From: Macrostomum lignano
Taxonomy: Eukaryota
Direction: 5' to 3'
NCBI GenBank assembly: GCA_002269645.1
Contig: NIVC01002398.1
Location: forward strand, 25,872-89,871
DNA: 64,000 nucleotides
Shown here: positions 1 to 64,000 of the stretch, piece after piece
Position numbering within the stretch: position 1 is the first letter of the stretch
Layout: every line of letters starts with the position of its first letter
Program-made: the position numbers and the translations under genes
The notes under the pieces: generated by a model
Seen by the model: the letters and a program-made list of their open reading frames with translations, nothing else
The model's database searches: none
Told to the model about the DNA's origin: nothing

Positions 1-1029
1 GACCAAAGAGTGGTATTGAGGCGACCTCAATACTCTTTGAGCAGGACGATTAGAAAAATTTCAAATGCCATAGACAAATGTATACAGTATTGGAAAATTA
101 CTGAAGGCACACACAAGCTGACTAGCTGGAGGCAGGCTTTAACCACTTTTCAACTCGTGCTATACGTCGATCTTGACGAAATCGATTTGTCGTTCGACCA
201 ATTATTTATGGATATGAAGCCAGCTCAAGATGCAACAAGAGTCAATAACGATGACACACCTACGAGACCGTTTGATAATAATATTGACGGCTGATGATTT
301 ACAACGACACCTGGACGACATCTGAAGGCATCTCGTACGCAGGCTCGACCTATGGCTGAGACTCCTCGGTGATGGTACTATCTTTAGAACTATTTTGTCT
401 CTGGTTGTCTCCAGCTCTCAACGGATTGAAGTTCGCGTTGAACCTCTTGGATCGACAGGTCAGGATACTGTACCACCTAGCTGCTGAGAAAAGACAAACG
501 TTCTGTCGACAAGGTGGAGATTGACGGTGAGAGGGTTGTGGTGTTTTTGAAGTGAGTCTAGTAAAAAATTCGATGAACTTTGGTTGAAGCTAGTTGATCA
601 AACTGTTATTTACTTTTATCTTGATTATTTGCTATTTTGTATATGAACGAGTATATAAATATGTTTTACTTCCTGAAGACACTTTTGCTTTAAGTTTTTT
701 ACGGACCAGTGCACCATGGACTTACGGACCATATAATACGAGCTAACAAGCGCACTGGTCTTGCTGACAGCAAGCCCATTTTCTAAATAATGGTCCAGTA
801 ATACTTGAGTGTGGCCATAGACAAGCCCATTCCCGAAAAATAAGTGGACCATTATACGAGCTTTTTGGCGTAAGTGGAGTTTAATTTTTTAGTATTTGAT
901 AGAATATTTCATCTTTTAACGATGCATGTTAACCATACCTATTAGCGAGTCATCGTGTAGAGCAAGGCTTGCAGAGAACCGGTAGCTACCGTTGGTAAAT
1001 TTAGCTCAATATTGATAGAATCAGGAAAA

Positions 1030-1312
1030 TGAAAATCAGAAAGTCAGCTGCCTTGCAGGCTTGAGTCCTTATCGTCCAGGCATCCAGGCACTCCAGCGCT
1101 ATACGTCTTTACGTTTATTTCTGTGGATGGCTCGGGAACTCGTCTTGCACCTCGTAATTAGGGACGGACTGTGCCGGAATTCGCGAAGCCACCTCACGCA
1201 CCGGTTTGAGGTTTGAGCTTGAATTGCAGAACTATCCCGAAATGACGCCTTACAGGAATCGAACCAGCGTTCTTTGATAAAGGCTGCGACGCATTACTGC
1301 ATATACTCCAGC
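1030..1312 (-). mobile_element. Probable tRNA-derived SINE-like dispersed repeat (family 2)
   Basis: The minus strand near 1255-1266 reads GGTTCGATTCC (pol III B-box consensus); the A box is degenerate. Body 1030-1205 is similar to 6345-6595 (shared gctgcctt.caggct.ga..cccttatcgt, tttctgtgg.tggct, gattaggga.gactgtgccgg.attcgcg). Confidence 0.4.
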
Positions 1313-1419
1313 TACCTTGCTGGAATATGCTTGCTATGATGTAGCCGTGCATTGTGGGCTTGAGCAGCTACTCAGTAAAGCTGGGATATTTGGGCACAGA
1401 TAGTTAATTGCACAACCGG

Positions 1420-1690
1420 CTGATGCTGCTCCATTGCAGACAGCAGCACAGGTAGAAACGGCTCAATCCAAAGTGTCGTCATCAGCATGACCGGCTGCTA
1501 CCTGATCAAAGATGCCAGCGCAAAAGTAGGCAGAAACTTACTGACTTGCACATCCGGAGTCTGCCTGACAGCCGGTGCACAGCTGAACACCGTTGTTGGA
1601 CGGATGGGCGGCTCGACCTCCTTGGATTTGGAAGGAGGCGGCGGTGGCGGCAGCTTCGTTTTCCAGACGAGCATCGCAGCAACATGAGCG
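1420..1690 (+). pseudogene. Inverted, degraded fragment of exon 3 of the PAN/glycine-rich-domain gene family
   Basis: ctccattgcagacagcagcacaggtagaaacggctcaatccaaag...accggctgctacctgatc is the reverse complement of 8540-8610 and 16560-16630. It translates to TGCYLIK...LTAGAQLNTVVGRMGGSTSLDLEGGGGGGSFV with deletions, and no flanking exons are present. Confidence 0.85.
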
Positions 1691-2226
1691 GTAAAATAAT
1701 TTCTTTTAATCAAAGTGAATTTGCTGTTAGTAGTACGAGCGTGTCATTAGTCAAACAGTGCAGTGCCGAATGCATTTTATTTAATGGGTATTTTGTTCTA
1801 AACGCTACAGGTCTGTACTTAGTAGTTCCGTACCAAGAGCACGCGCTTCTTTCCAACCTAGGTTTAAAACGAATAAAGAGCCTACACCAATTTTATACAT
1901 TTTATTTACCTGTACATATTTAGTATTTACTAGAATCGATCACACACATACACCTACCTACCGACTGACCATTTTTAGTATTGGGAAGTAAATCAATTGT
2001 TATTCAAAAGTTGCTGAGATGCCGTGACTCAAGGGAATGCTGATTTCTTGACTAGAAATATTGGCTGCTCATACTGTTTGAACCTTATTAGAGAAAAACA
2101 ATGACTGTACAAGGCATTTTACATGTTTTTATTGGCAAACGAGAGCTTTAATTTAGTAGGTTTGACATCTGCGACTGTGGTAATGTCAGTCAGCCTTTCT
2201 AACCTCACACAAGCCCTAATATTAAG

Positions 2227-2230
<4 letters not shown>

Positions 2231-2281
<51 letters not shown>
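2231..2281. repeat. (AT)n microsatellite
   Basis: Uninterrupted AT dinucleotide run of about 50 bp. Confidence 0.98.
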
Positions 2282-2283
<2 letters not shown>

Positions 2284-2341
2284 TTCGTCATTCTTCCAAT
2301 GCCTAAAAAGACAAGCCCTGTAATATGAGTACATCAATTGA

Positions 2342-3091
2342 TCAACGCCCGTAGATCTCGACTTCACACAGGTTCATAGGTTTTTCCTGCAGGTTGACAA
2401 TTCTGACTTTGCTGCCAAAAGCCTTGCAGGTGAAGCTGGCCACAGAGAACGGCACCGTCAGGTCCACCCGGTTGCACTCGACACCGTCAGCAATCAGCGA
2501 CAGCTTGTTGAGTCGGTTCATGCAGCAGTCAACTCTGTTGTAGATGGTGACGTGCGAGATGAAGGCAGGTCTGGCCAGCTGGCCTTCCCACCAGCCCTTT
2601 GCTCTATTAGCCGTATGACTACAAAATCCTGAGTTTTGATTTTTGACTCCATCGATGGCCTTCCCGCACACTGAGCCGTATTCAACCGAGCTCTGCTGGC
2701 AGCTGATGAATCTCAGCTTGGCTTTGTCTGCAATGTCCCAGAGTTCCTTTCAGTTATTTTATTGATTCATACCAAAACTCGGGCGGGTTCGCAGTGAGGA
2801 CTCACCCGTCAGCATGATGTGCAGGTCGCACTCATCCGAGCTGTGCCAAGTGCCGTTTTCAAAAGCCCACAGATCGAAGAAGCGGCAGAGGCCCCGCAGC
2901 AGGCTGAAGCCGAAGCAGGCGGGTCTCAGGGCGCAGAGCGATGCGCACTCCAGGCTGACGCTGCCTGGCGCAGAGTCCGTGACTGTCGGAGCCACCGCAC
3001 TTCTGACAGTCTGGAACAGGCTTTGAGTCGATATCGGCATGAAGAAGAGGGCTGCACTGAGCAGCAGCTGCAGTGAACGTTTTGGCTTCAT
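2342..3091 (-). CDS. Secreted PAN/apple-like + F-type lectin (fucolectin/FTP domain) protein, 2 exons (3091-2806, 2727-2342)
   Basis: Hydrophobic N-terminus (MKPKRSLQLLLSAALFFMPISTQS). Cys pattern ECASLCALRPACFGFSLLRGLC. A 78-nt phase-1 intron (GTGAGT...TTGCAG) joins to KAKLRFISCQQSSVEYGSVCGKAIDG...CSHT...WWEGQL...VTIYNRVDCCMNRL...MNLCEVEIYG, which contains the F-type lectin signature H-x26-R-x-D-x4-R. Confidence 0.88.
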
Positions 3092-4564
3092 TAGATGCTG
3101 TGCGTGGATAAAACAAGGTTTCCTTAAAAGATCGGCCTTTTAGACATGTTTTAACTCTGCGTACGCACTCCATTGGAGAAAGGCTCCATCATTGATCGAA
3201 TTGGTTGAGCTTGTAGTTGAGATGCTTCACGGCTATTGGTGGGAGTCGCGCAATAGTCATGCAGTAGGTATTTTAAACTGTGTTTAGTGCAGAAATACAG
3301 TTTTGTACAAGTTTTTTTTGTTTATTGTTTGTCTCCAATCTCAAATGATCATCGGCTTCATTAGACAATAGACCCACACTGGTGGTAACAGTTCCATCGT
3401 GAGTAGAACTCTTTGTTTCAAATTCGAATTCAGCAAAAAGTTTCATCTACAGTTGAATGAATCCCCGACAGAAGCGCAAGATCAAGTTCTAGCACTGCCC
3501 AGACAGCTCAGATGAATTCCAATTTACAAGTTCGCTGCTGGCGATATTAAACTGGCTACCTGAATATTTACTTAATCAAGAATAACTTTGATTTGGCGTG
3601 TCTAGAAAACTCCAGAAAATATCTGGTACGATATAACGACAAGCGGCTGGTGACATACAGATACAAATCGATTGTGTTCAAGGTTAGTTTTACTGCAACA
3701 GGTGTAGTGTGTTTCAAATGCGTAGTTGATTAGTTCAGCAAAGGTTCCAGACCTACGGTCCAATGGGTCCCTCTTTTTACACAGAAAAGCTGCACAATTT
3801 TGTCAAGATCAAAAAAAAACTTTATAACCCTTGTGTTGGGAAGTGAGCGAAACAGAAGCAGCATAGAAGTCAAGCTAATCTTAACATTCCTAGCTCTGCA
3901 GCAACGAAGGCGAATACGTTGAAAAGTAGCTCGCCTATGATATTATCTGACAGAAGTTCCAGGCGATGTTTCAGGTGCAGCACGATGGCAGAGATCGTGC
4001 GTAAGGATTTAAAACAACCAAAGTTATAAAATCTCCAGCACCTGTTCCCTTTCTTACTGATGATAACTCTTGCGTCTCTTCTCTTGAATTGAATCGTAGA
4101 TACTCGTGATGAAACTGTGGTCAGCAAAATCAAGTGTCTTTTGTTCCTAAATTTTCCAAGACTTGAAATCTACTGAGACAGATAAAAGCAATCAAGCTAC
4201 TTCAAAAGTATCAGGAAAAATCGATCAATTAGAAGTAGACCAAAAAAACAATTGAACCGGTGCCAGCATTAAATCGCATATTCCAAATTTAAGTTGCGAG
4301 TTAGGGTTAGGGTTTGAGTTTGGGTTGGGCTCGTAGGGATGCAAAATATTTAATTTTTATCACTATCAGAAAATTTCTCAACGAAGATAAAATAGAATAA
4401 ATTGTCTGCGTTGGCATGAAAACAACCAAAAGCTCACTAAATCAATACATCCGCTCTATGAATACATCTTCGTTCTTGTTTTAGTCAAGTTAATACACGT
4501 AAAAACAACCTATGGAATTCATTCGACGCTCGTATGGCTACTGAGAAATAATCGAGCAGCAGCA

Positions 4565-5170
4565 TCAGGTGTCCAAGTCGCAGGTGGCTGAGGCCGACTC
4601 CAGCAGGACGAACACGAAGCCCTGGACGCCGGTCCAGGTCCCGCCGAAGACGCAGCCGCCCCGGCAGAACCGCCGCAGCCGCCAATGTGGCCCCGACCCA
4701 GTCTGGCCCCGCCGACGCTGAAGCCACCGCCGCAGCCGCCAATGTGGCCCCGACCCAGTCTGGCCCCGCCGACGCTGAAGCCACCGCCGCAGCCGCCAAT
4801 GTGACCCTGACCCAGTCTGGCCCCGCCGACGCTGAAGCCACCGCCGCAGCCGCCAATGTGGCCCTGACCCAGTCTGGCTCCGCCGACGCTGAAGCCACCG
4901 CGGGTCCATCGAAGACGCTGCCGTCTCCGGCGCTGCCGCCGAACCAGACATCGGCCAGACGACTGCCGCTTCTCTTTTACTCTGTCCGAGCAGCCTGCCT
5001 GGGGCAACTCGGCCCTGCCGAGTTAGCGGGCTCCGCAGCCGCCGTGGTGCTAGCGGAGGTGTTAGTTGGGTTTTTGACGTCTGGCTGACCGTTGATGCCA
5101 CCGAATCCCGCGTTGAGGCTGTAGCCGTCCAGTCCGTCGAAACTGTCAATTCCAGCCTCACCCGGTTGTT
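4565..5170 (-). pseudogene. Decayed copy (copy A) of the last exon of the PAN/glycine-rich-domain gene
   Basis: Homologous to 7696-8192 and 15723-16219 (same acceptor gtag|, same C-terminus GGCVFGGTWTG.QGFV.VLLESASA.CD..T). It has an in-frame TAA at 5023-5025 replacing Trp, frameshifts and an internal deletion. A remnant of intron 3/exon 3 sits at ~5600-5670 beyond a SINE. Confidence 0.85.
4668..4900. repeat. 57-bp tandem repeat, about 4 copies, inside pseudogene copy A
   Basis: The unit gccaatgtggccccgacccagtctggccccgccgacgctgaagccaccgccgcagcc recurs with period 57. The minus strand encodes FSVGGARLG(Q/R)GHIGGCGGG. Confidence 0.95.
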
Positions 5171-5214
5171 CTACGGTGAAATCCATCAATCTGCTTTTTT
5201 AGAGGCAGGGGGGG

Positions 5215-5549
5215 TTGTGTGCACCCTGGCGCACTTTAAGCGACATTGGCACACAACCGGCGAGAGGAATGACTGCCCATTCCGCCGACTCCCCTGAGCA
5301 GGCACACAAGCGCGCGGATACGTACGCAGGCACACACTCACACAGGAGTGCACAGCCGCCCTAACTTTATATTATCGTTAGGCATGTACACTTCACTGCG
5401 CCTTGGGGGGTTGGCTCTCAAGGCCGTTAATTGCACGAGCAGAGCCAAGCCGAGATTCAAATTCAGCCCCAAATTAATGTGACTGCACTTGGAATCGAGC
5501 CTGGGTCGCTGGCACACCAGAGCAGCTGCGCTACCGCTGGGCTACGGCC
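5215..5549 (-). mobile_element. tRNA-derived SINE (family 1), near full length
   Basis: The minus-strand head GGCCGTAGCCCAGCGGTAGCGC...CCAGGCTCGATTCC has A- and B-box-like motifs. The body is shared with 27420-27700 and 38040-38170, and partial cores occur at ~11280-11470, ~22460-22530 and ~39440-39530. Confidence 0.8.
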
Positions 5550-7695
5550 CCCCCCCCGCCATTATCAATCTGCTTACTCGCGTGGTTGCGGATTTTCATA
5601 ATTTACAATTTAAGCAACTGCTGCTACTGAGATCACCATTTGATTGAAGGAGGCCTCGGTGCCTCCTCTGATAGTTTGATTGTCAGCCTTCATTTCTTGC
5701 GATTTTTCTTGAACAAAGGCTCGAGAAATAGCTATTTTACCTGACAACTAAAATTCCAAATCGATATTGAGTTGTGTGAGGTGCCCTGCTTCAGCGGGCT
5801 GCTGCGATTAATGAGTGAGAAATTGACGCAGCTGCAGTCTGGTGCACCAGAGTGGCAGAATTCAAGCTAAGTCTGAGACAGCTCCATCAATAGATGATTC
5901 TGGGTGCTGCTACTCAGAAGTGAGCTCCATTGTTATCGAAAAATTTTGCGTAGTGACTGAGACCCAGAAGCTTTTATGCGTTTCCTGAAAAAATTCCTTA
6001 CTTTTCAACTAAAATAAATAAGTGATTAAATCTGCCTTAAAGAGAAAATATGCAACCGACAGCCCAGCAGCAGCTATTCCGGCTTTTCAACTACAGTTGT
6101 GACAGCCGTTAAATCTTTCAATTAGTTTTGCGCTGAAGCTCTACCACTGTATAAACTTTCAGTATAAATCTTGAAATGTCCTAACTGCCGTGAATGCTGT
6201 TGTTTTTCAGCAATTTAGGAGCTTTTGCATCATTGCGCTGGTCATCTTCTAAATGTTTTAACCATGCATTCCTGACGTCCTTATTTGCGAGTCATTGTGC
6301 AGAGTTGGGGAACCTGTAGTTAGGTTTAGCTCGATAGAAAGAAAATCAGAAAAAAAGAAAAGCAGAAAGTCGGCTGCCTTCCAGGCTGAAGCCCTTATCG
6401 TACAGACACTTCATCAATATAAAAAACTGGTGGTTCGTGTCAGCCAGGGCGGCGGGTGCTTTTCTTCTTTCGCCGCCCTGATAAAGGGTACAAGGACTAC
6501 TTTTTACGTTGATTTCTGTGGTTGGCTGACGAACTCGATTTGCGATTAGGGAGGACTGTGCCGGGATTCGCGGAGCGAACTCACGCCCCGGTTTCAACTC
6601 GTTTCGGCCGGGGCGGCAGAAGCCATCCTTCGCTCGTCCCCAAGATTGAGGGTAGCGAACGGGCGATTCCCTTTAGATAGATTGAGACACAGCAGATAGC
6701 AACCCGAGTATTAGAATTCATGACTATATTTTCAACTGCTGATAAAAATACTTTTTGGAACTTAAATTTAAATGCTGTTGACTAAATTGTGGTCCATCAG
6801 TGAGCCCTAGCGTGCAGTACGGAAGGGCGCAGATGCCAGATGCGTGCAGCAAGGCAACTGCAGGGAGCTGCAGTCGAGCGACCTTGGCATGCACCGAAAG
6901 CAGACACTGAAAGACAGCTGAACTCACAAATCTTTTGCACTCGTCTAAAAAACCTCCAGAAATTGTCTGGCCGGAAAAAAGACGAGCGGCTTCGGACAGA
7001 CGAGTGCATTCAGTGTTTATTATTAATAATTCGAAATTGAGAACCGTTTGAGTTGTCTGAGTTCCAAGTCTGTAGCAGTGAAAGGTTCGAGAACCAGTTA
7101 AGTAGCTGTTTAGTTAGGGATTAAGGAAAGAAACAGCAAAAATGTATTGACGAAAAATTGCTTACTCGCGTGAAAATAATTAAATTAATAGAAAATAACA
7201 AGTCTTGAGTAAAAAGCCACACAATAGTTAAGCGCCTGAGTCTTATGTTAGAGACTTTAAAAGCCACTCACACTACTAGTGATGAGACGTTACTAAGTAT
7301 TTAGTTAGATTTATAGTTACTAAACTCTGAAGTCCTACACTACCTACGAAGCTTGCATTTCCAGTATTATTGTTTTAATAATTATGCTTTAAGCAAATTT
7401 CCAACCTGGGAGCACGTATGGAAATTGAGAATTTGTAAACAGAAATTTATTATTGAAAATTAGAACTGCAGAATTAAATTAATTAAAAATAGCCAACTCA
7501 GATTCATTTTGTCTACTTTTATAAACGATAGTTCCACAAATATTTACTCCACTAATCGCTACCACGGCTCCCTTGTTCGAAGCCTTTTTTCACACAGGAC
7601 AAGCGACAATGTTCACAGGAATAAGCAGTATTAATCAGTGATCGAGTTAAAACACGACTGGCCAATCCCCACTTCAAAAAGCGGTTTCTGTGACG

Positions 7696-9185
7696 TCAGG
7701 TGCCTGAATCGCAGGCGGCTGAGGCCGACTCCAGCAGGACGGACACGAAGCCCTGGTCGCCGGTCCAGGTGCCGCCGAACACGCAGCTGCCAATGCAGAA
7801 GGAGCCGCCGCCACCGCCGCTGTGGCCCTGGGCCAGTCCAGCTCCGCCCCCGCTGAAGCCACCGCCGCCTCCAGGGGCGCCTTTCAGTGAGCCGGTCCTG
7901 CTGCCGCCTCCACCGCCTCCGCCGAAGCCTCCATCACAGACGCTGTCGTCTCCGGCGCTGCCGCCGACCCAGCCGTCGGCTAGACTGCCGCCTCTGTCTC
8001 CGTCCAAGGAGCTCCGCCTGGGGCTGACGGCCCTGCCGAGCCAGCCGGCGCCGCAGCCGCCGTGGTTGCTTTCGCTTGGAGTATTGGCGGGGTTGTTGAA
8101 GCCTGGCTGACCGTTGCTGCCGCCGAATCCTGCGTTTGGTTTGTAGTCACCCAGACTGTCGGAACCGTTGATCCCAGTCCCTCCCGGTAGCCCTACGATG
8201 AAATCAATCAAACTGCTTATCCAAGTTAAATTTTCGCTTTTAAAACTTCACAATTCTAGAAACAAAGTTAATGAGATCACCATTTCTTTTGAAGCAAGCT
8301 CCGCCGCCTCCGCCGGCAGCCAGCAGCAGCAGCTGGTCGACCGTCCGGTACACGAAGCTGCCGCCGCCTCCGCCGCCTCCTTCGATATCCAACGACGTCG
8401 AGCCGCCCATCTGGTCCACAACGATGCTCAGCTGGGTGCCGGCCGTCAGGTTGACTCTGGCGCTCACCTGGGCTCCCTGGCCTCCGGATGTGTTTGTCAG
8501 TAAGTTGTCGCCACCTCTGGCTCCGGCAGCTCTGATCAGGTAGCAGCCGGTCGTGTTGATGAGGACGCTTTGGATTGAGCCGTTTCTACCTGTGCTGCTG
8601 TCTGCAATGGAGCAGCGTCAGCGAGGTAAAAAATGGAAGTGAATGCAATTTCAGTCTGTGCCAAGATCATGGAAACCACCCACGACTTTGCACTCCTGAC
8701 TCACTCCAAAGCTGCACTGCAGGAGAAGGCCAGTCGCTGTCGTCCGCCTTCCACACCTTCGCACCGACCTGAGATCCGATGACTCGCTGCACCTGATTTG
8801 GTTAGATTGACAGTTTGGCGGTTGTTATGGTGACCATCTCGCACGTGGCATTGCTCTCCACCGAGACGGCAGCGCTGCAGCTCACCCTCTGGCACTTTGC
8901 TAGACAGTCGGTTGCATCAGTGGCCTTGGTTGTTGTCGTGACGTTGTTGTAGGCGTTCAGAACGGCTTCCAGCATGTGAAGCTGCTGCTCTGAGCACACA
9001 GAATAGGTCCGCAAACTGGTGCCTTGTACTCGCAGCACGAGTGAGCAGCAAACTGCGTTGGGGCAATTGGTTGTCAATAATAAATAGCATGCATTGAATA
9101 ACTTTTAGCTGTGGTTTTTAAGTCAAGATTGCAGTCACTTACCGAATAATAAAAGCAATTGTAAAGACAGAATTTTATTAGTCAT
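7696..9185 (-). pseudogene. Copy B of secreted PAN/apple-like + ALK/LTK-type glycine-rich-domain gene with premature stop; exons 9185-9143, 9052-8705, 8601-8281, 8192-7696
   Basis: Same four-exon, all-phase-1 structure as the copy at 15723-17217. TAA at 8804-8802 stands where copy C has TCA (Ser). The downstream exons remain open. Confidence 0.82.
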
Positions 9186-10454
9186 ACTTGCAGCGATAGT
9201 CTGATTGTCCACCTGCAATTTCTAGTGATTCTTGCGGCACAAACGGCTTGAGAGCTATTCTAACTGTATTTCCTCAACTTCAATCCTAAATGAACTATCC
9301 TAAGACTCGCAGTAGGGATGCTGAGTGCGGTCGCTGATCCTTGTTTTGGGAGCTGCTTTAGAGGAGACGCTTGCTAGAGACTGAATCAAGTAGATGTGGA
9401 AGGAAGTCTGAGCAGAGGCGGGTTCGCAGCCAATCCCAGACATGAGCTGCCCTCGTCGATAATGCTTGGGCGCTGCGGTGCAAGAGTTTCTTAAATAATA
9501 ACAATTAGCAGGAGACTCAATTTTTTTTATCATCGTCTCACGCATAATGCGCTGGGGTAGTTCTTCATATTCCGCTTACTGATGAGCACGTACTTTACAC
9601 GCACACTCTGTGCCTTGGGATTTGGCCTTTGTTGTGGTTGGTTGTGAATCGCACGACAACCGCTGACAATTTCGTGTACAACCCCAAATAAATTTTGGCC
9701 ACGAACTTCGTGGTGCGAAAGCCAGTCGCGTTTACCACTGACCTACTCTGACCCCAACAGTTCGTGTATTTGGGAATTTTTAGACTGAAAACTGCCTCAT
9801 ATTGCGGACCCGTTTTTGTAGGATTTTTGTTAACTTGCCGAAAAATCTGACGCTCAGCTACAATTGTTCTACAAAATTCGAATTGGATAACCTGTGCTCG
9901 AGTAACCAAGCTAGGCAATGCAGATGGATTCAGATGGATAAGCAGATGGATAAGCATGAAGGATGTCATCGCTGTTGGCAGGATTTTCTTGATTAGCCTC
10001 AAGTGTGCAGAATAAAAGTAAGTGCAAAAGAGGGCGCCGGCTTAGAATAAAAGTTTAGCACACTCAATAACTAGAAGAGTTAACACCTTTCAATAGTGGG
10101 TGTTTCACGCATGGTTTCGACACCAGCTGAATAAAAAAATGCTGAACCTTGCATAGGCGTGCGGCAAAAATCTTGAGTTGTGTAAAGTGCCCTGCTTCAG
10201 CGAGCTGCTGCCAAGAATGAGTGGGAAGTGGGAAATAAGTTCCATTGTTGTTGGAATATTTCGCACTAGGCTGAAAACCAGAAAAGCTTTTATGCATTTA
10301 TTAAAAACGAACGAGCTGTGACAGTTGTTTTAGCTTACAATACGCTTTGGGCTTAAGCTTTAACAACGTTTAAAAATTACTGTTCTATAGTTTTTGAAAC
10401 TTTTTGAAAATACCTGTCTTACCAGTGTTACATGTACATTGCACCACACACTGA

Positions 10455-10510
10455 AGAGAAGCAATTGTAAAGACAGAACTTGATCAGTCATGCTTGCAGC
10501 GATAGTCTTC
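10455..10510 (-). pseudogene. Isolated exon-1 (signal peptide) remnant of the same gene family
   Basis: Encodes MTDQVLSLQLLLF, versus MTNKILSLQLLLLF and MTDKILSVQLLFLF in copies B and C. Upstream-flank homology resumes at ~10930-11230 (compare 17270-17540). Confidence 0.7.
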
Positions 10511-11364
10511 AATGTCTTGCATTTCTTCTTTTTAAACCCAAAAGAAGAATCAAAAGCAGCATTGGCACGAAAGGGGATGCGCGGAAGCAACCCCATAAGA
10601 GCAACAGCTCGAATTAAAAGTGTATTTTGCATTACGAAAGCAAACAGCGATGCAAGAAAATTGGAAAAATAAAACTTTAAAGAAAAAAAATTGAGCTCAT
10701 GCAGGCAGCCAATAACGCTGAGTCAACTGAGCGAGACGCCAATAAAAGGGGCGACGGCGCAGAGGCTAAAGCCCACCCCACCAGGCCACCACCCCACACA
10801 CGCAGAGCCAAAGCACCACCCACACAGAGCGGACAGGAGAGAGAAAGTACGCAAGGCGACACAAGGCGGGCAGAGGAGTGGGCTTTAAAACTGGCTATTG
10901 ACTAGTCAAGACCAGTCACAAACCAACACAAATAAAAGGCTCGATTGATAGCTTTTCTACCTGTCTTTTTAGTGATGAAATACCAAATCAATTTTATCAT
11001 ATCAGAAGTGTATATACTTTTAGTCAGGAAGCAGAGTGCATTCGCTGCTAGCTCGTACTTTTCCTCTGGAAGCTGAGAAGTTGTTTGCTACTCTAGAGAC
11101 TAATACAAGTAGGTGTGGAAGAAGGTCTGAGCAGCGGACGGCTAAGAGGACGACCAATCTCAGACATGAGCTGCCCTTATCGCTCAGGAGCTTTACCTAC
11201 CGATGATTAATAAGCGCTGGAGTTTCTTAAAAAGTAATTTTTATTATTGCCCAAGGGCAGCCGTAGTTCCCACACAAGCGCAGAGACACTTCTGCCCATT
11301 CCGATGACTTTTGAGCACATTGATGTGCGTCAATAATTTACGCGCGAGTACTGTATGTAGCACC

Positions 11365-11368
<4 letters not shown>

Positions 11369-11403
<35 letters not shown>
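11369..11403. repeat. (CA)n microsatellite within a SINE family-1 core
   Basis: CA run followed by ctcacagaggggtacagcggccctgacttt, similar to the SINE core cacacactcacacaggagtgcacagccgccctaacttt. Confidence 0.9.
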
Positions 11404-11408
<5 letters not shown>

Positions 11409-11829
11409 GAGGGGTACAGCGGCCCTGACTTTTTAACTGTCAGAAATGTACACTCGGTTTACCCTACGGGTTGTTGGTCTTGGTTGTGGATGGTTGTGAA
11501 TCTCACGACAACTGCCGGTGACCAACTTTTTTTGCCGCGAAATGAAACGAACCATGTGCTGGAGGCTGTCAGGATGGAAAGCAAGCCACCAGATCTCGAG
11601 CGGCACTACCGGAAGTTGTGGGCGGCTAAATGGAACCAGCTAAGCCGCACAGACACGAGCTCGCTCCGTTGGGAGCTCGTCAATTAGGGGCCGGCGCAAA
11701 GGCTGAAGAAACTAGGTTGGAGGAGACCAGGCGGTCGCCGAGCTAGAGAGTATGGATATGCTGAACATTCCCAGGACCAGAGACGCACCCCCTGAAGCGC
11801 TGTGGAGCAGCGGGAAGCTCGTCAGCTGA

Positions 11830-12330
11830 ACCATGAGGGGAACTAAGCACAAACGACTAAGCACAAAGGAAGTCAACAGAGCTAAATGTGTGGCTACTGT
11901 GGCGGAGGTCAGTGCCGGCATCGACCTTACTATTTTCACTAAAGGCTTGGATAGCAAGGAAGGTAGAGGCGGCAGCAGAACCGATATTATGCGTAGCGCC
12001 GACGTCTGCAAGAATGAAATCGAAACGGGAGACATCATCGAGACGATCGAGAAGCCAGCGGGCGCGGTGAGCAGCTCCGTCGCTGCCAAAGCGAGTCTCC
12101 GGAACAGCGTCTGGGACTGGCGAGCTACCGCCATCATCTCAGACAGCGCAAGCGCTCTTAAGGGTCTCATGGGCACTGGGGGGGGGGGGGGGGCAGAAAT
12201 CGCATCGCCGAAATTCAGGACCTGAGGTGCGAGGTTAAGCTCGCGTGGGTGCCTGCGTACTCCGGCTTGCCGTGCATCGAAGCAGCCGATGCTACGGCCG
12301 GTAGAGCCAATCAGCTTCCCCAGGAGGGAA
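11830..12330 (+). mobile_element. Degenerate non-LTR retrotransposon RNase H domain
   Basis: IFTKGLDSKEGRGG resembles IYTDGS..G..G; IISDSASALKGL resembles I.SDS.SAL; after a poly-G frameshift, VKLAWVPAYSGLPCIEAADATA resembles V.L.WVPGH.G..GNE.AD..A. Catalytic residues are mutated. Confidence 0.7.
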
Positions 12331-12899
12331 CTGAAATCACAGACTGAAATCCAAACTGCGCCATGAGAGCACCAGCTTCAGCCACAATAGAGGCAGCAAA
12401 GGAAGCAATGCAGCGTTCAGCTCCAGAGCCGAAGCTGTTATTTTCCGCCGCTTTGGATCCGGGCACTCCCTAGAGCTGGCGTCCTCGCGCCCTGGATCTT
12501 CGACGGATGCAGCGTCGCGCCCGACCGACTATCGCAGTGTGAGTGCACGCTTAATGGCAGTAGTGTGAAGGCGCTTTTAGAAACACCGGAAGCCAGTGTT
12601 CACTAGTTGAGTCCAGCATCCTGACAAAATCCCAGCTCAGACAGGCAAACACAGTCAGAGTGCAACCTCATTCTATGAGCAAGCAGCCAATTAGCATAGA
12701 ACGGCAAATTGAATTGCCGGTGGTGGAGTGGTAGCTCAGCAATTGTTTTTCGTTGTGTCAGGTTTGGTCTGTCCTGTCATTGCTGGAGTCGACTTCATCG
12801 GCAACCAAAATTTGCAACTGGACTTCACAGGATCTTCACAAGAAGCTGGCCAAGTCTGCAGCACTGAGGCTGACACCGACGATCCAGTTGACATCGAAG

Positions 12900-13720
12900 T
12901 CACACTCGTCCCCGAGTTAATTGTCCCCGCTGAGAAGGGTCGGCGGCACCTGGAGAAGCGGCTGTCCGTTCTCGGCTATGCGGACGACCTCGCGCTGCTG
13001 TCAACGACGGCTGAAGGCGCCCAGCGGCTGCTGGATGGCCTGACGGCAGCAGCGTCGCGAGTCGGCCTCAAGCTGAACGCGCGGAAGACGGTAGTCTTCA
13101 CTGTATACTCCAAAAAGCCTGCCGAATAATCGAGACGCTGCCGGGGATGCAATCATGCTTACCCACTGCCAGCGGTTCCTGTATCTCTGCGGCCTCGTGC
13201 CGGACCTTGCCGACGACCTGGTGAGAGGACGAGGATTGGCCTGGGCCGCGCTCCGTGCTCCATTCTGAGGCCCTGGATGAAAGGCTCAAGGCTCGGCTGT
13301 TTCAGGCAGTCGTTAAGACTGTCCTGTTGTACAACGCCTAGACCTGGACCCTGCCGCACGCCTTAGAGAGGCAGCTGGACGCTGCGCATGCGGCCATGCT
13401 GCGTGCGGCGTTCAGAGTGCGCAGCGGTCCAGACAGCGAGACCAACGCCGCACTCTACGCAAGAGCGCGCCTGATGCGGCTTTCTGACCTGCTGCGCGGG
13501 CGACGACTTTGACTAGCTGGCCATATCATCCAGTCGGAGGCCCGCTGCCCTGAGCCGCTACACGAAGTGCTGCTGCTCAAGCTGCAGGGACCGCGCAGGC
13601 GAGGCCAAGGGCGAACGGCGAGATATCCTGACCAGCTTTTGACTGATGCTGGCGCCTCGGACCAAGCTGGGGGTGTGACTTTTTGAGAGCTTGAGGACGC
13701 GCTCTCTGACTTCTCCCCCC
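12900..13720 (+). mobile_element. 5'-truncated RTE-like non-LTR retrotransposon (RT C-terminal half), decayed
   Basis: LSVLGYADDLALLS...AQRLLDGLTAAASRVGLKLNARKT (YADD motif). Other frames give LKARLFQAVVKTVLLY, TWTL...LDAAHAAMLRAAF and RRLLLAGHII, typical of RTE ORF ends. Stops and frameshifts are present. Confidence 0.85.
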
Positions 13721-15722
13721 ATTTATGGTCACTGATCAAGTGTCTGGCGGGAGAAGTCTTGTTGTTTTTAATGTATTGGAATTAGGGATGGAATCTGTGG
13801 GAATTTGCAATTCTCTCGATTGGCCAGGTCGGCAGAACCATTTTTCGCTCGTCGTCTGATTAGGGTAGCGAACAGGAATTTCCACCTAGGTAGATGTCTA
13901 GGACGCAGCACATAGCAACTCGAGAATCTGTCTTCATGTAAACATGTTCAACTACTATGTAAAGCTACCGTTAAAGGCTTGAAGAGTTTAAGAGTGGTGA
14001 TCAGTCACTCAAAAACTCCCACTTCTAGACACTGGGGAACAAGTGCCTAGGTTTTACCAGTTCAAACTACTTACTGCAGCGGATCCTCTTGGGGTCGGCA
14101 GCCGGTGGAGTTCTGTGGCACGTCGGGATAGCAAGCTTGCTGAGCGGTTACGGCGACCGGTTCCGGTGAACAACTGTTTTTCTTTGGTGTCCTTAACTTT
14201 ATCTGTGGGTCGACCAGAACGAGAGCGAATCAAAATTCTTGACGGTCCTCGAGCTCGAAATTAACAGTAGAACGTGCGCCCTAATGAACAATTGAATTCT
14301 CTAATTTTCTGTGATAGGTCCTCCTGAAGGGCGGCTTCTTCGTTACGTCCGAAACGTAACGGATAACTCAATTAAATCAATAAATCCTCTAGGAATATCC
14401 TAGGAAACAAGGAGGCCTTTCTCAAATGTATCGACAATGAACTGCTCTCGTATACTCAATTAACCAACTTATTAGCGCTAGTAACAAATATCTAAATCGG
14501 GTAAACGCTTACCAATTGGACAGGTGTGGTCCCTCAGAGATTGGTCTTCTTATTTCTTCAGAGTCTTCTTAGAGACCGCTCCGAGTCTGAATTTTTGACT
14601 CAAATTTCACTTATATTTATAGCAAAATTTTGGAGAAAAACCGGTTTGGGATTGGGTACATGTATTTACTTAGGTCAAAAATGTTTGATTAAGCTGTCAT
14701 GCATGTTTGAGCATTACCATATATGGGGTTAAGCAAATACAGCTGTTGGAATCCGGTTCCTTGATCAAACAATGTAGGTTTCTAAATCATTCTGTTTGCG
14801 CGTGATTCCTAAAATAGATATGACTCATTTTGAAAGAAATTGACTTCCTTAGAATATTACTTCAAGTAGAGCATTACGGTATGGTCTAATAACTCTACAG
14901 GCTTAGCGGCCTACATACAAAGTTTAAAACCTTGCAATTCCATCGTGGTTGTTCATACTTGAGCCTAGCAAGCGGTATGGAGCAACTGTAGGAATCTGCA
15001 GCCGAGGGCCGAAAGCAGATACTGAAAGACAGCTGACCACACAAATCTGTTTATCTCGTTTAAAAATTGCCCTGAAATTCTCTGGCAGAAAAAAAGACGA
15101 GCGGCTTCAAACAGACGAGTGCATTGAGTATTTATTAATTATTGGGATTTGAGAACTGTTTAAGTTGTCTGAGTGCAAAGTCAGTAGCAGAGAAAAGATT
15201 CCATAATCGGGTGAATAGCAGTTCAGTATGGCGTGATTTCAGGACAGAGACAGCAAAAACATACGAAAACTAAGCTTTGTACGAAAACTAAGCTAAGAAT
15301 ATAAAGATCTAATAAAAAGTAACAACATGATTAATCACATTGGCTGCAAGTTATGAATTTTATAATGCACATACACTAGGGAGGAGAAGTTAGTGACTAC
15401 AATGTTCTTATCACTAGCAGCATAGTGCGGATAATATGGAATTAAATATTGTTTAGCTACATTTATAAAAGCAAACTAACAAAATTTATTATGCCTACTT
15501 TAAAACCCTTCCCCCAAATAATTGCTAGTATTTTGCAATGACTAAAATTCTATTGAACTGCTATGTTCTACTAGTAGCCATCCAAGCAGTCAAAGAACTA
15601 ACCCATTTGAACCAAAAGAAAAACTTCACGGTTCACAAGAATAAGCAGTACTACACAATGACCATCAAAGTTGAAACACGACAGCTCGCCAGGCCCAAAA
15701 TGAGCAAGCAGTTGCAGTGCAA

Positions 15723-17217
15723 TCAGGTGCCCGAGTCGCACGCGGCTGAGGCCGACTCCAGCAGGACGGACACGAAGCCCTGGTCGCCGGTCCAGGTGCC
15801 GCCGAACACGCAGCCGCCACTACAGAAGGAGCCGCCGCCTCCGCCGATGTGGCCGTAGGCCAGTCCAGCTCCGCCGCCGCTGAAGCCGCCGCCGGCTCCA
15901 GGGGTGCCTTTCTCTGAGCCGGTCATGCTGCCGCCTCCACCGCCTCCGCCGAAGCCTCCATCGCAGACGCTGCCGTCTCCGGCGCTGCCGCCGACCCAGC
16001 CGTGGGCCAGACTGCCGCCTCTCTCTCCGTCCGAGGAGCTCCGTCTGGGGTTAACGGCCCTGCCGAGCCAGCCGGCGCCGCAGCCGCCGTGGTTGCTTTT
16101 GAGGTGGGTGCTAGCGGGGCTGTTTGAGCCTGGCTTACCGTTGGCGCCGCCGAATCCCGGGTATGCGCTGTTGGCTCCGTTGCTGTCGGAACCGTTTGTC
16201 CCAGTCTCTGCTGGTTGTCCTACCATCAATAAAACTTCTTATTAGAGTGGTTTAATGGCTTCTGATGATTTACAATTTAAGCAACTGCTGCTACTAAGCC
16301 CACCATTTCTAGCGAAGGAAGCTCCGCCGCCTCCGCCGGCAGCCAGCAGCAGCAGCTGGTCGACCGTCCGGTACACGAAGCTGCCGCCGCCTCCGCCGCC
16401 TCCTTCATAATCCAAGAACGTCGAGCCGCCCATCTGGCCCACAACGATGCTCAGCTGGGTGCCGGCTGTCAGGTTAACTCTGGCGCTCACCTGGGCTCCC
16501 TGGCCTCCGGATGTGTTCGTCAGTAAGTTTCCGCCACCTCTGGCGCCGGCAGCTTTGATCAGGTAGCAGCCGGTCGTGTTGATGAGGACGCTTTGGATTG
16601 AGCCGTTTCTACCTGTGCTGCTGTCTGCAATGGAGCAGCGTCAGCGAGTTACAAAACTGGAGTGAGTGCAATTTCTGTCTGTGCCGAAATCATGGTAGCC
16701 ACCCTCGACAAAGACTATGCATTGATGACTCACTCCGAAGCTGCACTGCAGGAGAAGGCCAGTCGCTGTCGTCCGCCTTCCACACCTTCGCACCGACCTG
16801 AGATCCGATGACTTGCTGCACCTGATCTGCTGAGATTGACAGCTTGGCGGTTGTTATGGTGACCATCTCGCACGTGGCATTGCTCTCCACCGAGACGGCA
16901 GCGCTGCAGCTCACCCTCTGGCACTTCGCTAGACAATCGGTAGCATCAGTGGCCTTGGTTGTTGTTGTGACGTTGTTGTAGGCGTTCAGAACGGCTTCCA
17001 GCATGTGAAGCTGCTGCTCTGAGCACACAGAATAGGTCCGCAAACTGGTGGTGCCTTGTACTCGAAGCACGAGAGAGCAGCAAACTGCATTGGGGCAATG
17101 CGCGGTCAGTAATACACAGCATGCATTGAATAACTGTGAGCAGCGGTTCTTAAGTCAGGGTGGCAATCACTTACCGAATAAGAAAAGTAATTGTACAGAC
17201 AGAATTTTATCAGTCAT
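15723..17217 (-). CDS. Secreted PAN/apple-like + ALK/LTK-type glycine-rich-domain protein (copy C, intact, ~403 aa); exons 17217-17175, 17084-16734, 16624-16304, 16219-15723
   Basis: Exons of 43+351+321+497=1212 nt give an open frame with GT-AG phase-1 introns of 84-109 nt. Signal-peptide-like MTDKILSVQLLFLFVCCSLVLRVQG; Cys motif DCLAKCQRVSC...TCEMV; then GSIQSVLINTTGCYLIKAAGARGG...LSIVVGQMG...GGGGGGGSFVY...LLLAAGGGGGA...GGFGGGGGGG...GAGGGFSGGG...GGGGSF, matching the ALK/LTK glycine-rich domain pattern. No TM segment or kinase. Confidence 0.85.
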
Positions 17218-18904
17218 GCTTGCAGCGATAGCTTGATTGTCGGCCTTCAATTTACTGCGAATCTTCTTGAGTAAAAGGCTTGATGGATAGCTATTTAACC
17301 TTTCTTTCAACAGTTGAAATCCAAAATGAATTAATCATATAATCACCAGTGTATATACTCTTAGGCGGGAAGCAGAGTTCGTTCGAGAAGTCACTTGCTA
17401 CACTCTAGAGACTGAATCAAGATGTGGAAGAAAGTCTGAGCAGAGGTGGGTTCGCAGCTAATTATAGACTTGAGTTGTCCTCGTGGTTCGGGAGCTTTAT
17501 CTATCGATGATGCTTGAGCGCTGTTCTGCAGGAGTTTCCCAAATAATAACAGTTATACTCGCAAAAGGATGCAGGTATAGCCTTAGGTGTACAGAAAGAA
17601 AGTGTATCGGATTATGGCCAAAAATTGTTATACTTAGCATCTTGATTAGTTAGGTTGTTCACGCATCGCTACGATGGCAGCTGAACAAAAAATAACAGCC
17701 TTTGCATTGCGTGCAGCAGAGTCGTGTGTGGTGCCCTGCTTCAGTGAGCCGCTGCCAAAAATGAGTGGGGACTTGACGCAGCTGCTCAGTCAAGTGCATC
17801 AGAGTCGCAAAACACCCAAATCTTCAGTCAGCTGCATCGGTAGATGATTCTGGGTGCTGCTGCTTAGAAATGAGTTCCGCTGTAGTCGGCAAGCTTCGCA
17901 CTGGCACTGAGAACCAGAAGATTCTATGCATTTGTCATTTAAACTGCAGCTGTGACAATCGTTTAAACTCGCAACAATGTTTGCGTTTATGCTTTACCAC
18001 CATTTAAAAATACCTGTAACACGGCTTATCTACTGTAATATAAAGTTTACCAGTCATATATCATGTTCAAATCAGCAAAAAAGCACATCATTACGAGTAA
18101 TAGCCTCACATAGTGATGTCATCATAAGCATGGCGCATGTACACCATATTTTCCTTCAGCAGTGTATTAATAGTTGAAGGCTGGCTCCATCAATAGATGA
18201 TTCTGGGCGCTGCTAGTCAGAGCTGAGTTTCATTGTTGTCTGAAAAATTCTCGCGCAGGGACTGAGACCCATAAGCAAACAGATATTGTCTTTTAAAAGT
18301 CAGACTAACTGTCAGACTCACCCTGGTTAAAGTTGATTTCTTGTAAAACTGGCTTGGAAATGCTGGCTACAGTCTGTAAATATTTAGTCGATTTTATTAA
18401 TAAATAAAATAATTAGAATAATTATATATGATTTCTAGGCTTAATGAGTCTGATTCGTGTTGTTTTTGCCATGTAACCAATGTCTGGATTCTATTCCATT
18501 TAAACAAATGAATTCTATGCATCATTTCTCAATTTCATTTCCCGAATTAGCAGAAAATATAATAAAATAATGTCTGTACTTACACCGCTGGTGACACAAG
18601 CATTTCAAGTAGTGTGAGACTAAGTTAAATATCTCTAATTCTAACTATCCGCTAAACCTCTTATCACTAGTAGTGCATGTGCATTTTAAGTTTCATTGCA
18701 CACCCGAGAGTCAATTGTTCTTCAATACATTTTTTATGTTTCAGTTCGTAAATCACTTCGGGTTAAACTGCTATTTCACTGATTCTTGAACCTTTCACTG
18801 CTAATGAATTTGCACTCAGACAACTCAAAGGTTTCTCAAAAAGATTACATTTCTCTCCCTGTGGGCTGAAATCCAGAAGGTTGCGTACTGCAAATCGAAT
18901 TTGT

Positions 18905-19810
18905 CCAGAGTCCGCGCTTCCTCGATGACTTGGCGAAGAGCCAGGATCTGCGCCACTGTGCCCCGGTGGGGCCGGAACCCATTCTGCTCAGGACGCAGGT
19001 ACGGATCCAGCACGGGCTGCAACCGCGATAGCAGCATACGGTTGAACAGATTCGCAGCGCAGGACTGCAGGCAGATACCTCAGTGCTCTTCAAGCCGCGT
19101 GATGCACGGCTTCTTCGGAATAGCGACGATGTGCGCCGTGGTCAATTCGTTGGGTGCAGCCTCTCCGAAAAGCACGCGGTTCATCACTCTGGCGACCTCA
19201 CTGGCCACACAGTGAGTCGCAGCGACTCGATGGGCACCTCGTCCGGACCCAGCGCTTTCCCGCCCGGTGACTGTTGGGCGAGCCTCACAACGTCGGCTGT
19301 GCTGACTGGTGCAAAGCTGAAACTCTCCTCTGCCGGCAACGGCGTCTCCGGCGGCAGCCTCAAATCGTTTGGCAGCGGGGGCGACGGCGCGTTGACGATG
19401 GCGGCGAAGAACTCGCGCAGCTCATTTCTGCGCTCCTACGGAGTGTCGCCAGCCAGGTTGAGCGGAGTGTTGCCCAGTCAGAGCATTAATGGTGGACCAG
19501 GCCACGCGCCCTTTGGCGTCGGGTCCAGCGGCGGTGACGGCCTGGATGGCGTCGTCAACAGCGGCCTGTTGCCGCTGCAGGTAGACAGCCGCCAGAGCCT
19601 CCTCCGCCTCGCGAGTTGGCCGCCTGCTCAGACGGAGCCTCTCCAGCTCTGCCCTCGCTTGCCGAATCGATCAGGGTCATCCTGCCAGACCGGCTGTTTA
19701 TGTTGGGCCGGTTGCATCAACGGGACTGCTTGCTCCGCCGCGGCTCTAACCGCGGCACTTACCTCAGTGTACTCGGCGCGCCCGCACCTGTCGCCAGGTC
19801 GCAAACTTGC
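18905..19810 (-). mobile_element. Internal fragment of RTE-like non-LTR retrotransposon (linker + RT N-terminal motifs), decayed
   Basis: Minus-strand translations across frameshifts give PVWQDDP, KALGPDEVPIE, IVAIPKKP and LLSRLQPVLDPYLRPEQNGFRPHRGTVAQILALRQVIEEAR (Q.GFR..R RT motif). Confidence 0.82.
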
Positions 19811-20930
19811 ATAACCTTGGCTATTCCAAGGAATTCTAAACCTAGCAAGTCTCGTACGCGTTAGGCTCTGGCATTCTAATAGTCTTGTGCATTTTTTTAA
19901 TATTGGAACTTTGACTCGTTGAGTAACACAATAAATTAAAACCACAAGTAAGTCATATGGAAGGCTTATTACATAACATTATTAAAGCTTTTGGAAGTTG
20001 AGTTCTAAGGCTTAGCCGTCATCATGTTCAAATATACCCTTCAGAAAAACTAGCGCTTCGACTTAAGGATGAGATAATGCACAATGAGATAGATGAGATA
20101 CCTGCTCTCGCAAGATTGAAGATGAGATAATGCACAATGAGATAGACAAGGAGATGATTCAACATAATAAAAAAAATCGTTTTTATTGTTACTAATTATA
20201 GTCAGCTACATATATCTTCTGCATTGAGATCTGCTATTTGCGATATTTCTAAGAACTGCTGTCTGTTTCTTTTTTGATCCATATCAAGCTATCCCTGTCG
20301 GTGTCAAGTGCATCAAATTTAGAGAGTTTCTGCCATAGACTTGAGAAATCTGACTGTTTGATCCGGGATTTGACGTTTTATACTGCCTAAAACTGAATTT
20401 GAATAACGGTAGAATAGGAGTGCTATAGCTATAGCAATTACCCAGCCATGGTAAATCCCACGAGACAAGCTTTCTTGCTTTCCAAGAAACTCACCTCGTT
20501 CTCTTGGGCGCCTCATCAATCGATAATTCTGGGGATCGGAGCTTCTCTGCTGTTCCATTGTTCCCGATTTTCGTGGGACCAAGAGTGACTAACAATGCAT
20601 GGCTTTTCTCTTTACCTTGAAGAAAAAATTGCTTTAGAACTCTTTCTTAAACTGCGTTGTGAGGAGTTTCTGCGCGCGGAGATTACTCCTACAGGTGGAG
20701 CTATGCGCCAGATGCAAGCATACAGTTGTACTGCTGAAGTGGTTGCAATTATCAAACTACTTCGAGAGTAGTGGAATAAGCCGCACACATGTTGATTTCA
20801 TCATTGACATTGCACGTGTACGAACTACACCATATTTCTTTTTTCAACTACACAGGATATAGGCCTCAAGCCTCTGCAGTTGAAAGGTGGGCACCCTGCT
20901 TTAGCGACAGCTGCTGTTAAGAATGCCTAG

Positions 20931-21430
20931 AGACTTGATGCAGCCTACCAAAGAAGCGTGACTCCGTCTCTCAGGCTGGCTCCATCAATGGATGATTCTG
21001 GGCGCTGCTGTTCAGAGCTGAGTTCCATTGTTGTCTGCAAATTTCTCTATCTGAGAGACTTGATGCAGCCTACCAAAGAAGCGTGACTCCGTCTCTCAGG
21101 CTGGCTCCATCAATGGATGATTCTGGGCGCTGCTGTTCAGAGCTGAGTTCCATTGTTGTCTGCAAATTTCTCTATCTGAGAGACTTGATGCAGCCAACCA
21201 AAGAAGCGTGACTCCGTCTCTCAGGCTGGCTCCATCAATGGATGATTCTGGGCGCTGCTGTTCAGAGCTGAGTTCCATTGTTGTCTGCAAATTTCTCTAT
21301 CTGAGAGACTTGATGCAGCCTACCAAAGAAGCGTGACTCCGTCTCTCAGGCTGGCTCCATCAATCGATGATTCTGGGCGCTGCTATTCAGAGCTGAGTTC
21401 CATTGTTGTCGGCAAATTTCTCTACCTGAG
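20931..21430. repeat. 125-bp tandem repeat, about 4 copies
   Basis: agacttgatgcagcc starts at 20931, 21056, 21181 and 21306. The core ggctccatcaatggatgattctgggcgctgct also occurs dispersed at ~5880, ~17840 and ~18180. Confidence 0.95.
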
Positions 21431-22541
21431 GACTGGGACCCTGAGAAGTGGGCGTACTGCAAACCAAATTTGTCTCTTTTTAAAACTAAGACATAGAAGC
21501 TGCTACCAGGGACTCGCCGACTCGCGGTCAAATACTCGCTAACAAAGACTTGCTACGGTAATGGACCTTCAACAGGTAGCGCCAGGTGACTACTATTGGG
21601 AATTTCTGTTGCAAATTTCTCTAGTTTCGCTGATCAAGCCTAGACAGTGGGCAAACATCAATTGCTGGACACCTTCAGCTAGTCTCTCGAGAATTCCATC
21701 ATCACCCCGACGCCGTCGGCCGCTTCAACAAATGGCAACAGATGACTATGGACACCGGAACGAGATTTTCATCATACTCTCAACATTTATAAAGCTCTTA
21801 GGAGTACTCCAAGCGAGTTTCCTTGGAGCGCCTGTTCAGAAAGGCTGAGTTCGTTCCAACGGGACCCTCACACCCTCACCTGACCGCAGACTGAGGTCTG
21901 AAGGAACCGGTGGCAGCCCAAACTATCCGACGCTACAACTCAGGCTTTAAGTTGGAGCCACCGGTTACAACACTACCAAATTCTTGTGACATTCTAACTT
22001 GCTAAATTATGAGATCTGATAAGGTAGAAAACTGATTCTGATTTTGAAACTAAAGAATTCTGCTTCAATCAACACGTCTTAATTCTGTATTTGCTGTCAA
22101 AGGTTTCCATTAACAAACAGCTTTGACATAATATATTTCAATAGTAAAGCTTCTAAACAGCATTATAATTAGTAAGCTAATTGAATAAAAAAAAGATTAC
22201 CATAGGAATGTTACCAAGGTACTAACAAGGGCACGGTAATGCTAGTTTGAAGACAACCGCAATTTTTCAAGGCCTTGCGACCAAAAAATAAACAACGATA
22301 AATTATCGGGTGGAAATATTATAAATCATAATTGATTAATTTAAAAATATTCCTACGTCAACTGAGTGCGCCAAAAAATGACCGCAATAAAAAAACATTC
22401 AGAACACAACAAAACAGACTACAGGATAATGATGTGTCAATTTAGTCAAATAAATAAAAAATCACACACACGCTCACACAGGGTGTATACAGGAGCGGCC
22501 CTTGTGACTTTCTAATCGTCAGGCATTGAATTATGTCAAAG

Positions 22542-25500
22542 TCATGTGCCAGTATTGAACACCGCTGCCCCGCCAGACGCATTGCACACGTAGAAGGTCG
22601 GCCTACGTTCCGGCGAAGCGTAGCCATCGTAGATGGCCTTCATCAGGTCGTCAACGTGACTGCGCTTCACCAGGGTGACGGTGCAGCCGCCGAAGCCGCC
22701 GCCCGTGATGCGGCTGCCATACACGCCCGGCTGCCTCTGGGCGATGTCAACCAGCAGGTCGATCTCCGGGCAGGAGACGGCGAAGTCTTCGCGCAGGCTG
22801 GCGTGCGACTCGTTCATGAGGGCGCCAAGTCGGTAATAGTCGGTGGTCTTCAAGCTCTCGATGGCCTGCTGGACTCGGGCGTTTTCGCTGATCACGTGAT
22901 GAGCGCGGCGCTTGATGGTCTGGGGTGGGCAAATCAGCGAGTGAGGTTAATGGCTGTTAATGTGTCCACTGCTGTGCCTGCATGTTTAATGGGATGTGTC
23001 CACTGCTGTGCCTGCATGTTTAATGGGATGTGTCCACTGCTGTGTCTGCATGTTTAATGGGATGTGTCCACTGCTGTGTCTGCATGTTTAATGGGATGTG
23101 TCCACTGCTGTGCCTGCATGTTTAATGGGATGTGTCCACTGCTGTGCCTGCATGTTCAATGGGATGTGTCCACTGCTGTGCCTGCATGTTTAATGGGATG
23201 TGTCCACTGCTGTGCCTGAATGTCTGTCACAACGTGTCCGCTGTATGTCTGCATGTTTATCCAAATTTGTCCACTGCTGTGTCTGAATTTCTGTCCGGAT
23301 GTGTCCACTGTTGTGTCTGAATGTCTGTCGGGATGTGTCCATTGCTGTCTGAATGTCTGTGGGGATGTGTCCATTGCTGTGTCTGAATGAATATCACAAT
23401 GTGTCCACTGCCGTGTCTGCATGTGTCTATCGCAGGATGTACCCGGTGGAACTCACCTCATCCTCAATGCCGGCAGCTTCCAGATCCTCCAAGGTGCACA
23501 GTCGCAGAGACCGCTTGCCCATGGCTTTGCTCGCAGCTTCGCACTGCTGCCGCCTCACAGGGTACTCGCTGCTGCCCAGATTGTGGCGCACATTTGAATT
23601 AGTAATCAGCACCACCACATGAGGATTCTGGAACGGCACCTGGGTGACTCGCATTGACTCGCAGTCGATGCACAGCAGGTGATTCTCTGTGGCCATGACG
23701 CTGACAAACTGGTCCATGATGCCGCAAGGAACGTTAGCGTACACGTGCTCGGCTTCCTGACAGGCCAGGGCCTTCTCCACCTGCAGCGGTTTGCGGCGAG
23801 TGTCATTGAGTTCACTCTGGTGCAAATTAACGTCAATTAACTTTTAATACCACTCAGCTGTACCTAATGTCTCTTCGATACATCAATCATGTCTCTCCGA
23901 TACATCAATCACGTCTTTCCGATACATCCATTATGTCTCTCCGATACATCAATCATGTCTCTCCGATACATCAATCATGTATCTCCGATACATCAATTAT
24001 GTCTCTCCGATACATCAATCATGTCTCTCCGATACATCAATCATGTCTCTCCAATACATCAATCATGTATCTCCGATACATCAATCATGTCTCTCCGATA
24101 CATCAATCATGTATCTCCGATACATCAATTATGTCTCTCCGATACATCAATCATGTCTCTCCGATACATCAATCATGTCTCTCCGATACATCAATCACGT
24201 CTCTCTGATACATCAATAATGTCTCTCCGATTTATCAATCATGTCTCTCCGATACATCAATCATGTCCCTGCAATACATCAATCATGTCTCTCTGATACA
24301 TCAATCATGGCTCTCCGATACATCAATCAAGTCTCTCCGATACATCAATCATGTCTCTCCGATACATCAATCATGACCCTGCAATACATCAATTATGGCT
24401 CTCTGATACATCAATCATGTCTCTCCGATTTATCAATCATGTCTCTCCGATACATCAATCATGTCTCTCCGATTTATCAATCATGTCTCTCCGATACATC
24501 AATCATGACCCTGCAATACATCAATCATGTCTCTCCGATACATCAATCATGTCTCTCTGATACATCAATCATGTCTCTCCGATACATCAATCAAGTCTCT
24601 CCGATACATCAATCATGTCTCTCTGATACATCAATCATGTCTCTCTGATACATCAATCATGTCTCTCCGATACATCAATCATGTCTCTCCGATACATCAA
24701 TCATGTATCTCCGATACATCAATTATGTCTCTCCGATACATCAATCATGTCTCTCCGATACATCAATCATGTCTCTCTAATACATCAATCATGTATCTCC
24801 GATACATCAATCATGTCTCTCCGATACATCAATCATGTATCTCCGATACATCAATTATGTCTCTCCGATACATCAATCATGTCTCTCCGATACATCAATC
24901 ATGTCTCTCCGATACATCAATCACGTCTCTCTGATACATCAATAATGTCTCTCCGATTTATAAATCATGTCTCTCCGATACATCAATCATGTCTCTCCGA
25001 TACATCAATCATGACCCTGCAATACATCAATAATGTCTCTCTGATACATCAATCATGTTTCTCCGATACATCAATCACGTCTCTCCGATACATCAATCAT
25101 GTCTCTCCGATACATCAATAATGTCTCTCCGATACATCAATCATGTCTCTCCGATACATCAATCACGTCTCTCCGATACATCAATCATGTCTCTCCGATA
25201 CATCAATCACGTCTCTCCGATACATCAATCATGTCTCTCCGATACATCAATAATGTCTCTCCGATACATCAATCATGTCTCTCCGATACATCAATCACGT
25301 CTCTCTGATACATCAATAATGTCTCTCCGATTTATCAATCATGTCTCTCCGATACATCAATCATGTCTCTCCGATACATCAATCATGACCCTGCAATACA
25401 TCAATTATGGCTCTCTGATACATCAATCATGTCTCTCCGATTTATCAATCATGTCTCTCTGATACATCAATAATGTCTCTCCGATTTATCAATCATGTCT

Positions 25501-28045
25501 CTCCGATACATCAATCATGACCCTGCAATACATCAATCATGTCTCTCCGATACATCAATCATGTCTCTCTGATACATCAATCATGTCTCTCCGATACATC
25601 AATCAAGTCTCTCCGATACATCAATCATGTCTCTCTGATACATCAATCATGTCTCTCTGATACATCAATCATGTCTCTCCGATACATCAATCATGTCTCT
25701 CTGATACATCAATCATGTCTCTCTGATACATCAATCATGTCTCTCCGATACATCAATCATGTCTCTCCGATACATCAATCATGTCTCTCCGATACATCAA
25801 TCATGTCTCTCCGATACATCAATCATGTCTCTCCGATACATCAATCATGTCTCTCCGATACATCAATCACGTCTCTCCGATACATCAATCATGTCTCTCC
25901 GATACATCAATCATGTCTCTCCGATACATCAATCATGTCTCTCCGATACATCAATCACGTCTCTCCGATACATCAATCATGTCTCTCCGATACATCAATC
26001 ATGACCCTGCAATACATCAATTATGGCTCTCTGATACATCAATCATGTCTCTCCGATTTATCAATCATGTCTCTCTGATACATCAATAATGTCTCTCCGA
26101 TTTATCAATCATGTCTCTCCGATACATCAATCATGACCCTGCAATACATCAATCATGTCTCTCCGATACATCAATCATGTCTCTCTGATACATCAATCAT
26201 GTCTCTCCGATACATCAATCATGTTTCTCCGATACATCAATCACGTCTCTCCGATACATCAATCATGTCTCTCCGATACATCAATAATGTCTCTCCGATA
26301 CATCAATCATGTCTCTCCGATACATCAATCACGTCTCTCCGATACATCAATCATGTCTCTCCGATACATCAATCACGTCTCTCCGATACATCAATCATGT
26401 CTCTCCGATACATCAATCACGTCTCTCCGATACATCAATCATGTCTCTCCGATACATCAATAATGTCACTCCGATACATCAATCATGTCTCTCCGATACA
26501 TCAATAATGTCTCTCCGATACAACAATCATGTCTCTCCGATACATCAATAATGTCTCTCCGATACATCAATCATGTTTCTCCGATACATCAATCACGTCT
26601 CTCCGATACATCAATCATGTCTCTCCGATACATCAATAATGTCTCTCCGATACATCAATCATGTCTCTCCGATACATCAATCACGTCTCTCCGATACATC
26701 AATCATGTCTCTCCGATACATCAATCACGTCTCTCCGATACATCAATCATGTCTCTCCGATACATCAATCACGTCTCTCCGATACATCAATCATGTCTCT
26801 CCGATACATCAATAATGTCTCTCCGATACATCAATCATGTCTCTCCGATACATCAATCACGTCTCTCCGATACATCAATCATGTCTCTCCGATACATCAA
26901 TCACGTCTCTCCGATACATCAATCATGTCTCTCCGATACATCAATCACGTCTCTCCGATACATCAATCATGTCTCTCCGATACATCAATAATGTATCTCC
27001 GATACGTCAATCATGTCAGTGAGGTACACCAATCATGTCACTCCGGTATGCGAGTTGAATTCCACTCACAGGCGTCACGGGATGATCGATAGGAAACAGC
27101 TGCTCAAGCAGAGTATAGGTGGCAACCTCGAGCGCGGCAGACGAAGACAGGCCCCCGCCAAGCGGCACAGTGCTGACAATAGCCGCATTGAACGCGCCGC
27201 ACAATCGTTTATAATTGACCAGCACTCCTTTCACATAGTTGGCCCACTCGACGTCCGGGATGCGTTGAGCCCCTTCGCGTCGTTCCTGTTTAGGATCGGG
27301 CACAGGAAAACTGACGCAGATGTCCTTGGGCGAGCCGGGCGTTAAGCGGGTGGTGACGTCCTTGCCGCCTGTGACAACATTGACCTGGCAAATAGGATGG
27401 ATGCATATAACTTAGAAGCATTGGGCTGTGCACCCTGGTGCACTTTAAGCGACATTGTCACACAACCGGCGAGGCGCATTACTGCCCATTCCGTAGACTC
27501 CCCTGAGCAGGCACACAAGCACGTGGATACGTACGCAGCAGCCATTTATTTATCGTTAGGCATGTACACTTCACTGTGCCTTGGGGGTTGGCCCATCTCA
27601 ATGGCGTTAATTACACGAGCAGAGCCAAGCCGAGATTTCAATTCAACCCCAAATTAATGTGACTGCATTTGGAATCGAGCCCGGGCCGCTGGGCTACGGC
27701 CTACCCCAAACACTACCTATGGATTGTATTAAAACGGCCCTTTTAAGGACTGCAACTAGCGGTATGATGAATTTTGCATTTAATTATAAGACTTTTCCTT
27801 CACGTAAGATTTCGGCAACCTACCACATTGCCTTCAATTCGTTTGCCAGCCATCATAGTAACCAGGGGCAGCGCCATCGGCAGCACAAACCCGTCATTAT
27901 AGTCAGTGTGCTCGCCAATGATGTTCACCCGGCCCGGCGCGTACACAACACTGTCCGGTTTGCAGCCAAACTCGCGCAGAAACAGACTTTCCACTTCGTG
28001 GTGCAGCTCTTCTAGGCTGGCTGTGCGGCCAAGGCAGTCTTCCAT
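22542..28045 (-). CDS. GALK1: Galactokinase (GHMP kinase family), ~412 aa; exons 28045-27824, 27384-27070, 23780-23457, 22919-22542
   Basis: Motifs [52 protein letters not shown]...[41 protein letters not shown] and [17 protein letters not shown]. All three introns are phase-0 GT-AG; total 1239 nt. Confidence 0.95.
22955..23430. repeat. 34-bp minisatellite filling galactokinase intron 3
   Basis: Unit atgtgtccactgctgtgcctgcatgtttaatggg, degenerating toward 23430. Confidence 0.93.
23868..27040. repeat. 22-bp minisatellite (~140 copies) filling galactokinase intron 2
   Basis: Unit atcaatcatgtctctccgatac, with recurring variant blocks. Confidence 0.98.
27420..27700 (-). mobile_element. SINE family 1 copy in galactokinase intron 1, with deleted tRNA-head interior
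   Basis: Colinear with 5215-5549. The head lacks the segment between two CGCTGG repeats. Confidence 0.8.
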
Positions 28046-28167
28046 GGTGACCTGCTCTGGTTGGCTGTAATGCGAACCAATGCCAGCTTATTGATCAGAC
28101 CAATTTTAACTCATTGTGTTGCTTTAATTAGAGTGGCTTTGCTGGCTGGGTCTGTCCGGAATATAGG

Positions 28168-28247
28168 CAGACAGACAGGCAGGAGACAGACAGACAGACA
28201 GATAGACAGATAGACAGACAGACAGACAGGCAGGCAGACAGACAGAC

Positions 28248-28282
<35 letters not shown>

Positions 28283-28301
28283 GGCAGACAGACAGAGAGG
28301 C

Positions 28302-28358
<57 letters not shown>

Positions 28359-28379
28359 GGCAGACAGACAGACAGACAC

Positions 28380-28422
<43 letters not shown>

Positions 28423-28455
28423 GGCAGACAGACAGACAGACAGACAGACAGACAC

Positions 28456-28526
<71 letters not shown>

Positions 28527-28551
28527 GGCAGACAGACAGACAGACAGACAC

Positions 28552-28602
<51 letters not shown>

Positions 28603-28605
28603 GGC

Positions 28606-28642
<37 letters not shown>

Positions 28643-28645
28643 GGC

Positions 28646-28682
<37 letters not shown>

Positions 28683-28733
28683 GGCAGACAGACAGACAGA
28701 CAGACACACAGACAGACAGACAGACAGACAGGC

Positions 28734-28766
<33 letters not shown>

Positions 28767-28767
28767 C
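28168..28767. repeat. (CAGA)n tetranucleotide array, ~600 bp, upstream of galactokinase
   Basis: Continuous CAGA with scattered CAGG/CACA variants. Confidence 0.98.
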
Positions 28768-29434
28768 AATCAGCCTAACCCAAAGGAATGAAAAAGAACA
28801 TATAGTAATTGTTAGTAGCGCGAATGAACCGCAAGGACAAAAAGCAGAGTGTAAGAAGCGCAAGTCACACTGTAGCAGTGAGTGCAGTATATTTGAGATG
28901 CGCACAGGGCCACACGGCAGAGCAGAACAGTTCAGTCTCAACTAAAATTTGCAATGCACAACAAATAATATTGACGGACAGGATGAATGGCTTTCAAAAA
29001 TTTGAAAACGCGATGCAGCTTATTATAATAAAGAAATAAAAATGGACTATTCTACGAGTAGAAATAAGCAATAAGCAGAATAACTAAAGTACAGAAAAGG
29101 TTATTGATTCTATAAAAGACTTCACTAACATATTTAAGCATAATTATTTACAGTAATATTAAAAGTGCACACAAAAACTTCGGTAGATGTAAAGTCACAG
29201 GTTTCAACGCAAAGCAAAAAAAACAACAATTTTTAATAGTTACGATAGTTATTTCTTAGTTCACAATTGAGTAAACAAGTTGAAAAATTAAAGAACAAGT
29301 TATATAAGACAAGTACATAAAACAAGCCAGTATAAAAACGTTACAATGTTTTTAAATCATAAGTTGACTCCTGAAGAATGCAAGCTTTTAAAAAATTGCA
29401 AAATCTTATTAAAACATCGATTTCAGATAGCCTC

Positions 29435-30260
29435 CACCGGTTAATCCAACATAGATATCGATTTCAGATAATCGATAAATCCAATAAAGATATCAATGTC
29501 AAATAATCGATAAACCCAATGAAGACATCGATTTCAGATAATCGATAAATCCAATAAAGATATCAATGTCAAATAATCGATAAATCCAATAAAGACATCG
29601 ATTTCAGATAATCGATAAATCCAATAAAATATCAATGTCAAATAATCGATAAACCCAATGAAGATATCGATTTCAGATAATCGATAAATCCAATAAAGAT
29701 ATCAATGTCAAATAATCGATAAACCCAATAAAGACATCGATTTCAGATAATCGATAAATCCAATAAAATATCAATGTCAAATAATCGATAAACCCAATGA
29801 AGATATCGATTTCTGATAATCGATAAATCCTATAAAGACATCGATTTCTGATAATCGAGAAATCCAATAAAGACATTGGTTTCTGATAATCGATAAATCC
29901 AATAAATACGTCGATTTCTGATAGTCGATAAATCCAATAAAGATATCAATTTCAGATAATCGATAAATCCAATAAAGATATCGATTTTAGATAATCGATA
30001 AATCCAATAAAGATATCGATTTAAAATAATCGATAAATCCAATAAAGATATCGATTTTAGATAATCGATAAATCCAATAAAGATATCGATTTAAAATAAT
30101 CGATAAATCCAATAAAGATATCGATTCTAGACAATCGATAAATTCAATGAAGATATCGACTTGAAATAATCGATAAATCTAATAAAGATCGATTTCTGAT
30201 ATTCGATAAATCCAATAAAGATATCGATTCAGGACAATCGATACATCAAATAAACATATT
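29435..30260. repeat. 35-bp minisatellite between XRCC1 3' end and galactokinase
   Basis: Unit gatatcgatttcagataatcgataaatccaataaa, with two ATCGAT palindromes per unit. Confidence 0.95.
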
Positions 30261-30601
30261 GATTTTAGTTAACCTGAATGCTGATCTAGCAAAAAAGTCT
30301 TTAGAAGTTTGTTTAAAATGCGTCATTACAGTACTGACGATAATTATTCTTACAAAATATTAAAACATTACGAACTATGCATAAGTAAGCTAACATACAA
30401 CACAAAATGACAATAGGGGATTTCCTAATTATATAGACACATTTAATTTAATATTAAACGCAAAGCAACACACATTACAATTAATAAACAAAAATGTACA
30501 AAACCTGTAAACTTTTACAAACGGATTTAAATAAATGTTGAGAATTACTGATAACACGTTGGTATCAAGTTGTTGGATTAAAAAACACAAATTTGATGGC
30601 C

Positions 30602-33600
30602 TCAGTTGGCCACCACCTGGTACTTGTGCGGCTGGCAATATTTCCTAGATTTCTCCAATTCAAATAGCCAGTCGGGTTTAACAAACATCACGTTGGCATT
30701 GTCTTCAAGGGCGTCGTCGAAATTTTTATCCCAAGCGTTTCTAGTGACGATGTACTTAACGCTTGGCCCGTTGTACTCATCTAAGTAGCCGTTGAAGGCG
30801 TAGATCACTCGCTTCAACTGACGCCTTTCGTCCAAATCGATTGAGTCGCCGTAAATAAAAAAATGCGAGCCTTTAAAAAAGTCCGGCAACTCTTCCGGTT
30901 TGTTGTCGGCTTTTTTGTCGTCTTCGATATCAGTATCGGCGTCAAATTCGGCGTCATTAGCAACGGGGCCCTTGGCAACGGTGTCCTTAGCAACGGCATC
31001 CTTGGCAACTGCATCCTTCGCAACGGCGTCCTTAGCGACAGAGTCCTTAGCAACAGAGTCGTCTTCTTCGCTGTCGCTAACTGGGCGTCGCGATTTGTTT
31101 GCAGTTTTTTTCGGACTACCGCTGGCGCTATCGCCGTCGCCCTTCTTTCGCCGAACAACCGACCAGCCGGCTCCGCTGTCGTCGCTGCCTTCATCTTTGT
31201 CGTCGCCTTTATCATCGACCTTTTTCTGCTTTCTCGGCGATCGTTTTGGCGGCGACGGGGTGGCGGTTTTCGGCTTCGGTTTTGTAGTCAGCCTCCGCTC
31301 TTCATCATCGTCGTTGTCTTCGGCGAAATCTTCGTCGCTGTCGCTGATCTTCGCTTTGGCGGCGGCCACTACAGCGGCCGCTCTGAGCGGCCTTGACGAC
31401 GGTTGCCTGGGCAACTGCGGCTTTTGAGTTTTCTTCTTTTTCGACGACGTTGAAGACGACGATTTTCGACGCTTCAAAGGCGACTTGCCGCCGCCAGATG
31501 ACGCCTTCTTTCGCTTCTTGCCGCCAACTTTGTAGTCGCTGTCACTGTCTCCAGCTTCCCTGTCGTCATCTTCATCTTCCGGCAACTCTTCATCGTCGTC
31601 TTCATCATCGTCCTCGTCAGCGCCGCCGCCGCCGCGACCGCGCCATTCTTCGTCGCTGGATTCGCCGCCCCGTCGACGCTTTTTCGACGCTCGCTGCGCC
31701 CTGGCCCGCTTGTCGTCCGCGTCGCTGTCTTCGTCGTCAAAATCGTCGTCGTTTTCTTCGCTGTCGCTGACGTCGCCTCGCTGGCGACGCTTTCTTGTTG
31801 ACGTTATCGCGGCCGTCGATCGCCGATTTTTGCTGCCGCCGCGGCGACCCTTGCCGTCGCCGCTGTCTTCGTCGCTGTCGTCGTCGGCGACATAGTTCGG
31901 CTTCTTGGCGGCCGCCGCTCTGGTGGGTCGGCCGCCGTTTCCAGCAGCCTTGGCGGCGAGATCAAAGAGTTGCCAATCGACTAAGCGGCGTTCTTTGTAG
32001 CACTGCTCGATCCATTCGGCTAGGACGATCTTGCCCTTGCCGCGGACCTGCGGTGGAGTCAATGCGGGCGATTCTCTTCGGGGTGGATGGGCGATTCTCT
32101 TTGGTGTGGATGAACGATTCTCTTTGGTGTGGATGGGCGATTCTCTTTGGTGTGGATGGGCGATTCTCTTTGGTGTGGATGGGCGATTCTCTTTGGTGTG
32201 GATGGGCGATTCTCTTTGGTGTGGATGGGCGATTCTCTTTGGTGTGGATGGGCGATTCTCTTTGGTGTGGATGGGCGATTCTCTTTGGTGTGGATGGGCG
32301 ATTCTCTTTGGTGTGGATGGGCGATTCTCTTTGGTGTGGATGGGCGATTCTCTTTGGTGTGGATGGGCGATTCTCTTCGGTGTGGATGGGCGATTCTCTT
32401 CAGGGTGGATGGGCGATTCTCTTTGCTGTGGATGGGCGATTCTCTTTGCTGTGGATGGGCGATTCTCTTTGGTGTGGATGGGCGATTCTCTTTGGTGTGG
32501 ATGGGCGATTCTCTTCGGTGTGGATGGGCGATTCTCTTCAGGGTGGATGGGCGATTCTCTTCAGGGTGGATGGGCGATTCTCTTTGCTGTGGATGGGCGA
32601 TTCTCTTTGGTGTGGATGGGCGATTCTCTTCGGTGTGGATGGGCGATTCTCTTTGGTGTGGATGGGCGATTCTCTTTGGTGTGGATGGGCGATTCTCTTC
32701 GGGTGGATGGGCGATTCTCTTCAGGGTGGATGGGCGATTCTCTTTGGTGTGGATGGGCGATTCTCTTTGGTGTGGATGGGCGATTCTCTTTGGTGTGGAT
32801 GGGCGATTCTCTTCGGGGTGGATGGGCGATTCTCTTTGGTGTGGATGGGCGATTCTCTTTGGTGTGGATGGGCGATTCTCTTTGGTGTGGATGGGCGATT
32901 CTCTTTGGTGTGGATGGGCGATTCTCTTTGGTGTGGATGGGCGATTCTCTTTGGTGTGGATGGGCGATTCTCTTTGGTGTGGATGGGCGATTCTCTTCGG
33001 GGTGGATGGGCGATTCTCTTTGGTGTGGATGGGCGATTCTCTTCGGGGTGGATGGGCGATTCTCTTTGGTGTGGATGGGCGATTCTCTTCGGTGTGGATG
33101 GGCGATTCTCTTCAGGGTGGATGGGCGATTCTCTTCAGGGTGGATGGGCGATTCTCTTCGGTGTGGATGGGCGATTCTCTTTGGTGTGGATGGGCGATTC
33201 TCTTCGGTGTGGATGGGCGATTCTCTTTGGTGTGGATGGGCGATTCTCTTTGGTGTGGATGGGCGATTCTCTTTGGTGTGGACGGGCGATTCTCTTCGGT
33301 GTGGATGGGCGATTCTCTTTGGTGTGGATGGGCGATTCTCTTTGGTGTGGATGGGCGATTCTCTTTGGTGTGGATGGGCGATTCTCTTTGGTGTGGATGG
33401 GCGATTCTCTTCGGGGTGGATGGGCGATTCTCTTTGGTGTGGATGGGCGACTCTCTTCGGTGTGGATGGGCGATTCTCTTCGGTGTGGATGGGCGATTCT
33501 CTTCGGGGTGGATGGGCGATTCTCTTCAGGGTGGATGGGCGATTCTCTTTGCTGTGGATGGGCGATTCTCTTTGGTGTGGATGGGCGATTCTCTTCGGTG

Positions 33601-36600
33601 TGGATGGGCGATTCTCTTTGGTGTGGATGGGCGATTCTCTTTGGTGTGGATGGGCGATTCTCTTTGGTGTGGATGGGCGATTCTCTTTGGTGTGGATGGG
33701 CGATTCTCTTCGGGTGGATGGGCGATTCTCTTCAGGGTGGATGGGCGATTCTCTTTGCTGTGGATGGGCGATTCTCTTTGGTGTGGATGGGCGATTCTCT
33801 TCGGTGTGGATGGGCGATTCTCTTTGGTGTGGATGGGCGATTCTCTTCGGGGTGGATGGGCGATTCTCTTTGGTGTGGATGGGCGATTCTCTTTGGTGTG
33901 GATGGGCGATTCTCTTCGGTGTGGATGGGCGATTCTCTTCAGGGTGGATGGGCGATTCTCTTTGCTGTGGATGGGCGATTCTCTTTGGTGTGGATGGGCG
34001 ATTCTCTTCGGTGTGGATGGGCGATTCTCTTTGGTGTGGATGGGCGATTCTCTTTGGTGTGGATGGGCGATTCTCTTTGGTGTGGATGGGCGATTCTCTT
34101 TGGTGTGGATGGGCGATTCTCTTTGGTGTGGATGGGCGATTCTCTTCGGTGTGGATGGGCGATTCTCTTTGGTGTGGATGGGCGATTCTCTTCGGGGTGG
34201 ATGGGCGATTCTCTTTGGTGTGGATGGGCGATTCTCTTTGGTGTGGATGGGCGATTCTCTTCAGGGTGGATGGGCGATTCTCTTTGCTGTGGATGGGCGA
34301 TTCTCTTTGGTGTGGATGGGCGATTCTCTTCGGTGTGGATGGGCGATTCTCTTTGGTGTGGATGGGCGATTCTCTTTGGTGTGGATGGGCGATTCTCTTC
34401 GGTGTGGATGGGCGATTCTCTTTGGTGTGGATGGGCGATTCTCTTTGGTGTGGATGGGCGATTCTCTTCGGTGTGGATGGGCGATTCTCTTTGGTGTGGA
34501 TGGGCGATTCTCTTCGGGTGGATGGGCGATTCTCTTTGGTGTGGATGGGCGATTCTCTTTGGTGTGGATGGGCGATTCTCTTCGGTGTGGATGGGCGATT
34601 CTCTTTGGTGTGGATGGGCGATTCTCTTTGGTGTGGATGGGCGATTCTCTTTGGTGTGGATGGGCGATTCTCTTTGGTGTGGATGGGCGATTCTCTTCGG
34701 GGTGGATGGGCGATTCTCTTTGGTGTGGATGGGCGATTCTCTTCGGTGTGGATGGGCGATTCTCTTCAGGGTGGATGGGCGATTCTCTTCAGGGTGGATG
34801 GGCGATTCTCTTTGCTGTGGATGGGCGATTCTCTTTGGTGTGGATGGGCGATTCTCTTCGGTGTGGATGGGCGATTCTCTTCGGTGTGGATGGGCGATTC
34901 TCTTTGGTGTGGATGGGCGATTCTCTTCGGTGTGGATGGGCGATTCTCTTTGGTGTGGATGGGCGATTCTCTTTGGTGTGGATGGGCGATTCTCTTCGGT
35001 GTGGATGGGCGATTCTCTTTGGTGTGGATGGGCGATTCTCTTCGGTGTGGATGGGCGATTCTCTTTGGTGTGGATGGGCGATTCTCTTCGGGGTGGATGG
35101 GCGATTCTCTTTGGTGTGGATGGGCGATTCTCTTTGGTGTGGATGGGCGATTCTCTTTGGTGTGGATGGGCGATTCTCTTCGGGGTGGATGGGCGATTCT
35201 CTTTGGGGTGGGTGGGCGATTCTCTTTGCTGTGGATGGGCGATTCTTTGGGGTGGATGGGCGATTCTCTTTGGGGTGGATAGGTGATTTTCTATGGGTAG
35301 AAGGGGGATTCTTTCTAGGTAGATAGGCGATTCTTTTTGGGGTGGATGGGAATTCTTTTTGACTAGATTGACGATTATTTAGTGCCCCTCAACCCAAAGT
35401 AAGCAAGCCAGTCTCACCTGGTTAAACTTAGGCGTATTAGCGAACGCGCACACCAGGTGGGTGCAGCCGGGCCCCCAGTCGGGCCGGTACTTCGCCCCCA
35501 TCTTAGTCGCTTTATCCCTCAGCTGTCCCCGCCTGGGATTCTGGTAGCCGGACATGGCGAACACCACACCTTTGAGCAGCTGGGAGAACTCCTCTCCCGC
35601 CACACTGCTCGACGAAGCCTTCTTATCGGCTGTCTTTTTTTCTCGGTCTCGCCGATCTTCTGCTTTTGCTGCTTTGTCTTTTTCTTCATCGTCTTCTTCT
35701 TCTTCTCCAGAAGATGCTTTGAACAGTTTTGGCTTAGCGGTTGCAGCAGCAGCAGCAGCAGCAACTGGCGTCTTCTTTTTAGCTTCCCCAGCGGCCTCCT
35801 CAGCGCCGCCCTTCTTCACCCTAGACGAGAACAAACCGCCGGGGCGGGTTATCGAGTCCTCAGAACCGTTCTTGCCGGCGGCCGGCTTCTTTTTGTCGTC
35901 TCCGACGCCATTTTTCTGATCGTCTATTTCGTCTTGGTCATCGTCGCGAATGGCGAAGTCGCCGGCCTGAGATTAGGCGAGAGGATTCTGTGTTCTCAAA
36001 AATGGGGATTCTGTGTTCTCAAAAATGGGGATTCTGTGTTCTCAAAAATGGGGATTCTGTGTTCTTAAAAATGGGGATTCTGTGTTCTCAAAGATGGGGA
36101 TTCTGTGTTCTTAAAAATGGGGATTCTGTGTTCTTAAAAATGGGGATTCTGTGTTCTTAAAAATGGGGATTCTGTGTTCTCAAAAATGGGGATTCTGTGT
36201 TCTCAAAGATGGGGATTCTGTGTTCTCAAAAATGGGGATTCTGTGTTCTCAAAGATGGGGATTCTGTGTTCTTAAAAATGGGGATTCTGTGTTCTCAAAA
36301 ATGGGGATTCCGTGTTCTTAAAAATGGGAATTCTGTGTTCTCAAAAATGGGGATTCTGTGTTCTTAAAAATGGGGATTCTGTGTTCTCAAAGATGGGGAT
36401 TCTGTGTTTTCAAAGATGGGGATTCTGTGTTCTTAAAAATGGGGATTCTGTGTTCTTAAAGATGGGGATTCTGTGTTCCTAAGTGGGGAATTCCGGAGGT
36501 TTCAAATGGGGAATTTCGGGGGTCTTAAATTCCCTATTATAATTTCGTGGTTTTTAAATAGGGAATTCTGAGGTCGCTAATGGGGAACTCTGCGGTTTTT

Positions 36601-37924
36601 TAATGTGGAATTTCGGGGTTTTTAAAAGGGAAATTCTGAGGTCTCTAATCGGGATTTCCGGGGTTGTTAATAGGGAATTCGGGGTTTCTGAAATGGGAAT
36701 TCCGGGGTTTTCAAGTAGGGAATTCCGGGTTCTTAAATGGTGGATTCCGGGTTTCTCAAATGGGGAATTCCTGGTTTTTAATGGGATTCCTGGGGTTACT
36801 AAAATGGAAAATTCCGGGTTACTCAGATAGGGAATTCCGGGTTTCTCAAAAGAGGAATTCCGGGTTACTCAAATAGGGAATTCCGGGTTTCTTAAATGGG
36901 GAATTCCAAGTTAATCAGATGGGGAATTCCGGGTTTCTCAATGGGGACTTCTGCGGTTCTCAATTGAGGAAATCCGTGTCTTCGAATGGGGTTTTCAAAT
37001 GGAGAATTCCGGGTTTCTCAAATGGGTGATTCCGGGTTACTCAGATGGGGAATTCCGGGTTACTCAGATGGGGGATTCCGGGTTACACAGATGGGGAATT
37101 CCGGGTTACTCAGATGGGGGATTCCGGGTTACTCAGATAGCGAATTCCGGGTTACTCAAATGGGGAATATCGGGTTTCTCAAATGGGAAATTCCAGGTTT
37201 CTCAAATGGGGAATTCCGGGTTGCTCAGACGGGGAATTCTGGGTTACTCAGATGGGAAATTCCGGGTTACTCAGATGAGGAATTCCGGGTTTCTCAAATG
37301 GGGAATTCCGGGTTACGCAAATGGGGAATTCCGGGTTTCTCAAATGGGGAATTCCGGGGTTTTGTAAATAGGGAAATCGTGTTTTTAAACGAGGGGTTTA
37401 ACTACAGAATCGAACGAAAAGAAATCGAAAATCACCTTGGTGTGAACGGTGCCACCGCTTGTAGCGGCCTCATCAGCGGAGACAAACTTAATAAAACTCA
37501 AGCCGTACTGCAGAGACTTACTAAATGGCTGACTGCAAACTACTCTAATCTTATCCCATTTTTCATTGCAAGCCGGCTTGTGCAGCTGGTCAGATTGGAA
37601 AGTTCGCACTCGATTCAAATCGGAGCCCTTCTTAGCATCAGCCGGGCTCATGAGAGACGAAGCTGCCAGAAGCACCTGCCAGGTGTCCGTGGGATCCGCA
37701 TCCCGGCTAACTAGCACTTCAACAAGCGCGGAGCCTTCATTACCAACATCAATCTGTACAATTTTAACGGGCGATTTCAATTGGAAACATACAATTGCTT
37801 TCGGTTCGCCAGGCTTGGCGCATTTCCATTTGTGCGAGCCGCTGCTCTTCAACAGGTTGCTGGCAGGGTAAGCTGGGTCCTCTGATGAATAGCTGGACAC
37901 CTTATTGAGATCCACCGTGTGCAT
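30602..37924 (-). CDS. XRCC1: DNA repair scaffold XRCC1, ~827 aa; exons 37924-37436, 35966-35418, 32047-30602
   Basis: N-terminal domain (SSEDPAYPASNLLK...IDVGNEGSALVEVLV...LLAASSLMSP...SQPFSKSLQYGLSFIKF), BRCT1 (LKGVVFAMSGYQNPRRGQLRDKATKMGAKYRPDWGPGCTHLVCAFANTPKFNQ) and C-terminal BRCT2 (ELPDFFKGSHFFIYG...FVKPDWL). Two phase-0 GT-AG introns. Confidence 0.95.
32066..35360. repeat. 23-bp minisatellite (~140 copies) filling XRCC1 intron 2
   Basis: Unit gtggatgggcgattctctttggt with variants ttcggt/ttcagg/ttcggg/ttgct. It starts ~20 nt from the acceptor. Confidence 0.98.
35982..37380. repeat. Two adjoining related minisatellites filling XRCC1 intron 1
   Basis: 35982-~36480 has a 22-bp unit aaaatggggattctgtgttctc; ~36480-37380 has a ~23-bp unit aaatggggaattccgggtttctc. 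Confidence 0.93.
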
Positions 37925-38039
37925 GACTGATTTGGATTGGCAGAAATGCATAAGGAGATATGGATTCTTGACACTGGCTTATTGGGTGTGTTTCTTAGAT
38001 AGCATAACTCTCAGTTGCTTGATTGAAGGTATTTTTAAA

Positions 38040-38170
38040 GGCACTTAAAGCGACATTGTCACACAACCGGCGAGAGGCATTGCTGCCCATTCCGCCGACT
38101 CCCCTGAGCAGGCACACACTCATACAGGAGTGTACAGCGGCCCTAAACTTATTTATCCTTGGGGGTTGAC
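38040..38170 (-). mobile_element. Truncated SINE family 1 copy upstream of XRCC1
   Basis: gcacttaaagcgacattgtcacacaaccggcgagaggc...ccttgggggttg matches 5235-5415 with internal deletions. Confidence 0.8.
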
Positions 38171-38870
38171 TAATATGATGGGGTATTTCTTACTTTTCCT
38201 ATATGATGCGTATTTCTCACTTAACTAATATGAGGGGTATTTCTCACTTGACTAATACGAGGGGTATTTCTCACTTACCTAATATGAGGGGTATTTCTCA
38301 CTTGACTAATACGAGGGGTATTTCTCACTTACCTAATATGAGGGGTATTTCTCACTTGACTAATATGAGGGGTATTTCTCAGTTGACTACTATGAGGGGT
38401 ATTTCTCACTTGACTAATATGAGGCGCATTTCTCACTTGACTAATATAAGGAGCATTTCTCGGTTAATTAAAATGAGGGGCGTATTTCTCACTTTCCCTA
38501 TATTTGGGGCATTTCTCAGTTGACTAAAATGAGGGGCATTTCTCAGTTGACTAATATGAGGGGTATTTCTCAGTTGACTAATATGAGGGGCATTTCTCAG
38601 TTGACTAATATGAGGGGCATTTCTCAGTTGACTAATATGAGGGGCATTTCTCAGTTGACTAATATGAGGGGGGTATTTCTTACTTGACTAGTATGAGGGG
38701 GTATTTCTCACTTGACTAATATGAGGGGTATTTCTCACTTGCGAAATGGATGGGGTATTTCTCATTTCACTAATACGAGGGGTATTTTTCACTTGACTAA
38801 TATGAGAGATATGGTATTTCTTGCTTGACTAATATTTAGGGTATTTTTCACTTGTCCTAAGAGGAGTATT
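38165..38870. repeat. 27-bp minisatellite
   Basis: Unit ttgactaatatgaggggtatttctcac. Confidence 0.93.
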
Positions 38871-39120
38871 TCTCATGAACATAATTTAAAGGATTCACGA
38901 ATACCACTAAATGGTGGTACTACTTTAACTTGGTATATATCAAAGTCTTAACTCTTAACCATAAATATGTAGTATTTGAACATTGGGTTTTGGCGTAAAT
39001 TGTTACATAGTCTGATATACATAAAAAATTACAAAATTATCATTCAGAACTTTACTTTAACAGAAGGCACAGGGAAAAAAGTAAAAAAAAGCATGTTAAA
39101 AATGCTTAGTGTTTTCTACG

Positions 39121-39390
39121 TCACTGGTGTTTCGATAGCTCCAGTTTAACCTGCTCAATATCTGCATCTTCTGATAGCCACAGTTGCACTTCAGGAAACC
39201 ATTTAAACAATTTTTCACCTTCCACGGGCAAAGTTTTCACTTCCTGATTTCTGAGGAAAAGATTTTGTAAATTGGAGGCGGAGTTAGTAACTCTAGTAGC
39301 GTTTTGGGTATTTTCTGGTTGCTGAGGCTCAGTTATCGGCGCCTCTTCTGTTCTGTCACTGCTGTTGGCCATCATGAAAATTGTCGTCAT
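39121..39390 (-). CDS. Possible small 89-aa ORF/exon of unknown function
   Basis: Open frame in non-repetitive sequence, preceded by an acceptor-like tatacctgatag 10 nt upstream. No recognisable domain. Confidence 0.2.
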   Translation of the reverse strand: MTTIFMMANSSDRTEEAPITEPQQPENTQNATRVTNSASNLQNLFLRNQEVKTLPVEGEKLFKWFPEVQLWLSEDADIEQVKLELSKHQ

Positions 39391-39535
39391 TTTAGTTACT
39401 CTATCAGGTATAAAGCAACATTAAAAAATATAAGATACTCGTAGTATAAAGCCCAAGGAACAGAGTGTACATGCTGGACGCTTAAAAAGTCTGGGCCGAT
39501 GTACACTCAGTACACCCAGACAGCAATGTGCATGT

Positions 39536-42180
39536 CGGGTTTGGGAAGATTCGGTTCTGGGAAGATTCGGGTTTGGGAAGATTCGGTTCTGGGAAGATTC
39601 GGGTTTGGGAAGATTCGGTTCTGGGAAGTTTCGGGTTTGGGAAGATTCGGTTCTGGGAAGTTTCGGGTTTGGGAAGATTCGGTTCTGGGAAGTTTCGGGT
39701 TTTGGAAGATTCGGTTCTGGGAAGTTTCGGGTTTTGGAAGATTCGGTTCTGGGAAGTTTCGGGTTTGGGAAGATTCGGTTCTGGAAGATTCGGGTTTTGG
39801 AAGATTCGGTTCTGGGAAGTTTCGGGTTTGGGAAGATTCGGTTCTGGGAAGATTCGGGTTTTGGAAGATTCGGTTCTGGGAAGTTTCGGGTTTTGGAAGA
39901 TTCGGTTCTGGGAAGTTTCGGGTTTGGGAAGATTCGGTTCTGGGAAGATTCGGGTTTTGGAAGATTCGGTTCTGGGAAGTTTCGGGTTTGGGAAGATTCG
40001 GTTCTGGGAAGATTCGGGTTTGGGAAGATTCGGTTCTGGGAAGATTCGGGTTTTGGAAGATTCGGTTCTGGGAAGTTTCGGGTTTTGGAAGATTCGGTTC
40101 TGGGAAGTTTCGGGTTTTGGAAGATTCGGTTCTGGGAAGTTTCGGGTTTGGGAAGATTCGGTTCTGGGAAGATTCGGGTTTTGGAAGATTCGGTTCTGGG
40201 AAGTTTCGGGTTTGGGAAGATTCGGTTCTGGGAAGATTCGGGTTTTGGAAGATTCGGTTCTGGGAAGTTTCGGGTTTTGGAAGAATCGGTTCTGGGAAGT
40301 TTCGGGTTTGGGAAGATTCGGTTCTGGGAAGATTCGGGTTTTGGAAGATTCGGTTCTGGGAAGTTTCGGGTTTGGGAAGATTCGGTTCTGGGAAGATTCG
40401 GGTTTGGGAAGATTCGGTTCTGGGAAGATTCGGGTTTTGGAAGATTCGGTTCTGGGAAGTTTCGGGTTTGGGAAGATTCGGTTCTGGGAAGATTCGGGTT
40501 TTGGAAGATTCGGTTCTGGGAAGTTTCGGGTTTTGGAAGATTCGGTTCTGGGAAGTTTCGGGTTTGGGAAGATTCGGTTCTGGGAAGATTCGGGTTTTGG
40601 AAGATTCGGTTCTGGGAAGTTTCGGGTTTGGGAAGATTCGGTTCTGGGAAGATTCGGGTTTTGGAAGATTCGGTTCTGGGAAGTTTCGGGTTTGGGAAGA
40701 TTCGGTTCTGGGAAGATTCGGGTTTTGGAAGATTCGGTTCTGGGAAGTTTCGGGTTTGGGAAGATTCGGTTCTGGGAAGTTTCGGGTTTGGGAAGATTCG
40801 GTTCTGGTAAGTTTCGGGTTTGGGAAGATTCGGTTCTGGGAAGTTTCGGGTTTTGGAAGATTCGGTTCTGGGAAGTTTCGGGTTTGGGAAGTTTCGGGTT
40901 TGGGAAGTTTCGGTTTTGGGAAGATTCGGATTTGTGGAAGATACGGATTTGGGGAAGATTCGGGTTTGTGGAAGATTCGGATTTGGGGAAGATTCGGATC
41001 TGTGGAAGATACGGATTTGGGGAAGATTTTGGTTTGTGGAAGATACGGATTTGGGGAAGATTTTGGTTTGTGGAAGATATGGATTTGGGGAAGATTTTGG
41101 TTTGTGGAAGATACGGATTTGGGGAAGATTTTGGTTTGTGGAAGATACGGATTTGGGGAAGATTTTGGTTTGTGGAAGATATGGATTTGGGGAAGATTTT
41201 GGTTTGTGGAAGATACGGATTTGGAGAAGATTTTGGTTTGTGGAAGAGTTTGTGGAAGATACGGATTTGGAGAAGATTTTGGTTTGTGGAAGATACGGAT
41301 TTGGAGAAGATTTTGGTTTGTGGAAGATATGGATTTGGGGAAGATTTTGGTTTGTGGAAGAGTTTGTGGAAGATATGGATTTGGGGAAGATTTTGGTTTG
41401 TGGAAGATACGGATTTGGGGAAGATTTTGGTTTGTGGAAGATATGGATTTGGGGAAGATTTTGGTTTGTGGAAGATACGGATTTGGAGAAGATTTTGGTT
41501 TGTGGAAGAGTTTGTGGAAGATACGGATTTGGAGAAGATTTTGGTTTGTGGAAGATACGGATTTGGAGAAGATTTTGGTTTGTGGAAGATATGGATTTGG
41601 GGAAGATTTTGGTTTGTGGAAGATACGGATTTGGAGAAGATTTTGGTTTGTGGAAGATATGGATTTGGGGAAGATTTTGGTTTGTGGAAGAGTTTGTGGA
41701 AGATATGGATTTGGGGAAGATTTTGGTTTGTGGAAGATACGGATTTGGGGAAGATTTTGGTTTGTGGAAGATATGGATTTGGGGAAGATTTTGGTTTGTG
41801 GAAGATACGGATTTGGAGAAGATTTTGGTTTGTGGAAGAGTTTGTGGAAGATACGGATTTGGGGAAGATTTTGGTTTGTGGAAGAGTTTGTGGAAGATAC
41901 GGATTTGGAGAAGATTTTGGTTTGTGGAAGAGTTTGTGGAAGATACGGATTTGGAGAAGATTTTGGTTTGTGGAAGAGTTTGTGGAAGATACGGATTTGG
42001 GGAAGATTTTGGTTTGTGGAAGATACGGATTTGGGGAAGATTTTGGTTTGTGGAAGATATGGATTTGGGGAAGATACGGGTTTGGGAAGATTCGGATTTG
42101 GGGAAGATACGGATTTGGGAAGATTCGAATCTGTGGAAGATACAGATTTGGGGAAGATTCGGGTTTGGGAAGTTTTGGGT
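39536..42180. repeat. 2.65-kb compound minisatellite of 16-18-bp GGAAGA-core subunits in two homogenised domains
   Basis: The left part alternates gggaagattcggttct / gggaagtttcgggttt(t). From ~41000 it alternates ggaagatacggatttg / gggaagattttggtttgt, with occasional ggaagagtttgt. Confidence 0.97.
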
Positions 42181-42929
42181 TTGTGAATTTTCGGTTTTTG
42201 TAAAGGCTTACTATTCTGCATATGCATAATAACACACTATATAAGTAAGTGGCAGTTAGAAATTATAAATAAATTGAGTTCAAATACAAAGAAAACTACG
42301 AGCAAACAAAACAGTCTTCTGTTTTATTTTTTCAGAACTAGCAAATCCTTCTGTCAGTCTATCGACCCAAATCACAAAATTATTCAAGAAAAACGCAATT
42401 CTTAGCCAATTATTTCTGTCTTTTATAGCCAATGACACTTTGAAAGCAGTTGATTAAATTTGACAAAATCAGTCTAATAGCCAGGTTAAATATGTACGTA
42501 TTACATTTATTACAGTGTCAAAACGAAGACAACAAAAAGCAAAAAAGACACCAATCACCAATTATTATTAATAACTGCTATATTGTCCTTAATGATTTGC
42601 AATTCATATCAATCAAGCAAAAACATGCACTGCACTTAATGGTTACAGCAAATTAATAATTAGTACCGGTATTAGTATTAGTATTATTACTAAGCAATTC
42701 ATACTTTCTACTAATTACGGTCACGGAAAAAATGAAAGAATTATTTTATTCAAATAAGTCAGTGAAATTCGACATAACATCAGTGAAAGAGAAAGTAATC
42801 AATTTGAATAAATAATTATTGATATCGATAATAAATACTCAAATAATAAAGTAAATAGTTACTCAAAAGGTATCGGGATTGATGTAATATGATATAATTG
42901 ATAAGCAGGAATTGCAGGAAGGCACCCAA

Positions 42930-43240
42930 AACCCAATCTAGGGGCGCCACGATCCAAGCTAGGGGCGCCAAAATCCAAGCTAGGGGCGCCAAAATCCAAT
43001 CTAGGGGCGCCACAATCCAATATAGGGGCGCCAAAATCCAATCTAGGCGCGCCACAATCCAAGCTAGGGGCGCCAAAATCCAATCTAGACGCGCCACAAT
43101 CCAATTTAGGCGTGCCACAATCCAATTTAGGGGCGTAAAAATGAAATCTAGGAGCGCCACAATCAAACCCAGAGGCGCCAAAATCCAATTCAAGGGCGCA
43201 AAAATCAAATCCAGAGGCGCTAAACCACAATTTAGGGACG
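42930..43240. repeat. 21-bp minisatellite
   Basis: Unit aggggcgccaaaatccaagct. Confidence 0.92.
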
Positions 43241-43789
43241 ACAAAAGAGTTTAATAAAATCTTTTAGGGGCTGACATATAATTGAAATTAAACGCATTTA
43301 TCAAATCAATTCCTAGCTAAAATGGTAATTAACAGACTAAATTTTCTCTATAGTTATGTACTTATGCATGCACCTACTGATCAGAAAACAGCACTTGTTT
43401 CTATCGAGTCAAAACAGTGAGAAATAGTGAGTGAAGTCACAAAGAAAAAACATAAAAAACAATTAATGAATTGACTCAAAGCAACGAATATAGAGTGGAT
43501 ACCGCGTACTACAAGAAGCAATAAAATAATAAGCCAATTGAATTAGATAAGATAGAGCACAGAAATATAAATAAAAACGACCTATCTACTTTAAGTAGTT
43601 TATATAATATTTAGGGAAATATTGTTTCAATATTTTCCACCCAATCTGATTGGAATGAATACGAGACACGCGAACAAAGCTTAAACAGAATCCGAGCGCA
43701 CAATAACTTAAATATTAAAATCAGAAAAATAATTATACTAATCGAGCGCATTAAAACATTAATATAAATTAATCGATTACCAAATTTAT

Positions 43790-44295
43790 CAATCAATTGA
43801 TAAACCAAGCGATGGATAAAACAATCGATCGATAAACCAATCAATCAATCAACCGATAAACAAATAAATCAATCGATCGATAAACCAATCAATTAATCGA
43901 TCGATAAACCAATCCATCAATCGATCGAAAAACAAATAAATCAATCGATCGATAATCCAGCAATCAATCGATCAAAAAACAATCAATCAATCGATTGATA
44001 AACCAATCAATCAATCGATCGAAAAACAAATAAATCAATCGATCGATAATCCAGCAATCAATCGATCAAAAAACAATCAATCAATCGATTGATAAACCAG
44101 GCAATCAATCGATCGATAATCCAGCAATCAATCGATCGAAAAACAATCAATCAATCGATCAATAAACCAATCAATCAATCGATCGATAAACCAAGCGATG
44201 GATAAATCAATTAATTGATTAATAAGTAAACCGATTGATCGATAAATCAATAGACAAATCGAAAGATAAATCAATAAATGATAAACCAATCAATC
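43790..44295. repeat. ATCG/ATCA-based degenerate minisatellite abutting the SEC16 stop codon
   Basis: Units such as aatcaatcgatcgataaacc. Confidence 0.9.
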
Positions 44296-47200
44296 AGCAG
44301 TAGATGACGGCACAAAGAAGTTATAATTGGCAGCCGGGCCAGACGAGGAACTGCCCGGATTAAAGAGCTGCGGCATCGGCGGCGGCATCGGAGGCGGCGG
44401 CGGACCTCCAGGAGGTTGCTGCTGTTGCTGCTGCTGCGACGATGACGATTTAACAGCCTGGCTGCTCAGCAGATCGACATATTTGGGCCGGCCAAGAGCG
44501 GCTGGTCCGAGCCGGTGCTGCTGCGGCTGCTGCAACCCCGACTGGCCGACGACAGGGGCTGGCGGAGGCGCCGAGTTCAGCAGACGCTGATCATCGCCCT
44601 CGTTGACATTGACCCACACTTTGTTGACTGGGTCCCACATGATGCTGGGATTGCTATCGTCAGGAAGGTGCACCTCCTTGACGCCCATTTTACGACGCAT
44701 CGAAGCCAGCATGCCGCTCATGACTCGGGGCACGATGCCGCGGCGATTGGCCTCGGATATGGGATTGACCAGGCCTTCTTTTGTTGTCTTTGGCTGACTG
44801 GAAGGCGGCAGTTGCTGCTGCAGCTGCTGCGGCGGCTGCTGTGGCGGAGGAGCCTGACTGGAGCTTCTGCTTGGATTTCTGCTTCTGTTTAATGCGGCAC
44901 CCATCAAAGGTGGAGGCATTGATGGCGGAGGCTGGGGCTGATGATGTTGATGATGATGAGGCGGCGGAGAAGCTGAACTGGCACTGTCGCCGCTTCTTTG
45001 ACGAGGATATTGCTGTTGCTGCTGTGTCGGTGGTGTCACAGAACGACTGGCAGCAGCGGCCTACATATATTAGCGTTGTAGAAGATATATTAAGCTTTAA
45101 CATTAGGAAAAATGTTAATTAAACACAACAATAACAAGTTCTAATTAAATAATTTGAAAAGTGCGCGCAAGTGATAGTTGAAATTAGGTTCTATAAAAAT
45201 AATCTAATCAGAGAAAATGTACAGTTTTCAATGTCAGTTGAAGGTCAAGGACACAGCTGTGGAAGAATGCGAATTCCCTGCACTTGGCCATAGACTATAA
45301 AGTCAATAAAAAACGTAGAAATGAAGTTCTATGGGCCAGAATGCTTGCTTTAAAGTTCTCTAAACACTCTCAGTCACGGAAACACTGTCTTTGGGCAGAA
45401 TAGAACACTGTCTATGAGCAAAACAGCATGTTTGCTCCAATTTATTTGAGTTGCCAGTACCCAGGCCAAGAATCAACTCAAAGTGAGTTGTTTTCAATGA
45501 CTTTTTGGCGACTTTTGCGCTATAGGCCAGTCAGTTCAATAAGCCAAAAAAGATACTTTTCAACTTTTTCTAAAGAGAAAAAAGAATGCCTGTAAAGCAA
45601 TTAATAATTTTACTACTCGTTGAACTAAAAGAATGAAAAGCGTCACGTTAAAAAAGCTTCAAGTGTAAAGTGCAGAAGACAACACAGAAATTGCAGGCAA
45701 AGGATATATAACTATTAAGAAACCTGTTGTTCGCTACGCAGTGCCATTCTGAGCTGCTTCTGCGAAAAAGAATTATCTGGCGACACTTGTATACTGCTGC
45801 TGTGCACGCTGCTGGCTTCCCGGCTGGAACCGCTTCCAGTTCCGGTTCCAACGTAGCTAGGAGTACCAGGAAGCATAACGGAGCTCCGCCTTCTACTGTA
45901 CTGCGAACACTGCGACTGAACATGGTGATTTAGTTACATATGTATTGTTGAACTTGTTACTAATTTAATAAATTAATTTTTGTGCGAATGTCAAGTCGGT
46001 TAGTTGCAAATCTAGGAGCATAAATAGCCTATATATTTGTAATAAAGTACACTTTAAATTATACTTTAATAGGGCCTTCTTTAGATGCCAGATTTAAACC
46101 ATAGACATCTGACTCAATTAAAGCATAGGTTTCAACCATAGACTAATTGACTTATTTAGTACGAGTTTCAACGATAGACTAACTGATTTGTTTAGCATGG
46201 GTTTCAACCATAGACTAACTGACTTATTTAGCATGGGTTTCAACCATAGACTAACTGACTTATTTGGCATGGGTTTCAACCATAGACTAACTGACTTATT
46301 TAGCATGGGTTTCAACCATAGACTAACTGACTTATTTGGCATGGGTTTCAACCATAGACTAACTGACTTATTTAGCATGGGTTTCAACCATAGACTAACT
46401 GACTTATTTGGCATGGGTTTCAACCATAGACTAACTGACTTATTTAGCATGGGTTTCAACCATAGACTAACAGACTTATTTAGCATGGGTTTCAACCATA
46501 GACTAACTGACTTATTTAGCATGGGTTTCAACCATAGACTAATTGACTTATTTAGTACGAGTTTCAACGATAGACTAACTGATTTGTTTAGCATTGGTTT
46601 CAACCATAGACTAATTGACTTATTTAGTACGAGTTTCAACGATAGACTAACTGATTTGTTTAGCATGGGTTTCAACCATAGACTAGCTGACTTATTTGGC
46701 ATGGGTTTCAACCATAGACTAACTGACTTATTTGGCATGGGTTTCAACCATAGACTAACTGACTTATTTAGCATGGGTTTCAACCATAGACTAACTGACT
46801 TATTTGGCATGGGTTTCAACCATAGACTAACTGACTTATTTAGCATGGTTTCAACCATAGACTAACTGACTTATTTAGTACGAGTTTCAACCATAGACTA
46901 ACTGACTTATTTAGCATGGGCTTCAACCATAGACTAACTGACTTATTTGGCATGGGTTTCAACCATAGACTAACTGACTTATTTAGCATGGGTTTCAACC
47001 ATAGACTAACTGACTTATTTAGCATGGGTTTCAACCATAGACTAACTGACTTATTTAGCATGGGTTTCAACCATAGACTAACTGACTTATTTGGCATGGG
47101 TTTCAACCATAGACTAACAGACTTATTTAGCATGGGTTTCAACCATAGACTAACTGACTTATTTAGCACGGGTTTTAACCATAAACTAATTAACTTTTTA

Positions 47201-50200
47201 ACATCATTTCAACAATACACTAACTTATTTAGAAAAGCATAGGTTTCAACCATAGACTGACTTTTTAGCATTGGTTTAAACCATAGATTAATCGTACTTT
47301 TAAGCATGGGTTTGCACCACAGACTAACGGTATTATGTCTTCAGAGGTTTTAACTTCTATTTTAGTATCAATGTGCATGTGTTAAGTGCTCCTGGGATTA
47401 AACCGGGTTAAAATACTATATATGTACGCAAATAAATGATAATGCAGTGAGCTGGGTACGTTACGCGTTACGGAAACAAAAATACAAAACAAACAATTAT
47501 TAAATCAACACGAAAAACTTTAATTGCTAACAAAATGCCCATATGCCGCTACAGCAATAACACCAAAAACAATCGTATTAGTAGTATTGATATCATATTA
47601 AAATCTGAAACTACAAGCGTGTTATTATAATGAGAATTAATTCAGATTAACCGTTGCGGTATTGTTAAACTACAATCAACTAAGCAAGTATTAAACAGTG
47701 AATTACTTTGATACTACGGCAACTATGCCACAACCATTCATTTTTCCTACCCTTAGGGCACCCGGTTGCAGGCTCAAAGAGGCTGACGGGCTCAAGCCGC
47801 CAGCGCTGCTGCCAAGAGCCGATGAGGCAGCGTCGCCGTGTGAAGATGAGGCGCTGGATAGAGTTCGCCTGCGCTGATAGTCTGGGATCTGGCGAGTTCG
47901 GGTGCACACGTGTGTTCCGTGTGGTGTATTGAGGTTTTTCTTATATGCAGGCAGTTGCGTATAATCTTCAGCAGCATACAGAACATCAATATAGTTTTTA
48001 AGCATTTTGAGGATATTAGGCTATGGGATTTCGAAGGTTGGCCCAGCAACTGAGGATCTGGGAGGCTGGTGGCCCAGCAACTGAGGATCTGGGAGGCTGG
48101 TGGCCCAGCAACTGAGGATCTGGTAAGGCTGGTGGCCCAGCAACTGAGGATCTGGGAGGCTGGTGACCCAGCAACTGAGGATCTGGGAGGCTGGTGGCCC
48201 AGCAACTGAGGATCTGGGAGGCTGGTGGCCCAGAAACTGAGGATCGGGGAGCTGCTGGCCCAGCAACTGAGGATCTGGGAGGCTGGTGGCCCAGAAACTG
48301 AGGATCTGGGAGGCTGGTGGCCCAGCAACTGAGGATCTGGGAGGCTGGTGGCCCAGCAACTGAAGATCTGGGAGGCTGGTGGCCCAGAAACTGAGGATCG
48401 GGGAGCTGCTGGCCCAGCAACTGAGGATCTGGGAGGCTGGTGGCCCAGCAACTGAGGATCTGGGAGGCTGGTGGCCCAGCAACTGAGGATCTGGGAGGCT
48501 GGTGGCCCAGAAACTGAGGATCTGGGAGGCTGGTGGCCCAGCAACTGAGGATCTGGGAGGCTGGTGGCCCAGCAACTGAGGATGTGGGAGGCTGGTGGCC
48601 CAGAAACTGAGGATCGGGGAGCTGCTGGCCCAGCAACTGAGGATCTGGGAGGCTGGTGGCCCAGCAACTGAGGATCTGAGAAGATGGCCAAGAAACTAGG
48701 GATATGGAAGGGTTAACTCAAAGATCAAATATGAAAAAAGCATCAATATAAAAGACAGAAAGCACAACAAAACAGGGCACATTAACGAGCTAGAAAAGTA
48801 AAATAGAATATAGTTTAGACACACTCACCTGCTGACCGCTGCTCTGCACCGCGCCATAATAATCAAATACGGTGCCACCGCCAGAGCCGGAGGTGCCAGG
48901 AGGACTTGACGGTTGATGCTGTTGCGGAGGTGGCGGCGGAGGCGGCGGAGGCGGCTGGTGGTGCAGACTGGAACCAGCGTTAGAATGCTGAGACACACTC
49001 GATACAGAGTCCTTGCGCATTGTCAGATGCTGCTGCTGCTGTTTATAAGAGTTGACATCGCCAAAGGACAGAGGAGAATCTCTATGCTGCTGCTGCTGTT
49101 GTTGCTGACGCAGAGGTGAATAATTAACAGGTGTTTTAGCAGCCGCGTAGCTAGAAAACGGAGCTGTCGCTACTGATGGATCTACTTCGTCTAGTTGCTG
49201 TTGCTGCTGTTGCCAGTACTGAGACTGGTACACCTGCTGGTCCTGCGACAGTTGGCATGGCAACTGGCCAGCTGTGTAGTACTGCCTAAGCTGACTCAGC
49301 CAATCAGGCTGGTCAAGGGACATCTCGCAAGCCGGGTGGCACTGAAGCCGCTCGGATAGACGGAGAGTCTCGCGGACCAGAGTGTCGGTGGCGAATGCGG
49401 CCTGGTCTGGTGACTGCTGCTGGTTGAGCAGCGATCTGCCGATCACCTGGGATTTGGGGTGGCGGGTTTTCCTTTGATTCATGGGGATTAATGGGGCTTT
49501 GGGGATTATTCTCCACTATTTTGATACATATTGAAGCTCTCTGGATATTTCTCCCCTTTTATGATACTCATTAACGCTTTGGGGATAATTCTCTCCTATT
49601 TTGATACTTATTGACGCTTTGGGGATAATTCTCCCCTATTCTGATACTTATTAACGCTTTGGGGATAATTCTCCCCTATTCTGATACTTATTAACGCTTT
49701 GGGGATAATTCTCCCCTATTCTGATACTTATTGAAGCTTTGGGGATAGTTCCCCCCTATTCTGATACTTATTGAAGCTTTGGGGATAATTCTCCCCTATT
49801 CTGATACTTATTGACGCTTTGGGGATAATTCTCCTCTATTCTGATACTTATTGAAGCTTTGGGGATAATTCTCCCCTATTCTGATACTTATTAACGCTTT
49901 GGAGATAATTCTCCCTTATTCTAATACTTATTGACGCTTTGGGGATAATTCTCCTCTATTCTAATACTTATTGACGCTTTGGGGATAATTCTCCTCTATT
50001 CTGATACTTATTGAAGCTTTGGGGATGATTCTCCCCTATTCTGATACTTATTGAAGCTTTGGGGATAATTCTCCCCTATTCTGATACTTATTGAAGCTTT
50101 GGGGATAATTCTCCCCTATTCTGATACTTATTGAATCTTTGGGGATAATTCTCCCCTATTCTGATACTTATTGAATCTTTGGGGATAATTCTCCCCTATT

Positions 50201-53200
50201 CTGATACTTATTGAATCTTTGGGGATAATTCTCCCCTATTCTGATACTTTTTGAAGCTTTGGCGATAATTCTCCCCTATTCTGATACTTATTGAAGCTTT
50301 GGGGATAATTCTCCCCTATTCTGATACTTATTGAATCTTTGGGGATAATTCTCCCCTATTCTGATACTTTTTGAAGCTTTGGCGATAATTCTCCCCTATT
50401 CTGATACTTATTGAAGCTTTGGGGATAGTTCTCCCCTATTCTGATACTTATTGAAGCTTTGGGGATGATTCTCCCCTATTCTGATACTTATTGAAGCTTT
50501 GGGGATAATTTTTTTCTAATAATTTAGGATATTTTTGACGAAAAAATTCAGATGCAATAAATCAATCAATAATACCTGACAATACTGAAAAGCCTCCTCA
50601 ATCATGCCCGCATCCAACAGTCTAGTAGCGTACATGAACTTGTACGGCAGCAAGTGACCCAATTGGTAGTCTTTGTCGGACAGACTCATTGCATATTCGA
50701 ATACTTCAGTGAGCTGGATAGCTTCATTGGTGGCGAATAAATTGGCGTTTGAACTTCTTGAAGCCGCGGCACTATCGAAGTCGTGGTGTCTGGCGCCGAT
50801 GAGAACTATCTTTGCCTGACAGAGGTTAAAATTTGAGAAGCAGTAAGATTCTCGTGTCTGCTCATACAGATTCTTGTGTCTGCTCATACAGATTCTTGTG
50901 TCTGCTCATACAGATTATTGTGTCTGCTCATACAGATCCCTGTGTCTGCTCATACAGATTATTGTGTCTGCTCATACAGATTCTTGTGTCTCCTCCGACA
51001 GATTCTTGTGTCTGCTCATACAGATTCTTGTGTCTGCTCATACAGATTATTGTGTCTGCTCATACAGATTATTGTGTCTGTTCATACAGATCCCTGTGTC
51101 TGCTCATACAGATTATTGTGTCTGCTCATACAAATTCTTGTGTCTCCTCCGACAGATTCTTGTGTCTGCTCATACAGATTCTTGTGTCTGCTCATACAGA
51201 TTATTTTGTCTCCTCCGACAGATTCTTGTGTCTGCTCATACAGATTCTTGTGTCTAGTTATACAGATTCTTGTGTCTGCTCATAAAGATTCTTGTGTCTG
51301 GTCATACAGATTCTTGTGTCTGGTCATAAAGATTCTTGTGTGTGGTCATACAGATTCTTGTTTGTATCATGGGGTTGTGTCCGGCGAATAGGGATGGGTG
51401 TCCGGTGAATAGGGATGAGTGTCCGGTGAATAGGAATAAGTATCCGGTGAATAAAGATTAGTGTCCGGTGAATAGGGATAAGTGTCCGGTGAATAAAGAT
51501 GTGTTCGGTGAATAGGGATAAGTGTCCGGTGAATAGGAATAAGTGTCCGGTGAATAAAGATAAGCGTCCGGTAAATAGGGATAAGTGTCCGGCGAATAGG
51601 GATAAGTGTCCGGTGAATAGGGATGAGTGCCCGGTGAATAGGGATAAGTGTCCGGTGAATAGGAATGAGGGTCCGGTTAATAGGAATAAGTGTCCGGTGA
51701 ATAGGAATAAGTGTCCGGTAAATAAAGATAAGCGTCCGGTAAATAGGGATAAGTGTCCGGTGAATTGGAATGAGTGCCCGGTGAATAGGGATGAGTGTCC
51801 GGTGAATAGGGATAAGTGTCCGGTGAATAGGAATGAGGGTCCGGTTAATAGGAATAAGTGTCCGGTGAATAAAGATAAGCGTCCGGTAAATAGGGATAAG
51901 TGTCCGGTGAATAGGGATGAGTGCCCGGTGAATAGGGATGAGTGTCCGGTGAATAGGGATAAGTGTCCGGTGAATAGGAATGAGGGTCCGGTTAATAGGA
52001 ATAAGTGTCCGGTGAATAGGAATAAGTGTCCGGTGAATAGGAATAAGTGTCCGGTGAATAAAGATAAGCGTCCGGTAAATAGGGATAAGTGTCCGGTGAA
52101 TAGGGATGAGTGTCCGGTGAATAGGAATGAGTGTCCGGTGAATAGGGATGCGTGTCCGGTGAATAAAGATGTGTCCGGTGAATAGGGATAAGTGTCCGGT
52201 GAATAGGGATGAGTGTCCGGTGAATAGGAATATGTCCGGTGAATAGGATTTGGTGTCTAATGAACAAGCTAGATGTGCAGTGAACGTACTGGTGTCCGGA
52301 AATCAGCTGCAAAACAAGCTACAATACCTGTCGATCGCAGCCGAACTGGGAGAACGGTACGCCAGCCATAAGATAGCACAGTTGGGAAGCGTACAGCAGT
52401 CTCCTAGCGGCCAGAGTGTCGCCCATCTGAGCGATAGCCTGAGAAGCCAGTTCGGGTCTATCTGGCTGATTTGACAGCAGCATAGCCAGATGAGGCCTCC
52501 AGTCTCCCCAAGCAGAATCGGTCGTATCCATTAATCCGGCAGTGACGGCTGGCATTTGGCCTTGCATGTACTGGTAGAGCGTCTGAAGCGGGTCGTTCAT
52601 TCGCATCGCTTGATTGGCAAAGCGGACCAGCATCTTGGCGTGCACGCCAGGGTCCATGTTGTAGGATAGGAACAGCGCCTGTCAGTGTTGCGGTTGAGTA
52701 AGAGATACTGCTTGATTAGTTCTTTAATTCTGCATTATAGGTGATTCCTAATTAGGGGATTTTGGGCGATTTTGAGTAAAGATGACGTTAATTCTAAGTA
52801 GGGATTAGGGGCGATTCTAATTAGGGATTAAGGAGATTTTAAGTAAAGATTAGGGGTCATTCTAAGTGGGGATTAGGGCGATTCTTAGTAGGGTTTAGGT
52901 GTCATTCTAAGTGGGGATTAGGGCGATCTTTAGTAGGGCTTAGGGGCAATTCTCAGTACGGATTAGGTGCGCTTATAAGTAGGTATTAGGGACGATTGCA
53001 AGTAGGGATCAGGTGTGATTCTAAGTAGGGATTCAGGTAATTCTAAGTAAGGATTAAAGGCGATTCTAAGAAAGAATTAGGAGCGATACTAAGTAGGAAT
53101 TTTGGGGGCGATTCTAATTCGGACTAAGGAGCGATTTTGAATAAAGATTAGGGGTGATTTTAATTGGAGATTATGGAGATTCTAATTGGGAATTAGGGAG

Positions 53201-56200
53201 TTTCTAAGTAGGGATTAGGGGCGGCTCTAAGTGAGTATTGGAGCGACTATATTTAGAGATTAGGGGCGATTCAATCCATAAGTAAGATTAAAGAGATTCT
53301 AAATAGGATTAGGGGCTGTTTTGAGTAGGGATTAAGATCGATTCCGATTGAAGTTCAGGAGCGATTAGTGTCCACTTAATAAATGATAAATACTGAATAA
53401 AGATAGAGATATTTTAATAAATTTCAAATATATAATCGAAACAAAAACCTCACCTGTCCCCACAAGCCGTGTTTGCCAGCGTACTCCAAAGCCTCGCGTT
53501 TCCGTCCGTACATTAGCAACTTGCGAAACCTGTCAATCAACCTGTCGTCATGTCGTTCAATCAACTGGGCCACCTGGCTTGACTGCAGAGAATACGGCGG
53601 CTGCTGCTGCTGCTGTCTGAGACCGGCAGACCGCATGCTGGTCACGCTGCCAGTAGGGCTGGCCCTGCCGCTAGGCGGTTCGCTTGGAGGCAACGAAGCA
53701 AAATTATCGGACGAATTAGTCCGAATAGCGAGGCCGTGATCGCGATATTCGGAGGTGCGAGGCTCGTGACCTTCTAGGAGTAGGTCGGTCAGATCTGCGC
53801 CCATTGTTATCTGGTGGTGAGGAAGAGGGAGATAGAGATGGGAGACGGTGATTAACACTCAGTCTTTGTATAGTGCACATGCACTAATATCTGGTGCTTA
53901 ATTATTTATTTTATTGATTATGCACTTTTGTATTAGCGCGCGGCTTCGGGTGTAAAGTCTTAGTGCTACCTGTCTCAAGGTGACTGTCTTAATATGTCTG
54001 TCTCAAGGTGACTGCTTTAATAAGTCTGTCTCAAGGTGACTGTCTTAATATGTCTGTCTCAAGGTGACTCTCTTAATATGTCTGTCTCAAGGTGACTGTC
54101 TTAATATGTCTGTCTCAAGGTGACTGTCTTAATAAGTCTGTCTCAATGTGACTGTCTTAATGTGTCTGTCTCAAGGTGACTGCTTTAATAAGTCTGTCTC
54201 AAGGTGACTGTCTTAATATGTCTGTCTCAAGGTGACTGTCTTAATATGTCTGTCTCAAGGTGACTGTCTTAATATGTCTGTCTCAAGGTGACTGTCTTAA
54301 TATGTCTGTCTCAATGTGACTGTCTTAATATGTCTGTCTCAAGGTGACTGTCTTAATATGTCTGTCTCAAGGTGACTGTCTTAATATGTCTGTCTCAAGG
54401 TGACTGTCTTAATATGTCTGTCTCAAGGTGACTGTCTTAATATGTCTGTCTCAAGGTGACTGTCTTAATATGTCTGTCTCAAGGTGACTGTCTTAATGTG
54501 CCTGTCTTAGTGCACCTGTCTTAAGGTATCTATCTGTCTTAATGCGCCTGTCTCAAGGTGCCTGTCTTAAGGTGTCTGTCTTAATGTGCCGGTTTTAATG
54601 CGACTGTCTTAAGGTATCTGTCTTAATGCGACTGTCCTAAGGTATCTGTCTTAATTCGACTGTCTTAAGGTGTCTGTCTTAATGTGCCGGTTTCAATGCG
54701 ACTGTCCTAAGGTATCTGTCTTAATGCGACTGTCTTAAGGTATATATCTGTCTTAATGCGCCTGTCTCAAGGTGCCAGTTTTAATGCACCTGTCTTAAAA
54801 TATGTCTCAAGGTGCTTGTCTTAAGGTGTCTGTCTAAATGTGCCGGTTTCAATGCGACTGTCCTAAGGTATCTGTCTTAATGCGACTGTCTCAAGGTGCC
54901 AGTTTTAATGCACCTGTCTTAAGGTGCCTGTCTTAAGGTGTCTGTCTTAATGTGCCGGTGTCAATGCGACTGTCTTAAGGTATCTGTCTTAATGCGACTG
55001 TCCTAAGGTATCTGTCTTAATGCGACTGTCTTAAGGTGTCTGTCTTAGTATGCCTATCTTAATGTGTCTGTTTTAATGTGCCTGTCTTCGAGCGTCTGTG
55101 TTAGTGTTAGTCTTGATAAGCCTGCCCTTGTATGGCGGTCTAGAAGTTTCTGTCTAAATATCACTATAATTAAGTGTATATTTTTACACCTGCAATTTGT
55201 GTAAATATGCCTTTATGACGTCTGTTAATAATTACATCTAACACCCCGTCAGTAGCAGCTGCAGCTCACCCCATTATTCCGAATGAGAAAGTCAAGATAG
55301 CCAATAAGCAGAGTCGCGCTATCCCAGTCGCCAGCCAGTCGATCTTGCAGCTGTTGCAGTTTGCCATTCAAATAGGCTCGAACTTCGCTTTTTAAAGTTT
55401 TACCGCGAACTAGCGGCCCGGGAAAGGAGACGAATTCGAGTTTTTCTGCTTCGCTAACAACGCACGAGCTTTCGAGTAGATGCACGCGGGCTGGCTCGCC
55501 TTCATCTGGTCTGGCTGCTGGTACCTGAGCAATTTGGGTAAAGGGCGATTCTCTCCCTCTCTATCACTCTCAGGTAGGTAAAGGGCGATTCTCTCTCTCT
55601 CAGGTAGGTAAAGGGCGATTCTCTCCCTCAGGTAGGTAAAGGGCGATTCTCTCTCACTCTCAGGTAGGTAAAGGGCGATTCTCTCCCTCAGGTAGGTAAA
55701 GGGCGATTCTCTCTCTCAGGTAGGTAAAGGGCGATTCTCTCCCTCAGGTAGGTAAAGGGCGATTCTCTCTCACTCTCAGGTAGGTAAAGGGCGATTCTCT
55801 CCCTCAGGTAGGTAAAGGGCGATTCTCTCCCTCAGGTAGGTAAAGGGCGATTCTCTCTCACTCTCAGGTAGGTAAAGGGCGATTCTCTCCCTCAGGTAGG
55901 TAAAGGGCGATTCTCTCTCTCGGGTAGGTAAAGGGCGATTCTCTCTCTCAGGTAGGTAAAGGGCGATTCTCTCTCAGGTAGGTAAAGGGCGATTCTCTCC
56001 CTCAGGTAGGTAAAGGGCGATTCTCTCCCTCAGGTGGGTAAAGGGCGATTCTCTCTCACTCTCAGGTAGGTAAAGGGCGATTCTCTCCCTCAGGTAGGTA
56101 AAGGGCGATTCTCTCTCTCAGGTAGGTAAAGGGCGATTCTCTCTCAGGTAGGTAAAGGGCGATTCTCTCTCTCAGGTAGGTAAAGGGCGATTCTCTCTCA

Positions 56201-59200
56201 GGTAGGTAAAGGGCGATTCTCTCTCAGGTAGGTAAAGGCCGATTCTCTCTCTCAGGTAGGTAAAGGGCGATTCTCTCTCAGGTAGGTAAAGGGCGATTCT
56301 CTCCCTCAGGTAGGTAAAGGGCGATTCTCTCTCAGGTAGGTAAAGGCCGATTCTCTCTCTCAGGTAGGTAAAGGGCGATTCTCTCTCTCAGGTAGGTAAA
56401 GGGCGATTCTCTCTCTCAGGTAGGTAAAGGGCGATTCTCTCTCAGGTAGGTAAAGGCCGATTCTCACTCAGATAGAATTAGTCTAAGAGCGATTATCTCT
56501 CACAAAACTCCATTCCACAAAAATCCAGATCAGACAATATACCTGTACAACAAGTCCCGGAGCGTCCAGTCCCAGTCTGGCGTGAGGCAAATTGAACTTT
56601 AACGGAGTGCACCGACCAGACGGTTGAGCATAATCGCCATCGCCATCTCCATCGTACTGCGCCTGTTGGACATAGTTCATGTAGTTAAGAAAATAATTCC
56701 TATACTCCTGTCGCTGCTGATGAAAATACGCGGCATTCTGCGGCTGCTGTCTGATACAATTATCAAAGTACTGCTCGTACTGTTGGGCAAGGCTGCCCAG
56801 CGCCGGGCTGGATGCTGAGGCGGCCAACTCGCTAGCGACACTGCCAGCTCGACTTGCCGGCCTGCTGGTGGGCCTACTGGCTGTCCTGCTACCAGCCGGT
56901 GAATAACCGTATTGCTGGTGCTGCTGATAAGGAAACAGACTGGAACTCGGGTACAACTGCGGCTGCGGTTGCGATTGTTGTACAGCCGATGGCATGTTTG
57001 GCAAGCCTGTAGCCGAACTGCCTAATTCTATGGAATTATTCGAAGCTAAACTAGACGTCTTGGATGTTGTACGAGAGTGTTTATTAGACGAGCGACCGTA
57101 TTGCTGTTGCAATAACTGCTGTTGAAGCTGTTGCTGTTGCTGCTGCAACAATTGCATCTGCTGTTGCAATTGCTGCTGCTGCTGTAGCTGCTGCTGCTGT
57201 CGAGCCGCCTGTAACTGTTGCTGCTGTTGAGACACGCTTAGCACCTGACGGCTAGGTTTTAACTCGGCCATAATTGATTGAATTTCGCTGCTAGGCCTAG
57301 CAGTGTCCGATAGGCCAGGCATTCGAATTTGAGCCTTTGGTTGATGAGGCTGAGGCTGAGCCTGCTGCTGCTGTGGTATCAATGGGCTGGATTGATGAAA
57401 GGCAGCCTGAGCCTGAGATGACGGAGCCGCTGGCACAGAGGGTGGTCTAGAAGACACGGGCTGTTGCTGCTGCTGCGAATACTGAGGCTGATACATCGCC
57501 CGACGACTATCAGGCGGAGTCAGGGTTCGTTCCAATTGACTATCTTGTTGCTGCTGTTGCAGATGACCTGGTTGCAAGTAAAGATATCCTTGAGGATTGA
57601 AATCGTCAGCCGCTGTTGAATGTGAAGGTTGCTGTTTCGGCTGTTGCTGCACAGGCGGCGGAGGCAGCGGCGGCAGCTGGAAGCTGCTTACACTCATAGC
57701 TGTAGTTGCCTCCTCTCTCGGACTAGCGGCGGCTGCAGAACCAGAAGCGCTAGCAACTTCGCCAGCTTTTCTAACATCGACATCTTCGTCGCTGCCGTGA
57801 TCAAAAAATGCAGCGGCGGTGCCTTCGTCATCGTTTGCAGCGCTATATGGTTGATAGAATTGCGGCTGCTGTTGTTGTTGTTTTGCCATTGGAGCAAACT
57901 GGTTAGGCAAAGCAGTCAAGGGTTGGCTGGTTAAAGCTGTGGTCACTGCAGTGGAAGACTGAGAATAATAACTGGCCATGCTTGGTGTGAATATTTGATA
58001 AGCCTGACTGGCAGATGCAGGTGGCGCCAATTGTTGATAAGCCTGTTTGGCAGACGGAAGTGGCGCCGATTGTTGATAAGCCTGACTGGGTGCCGGAGGT
58101 GGCGGTGGCGCCGATAGACGATAAGCCTGGCTGGCTGGAGGTGGCGCCGGTTGTTGATAAGCCTCGCTGTCTGGAGGTGGCGCCGGTTGTTGATAAGCCT
58201 GGCTTACTGAAGGTGGCGCTGGTTGTTGATAAGCCTGACTGGCTGGTGGTGGCAATGCTTGTTGATAAGCCTGACTGGCTTCAAAAGGTGGCGCCGATTG
58301 TTGATGAGCCTGGCTGACTGGAGTTGGCGCCGATTGTTGATAAGCCTGGCTGACTAGAGTTGGCGCCGATTGTTGATAAGCCTGACTGGTTGGTGGAGGA
58401 GTTGGCGCCGATTGTTGATAAGCCTGACTTTCTGGTGGCATTGATTGTTGATAAGCCTGCCTAGCAGATGGAAGTGGCGCCGATTGTTGATGAGCCTGGC
58501 TGACTGGAGGCGGTACAGTTGGCGCCGATTGTTGATAAACTTGACTGGCTGGTGGTGGAGTTGGCGCCGATTGTTGATGAGCCTGGCTGACTGGAGGCGG
58601 TAGAGTTGGCGCCGATTGTTGATAAACTTGACTGGCTGGTGGTGGAGTTGGCGCCGATTGTTGATGAGCATGGCTGACTGAAGGTAGCGCCGATTGTAGA
58701 TAAGCCTGACTGGCTGAAGGTGGCGCCGATAATTGATAAGCCTGACTGGCTGGGGGCGCTAAAGTTGGCCCCGATTGTTGATAAGCCTGACTTTCTGGTG
58801 GCATCGATTGTTGATAAGCTTGACTGGCTGGTGGTGGCGCCGATTGTTGATAAGCCTGACTGGATGGAGGTGGCGCCGATTGTTGATAAGCCTGACTGGC
58901 TGGAGGTGGCGTCGATTGTTGGTAAGCCTGACTGGATGGAGGTGGCGCCGATTGTTGATAAGCCTGACTGGCTGGAGGTGGCGTCGATTGTTGGTAAGCC
59001 TGACTAGCTGGAAGTGGCATCGATTGTTGGTAAGCCTGACTGGCTGGAGGTGGCGTCGATTGTTGGTAAGCCTGACTGGCTGGAGGTGGCGTCGATTGTT
59101 GGTAAGCCTGACTGGCTGGAGGTGGCGTCGATTGTTGATAAGCCTGACTGGCTGGAGGTGGCGTCGCTTGTTGGTAAGCCTGACTAGCTGGAAGTGGCAT

Positions 59201-61870
59201 CGATTGTTGATAAGCCTGACTGGCTAGAGGTGGCGTCGATTGTTGGTAAGCCTGACTGGCTGGTGGAGAAGTTGGCGCCGATTGTTGATAAGCCTGACTT
59301 TCTGGTGGCATCGATTGTTGATAAGCCTGCCTAGCAGATGGAAGTGGTGCCGATTGTTGATGAGCCTGGCTGACTGGAGGTGGAGGTGGCACCGATTGTT
59401 GATAAGCCTCACTGGCTGGAGGTGGCGCCGATAGTTGATAAGCCTGGCTGACTGGTGGTGGAGTTGGCGCCGATAGTTGATAAGCCTGGCTGACTGGTGG
59501 TGGAGTTGGCGCCGATTGTTGATAAGCCTGGCTGACTGGTGGAGGAGTTGGCGCCAATTGTTGACAAGCCTGACTTTCTGATGGTGGAGTTGGCGCCGAT
59601 TGTTGATAAGCTTTACTGGCTGGTGGTGGAGTTGGCGCCGATTGTTGATAAGCCTGACTGGCTAGAGGTGGCGCCGATTGTTGATAAGCCAGACTGGCTG
59701 GAGGTGGCATCGATTGTTGGTAAGCCTGACTGGCTGGAGGTGGCGCCGATTGTTGGTAAGCCTGACTGACTGGAGGTGGCATCGATTGTTGGTAAGCCTG
59801 ACTAGCTGGTGGAATAGTCGCAGACGGTTGGAACAAATAGCCAGCTAGCGAAGGCGCAGACTGTTGAAACAAAGAGTTAGTCAAAGAATGGCCACTAGCA
59901 GCTGACTGCACAGCTGGCAGTTGATAAGCCTGATTGGCAGGTGTAGGAAGAAATGACTGCTCAATAGCCGAGTTGGCAAACAATTCCGGCGGAGCGGACT
60001 GACTATCAGACGGGACTTCATCAAACTGCCAATGCTCCTGACTGCCCATTACTGGCGGTGGTGTACTTCTAGACTCTCCATTATCTTCAGGCTGCTCCAT
60101 ATTCTGTAGACGATCATAATTAGAGTCAGGATAATCCTGCTGCTGATGAGTAGCAGTAGTATCCTCATTAGTAGTATCTGGCGGAGGATTGGTTAAATTT
60201 GGCTGATAGATCTGATAGCCCTGACTAGCGGAAGCTGCTGATGAATCAGGCTGGAAAGACTCTAAAACAGACTGTTGATGCATGTCAGCCTGACTGACAG
60301 CTGCAGCCGAAGCGTTCGGCTGATAAACCTGATGGGGCGGCTGCTCCCCGCCAGCAATTTGGCTATCTGTGTCGCTTTGGACGCCATCGGAGCTGCCCTC
60401 TCCATCGTCATCAACTTCGTCTTCTTCGTCCATGCCATTGCCGCTGCTGCCGCCGCCGCCGCTGCTAGAAGAAGAAAAATACTCCTTATTGCGAGAGTCC
60501 ACGCTGGAAGCCACGCCTAGCATGCCGATCTCGTCTTCCCAACCGCCGCCGCCTCCGCCGCGAGATTCCGCATCTAAATCGATGTCGTTCCAGTCTCCGC
60601 CGCCCGCCTCGCCAGAAGCATTGTCCTCGTTATCATCGACGCGATAGTCGGCAGTTGGCCAGGCGTACGCCGTAGAAGCCGCAGGTGCCGCCACAGGCGC
60701 TTGATGAGCAGCATTTGAGTCCGGCTGATCGCAGCTGCTGATATTAAGGGTAAAAACGGGTTAAAGAGATTAACTGGTTCAATATTTTTTCATGTTTTGA
60801 CGCTCTAAAATTTCCCTCACTCTTCGGAATGTTGAGTAATTTAGCCTGCAATCTCACTCTTGAGTTTCTGACAATAAGAATATATGCTTTTACCCCGACA
60901 TCCTTCCTATATACTAATTCTCATTATAATACTGAGAAGTTTAAAATCTTATCCGGAGATTGAGAAGTTCAAGTTTCATCCTAAGATTGAGAAGTCTCAG
61001 GTCTCATCCTGAGTTTGAGAAGTATCATCCTGAGATAGAGAAGTCTCATCATGAGATTGAGAAGTCTGAGATTGAGTAACATCATCCTGAGATTGAGAAG
61101 TCTCATACTGAGATTGAGAAGTCTGAGATTGAGTAACATCATCCTGAGATTGACAAGTCTCATACTGATATTATGAAGTCCCATCCTGAGATTGAGAAGT
61201 CTCATCCTGAGATTGAGAAGTCCCATCCTGAGATTTAGGTCTCATTCTGAGATTGAGAAGTCCCATCCTGAGATTGAGAAGTCTCATCCTGAGATAGAGA
61301 AGTCTCATCATGAGATTGAGAAGTCTAAGATTGAGTAACATCATCCTGAGATTGAGAAGTCTCATACTGAGATTATGAAGTACCATCCTGAGACTGAGAA
61401 GTCTCATCCTGAGATTGAGAAGTCCCATCCTGAGATAGAGAAGTCTCATCCTGAGATAGAGAAGTCTCATCCTGAGATAGAGAAGTCCCATCCTGAGATA
61501 GAGCAAAAGATAGACTAAAACTTTATGTAGTGTAGATGTACTAATTATTAACTTACTAAGCGCTCTGTGGTTTAAAATACTGCTGCGCCTGTGGTGGCGG
61601 CGGCGGCGGCTGGGAATTCGGCTTAGGCGGACTAGACACGCCAAAAGATGAAAAAAAATTATCAGGATCTAGATCGGCTGCACCGCCATAGTTTCCAGGA
61701 AACACAGGTGTACCGTACATTGATGATGACTGCGGCTGCGAAGCAAAGGGATTCCAGCCTTTGGATTGGGCATTAGCTGATTGAGCAGTGCCAGAGGCAA
61801 ATGTTGTCGGATTATATAGCTGAGGCGCACGAGGCGGCGTCCCACCAGAAGCGCCAGGCCCAAAAGACAT
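44290..61870 (-). CDS. SEC16: ER exit site scaffold SEC16 (SEC16A-like), ~2470 aa; exons 61870-61557, 60737(or 60734)-56543, 55524-55270, 53810-53454, 52678-52328, 50815-50576, 49446-48829, 47888-47751, 45915-45724, 45060-44290
   Basis: Conserved central domain: [104 protein letters not shown]...ATNEAIQLTEVFEYA. C-terminal LPDDSNPSIMWDPVNKVWVN and KYVDLL. The exon sum of 7431 nt is in frame. The exon 8 acceptor and the final stop are less certain. Confidence 0.9.
46120..47340. repeat. 36-bp minisatellite in SEC16 intron 8
   Basis: Unit gtttcaaccatagactaactgacttatttagcatgg. Confidence 0.96.
48038..48680. repeat. 31-bp minisatellite in SEC16 intron 7
   Basis: Unit ggcccagcaactgaggatctgggaggctggt. 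Confidence 0.96.
49495..50510. repeat. 40-bp minisatellite filling SEC16 intron 6
   Basis: Unit ggggataattctcccctattctgatacttattgaagcttt. Confidence 0.96.
50845..51360. repeat. 22-bp minisatellite in SEC16 intron 5
   Basis: Unit gattcttgtgtctgctcataca. Confidence 0.95.
51375..52245. repeat. 21-bp minisatellite in SEC16 intron 5, abutting the 22-bp array
   Basis: Unit gtgtccggtgaatagggataa. Confidence 0.95.
52745..53350. repeat. Degenerate ~23-bp G-rich minisatellite in SEC16 intron 4
   Basis: Recurrent gggattaggggcgattctaagta-like units. Confidence 0.8.
53965..55090. repeat. 28-bp minisatellite grading into shorter degenerate units, SEC16 intron 3
   Basis: Unit gtctgtctcaaggtgactgtcttaatat up to ~54500, then tgtcttaa-based subunits. 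Confidence 0.93.
55535..56470. repeat. ~25-31-bp minisatellite filling SEC16 intron 2
   Basis: Unit ctcaggtaggtaaagggcgattctct(c/cc/cact). Confidence 0.96.
57990..59820 (-). repeat. Coding minisatellite in SEC16 exon 2: roughly 50 copies of (P)PPASQAYQQS(A/T/M)
   Basis: Plus-strand unit ~33-39 bp (gttgataagcctgactggctggaggtggcgccgatt). All length variants are multiples of 3 and the frame stays open. Confidence 0.93.
60950..61500. repeat. 21-bp minisatellite in SEC16 intron 1
   Basis: Unit catcctgagattgagaagtct. Confidence 0.92.
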
Positions 61871-62767
61871 TTTTTGCCTGGACCCTTATTTGTCCTTTGT
61901 CAGTTTCCAATAGATAGAAAATCAGCTAAGATTGTTTAATTTTCAAAGTAGAGTCAATTTACAGCATGAAGGCAAGTTGTTGTTATTTGCAATGGCAGAT
62001 GTTTAACAGACAGGCAGCTATGCAAACAGGATGCCAAATTGAAAAATAGGTATTGCAAACATTTAAGTTCAATAAAAATTTATGTAGGAATATGCAGGAT
62101 TTAAAGAACTCTATGAATTGTCAATTTGGCTAATCTTTAAACATGGAATCAGTAGACTTTTGCAACTTCATTGGGTTAAGAGACAATATTAAAAATTGGT
62201 AGGGATGTATTTATATTTGATTTTGAACTTTTTAACTGCCTGACACTAGCCAGAATATTGGTTTTCAATTTGGCATTTAGAATTAGGCCAATAATCGCAA
62301 ATAGTATTGCAATTTTAATGCTTAAAAAACCTTTAAAAATATACAAAATATACAATTTTGCCTTGAACTAAAAATGCGCAATATGTTGGTAGACTTAAAT
62401 CCCATTTTCCCCTTGCTCTGGCTGTGGGTGTTGTGTACAAGTTCTCTTATTCTATTGACACCTATACACCAGAGTTAGAGAGCATTGGTTGAAAAGGTTG
62501 GCTATCTAAGACCACCTGCTCTGTTGCAATAGTTGTTGCAATATTAAGCAAACTCAGCAGTTTAAAATTATTGATTATTGTAGGACTGACTTTAGGCTCA
62601 ATATACTTGAATCCATGTAAATCAAAAACCAGAAACTAAATCTAAATATTTAACTTTCTCACAGTGGTATGGCCCATTTACTCAAGGTATTCTAAGTGAA
62701 GGCACAAACCTAATCATTGTACTTACAATCTCTGCTCACTTACTTTGAACATTCTGCCCCCATACAT

Positions 62768-62923
62768 GTGCAACCTTGGGATTTACTTGGCTATTTCTAT
62801 TGGCAACACGCACATGTAAGTTGCTATTGGCTGAGAGTAGTCATGTGACTACTATTCTATCTAATAGCAACTTATGTGTGTGTGTTGCCAATAGAAATGG
62901 CCGAGTGAATCCCAAGGTTGCAC
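62768..62923. repeat. ~156-bp foldback (61-bp arms plus inner stem); MITE-like or RNA hairpin
   Basis: The left arm gtgcaaccttgggatttacttggctatttctattggcaacacgcacatgtaagttgctatt matches the reverse complement of the right arm at 55 of 61 positions. Inner agtagtca-tg-tgactact. Confidence 0.9.
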
Positions 62924-64000
62924 CCAAGCATATCTGCCCCTGATATGTATGCCCCTGGACTATATAATAAACTTTTCTTCTCTATTTATCTCTTATAAAA
63001 GTTGTTGCATTAGTGAAAATATTTTAAACCCTAAAGATAGCCCTTGTTGGACCAAAACAAATTGGAAAAATTTAATCCAACTTAATCTATATAGATTTTC
63101 ACATTTATTTTACTACTTAAATAAAATAAAAAATATTTTTTTCTTGAAAAGTTAAATAAAATTTGGGCGCTCAAACTAATTAGCTATAATAATTACTTAG
63201 ATTTTTTCATGTTATCTTCAAAGCATATATAGATGTAAAACAAAACTTAAAATATAATATAGTTACCTCACTTAATATTTCATATAATACTATGATTGAT
63301 AGATTAATTAATAAAAAGCTAGAATATAGACATAGATTGATTTTAGTCATTTTTTAAAGATTATTAATATAGTTAAATATTTACTATCAAATTTATATTA
63401 AATAATTTATTTTGTAATATAAAATAATTAAATACATTAAATAAAAAAATACAAAATATAAAAATCTCTAATGTCAATGATATCTAGTAAAAATTCTGAT
63501 ATATTTCTATATAGCAAAAAACACTGTCATACTACTTTTAGTAACTTGAATATTTTTAATTACTGCAATACTTTAGCACATAGACAGAATTATAAAAGTT
63601 TTTACAATTGTAGAAATGCAAAAAGAAACAATACCATACCCAGTCTATATCACTTATAAAGATAAGGATTGCATGATTATATCTAATGTTTTATAGACCA
63701 TTGAAATATAGCCTATTAGCATAGGCATAAGAATATTTTTTTAAAGTGGATAGGCTAGGTACCATTGAAAACTCTATCTATTTAAAAAAATAAGACAATG
63801 GCTTTCTAGCCCTCCCATTTTGATACTTATGGGCTTATGATATAATTATGCATATGCAGCACTTGGCTAACCTAGCCAGCTTGTAAAGGTCTCAACTAAG
63901 GTAACTTGTAAAAATGCCACCACAAAAAATACAGATATAGTATTTATTAGATCTAGTATAGAATATAGTATTTAAAATGTCATTTGGTATTCATGAGTAG

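What the first reader, a model, noticed from the sequence alone, without database searches (positions are those of the whole stretch)
7696..17217. Tandem family of secreted, kinase-less 'PAN + ALK/LTK glycine-rich domain' proteins
Seen: copy C encodes a signal peptide, a PAN/apple-like Cys domain and a complete ALK/LTK-type glycine-rich module, then stops, with no TM or kinase. There are at least five related pieces within 17 kb. Established: in ALK/LTK receptors this domain (polyglycine-II helix array plus TNF-like fold) binds the ligand. Inference: these could be soluble decoy receptors, or recognition/mucus/adhesion proteins evolving by birth and death.
Basis: partly seen in the sequence, partly recalled or inferred. 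Interest (0 to 1): 0.7.

Follow-up and report, generated by a model that had tools for sequence, protein, structure and literature searches.

The report
Secreted kinase-less ALK-type glycine-rich proteins
A flatworm (Macrostomum-type) genome segment carries a small, decaying tandem cluster of genes for secreted proteins that join a PAN/apple-like module to the same glycine-rich ligand-binding fold used by the ALK/LTK receptors, with no membrane anchor or kinase; they belong to a large, catalogued but unstudied family, so the finding is real but not a new kind of thing.

Summary
Copy C (minus strand, 4 exons, 17217-15723) gives exactly the 403-aa product described: an N-terminal signal-like hydrophobic segment, a PAN/apple-like Cys module, a complete TNF-like plus glycine-rich (GRD) module, then a stop. 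There is no second hydrophobic segment and no kinase motif anywhere in the 64-kb window.

GRD homology is solid. A family profile hits ALK, LTK and SCD-2 ectodomains in the PDB at E 5e-17 to 2e-10. An AlphaFold model of an 87%-identical Macrostomum lignano protein matches only ALK/LTK GRD structures (Foldseek E 5e-11 to 6e-7). The PAN assignment is weaker: it is below the Pfam threshold, but the Cys pattern and fold hits agree.

The cluster has five pieces:
- one intact gene (C);
- one full-length copy with a single in-frame TAA (B);
- three relics.

That fits birth-and-death evolution with mosaic divergence.

The proteins are about 40-50% identical to cnidarian secreted PAN/EGF-GRD proteins but only about 22-26% to ALK/LTK. 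The GRD profile finds about 8,700 cluster representatives. So this looks like an old secreted GRD family, not an ALK-derived decoy. Its most likely role, by inference only, is extracellular binding or recognition. Novelty: a new member of a known, uncharacterised kind.

The parts
15723..17217 (-). Copy C: intact 4-exon gene (exons 17217-17175, 17084-16734, 16624-16304, 16219-15723) encoding 403 aa. Signal-like segment 1-25, PAN/apple-like module about 26-130 (exon 2), TNF-like plus glycine-rich (GRD) module 131-403 (exons 3-4), stop TGA 15725-15723.
   Evidence: Splice model and translation. Hydropathy and sequons. Pfam PF12810 sub-threshold at 16.1 bits. Family profile versus PDB ALK/LTK, E 5e-17. 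AF2 and Foldseek on the 87%-identical P0001.
7696..9185 (-). Copy B: full-length paralogue with the same 4 exons (9185-9143, 9052-8705, 8601-8281, 8192-7696) but an in-frame TAA at 8804-8802 (codon 98, exon 2). Probable young pseudogene or null allele.
   Evidence: ORF list (ORF 8802..9077 ends at that stop). 87.4% DNA identity to C over 1645 nt.
10454..11219 (-). Relic: promoter-proximal region plus 5'UTR and exon 1 ('MTDQVLSLQLLLF') of a further copy. No exons 2-4 follow.
   Evidence: blastn to C: 10516-10454 matches 17241-17180 (87%); 11219-10933 matches 17523-17272 (66%). ORF 10360-10632.
4564..6155 (-). Relic. Upstream flank and 5'UTR (6155-5670) are joined directly to the end of exon 3 and intron 3 (5666-5564). 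A dispersed repeat of about 390 nt is inserted at 5563-5175. Exon 4 (5174-4564) has an in-frame stop, frame changes and a 57-bp x 4.1 tandem array (4669-4901).
1419..1685 (+). Relic on the opposite strand: intron-2 acceptor plus an exon-3-like segment (65% aa identity to C residues 130-218) with an internal deletion, running into a stop.
2342..3091 (-). Neighbouring gene D (exons 3091-2806 and 2727-2342), 223 aa: signal-like N-terminus, PAN-like Cys module, F-type-lectin / F5_F8_type_C_2 domain. Not a GRD gene, but part of the same cluster of secreted binding-module genes.
   Evidence: PF22633, 33.7 bits against a cutoff of 27.8. The M. lignano model P0124 fuses a near-identical gene to a GRD gene.
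12728..13126 (+). Reverse-transcriptase fragment (retroelement debris) in the spacer between copies B and C.
   Evidence: Pfam RVT_1, 29.4 bits, E 8e-7.

Best explanation
SHOWN:
- The locus is a tandem, partly decayed cluster of a lineage-expanded flatworm gene family. The best hits are Macrostomum lignano proteins at 87-92% identity.
- Its members are small secreted-type proteins made of (i) a cleavable-looking signal peptide, (ii) a PAN/apple-like disulfide module and (iii) a complete 'TG' module. The TG module is a TNF-like beta-sandwich split by a glycine-rich insert that AlphaFold models with high confidence. It is homologous to the ligand-binding ectodomain of the ALK/LTK receptor kinases.
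- The protein ends right after the last TNF-like strand. It has no EGF module, no transmembrane helix and no kinase, and no such exons exist in the window.
- Copy C is intact, copy B has one nonsense codon, and three further pieces are fragments.

INFERRED:
- The family is an independent, old secreted branch of the GRD superfamily shared with cnidarians (the same PAN-then-GRD order), not a truncated ALK.
- The protein works outside the cell as a soluble, N-glycosylated binding or recognition protein.
- The rigid glycine lattice serves as a scaffold, and the short loops between glycine motifs act as specificity determinants. These loops are the most variable positions among close paralogues (copy C residues about 234-240, 252-259 and 271-280).
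- The PAN module adds a second protein or carbohydrate contact.
- Copy number turns over by tandem duplication, gene conversion or mosaicism, transposon insertion and decay.
For: - Gene model: 403 aa with canonical splice sites.
- Hydropathy: a single N-terminal hydrophobic segment and 8 sequons.
- Sequence homology: the family profile hits ALK 7n00 (E 4.9e-17), LTK 7nx0 (3.8e-14) and C. elegans SCD-2 7lir (1.9e-10).
- Structure: the AF2 model of P0001 has mean pLDDT 79.8, with block means of about 67-96 (mostly 81-96) across the GRD and no DSSP helices or strands over residues 244-390, as expected for polyglycine-II helices, flanked by beta strands on both sides.
- Foldseek: the top 21 PDB hits are all ALK/LTK/SCD-2 GRDs, prob 1.0.
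- PAN: the C-x3-C-x4-C...C core aligns with a Pfam-significant coral PAN_1, and nearly all of the top ~35 Foldseek hits for exon 2 are PAN/apple domains (HGF, plasminogen, SML-2, leech antiplatelet protein).
- No kinase catalytic motifs in six frames of the window; no kinase Pfam hit in any relative tested.
- Relatives end at the same point (P0001, P0007, P0010, P0089).
- Relationship: coral proteins score 98-101 bits and 39-48% identity with a PAN+GRD architecture, against 16 bits for LTK.
- Family size: 8,713 representative clusters.
- Cluster dynamics. dN/dS between B and C is 0.52 overall and 0.18 in the PAN exon. The region around intron 3 and the start of exon 4 is far more diverged (dS 0.44; intron 60% identical) than the rest (dS 0.07-0.12; introns 81-85%).
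- Variable loops among paralogues.
- Neighbouring secreted F-type-lectin gene.
Against: - There are no expression data, so transcription, the splice pattern and secretion of copy C are predictions.
- Copy C itself scores below Pfam's gathering thresholds for both PF12810 (16.1 against 24.5 bits) and PAN_1 (13.1 against 21.4).
- The PAN-only model is low confidence (pLDDT 54) and its Foldseek E-values are only 0.02-0.3.
- The variable segment has dN/dS 0.65 with high dS as well. That argues for a different history (conversion or mosaic) rather than demonstrated positive selection on binding loops.
- No ligand is known for any kinase-less GRD protein. No paper on them was found.
Confidence: 0.75

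Rival explanations
1. Soluble decoy receptor: the secreted GRD sequesters the ligand of an ALK-type receptor kinase (a Jeb/HEN-1/ALKAL-like factor) and so damps signalling.
For: It has the same fold as the ALK/LTK ligand-binding domain. It has a signal peptide and no anchor.
Against: - Identity to ALK/LTK is only about 22-26% and phmmer gives 16 bits. It is much closer to cnidarian secreted GRD proteins.
- The family is multi-copy, fast-turning-over and loop-variable. That is unlike a decoy for one conserved ligand.
- No GRD-plus-kinase protein appeared among the 120 best relatives or the representatives tested.
- The PAN-GRD architecture is shared with corals.
Confidence: 0.07
2. Structural, matrix, mucus or adhesive component: a glycine-rich secreted glycoprotein that builds an extracellular material rather than recognising a specific ligand.
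For: 21% Gly and 8 N-glycosylation sequons. PAN modules are common in mucus, adhesion and matrix proteins (established knowledge). Giant multi-GRD proteins exist in the wider family.
Against: The glycine-rich part is a compact, confidently modelled globular domain, not a fibrous repeat. The protein is small, with single modules and no cross-linking or repeat motifs. The neighbouring gene is a lectin-type binder.
Confidence: 0.12
3. The whole cluster is non-functional debris: copy C is a not-yet-disrupted pseudogene in a decaying array.
For: Four of the five pieces are broken. Overall dN/dS between B and C is 0.52, and the exact protein is not in the protein collection.
Against: Copy C keeps a 1,212-nt open frame with four canonical splice junctions. 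The PAN exon has dN/dS 0.18. Many M. lignano gene models encode near-identical full-length proteins (P0001, P0122).
Confidence: 0.05
4. Mis-annotated receptor kinase: transmembrane and kinase exons exist but lie outside the model.
For: UniRef auto-names several Macrostomum relatives 'receptor protein-tyrosine kinase' or 'protein kinase domain-containing'.
Against: Those proteins show only PF12810 in Pfam. No kinase motifs occur in any frame of the 64-kb window. The 6.5 kb downstream of C holds only short ORFs and a retroelement fragment before copy B begins. An in-frame stop follows the domain in C, B, the relic at 4564 and distant relatives.
Confidence: 0.01

Closest known systems
ALK / LTK / SCD-2 extracellular 'TG' (TNF-like + glycine-rich) ligand-binding domain (Pfam PF12810; PDB 7N00, 7NX0, 7LIR)
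   Same: It has the same domain, with the same order of conserved glycine motifs. A TNF-like sandwich is formed by segments on both sides of the glycine-rich insert. Profile E-values are 5e-17 to 2e-10, Foldseek prob is 1.0 and TM normalised to the target is 0.43-0.63.
   Different: There are no MAM, LDLa or EGF modules, no transmembrane helix and no kinase. A PAN-like module sits in front instead. Identity is only about 22-26%. The genes are multi-copy and tandem. No cognate cytokine is known.
Cnidarian uncharacterised PAN/EGF-GRD proteins (e.g. Stylophora pistillata AWC38_SpisGene21703 = P0089; Porites P0099; Pocillopora P0072)
   Same: They are kinase-less, have an N-terminal hydrophobic start, and have PAN_1 followed by PF12810. 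GRD identity is 39-48% and they end right after the GRD.
   Different: The coral proteins carry an extra roughly 80-aa linker module and often EGF repeats, plus a roughly 25-aa insert in the GRD (alignment). Their PAN passes Pfam's threshold, while the flatworm one does not.
Macrostomum lignano UniProt entries A0A1I8HRN4 (P0001), A0A1I8GD17 (P0002), A0A1I8IUV7 (P0122), A0A1I8HRC7 (P0124)
   Same: They are 87-92% identical paralogues or orthologues with the same modules. P0124 shows the same neighbourhood, a gene-D-like lectin next to GRD genes.
   Different: They are not identical to anything in the window. Many database models are fragments or fusions, and their automatic names ('receptor protein-tyrosine kinase') are misleading.
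Phage receptor-binding tips with TNF-like + polyglycine-II lattice (cyanophage Pam3 gp24, PDB 7YPX; Salmonella phage S16 gp38)
   Same: They use a glycine-motif lattice as a rigid scaffold with variable distal loops proposed to bind the receptor. Pam3 gp24 was reported to be structurally similar to the SCD-2 GRD (PMC9608196). 7ypx is the first non-ALK Foldseek hit (E 0.13).
   Different: The match is weak (prob 0.35). The phage proteins are trimeric fibres. No sequence homology was shown here. This is an analogy for the mechanism only.

Membership tests
Pfam PF12810 ALK_LTK_GRD (glycine-rich/TNF-like domain family) | Score at or above the curated gathering threshold (24.5 bits) of the Pfam model | tested here: not met
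   Copy C scores 16.1 bits (E 0.012) and its GRD alone scores 16.7 bits. Close relatives straddle the cutoff (P0017 24.8, P0008 23.8, P0001 21.1). Several carry precomputed PF12810 hits. The shortfall probably reflects the composition-bias penalty rather than a lack of homology.
Pfam PF12810 ALK_LTK_GRD (glycine-rich/TNF-like domain family) | Significant sequence homology to experimentally defined ALK/LTK GRDs | tested here: met
   The 65-sequence family profile including copy C hits ALK at E 4.9e-17, LTK at 3.8e-14 and SCD-2 at 1.9e-10, covering nearly the whole domain.
Pfam PF12810 ALK_LTK_GRD (glycine-rich/TNF-like domain family) | Fold: a TNF-like beta-sandwich interrupted by a lattice of glycine-rich (polyglycine-II) segments | tested here: met
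   The AF2 model of the 87%-identical P0001 has high pLDDT across the GRD. Foldseek's top 21 hits are all ALK/LTK/SCD-2 GRDs, E 4.6e-11 to 6.4e-7. This was tested on a proxy, not on copy C itself.
ALK/LTK receptor tyrosine kinases | Single-pass transmembrane helix after the ectodomain | tested here: not met
   The only 19-residue window with Kyte-Doolittle mean above 1.6 lies within residues 1-29. The protein ends 'LLESASAACDSGT' followed by a stop.
ALK/LTK receptor tyrosine kinases | Cytoplasmic tyrosine-kinase domain | tested here: not met
   No Pfam kinase hit. No HRDLxxxN or DFG motifs in any of six frames of the 64-kb window. Only short ORFs and retroelement debris lie downstream.
ALK/LTK receptor tyrosine kinases | Membrane-proximal EGF-like module and (ALK) MAM/LDLa modules | tested here: not met
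   None of these Pfam families was detected. The sequence stops right after the GRD.
PAN/apple domain (Pfam PF00024 PAN_1; PROSITE Apple) | Score above Pfam's gathering threshold (21.4 bits) | tested here: not met
   Exon-2 product: PAN_1 13.1 bits, E 0.091. UniRef nevertheless names P0001, P0002, P0017 and P0122 'Apple domain-containing protein'.
PAN/apple domain (Pfam PF00024 PAN_1; PROSITE Apple) | Conserved cysteine core (C...C-x3-C-x4/5-C...C) and hairpin/helix fold | tested here: inconclusive
   Cys35, Cys65, Cys69, Cys74 and Cys86 are present and align with coral PAN_1 cysteines. The AF2 model of exon 2 has pLDDT of only 54, but nearly all of its top ~35 Foldseek hits are PAN/apple domains (E 0.02-0.4, prob up to 0.99).
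Secreted kinase-less PAN-GRD proteins (cnidarian/flatworm group, uncharacterised) | Signal-type N-terminus, PAN N-terminal to a single GRD, termination after the GRD | tested here: met
   Copy C. P0089: PAN_1 at 40-96 and PF12810 at 184-370. Alignment.
Decoy receptors | Binds the same ligand as a signalling receptor present in the same organism | not testable with these tools
   No whole-genome data for the source organism and no binding data. No GRD-plus-kinase relative was seen among the listed hits.

The most novel reading that the evidence does not exclude
Secreted PAN-GRD proteins may be an ancient (pre-bilaterian) family of soluble recognition molecules. In this reading a rigid polyglycine-II lattice displays short, fast-diverging loops, as in the glycine-lattice tips of phage receptor-binding proteins. 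The ALK/LTK ligand-binding ectodomain would have been recruited from this family, not the reverse. In the flatworm the family would then be a diversifying immune or reproductive recognition repertoire, clustered with F-type lectin genes.
Probability: 0.25. Interest if true: 0.6.

Novelty: new member of a known kind. Interest (0 to 1): 0.35.

Why it matters
The ALK/LTK glycine-rich domain is usually discussed as a peculiarity of two receptor kinases. This locus shows the same domain as a free-standing secreted module in a regenerating flatworm model that is amenable to RNAi and in situ hybridisation. It has close cnidarian counterparts and thousands of relatives.

That gives a tractable entry point for asking what the domain did before, or besides, cytokine reception by ALK. 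It also flags that automatic names such as 'receptor protein-tyrosine kinase' on these proteins are wrong. It does not reveal a new type of system: the domain family and these architectures are already in the databases, only unstudied.

Tried and rejected
I used the 87%-identical P0001 for the full-length model and the contiguous exon 2 of copy C for the PAN model.
2. Exact look-ups of the copy-C and gene-D proteins, and of the exon-4 ORF, found nothing. So the source assembly and sample could not be identified and no transcript evidence was obtained.
3. Single-sequence searches look marginal: Pfam 16 bits and PDB phmmer E 0.034. Taken alone they would have suggested a chance glycine-rich match. 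The profile and structure searches overturned that.
4. A profile comparison of gene D's PAN-like module with the family's PAN module gave no signal (hhalign prob 0.2). I therefore do not claim exon shuffling between them.
5. NCBIfam gave no hit.
6. Positive selection on the variable loop was considered and rejected as unproven. dN/dS is 0.65 with dS also elevated, and the adjacent intron is also highly diverged, pointing to mosaic history.
7. The idea that the roughly 300-aa PF12810 proteins from ENA metagenomes are bacterial was rejected. The one inspected lies on a gene-sparse 4.8-Mb contig with an animal-type neighbour, and the sequences resemble coral proteins.
8. Seven literature searches found no study of kinase-less GRD proteins. 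The only mention is three PF12810 proteins of unknown function in the fungus Drechmeria coniospora (PMC4859500).
I replaced it with a six-frame kinase-motif scan and inspection of all ORFs of 55 aa or more.


Full report
**What is there**

The window is eukaryotic, with spliced genes, retroelement debris and many minisatellites. On the minus strand, copy C is assembled from four exons with canonical GT/AG boundaries: 17217-17175, 17084-16734, 16624-16304 and 16219-15723. The CDS is 1,212 nt and encodes 403 aa, ending in TGA.

Features of the protein:
- Residues 1-25 (MTDKILSVQLLFLFVCCSLVLRVQG) form the only hydrophobic segment. They have a V-x-G cleavage-type motif.
- There are eight N-x-S/T sequons.
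- Gly makes up 21% of the residues.
- The C-terminus (…LLESASAACDSGT) is not hydrophobic, so neither a transmembrane helix nor a GPI signal is apparent.

**How many copies**

tblastn with copy C and with twelve relatives, plus a self-blastn of the window, gives five related pieces, all within the first 17.3 kb. None lies in 17-64 kb.

- Copy B (9185-7696, minus strand) has the same four exons and is 87.4% identical to C over 1,645 nt, introns included. It carries a single in-frame TAA at 8804-8802 and is otherwise open.
- The piece at 4564-6155 (minus strand) keeps the upstream flank and 5'UTR but has lost exon 1 through most of exon 3. A dispersed repeat of about 390 nt sits in intron 3. Its exon 4 has a stop, frame changes and a 57-bp x 4.1 tandem array that reiterates one glycine-motif unit.
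- The piece at 10454-11219 (minus strand) is a promoter plus exon-1 stub.
- The piece at 1419-1685 (plus strand) is an inverted exon-3 stub that still carries the intron acceptor.

So the 'tandem family' is real, but only one member is intact. A reverse-transcriptase fragment lies between B and C.

**Divergence pattern**

Between B and C, dN/dS is 0.52 overall and 0.18 in the PAN exon. Divergence is strongly uneven along the gene:

| Region | dS | dN | Intron identity |
|---|---|---|---|
| Most of the gene | 0.07-0.12 | – | introns 1-2: 81-85% |
| Intron 3 plus the first 45 codons of exon 4 | 0.44 | 0.29 | intron 3: 60% |

This fits mosaic histories, such as gene conversion among paralogues. 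It is not evidence for positive selection.

Among ten close paralogues the most variable positions are copy-C residues about 234-240, 252-259 and 271-280. These are short segments between invariant glycine motifs.

**Is the glycine-rich part really an ALK/LTK GRD?**

Single-sequence tests are marginal. Pfam PF12810 scores 16.1 bits against a 24.5-bit cutoff, and phmmer against the PDB gives LTK at E 0.034.

Three stronger tests settle it.

1. A database search returns 1,151 relatives. Most carry precomputed PF12810 hits.
2. A 65-sequence profile including copy C hits human ALK (7N00, E 4.9e-17), LTK (7NX0, 3.8e-14) and C. elegans SCD-2 (7LIR, 1.9e-10) over nearly the whole domain.
3. Structure prediction agrees.
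   - Mean pLDDT is 79.8, with block means of about 67-96 (mostly 81-96) across the GRD.
   - Beta strands lie on both sides of a roughly 150-residue stretch that is confidently modelled but has no DSSP helices or strands. That is what a polyglycine-II lattice inserted in a TNF-like sandwich should look like.
   - Foldseek against the PDB returns ALK, LTK and SCD-2 GRD structures as all 21 top hits (E 4.6e-11 to 6.4e-7, prob 1.0). The next hit is the cyanophage Pam3 fibre tip at E 0.13.

**Is the N-terminal part PAN/apple?**

Pfam PAN_1 is below threshold at 13.1 against 21.4 bits. Other evidence points the same way:
- The C-x3-C-x4-C…C core aligns with the Pfam-significant PAN_1 of coral relatives.
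- UniRef labels the Macrostomum homologues 'Apple domain-containing'.
- An AF2 model of copy C's own exon 2 is low confidence (pLDDT 54), yet nearly all of its top ~35 Foldseek hits are PAN/apple domains. These include the HGF N domain, plasminogen, Sarcocystis SML-2 and leech antiplatelet protein, at E 0.02-0.4.

I call it PAN-like: probable, not proven.

**No kinase**

- No kinase catalytic-loop or DFG motif occurs in any frame of the 64-kb window.
- The 6.5 kb downstream of C holds only short ORFs and retroelement debris before copy B starts.
- Relatives from flatworm and corals end at the same place.
- The Macrostomum protein that UniRef names 'protein kinase domain-containing' (P0018) shows only PF12810.

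**Relationships**

The best hits are Macrostomum lignano proteins at 87-92% identity. None is identical. One M. lignano model (P0124) fuses a near-identical copy of the window's gene D to a GRD gene. So the neighbourhood is conserved in that species, and the window comes from M. lignano or a close relative.

Outside flatworms, the nearest proteins are cnidarian. They include Stylophora, Porites, Pocillopora, Montipora, Acropora, Actinostola and an Aurelia-type EukProt entry. They score 39-48% identity and about 100 bits, with PAN and/or EGF modules before the GRD and no kinase. The many roughly 300-aa 'metagenome' hits look like single-exon calls on animal contigs.

By contrast, ALK/LTK are only 22-26% identical in structural alignment. 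A full HMMER scan of 1.84 billion cluster representatives finds 8,713 matches at E ≤ 1e-3 and 4,160 at E ≤ 1e-10. Many of these are 2-7 kaa proteins with 3-8 GRD stretches, and those I scanned have no kinase.

The GRD is therefore a widespread extracellular module, and the kinase-linked form is the minority. The shared PAN-then-GRD order in cnidarians and the flatworm suggests an old secreted lineage rather than truncated ALK copies. That is an inference.

**Mechanism**

Shown: the domain composition, the lack of an anchor or kinase, and the cluster dynamics.

Inferred:
- The protein acts as a soluble, glycosylated extracellular binder.
- The TNF-like/polyglycine lattice is a rigid scaffold.
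- In ALK/LTK the TG domain binds ALKAL cytokines (PDB entry titles; established knowledge). In phage Pam3 gp24 a similar lattice is proposed to display variable receptor-binding loops (PMC9608196).
- In the flatworm paralogues the variable positions sit in loops between glycine motifs.
- The adjacent gene D encodes a signal peptide, a PAN-like module and an F-type-lectin/F5_F8_type_C_2 domain. That fits a local cluster of secreted recognition proteins.

I rate the decoy-receptor reading as unlikely, at about 0.07, for the reasons above. A structural or adhesive role (0.12) and an all-pseudogene cluster (0.05) remain possible.

**Novelty**

The domain family (PF12810), its kinase-less members and even the PAN+GRD architecture are already in public databases. 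No functional study turned up in seven literature searches. The one relevant remark is that PF12810 proteins in a nematophagous fungus have no known function (PMC4859500).

This is a new, well-delimited member cluster of a known but uncharacterised kind. It is interesting mainly as a tractable route to the non-receptor biology and the origin of the ALK ligand-binding domain.

**Context**

The rest of the window holds ordinary housekeeping genes on the minus strand: a GHMP-kinase/galactokinase-like gene, XRCC1 and Sec16. Their introns are filled with minisatellite arrays.

Noticed in passing
window 2342-3091 (-): Two-exon gene D (223 aa): signal-like N-terminus, a PAN-like Cys module and an F-type-lectin / F5_F8_type_C_2 domain (33.7 bits). 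It carries the AIDG…CSHT…WW…NR.DCC..RL motif typical of fucolectins. The M. lignano model P0124 fuses a near-identical gene to a GRD gene, so the neighbourhood is conserved.
   Followed up: partly
window 4669-4901: A 57-bp x 4.1 tandem array (97% matches) lies inside the exon-4 relic. Each unit re-encodes one glycine-motif segment ('GGGFSVGGARLGQGHIGGCGG'). It shows that the glycine lattice unit can expand by in-frame tandem duplication, which may be how the multi-motif lattice grew.
   Followed up: partly
window 5175-5563; also 27427-27692 and 38041-38118: A dispersed repeat of about 390 nt (90-94% identical copies) is inserted into intron 3 of the relic. Part of it looks tRNA-like by eye, but ARAGORN finds no tRNA in the window. 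It is a possible SINE.
   Followed up: partly
window 12728-13126 (+) and 18825-19215: Retroelement debris. An RVT_1 fragment (29.4 bits) lies between copies B and C. A second RT-like ORF near 18.8-19.2 kb was recognised by eye only, with no Pfam hit at E<=1e-3.
   Followed up: partly
window 20929-61503: There is an unusually dense series of long minisatellite arrays, mostly in the introns of housekeeping genes. Examples: 44-bp x 72 (23867-27045), CAGA x 150 (28168-28766), 23-bp x 144 (32066-35361), 32-bp x 81 (39535-42172) and 36-bp x 45 within the Q/P-rich coding ORF 58100-59809. They produce strong local GC and AT skews.
   Followed up: no
window 22545-23825 (-), 30605-37951 (-), 50519-60694 (-): The flanking genes are ordinary. 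They are a GHMP-kinase (galactokinase-like) gene, XRCC1 (XRCC1_N 185.9 bits, plus BRCT exons) and Sec16 (TPR_Sec16 exons, plus a 1,403-aa Q/P-rich ORF).
   Followed up: partly
relatives P0003, P0004, P0005, P0011-P0013, P0018 (Macrostomum lignano UniRef entries): The automatic names 'receptor protein-tyrosine kinase' and 'Protein kinase domain-containing protein' are attached to kinase-less GRD fragments. P0018 shows only PF12810 in Pfam. Names such as 'PE-PGRS family protein', 'loricrin-like' and 'lysozyme-like' on other relatives are likewise compositional artefacts.
   Followed up: partly
representative-library hits P0126-P0140, P0158, P0201, P0204: Giant proteins of 2,000-7,000 aa contain 3-8 GRD-like stretches. 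P0126 (2,116 aa) has PF12810 as its only Pfam family. Their organisms and functions are unknown. P0127 is a fused model of PAN+GRD with IFT140.
   Followed up: partly
window 20929-21434 and 18178-18270: A 125-bp x 4.1 tandem repeat (98% matches) has a related single unit about 2.7 kb upstream. Its nature is unknown.
   Followed up: no
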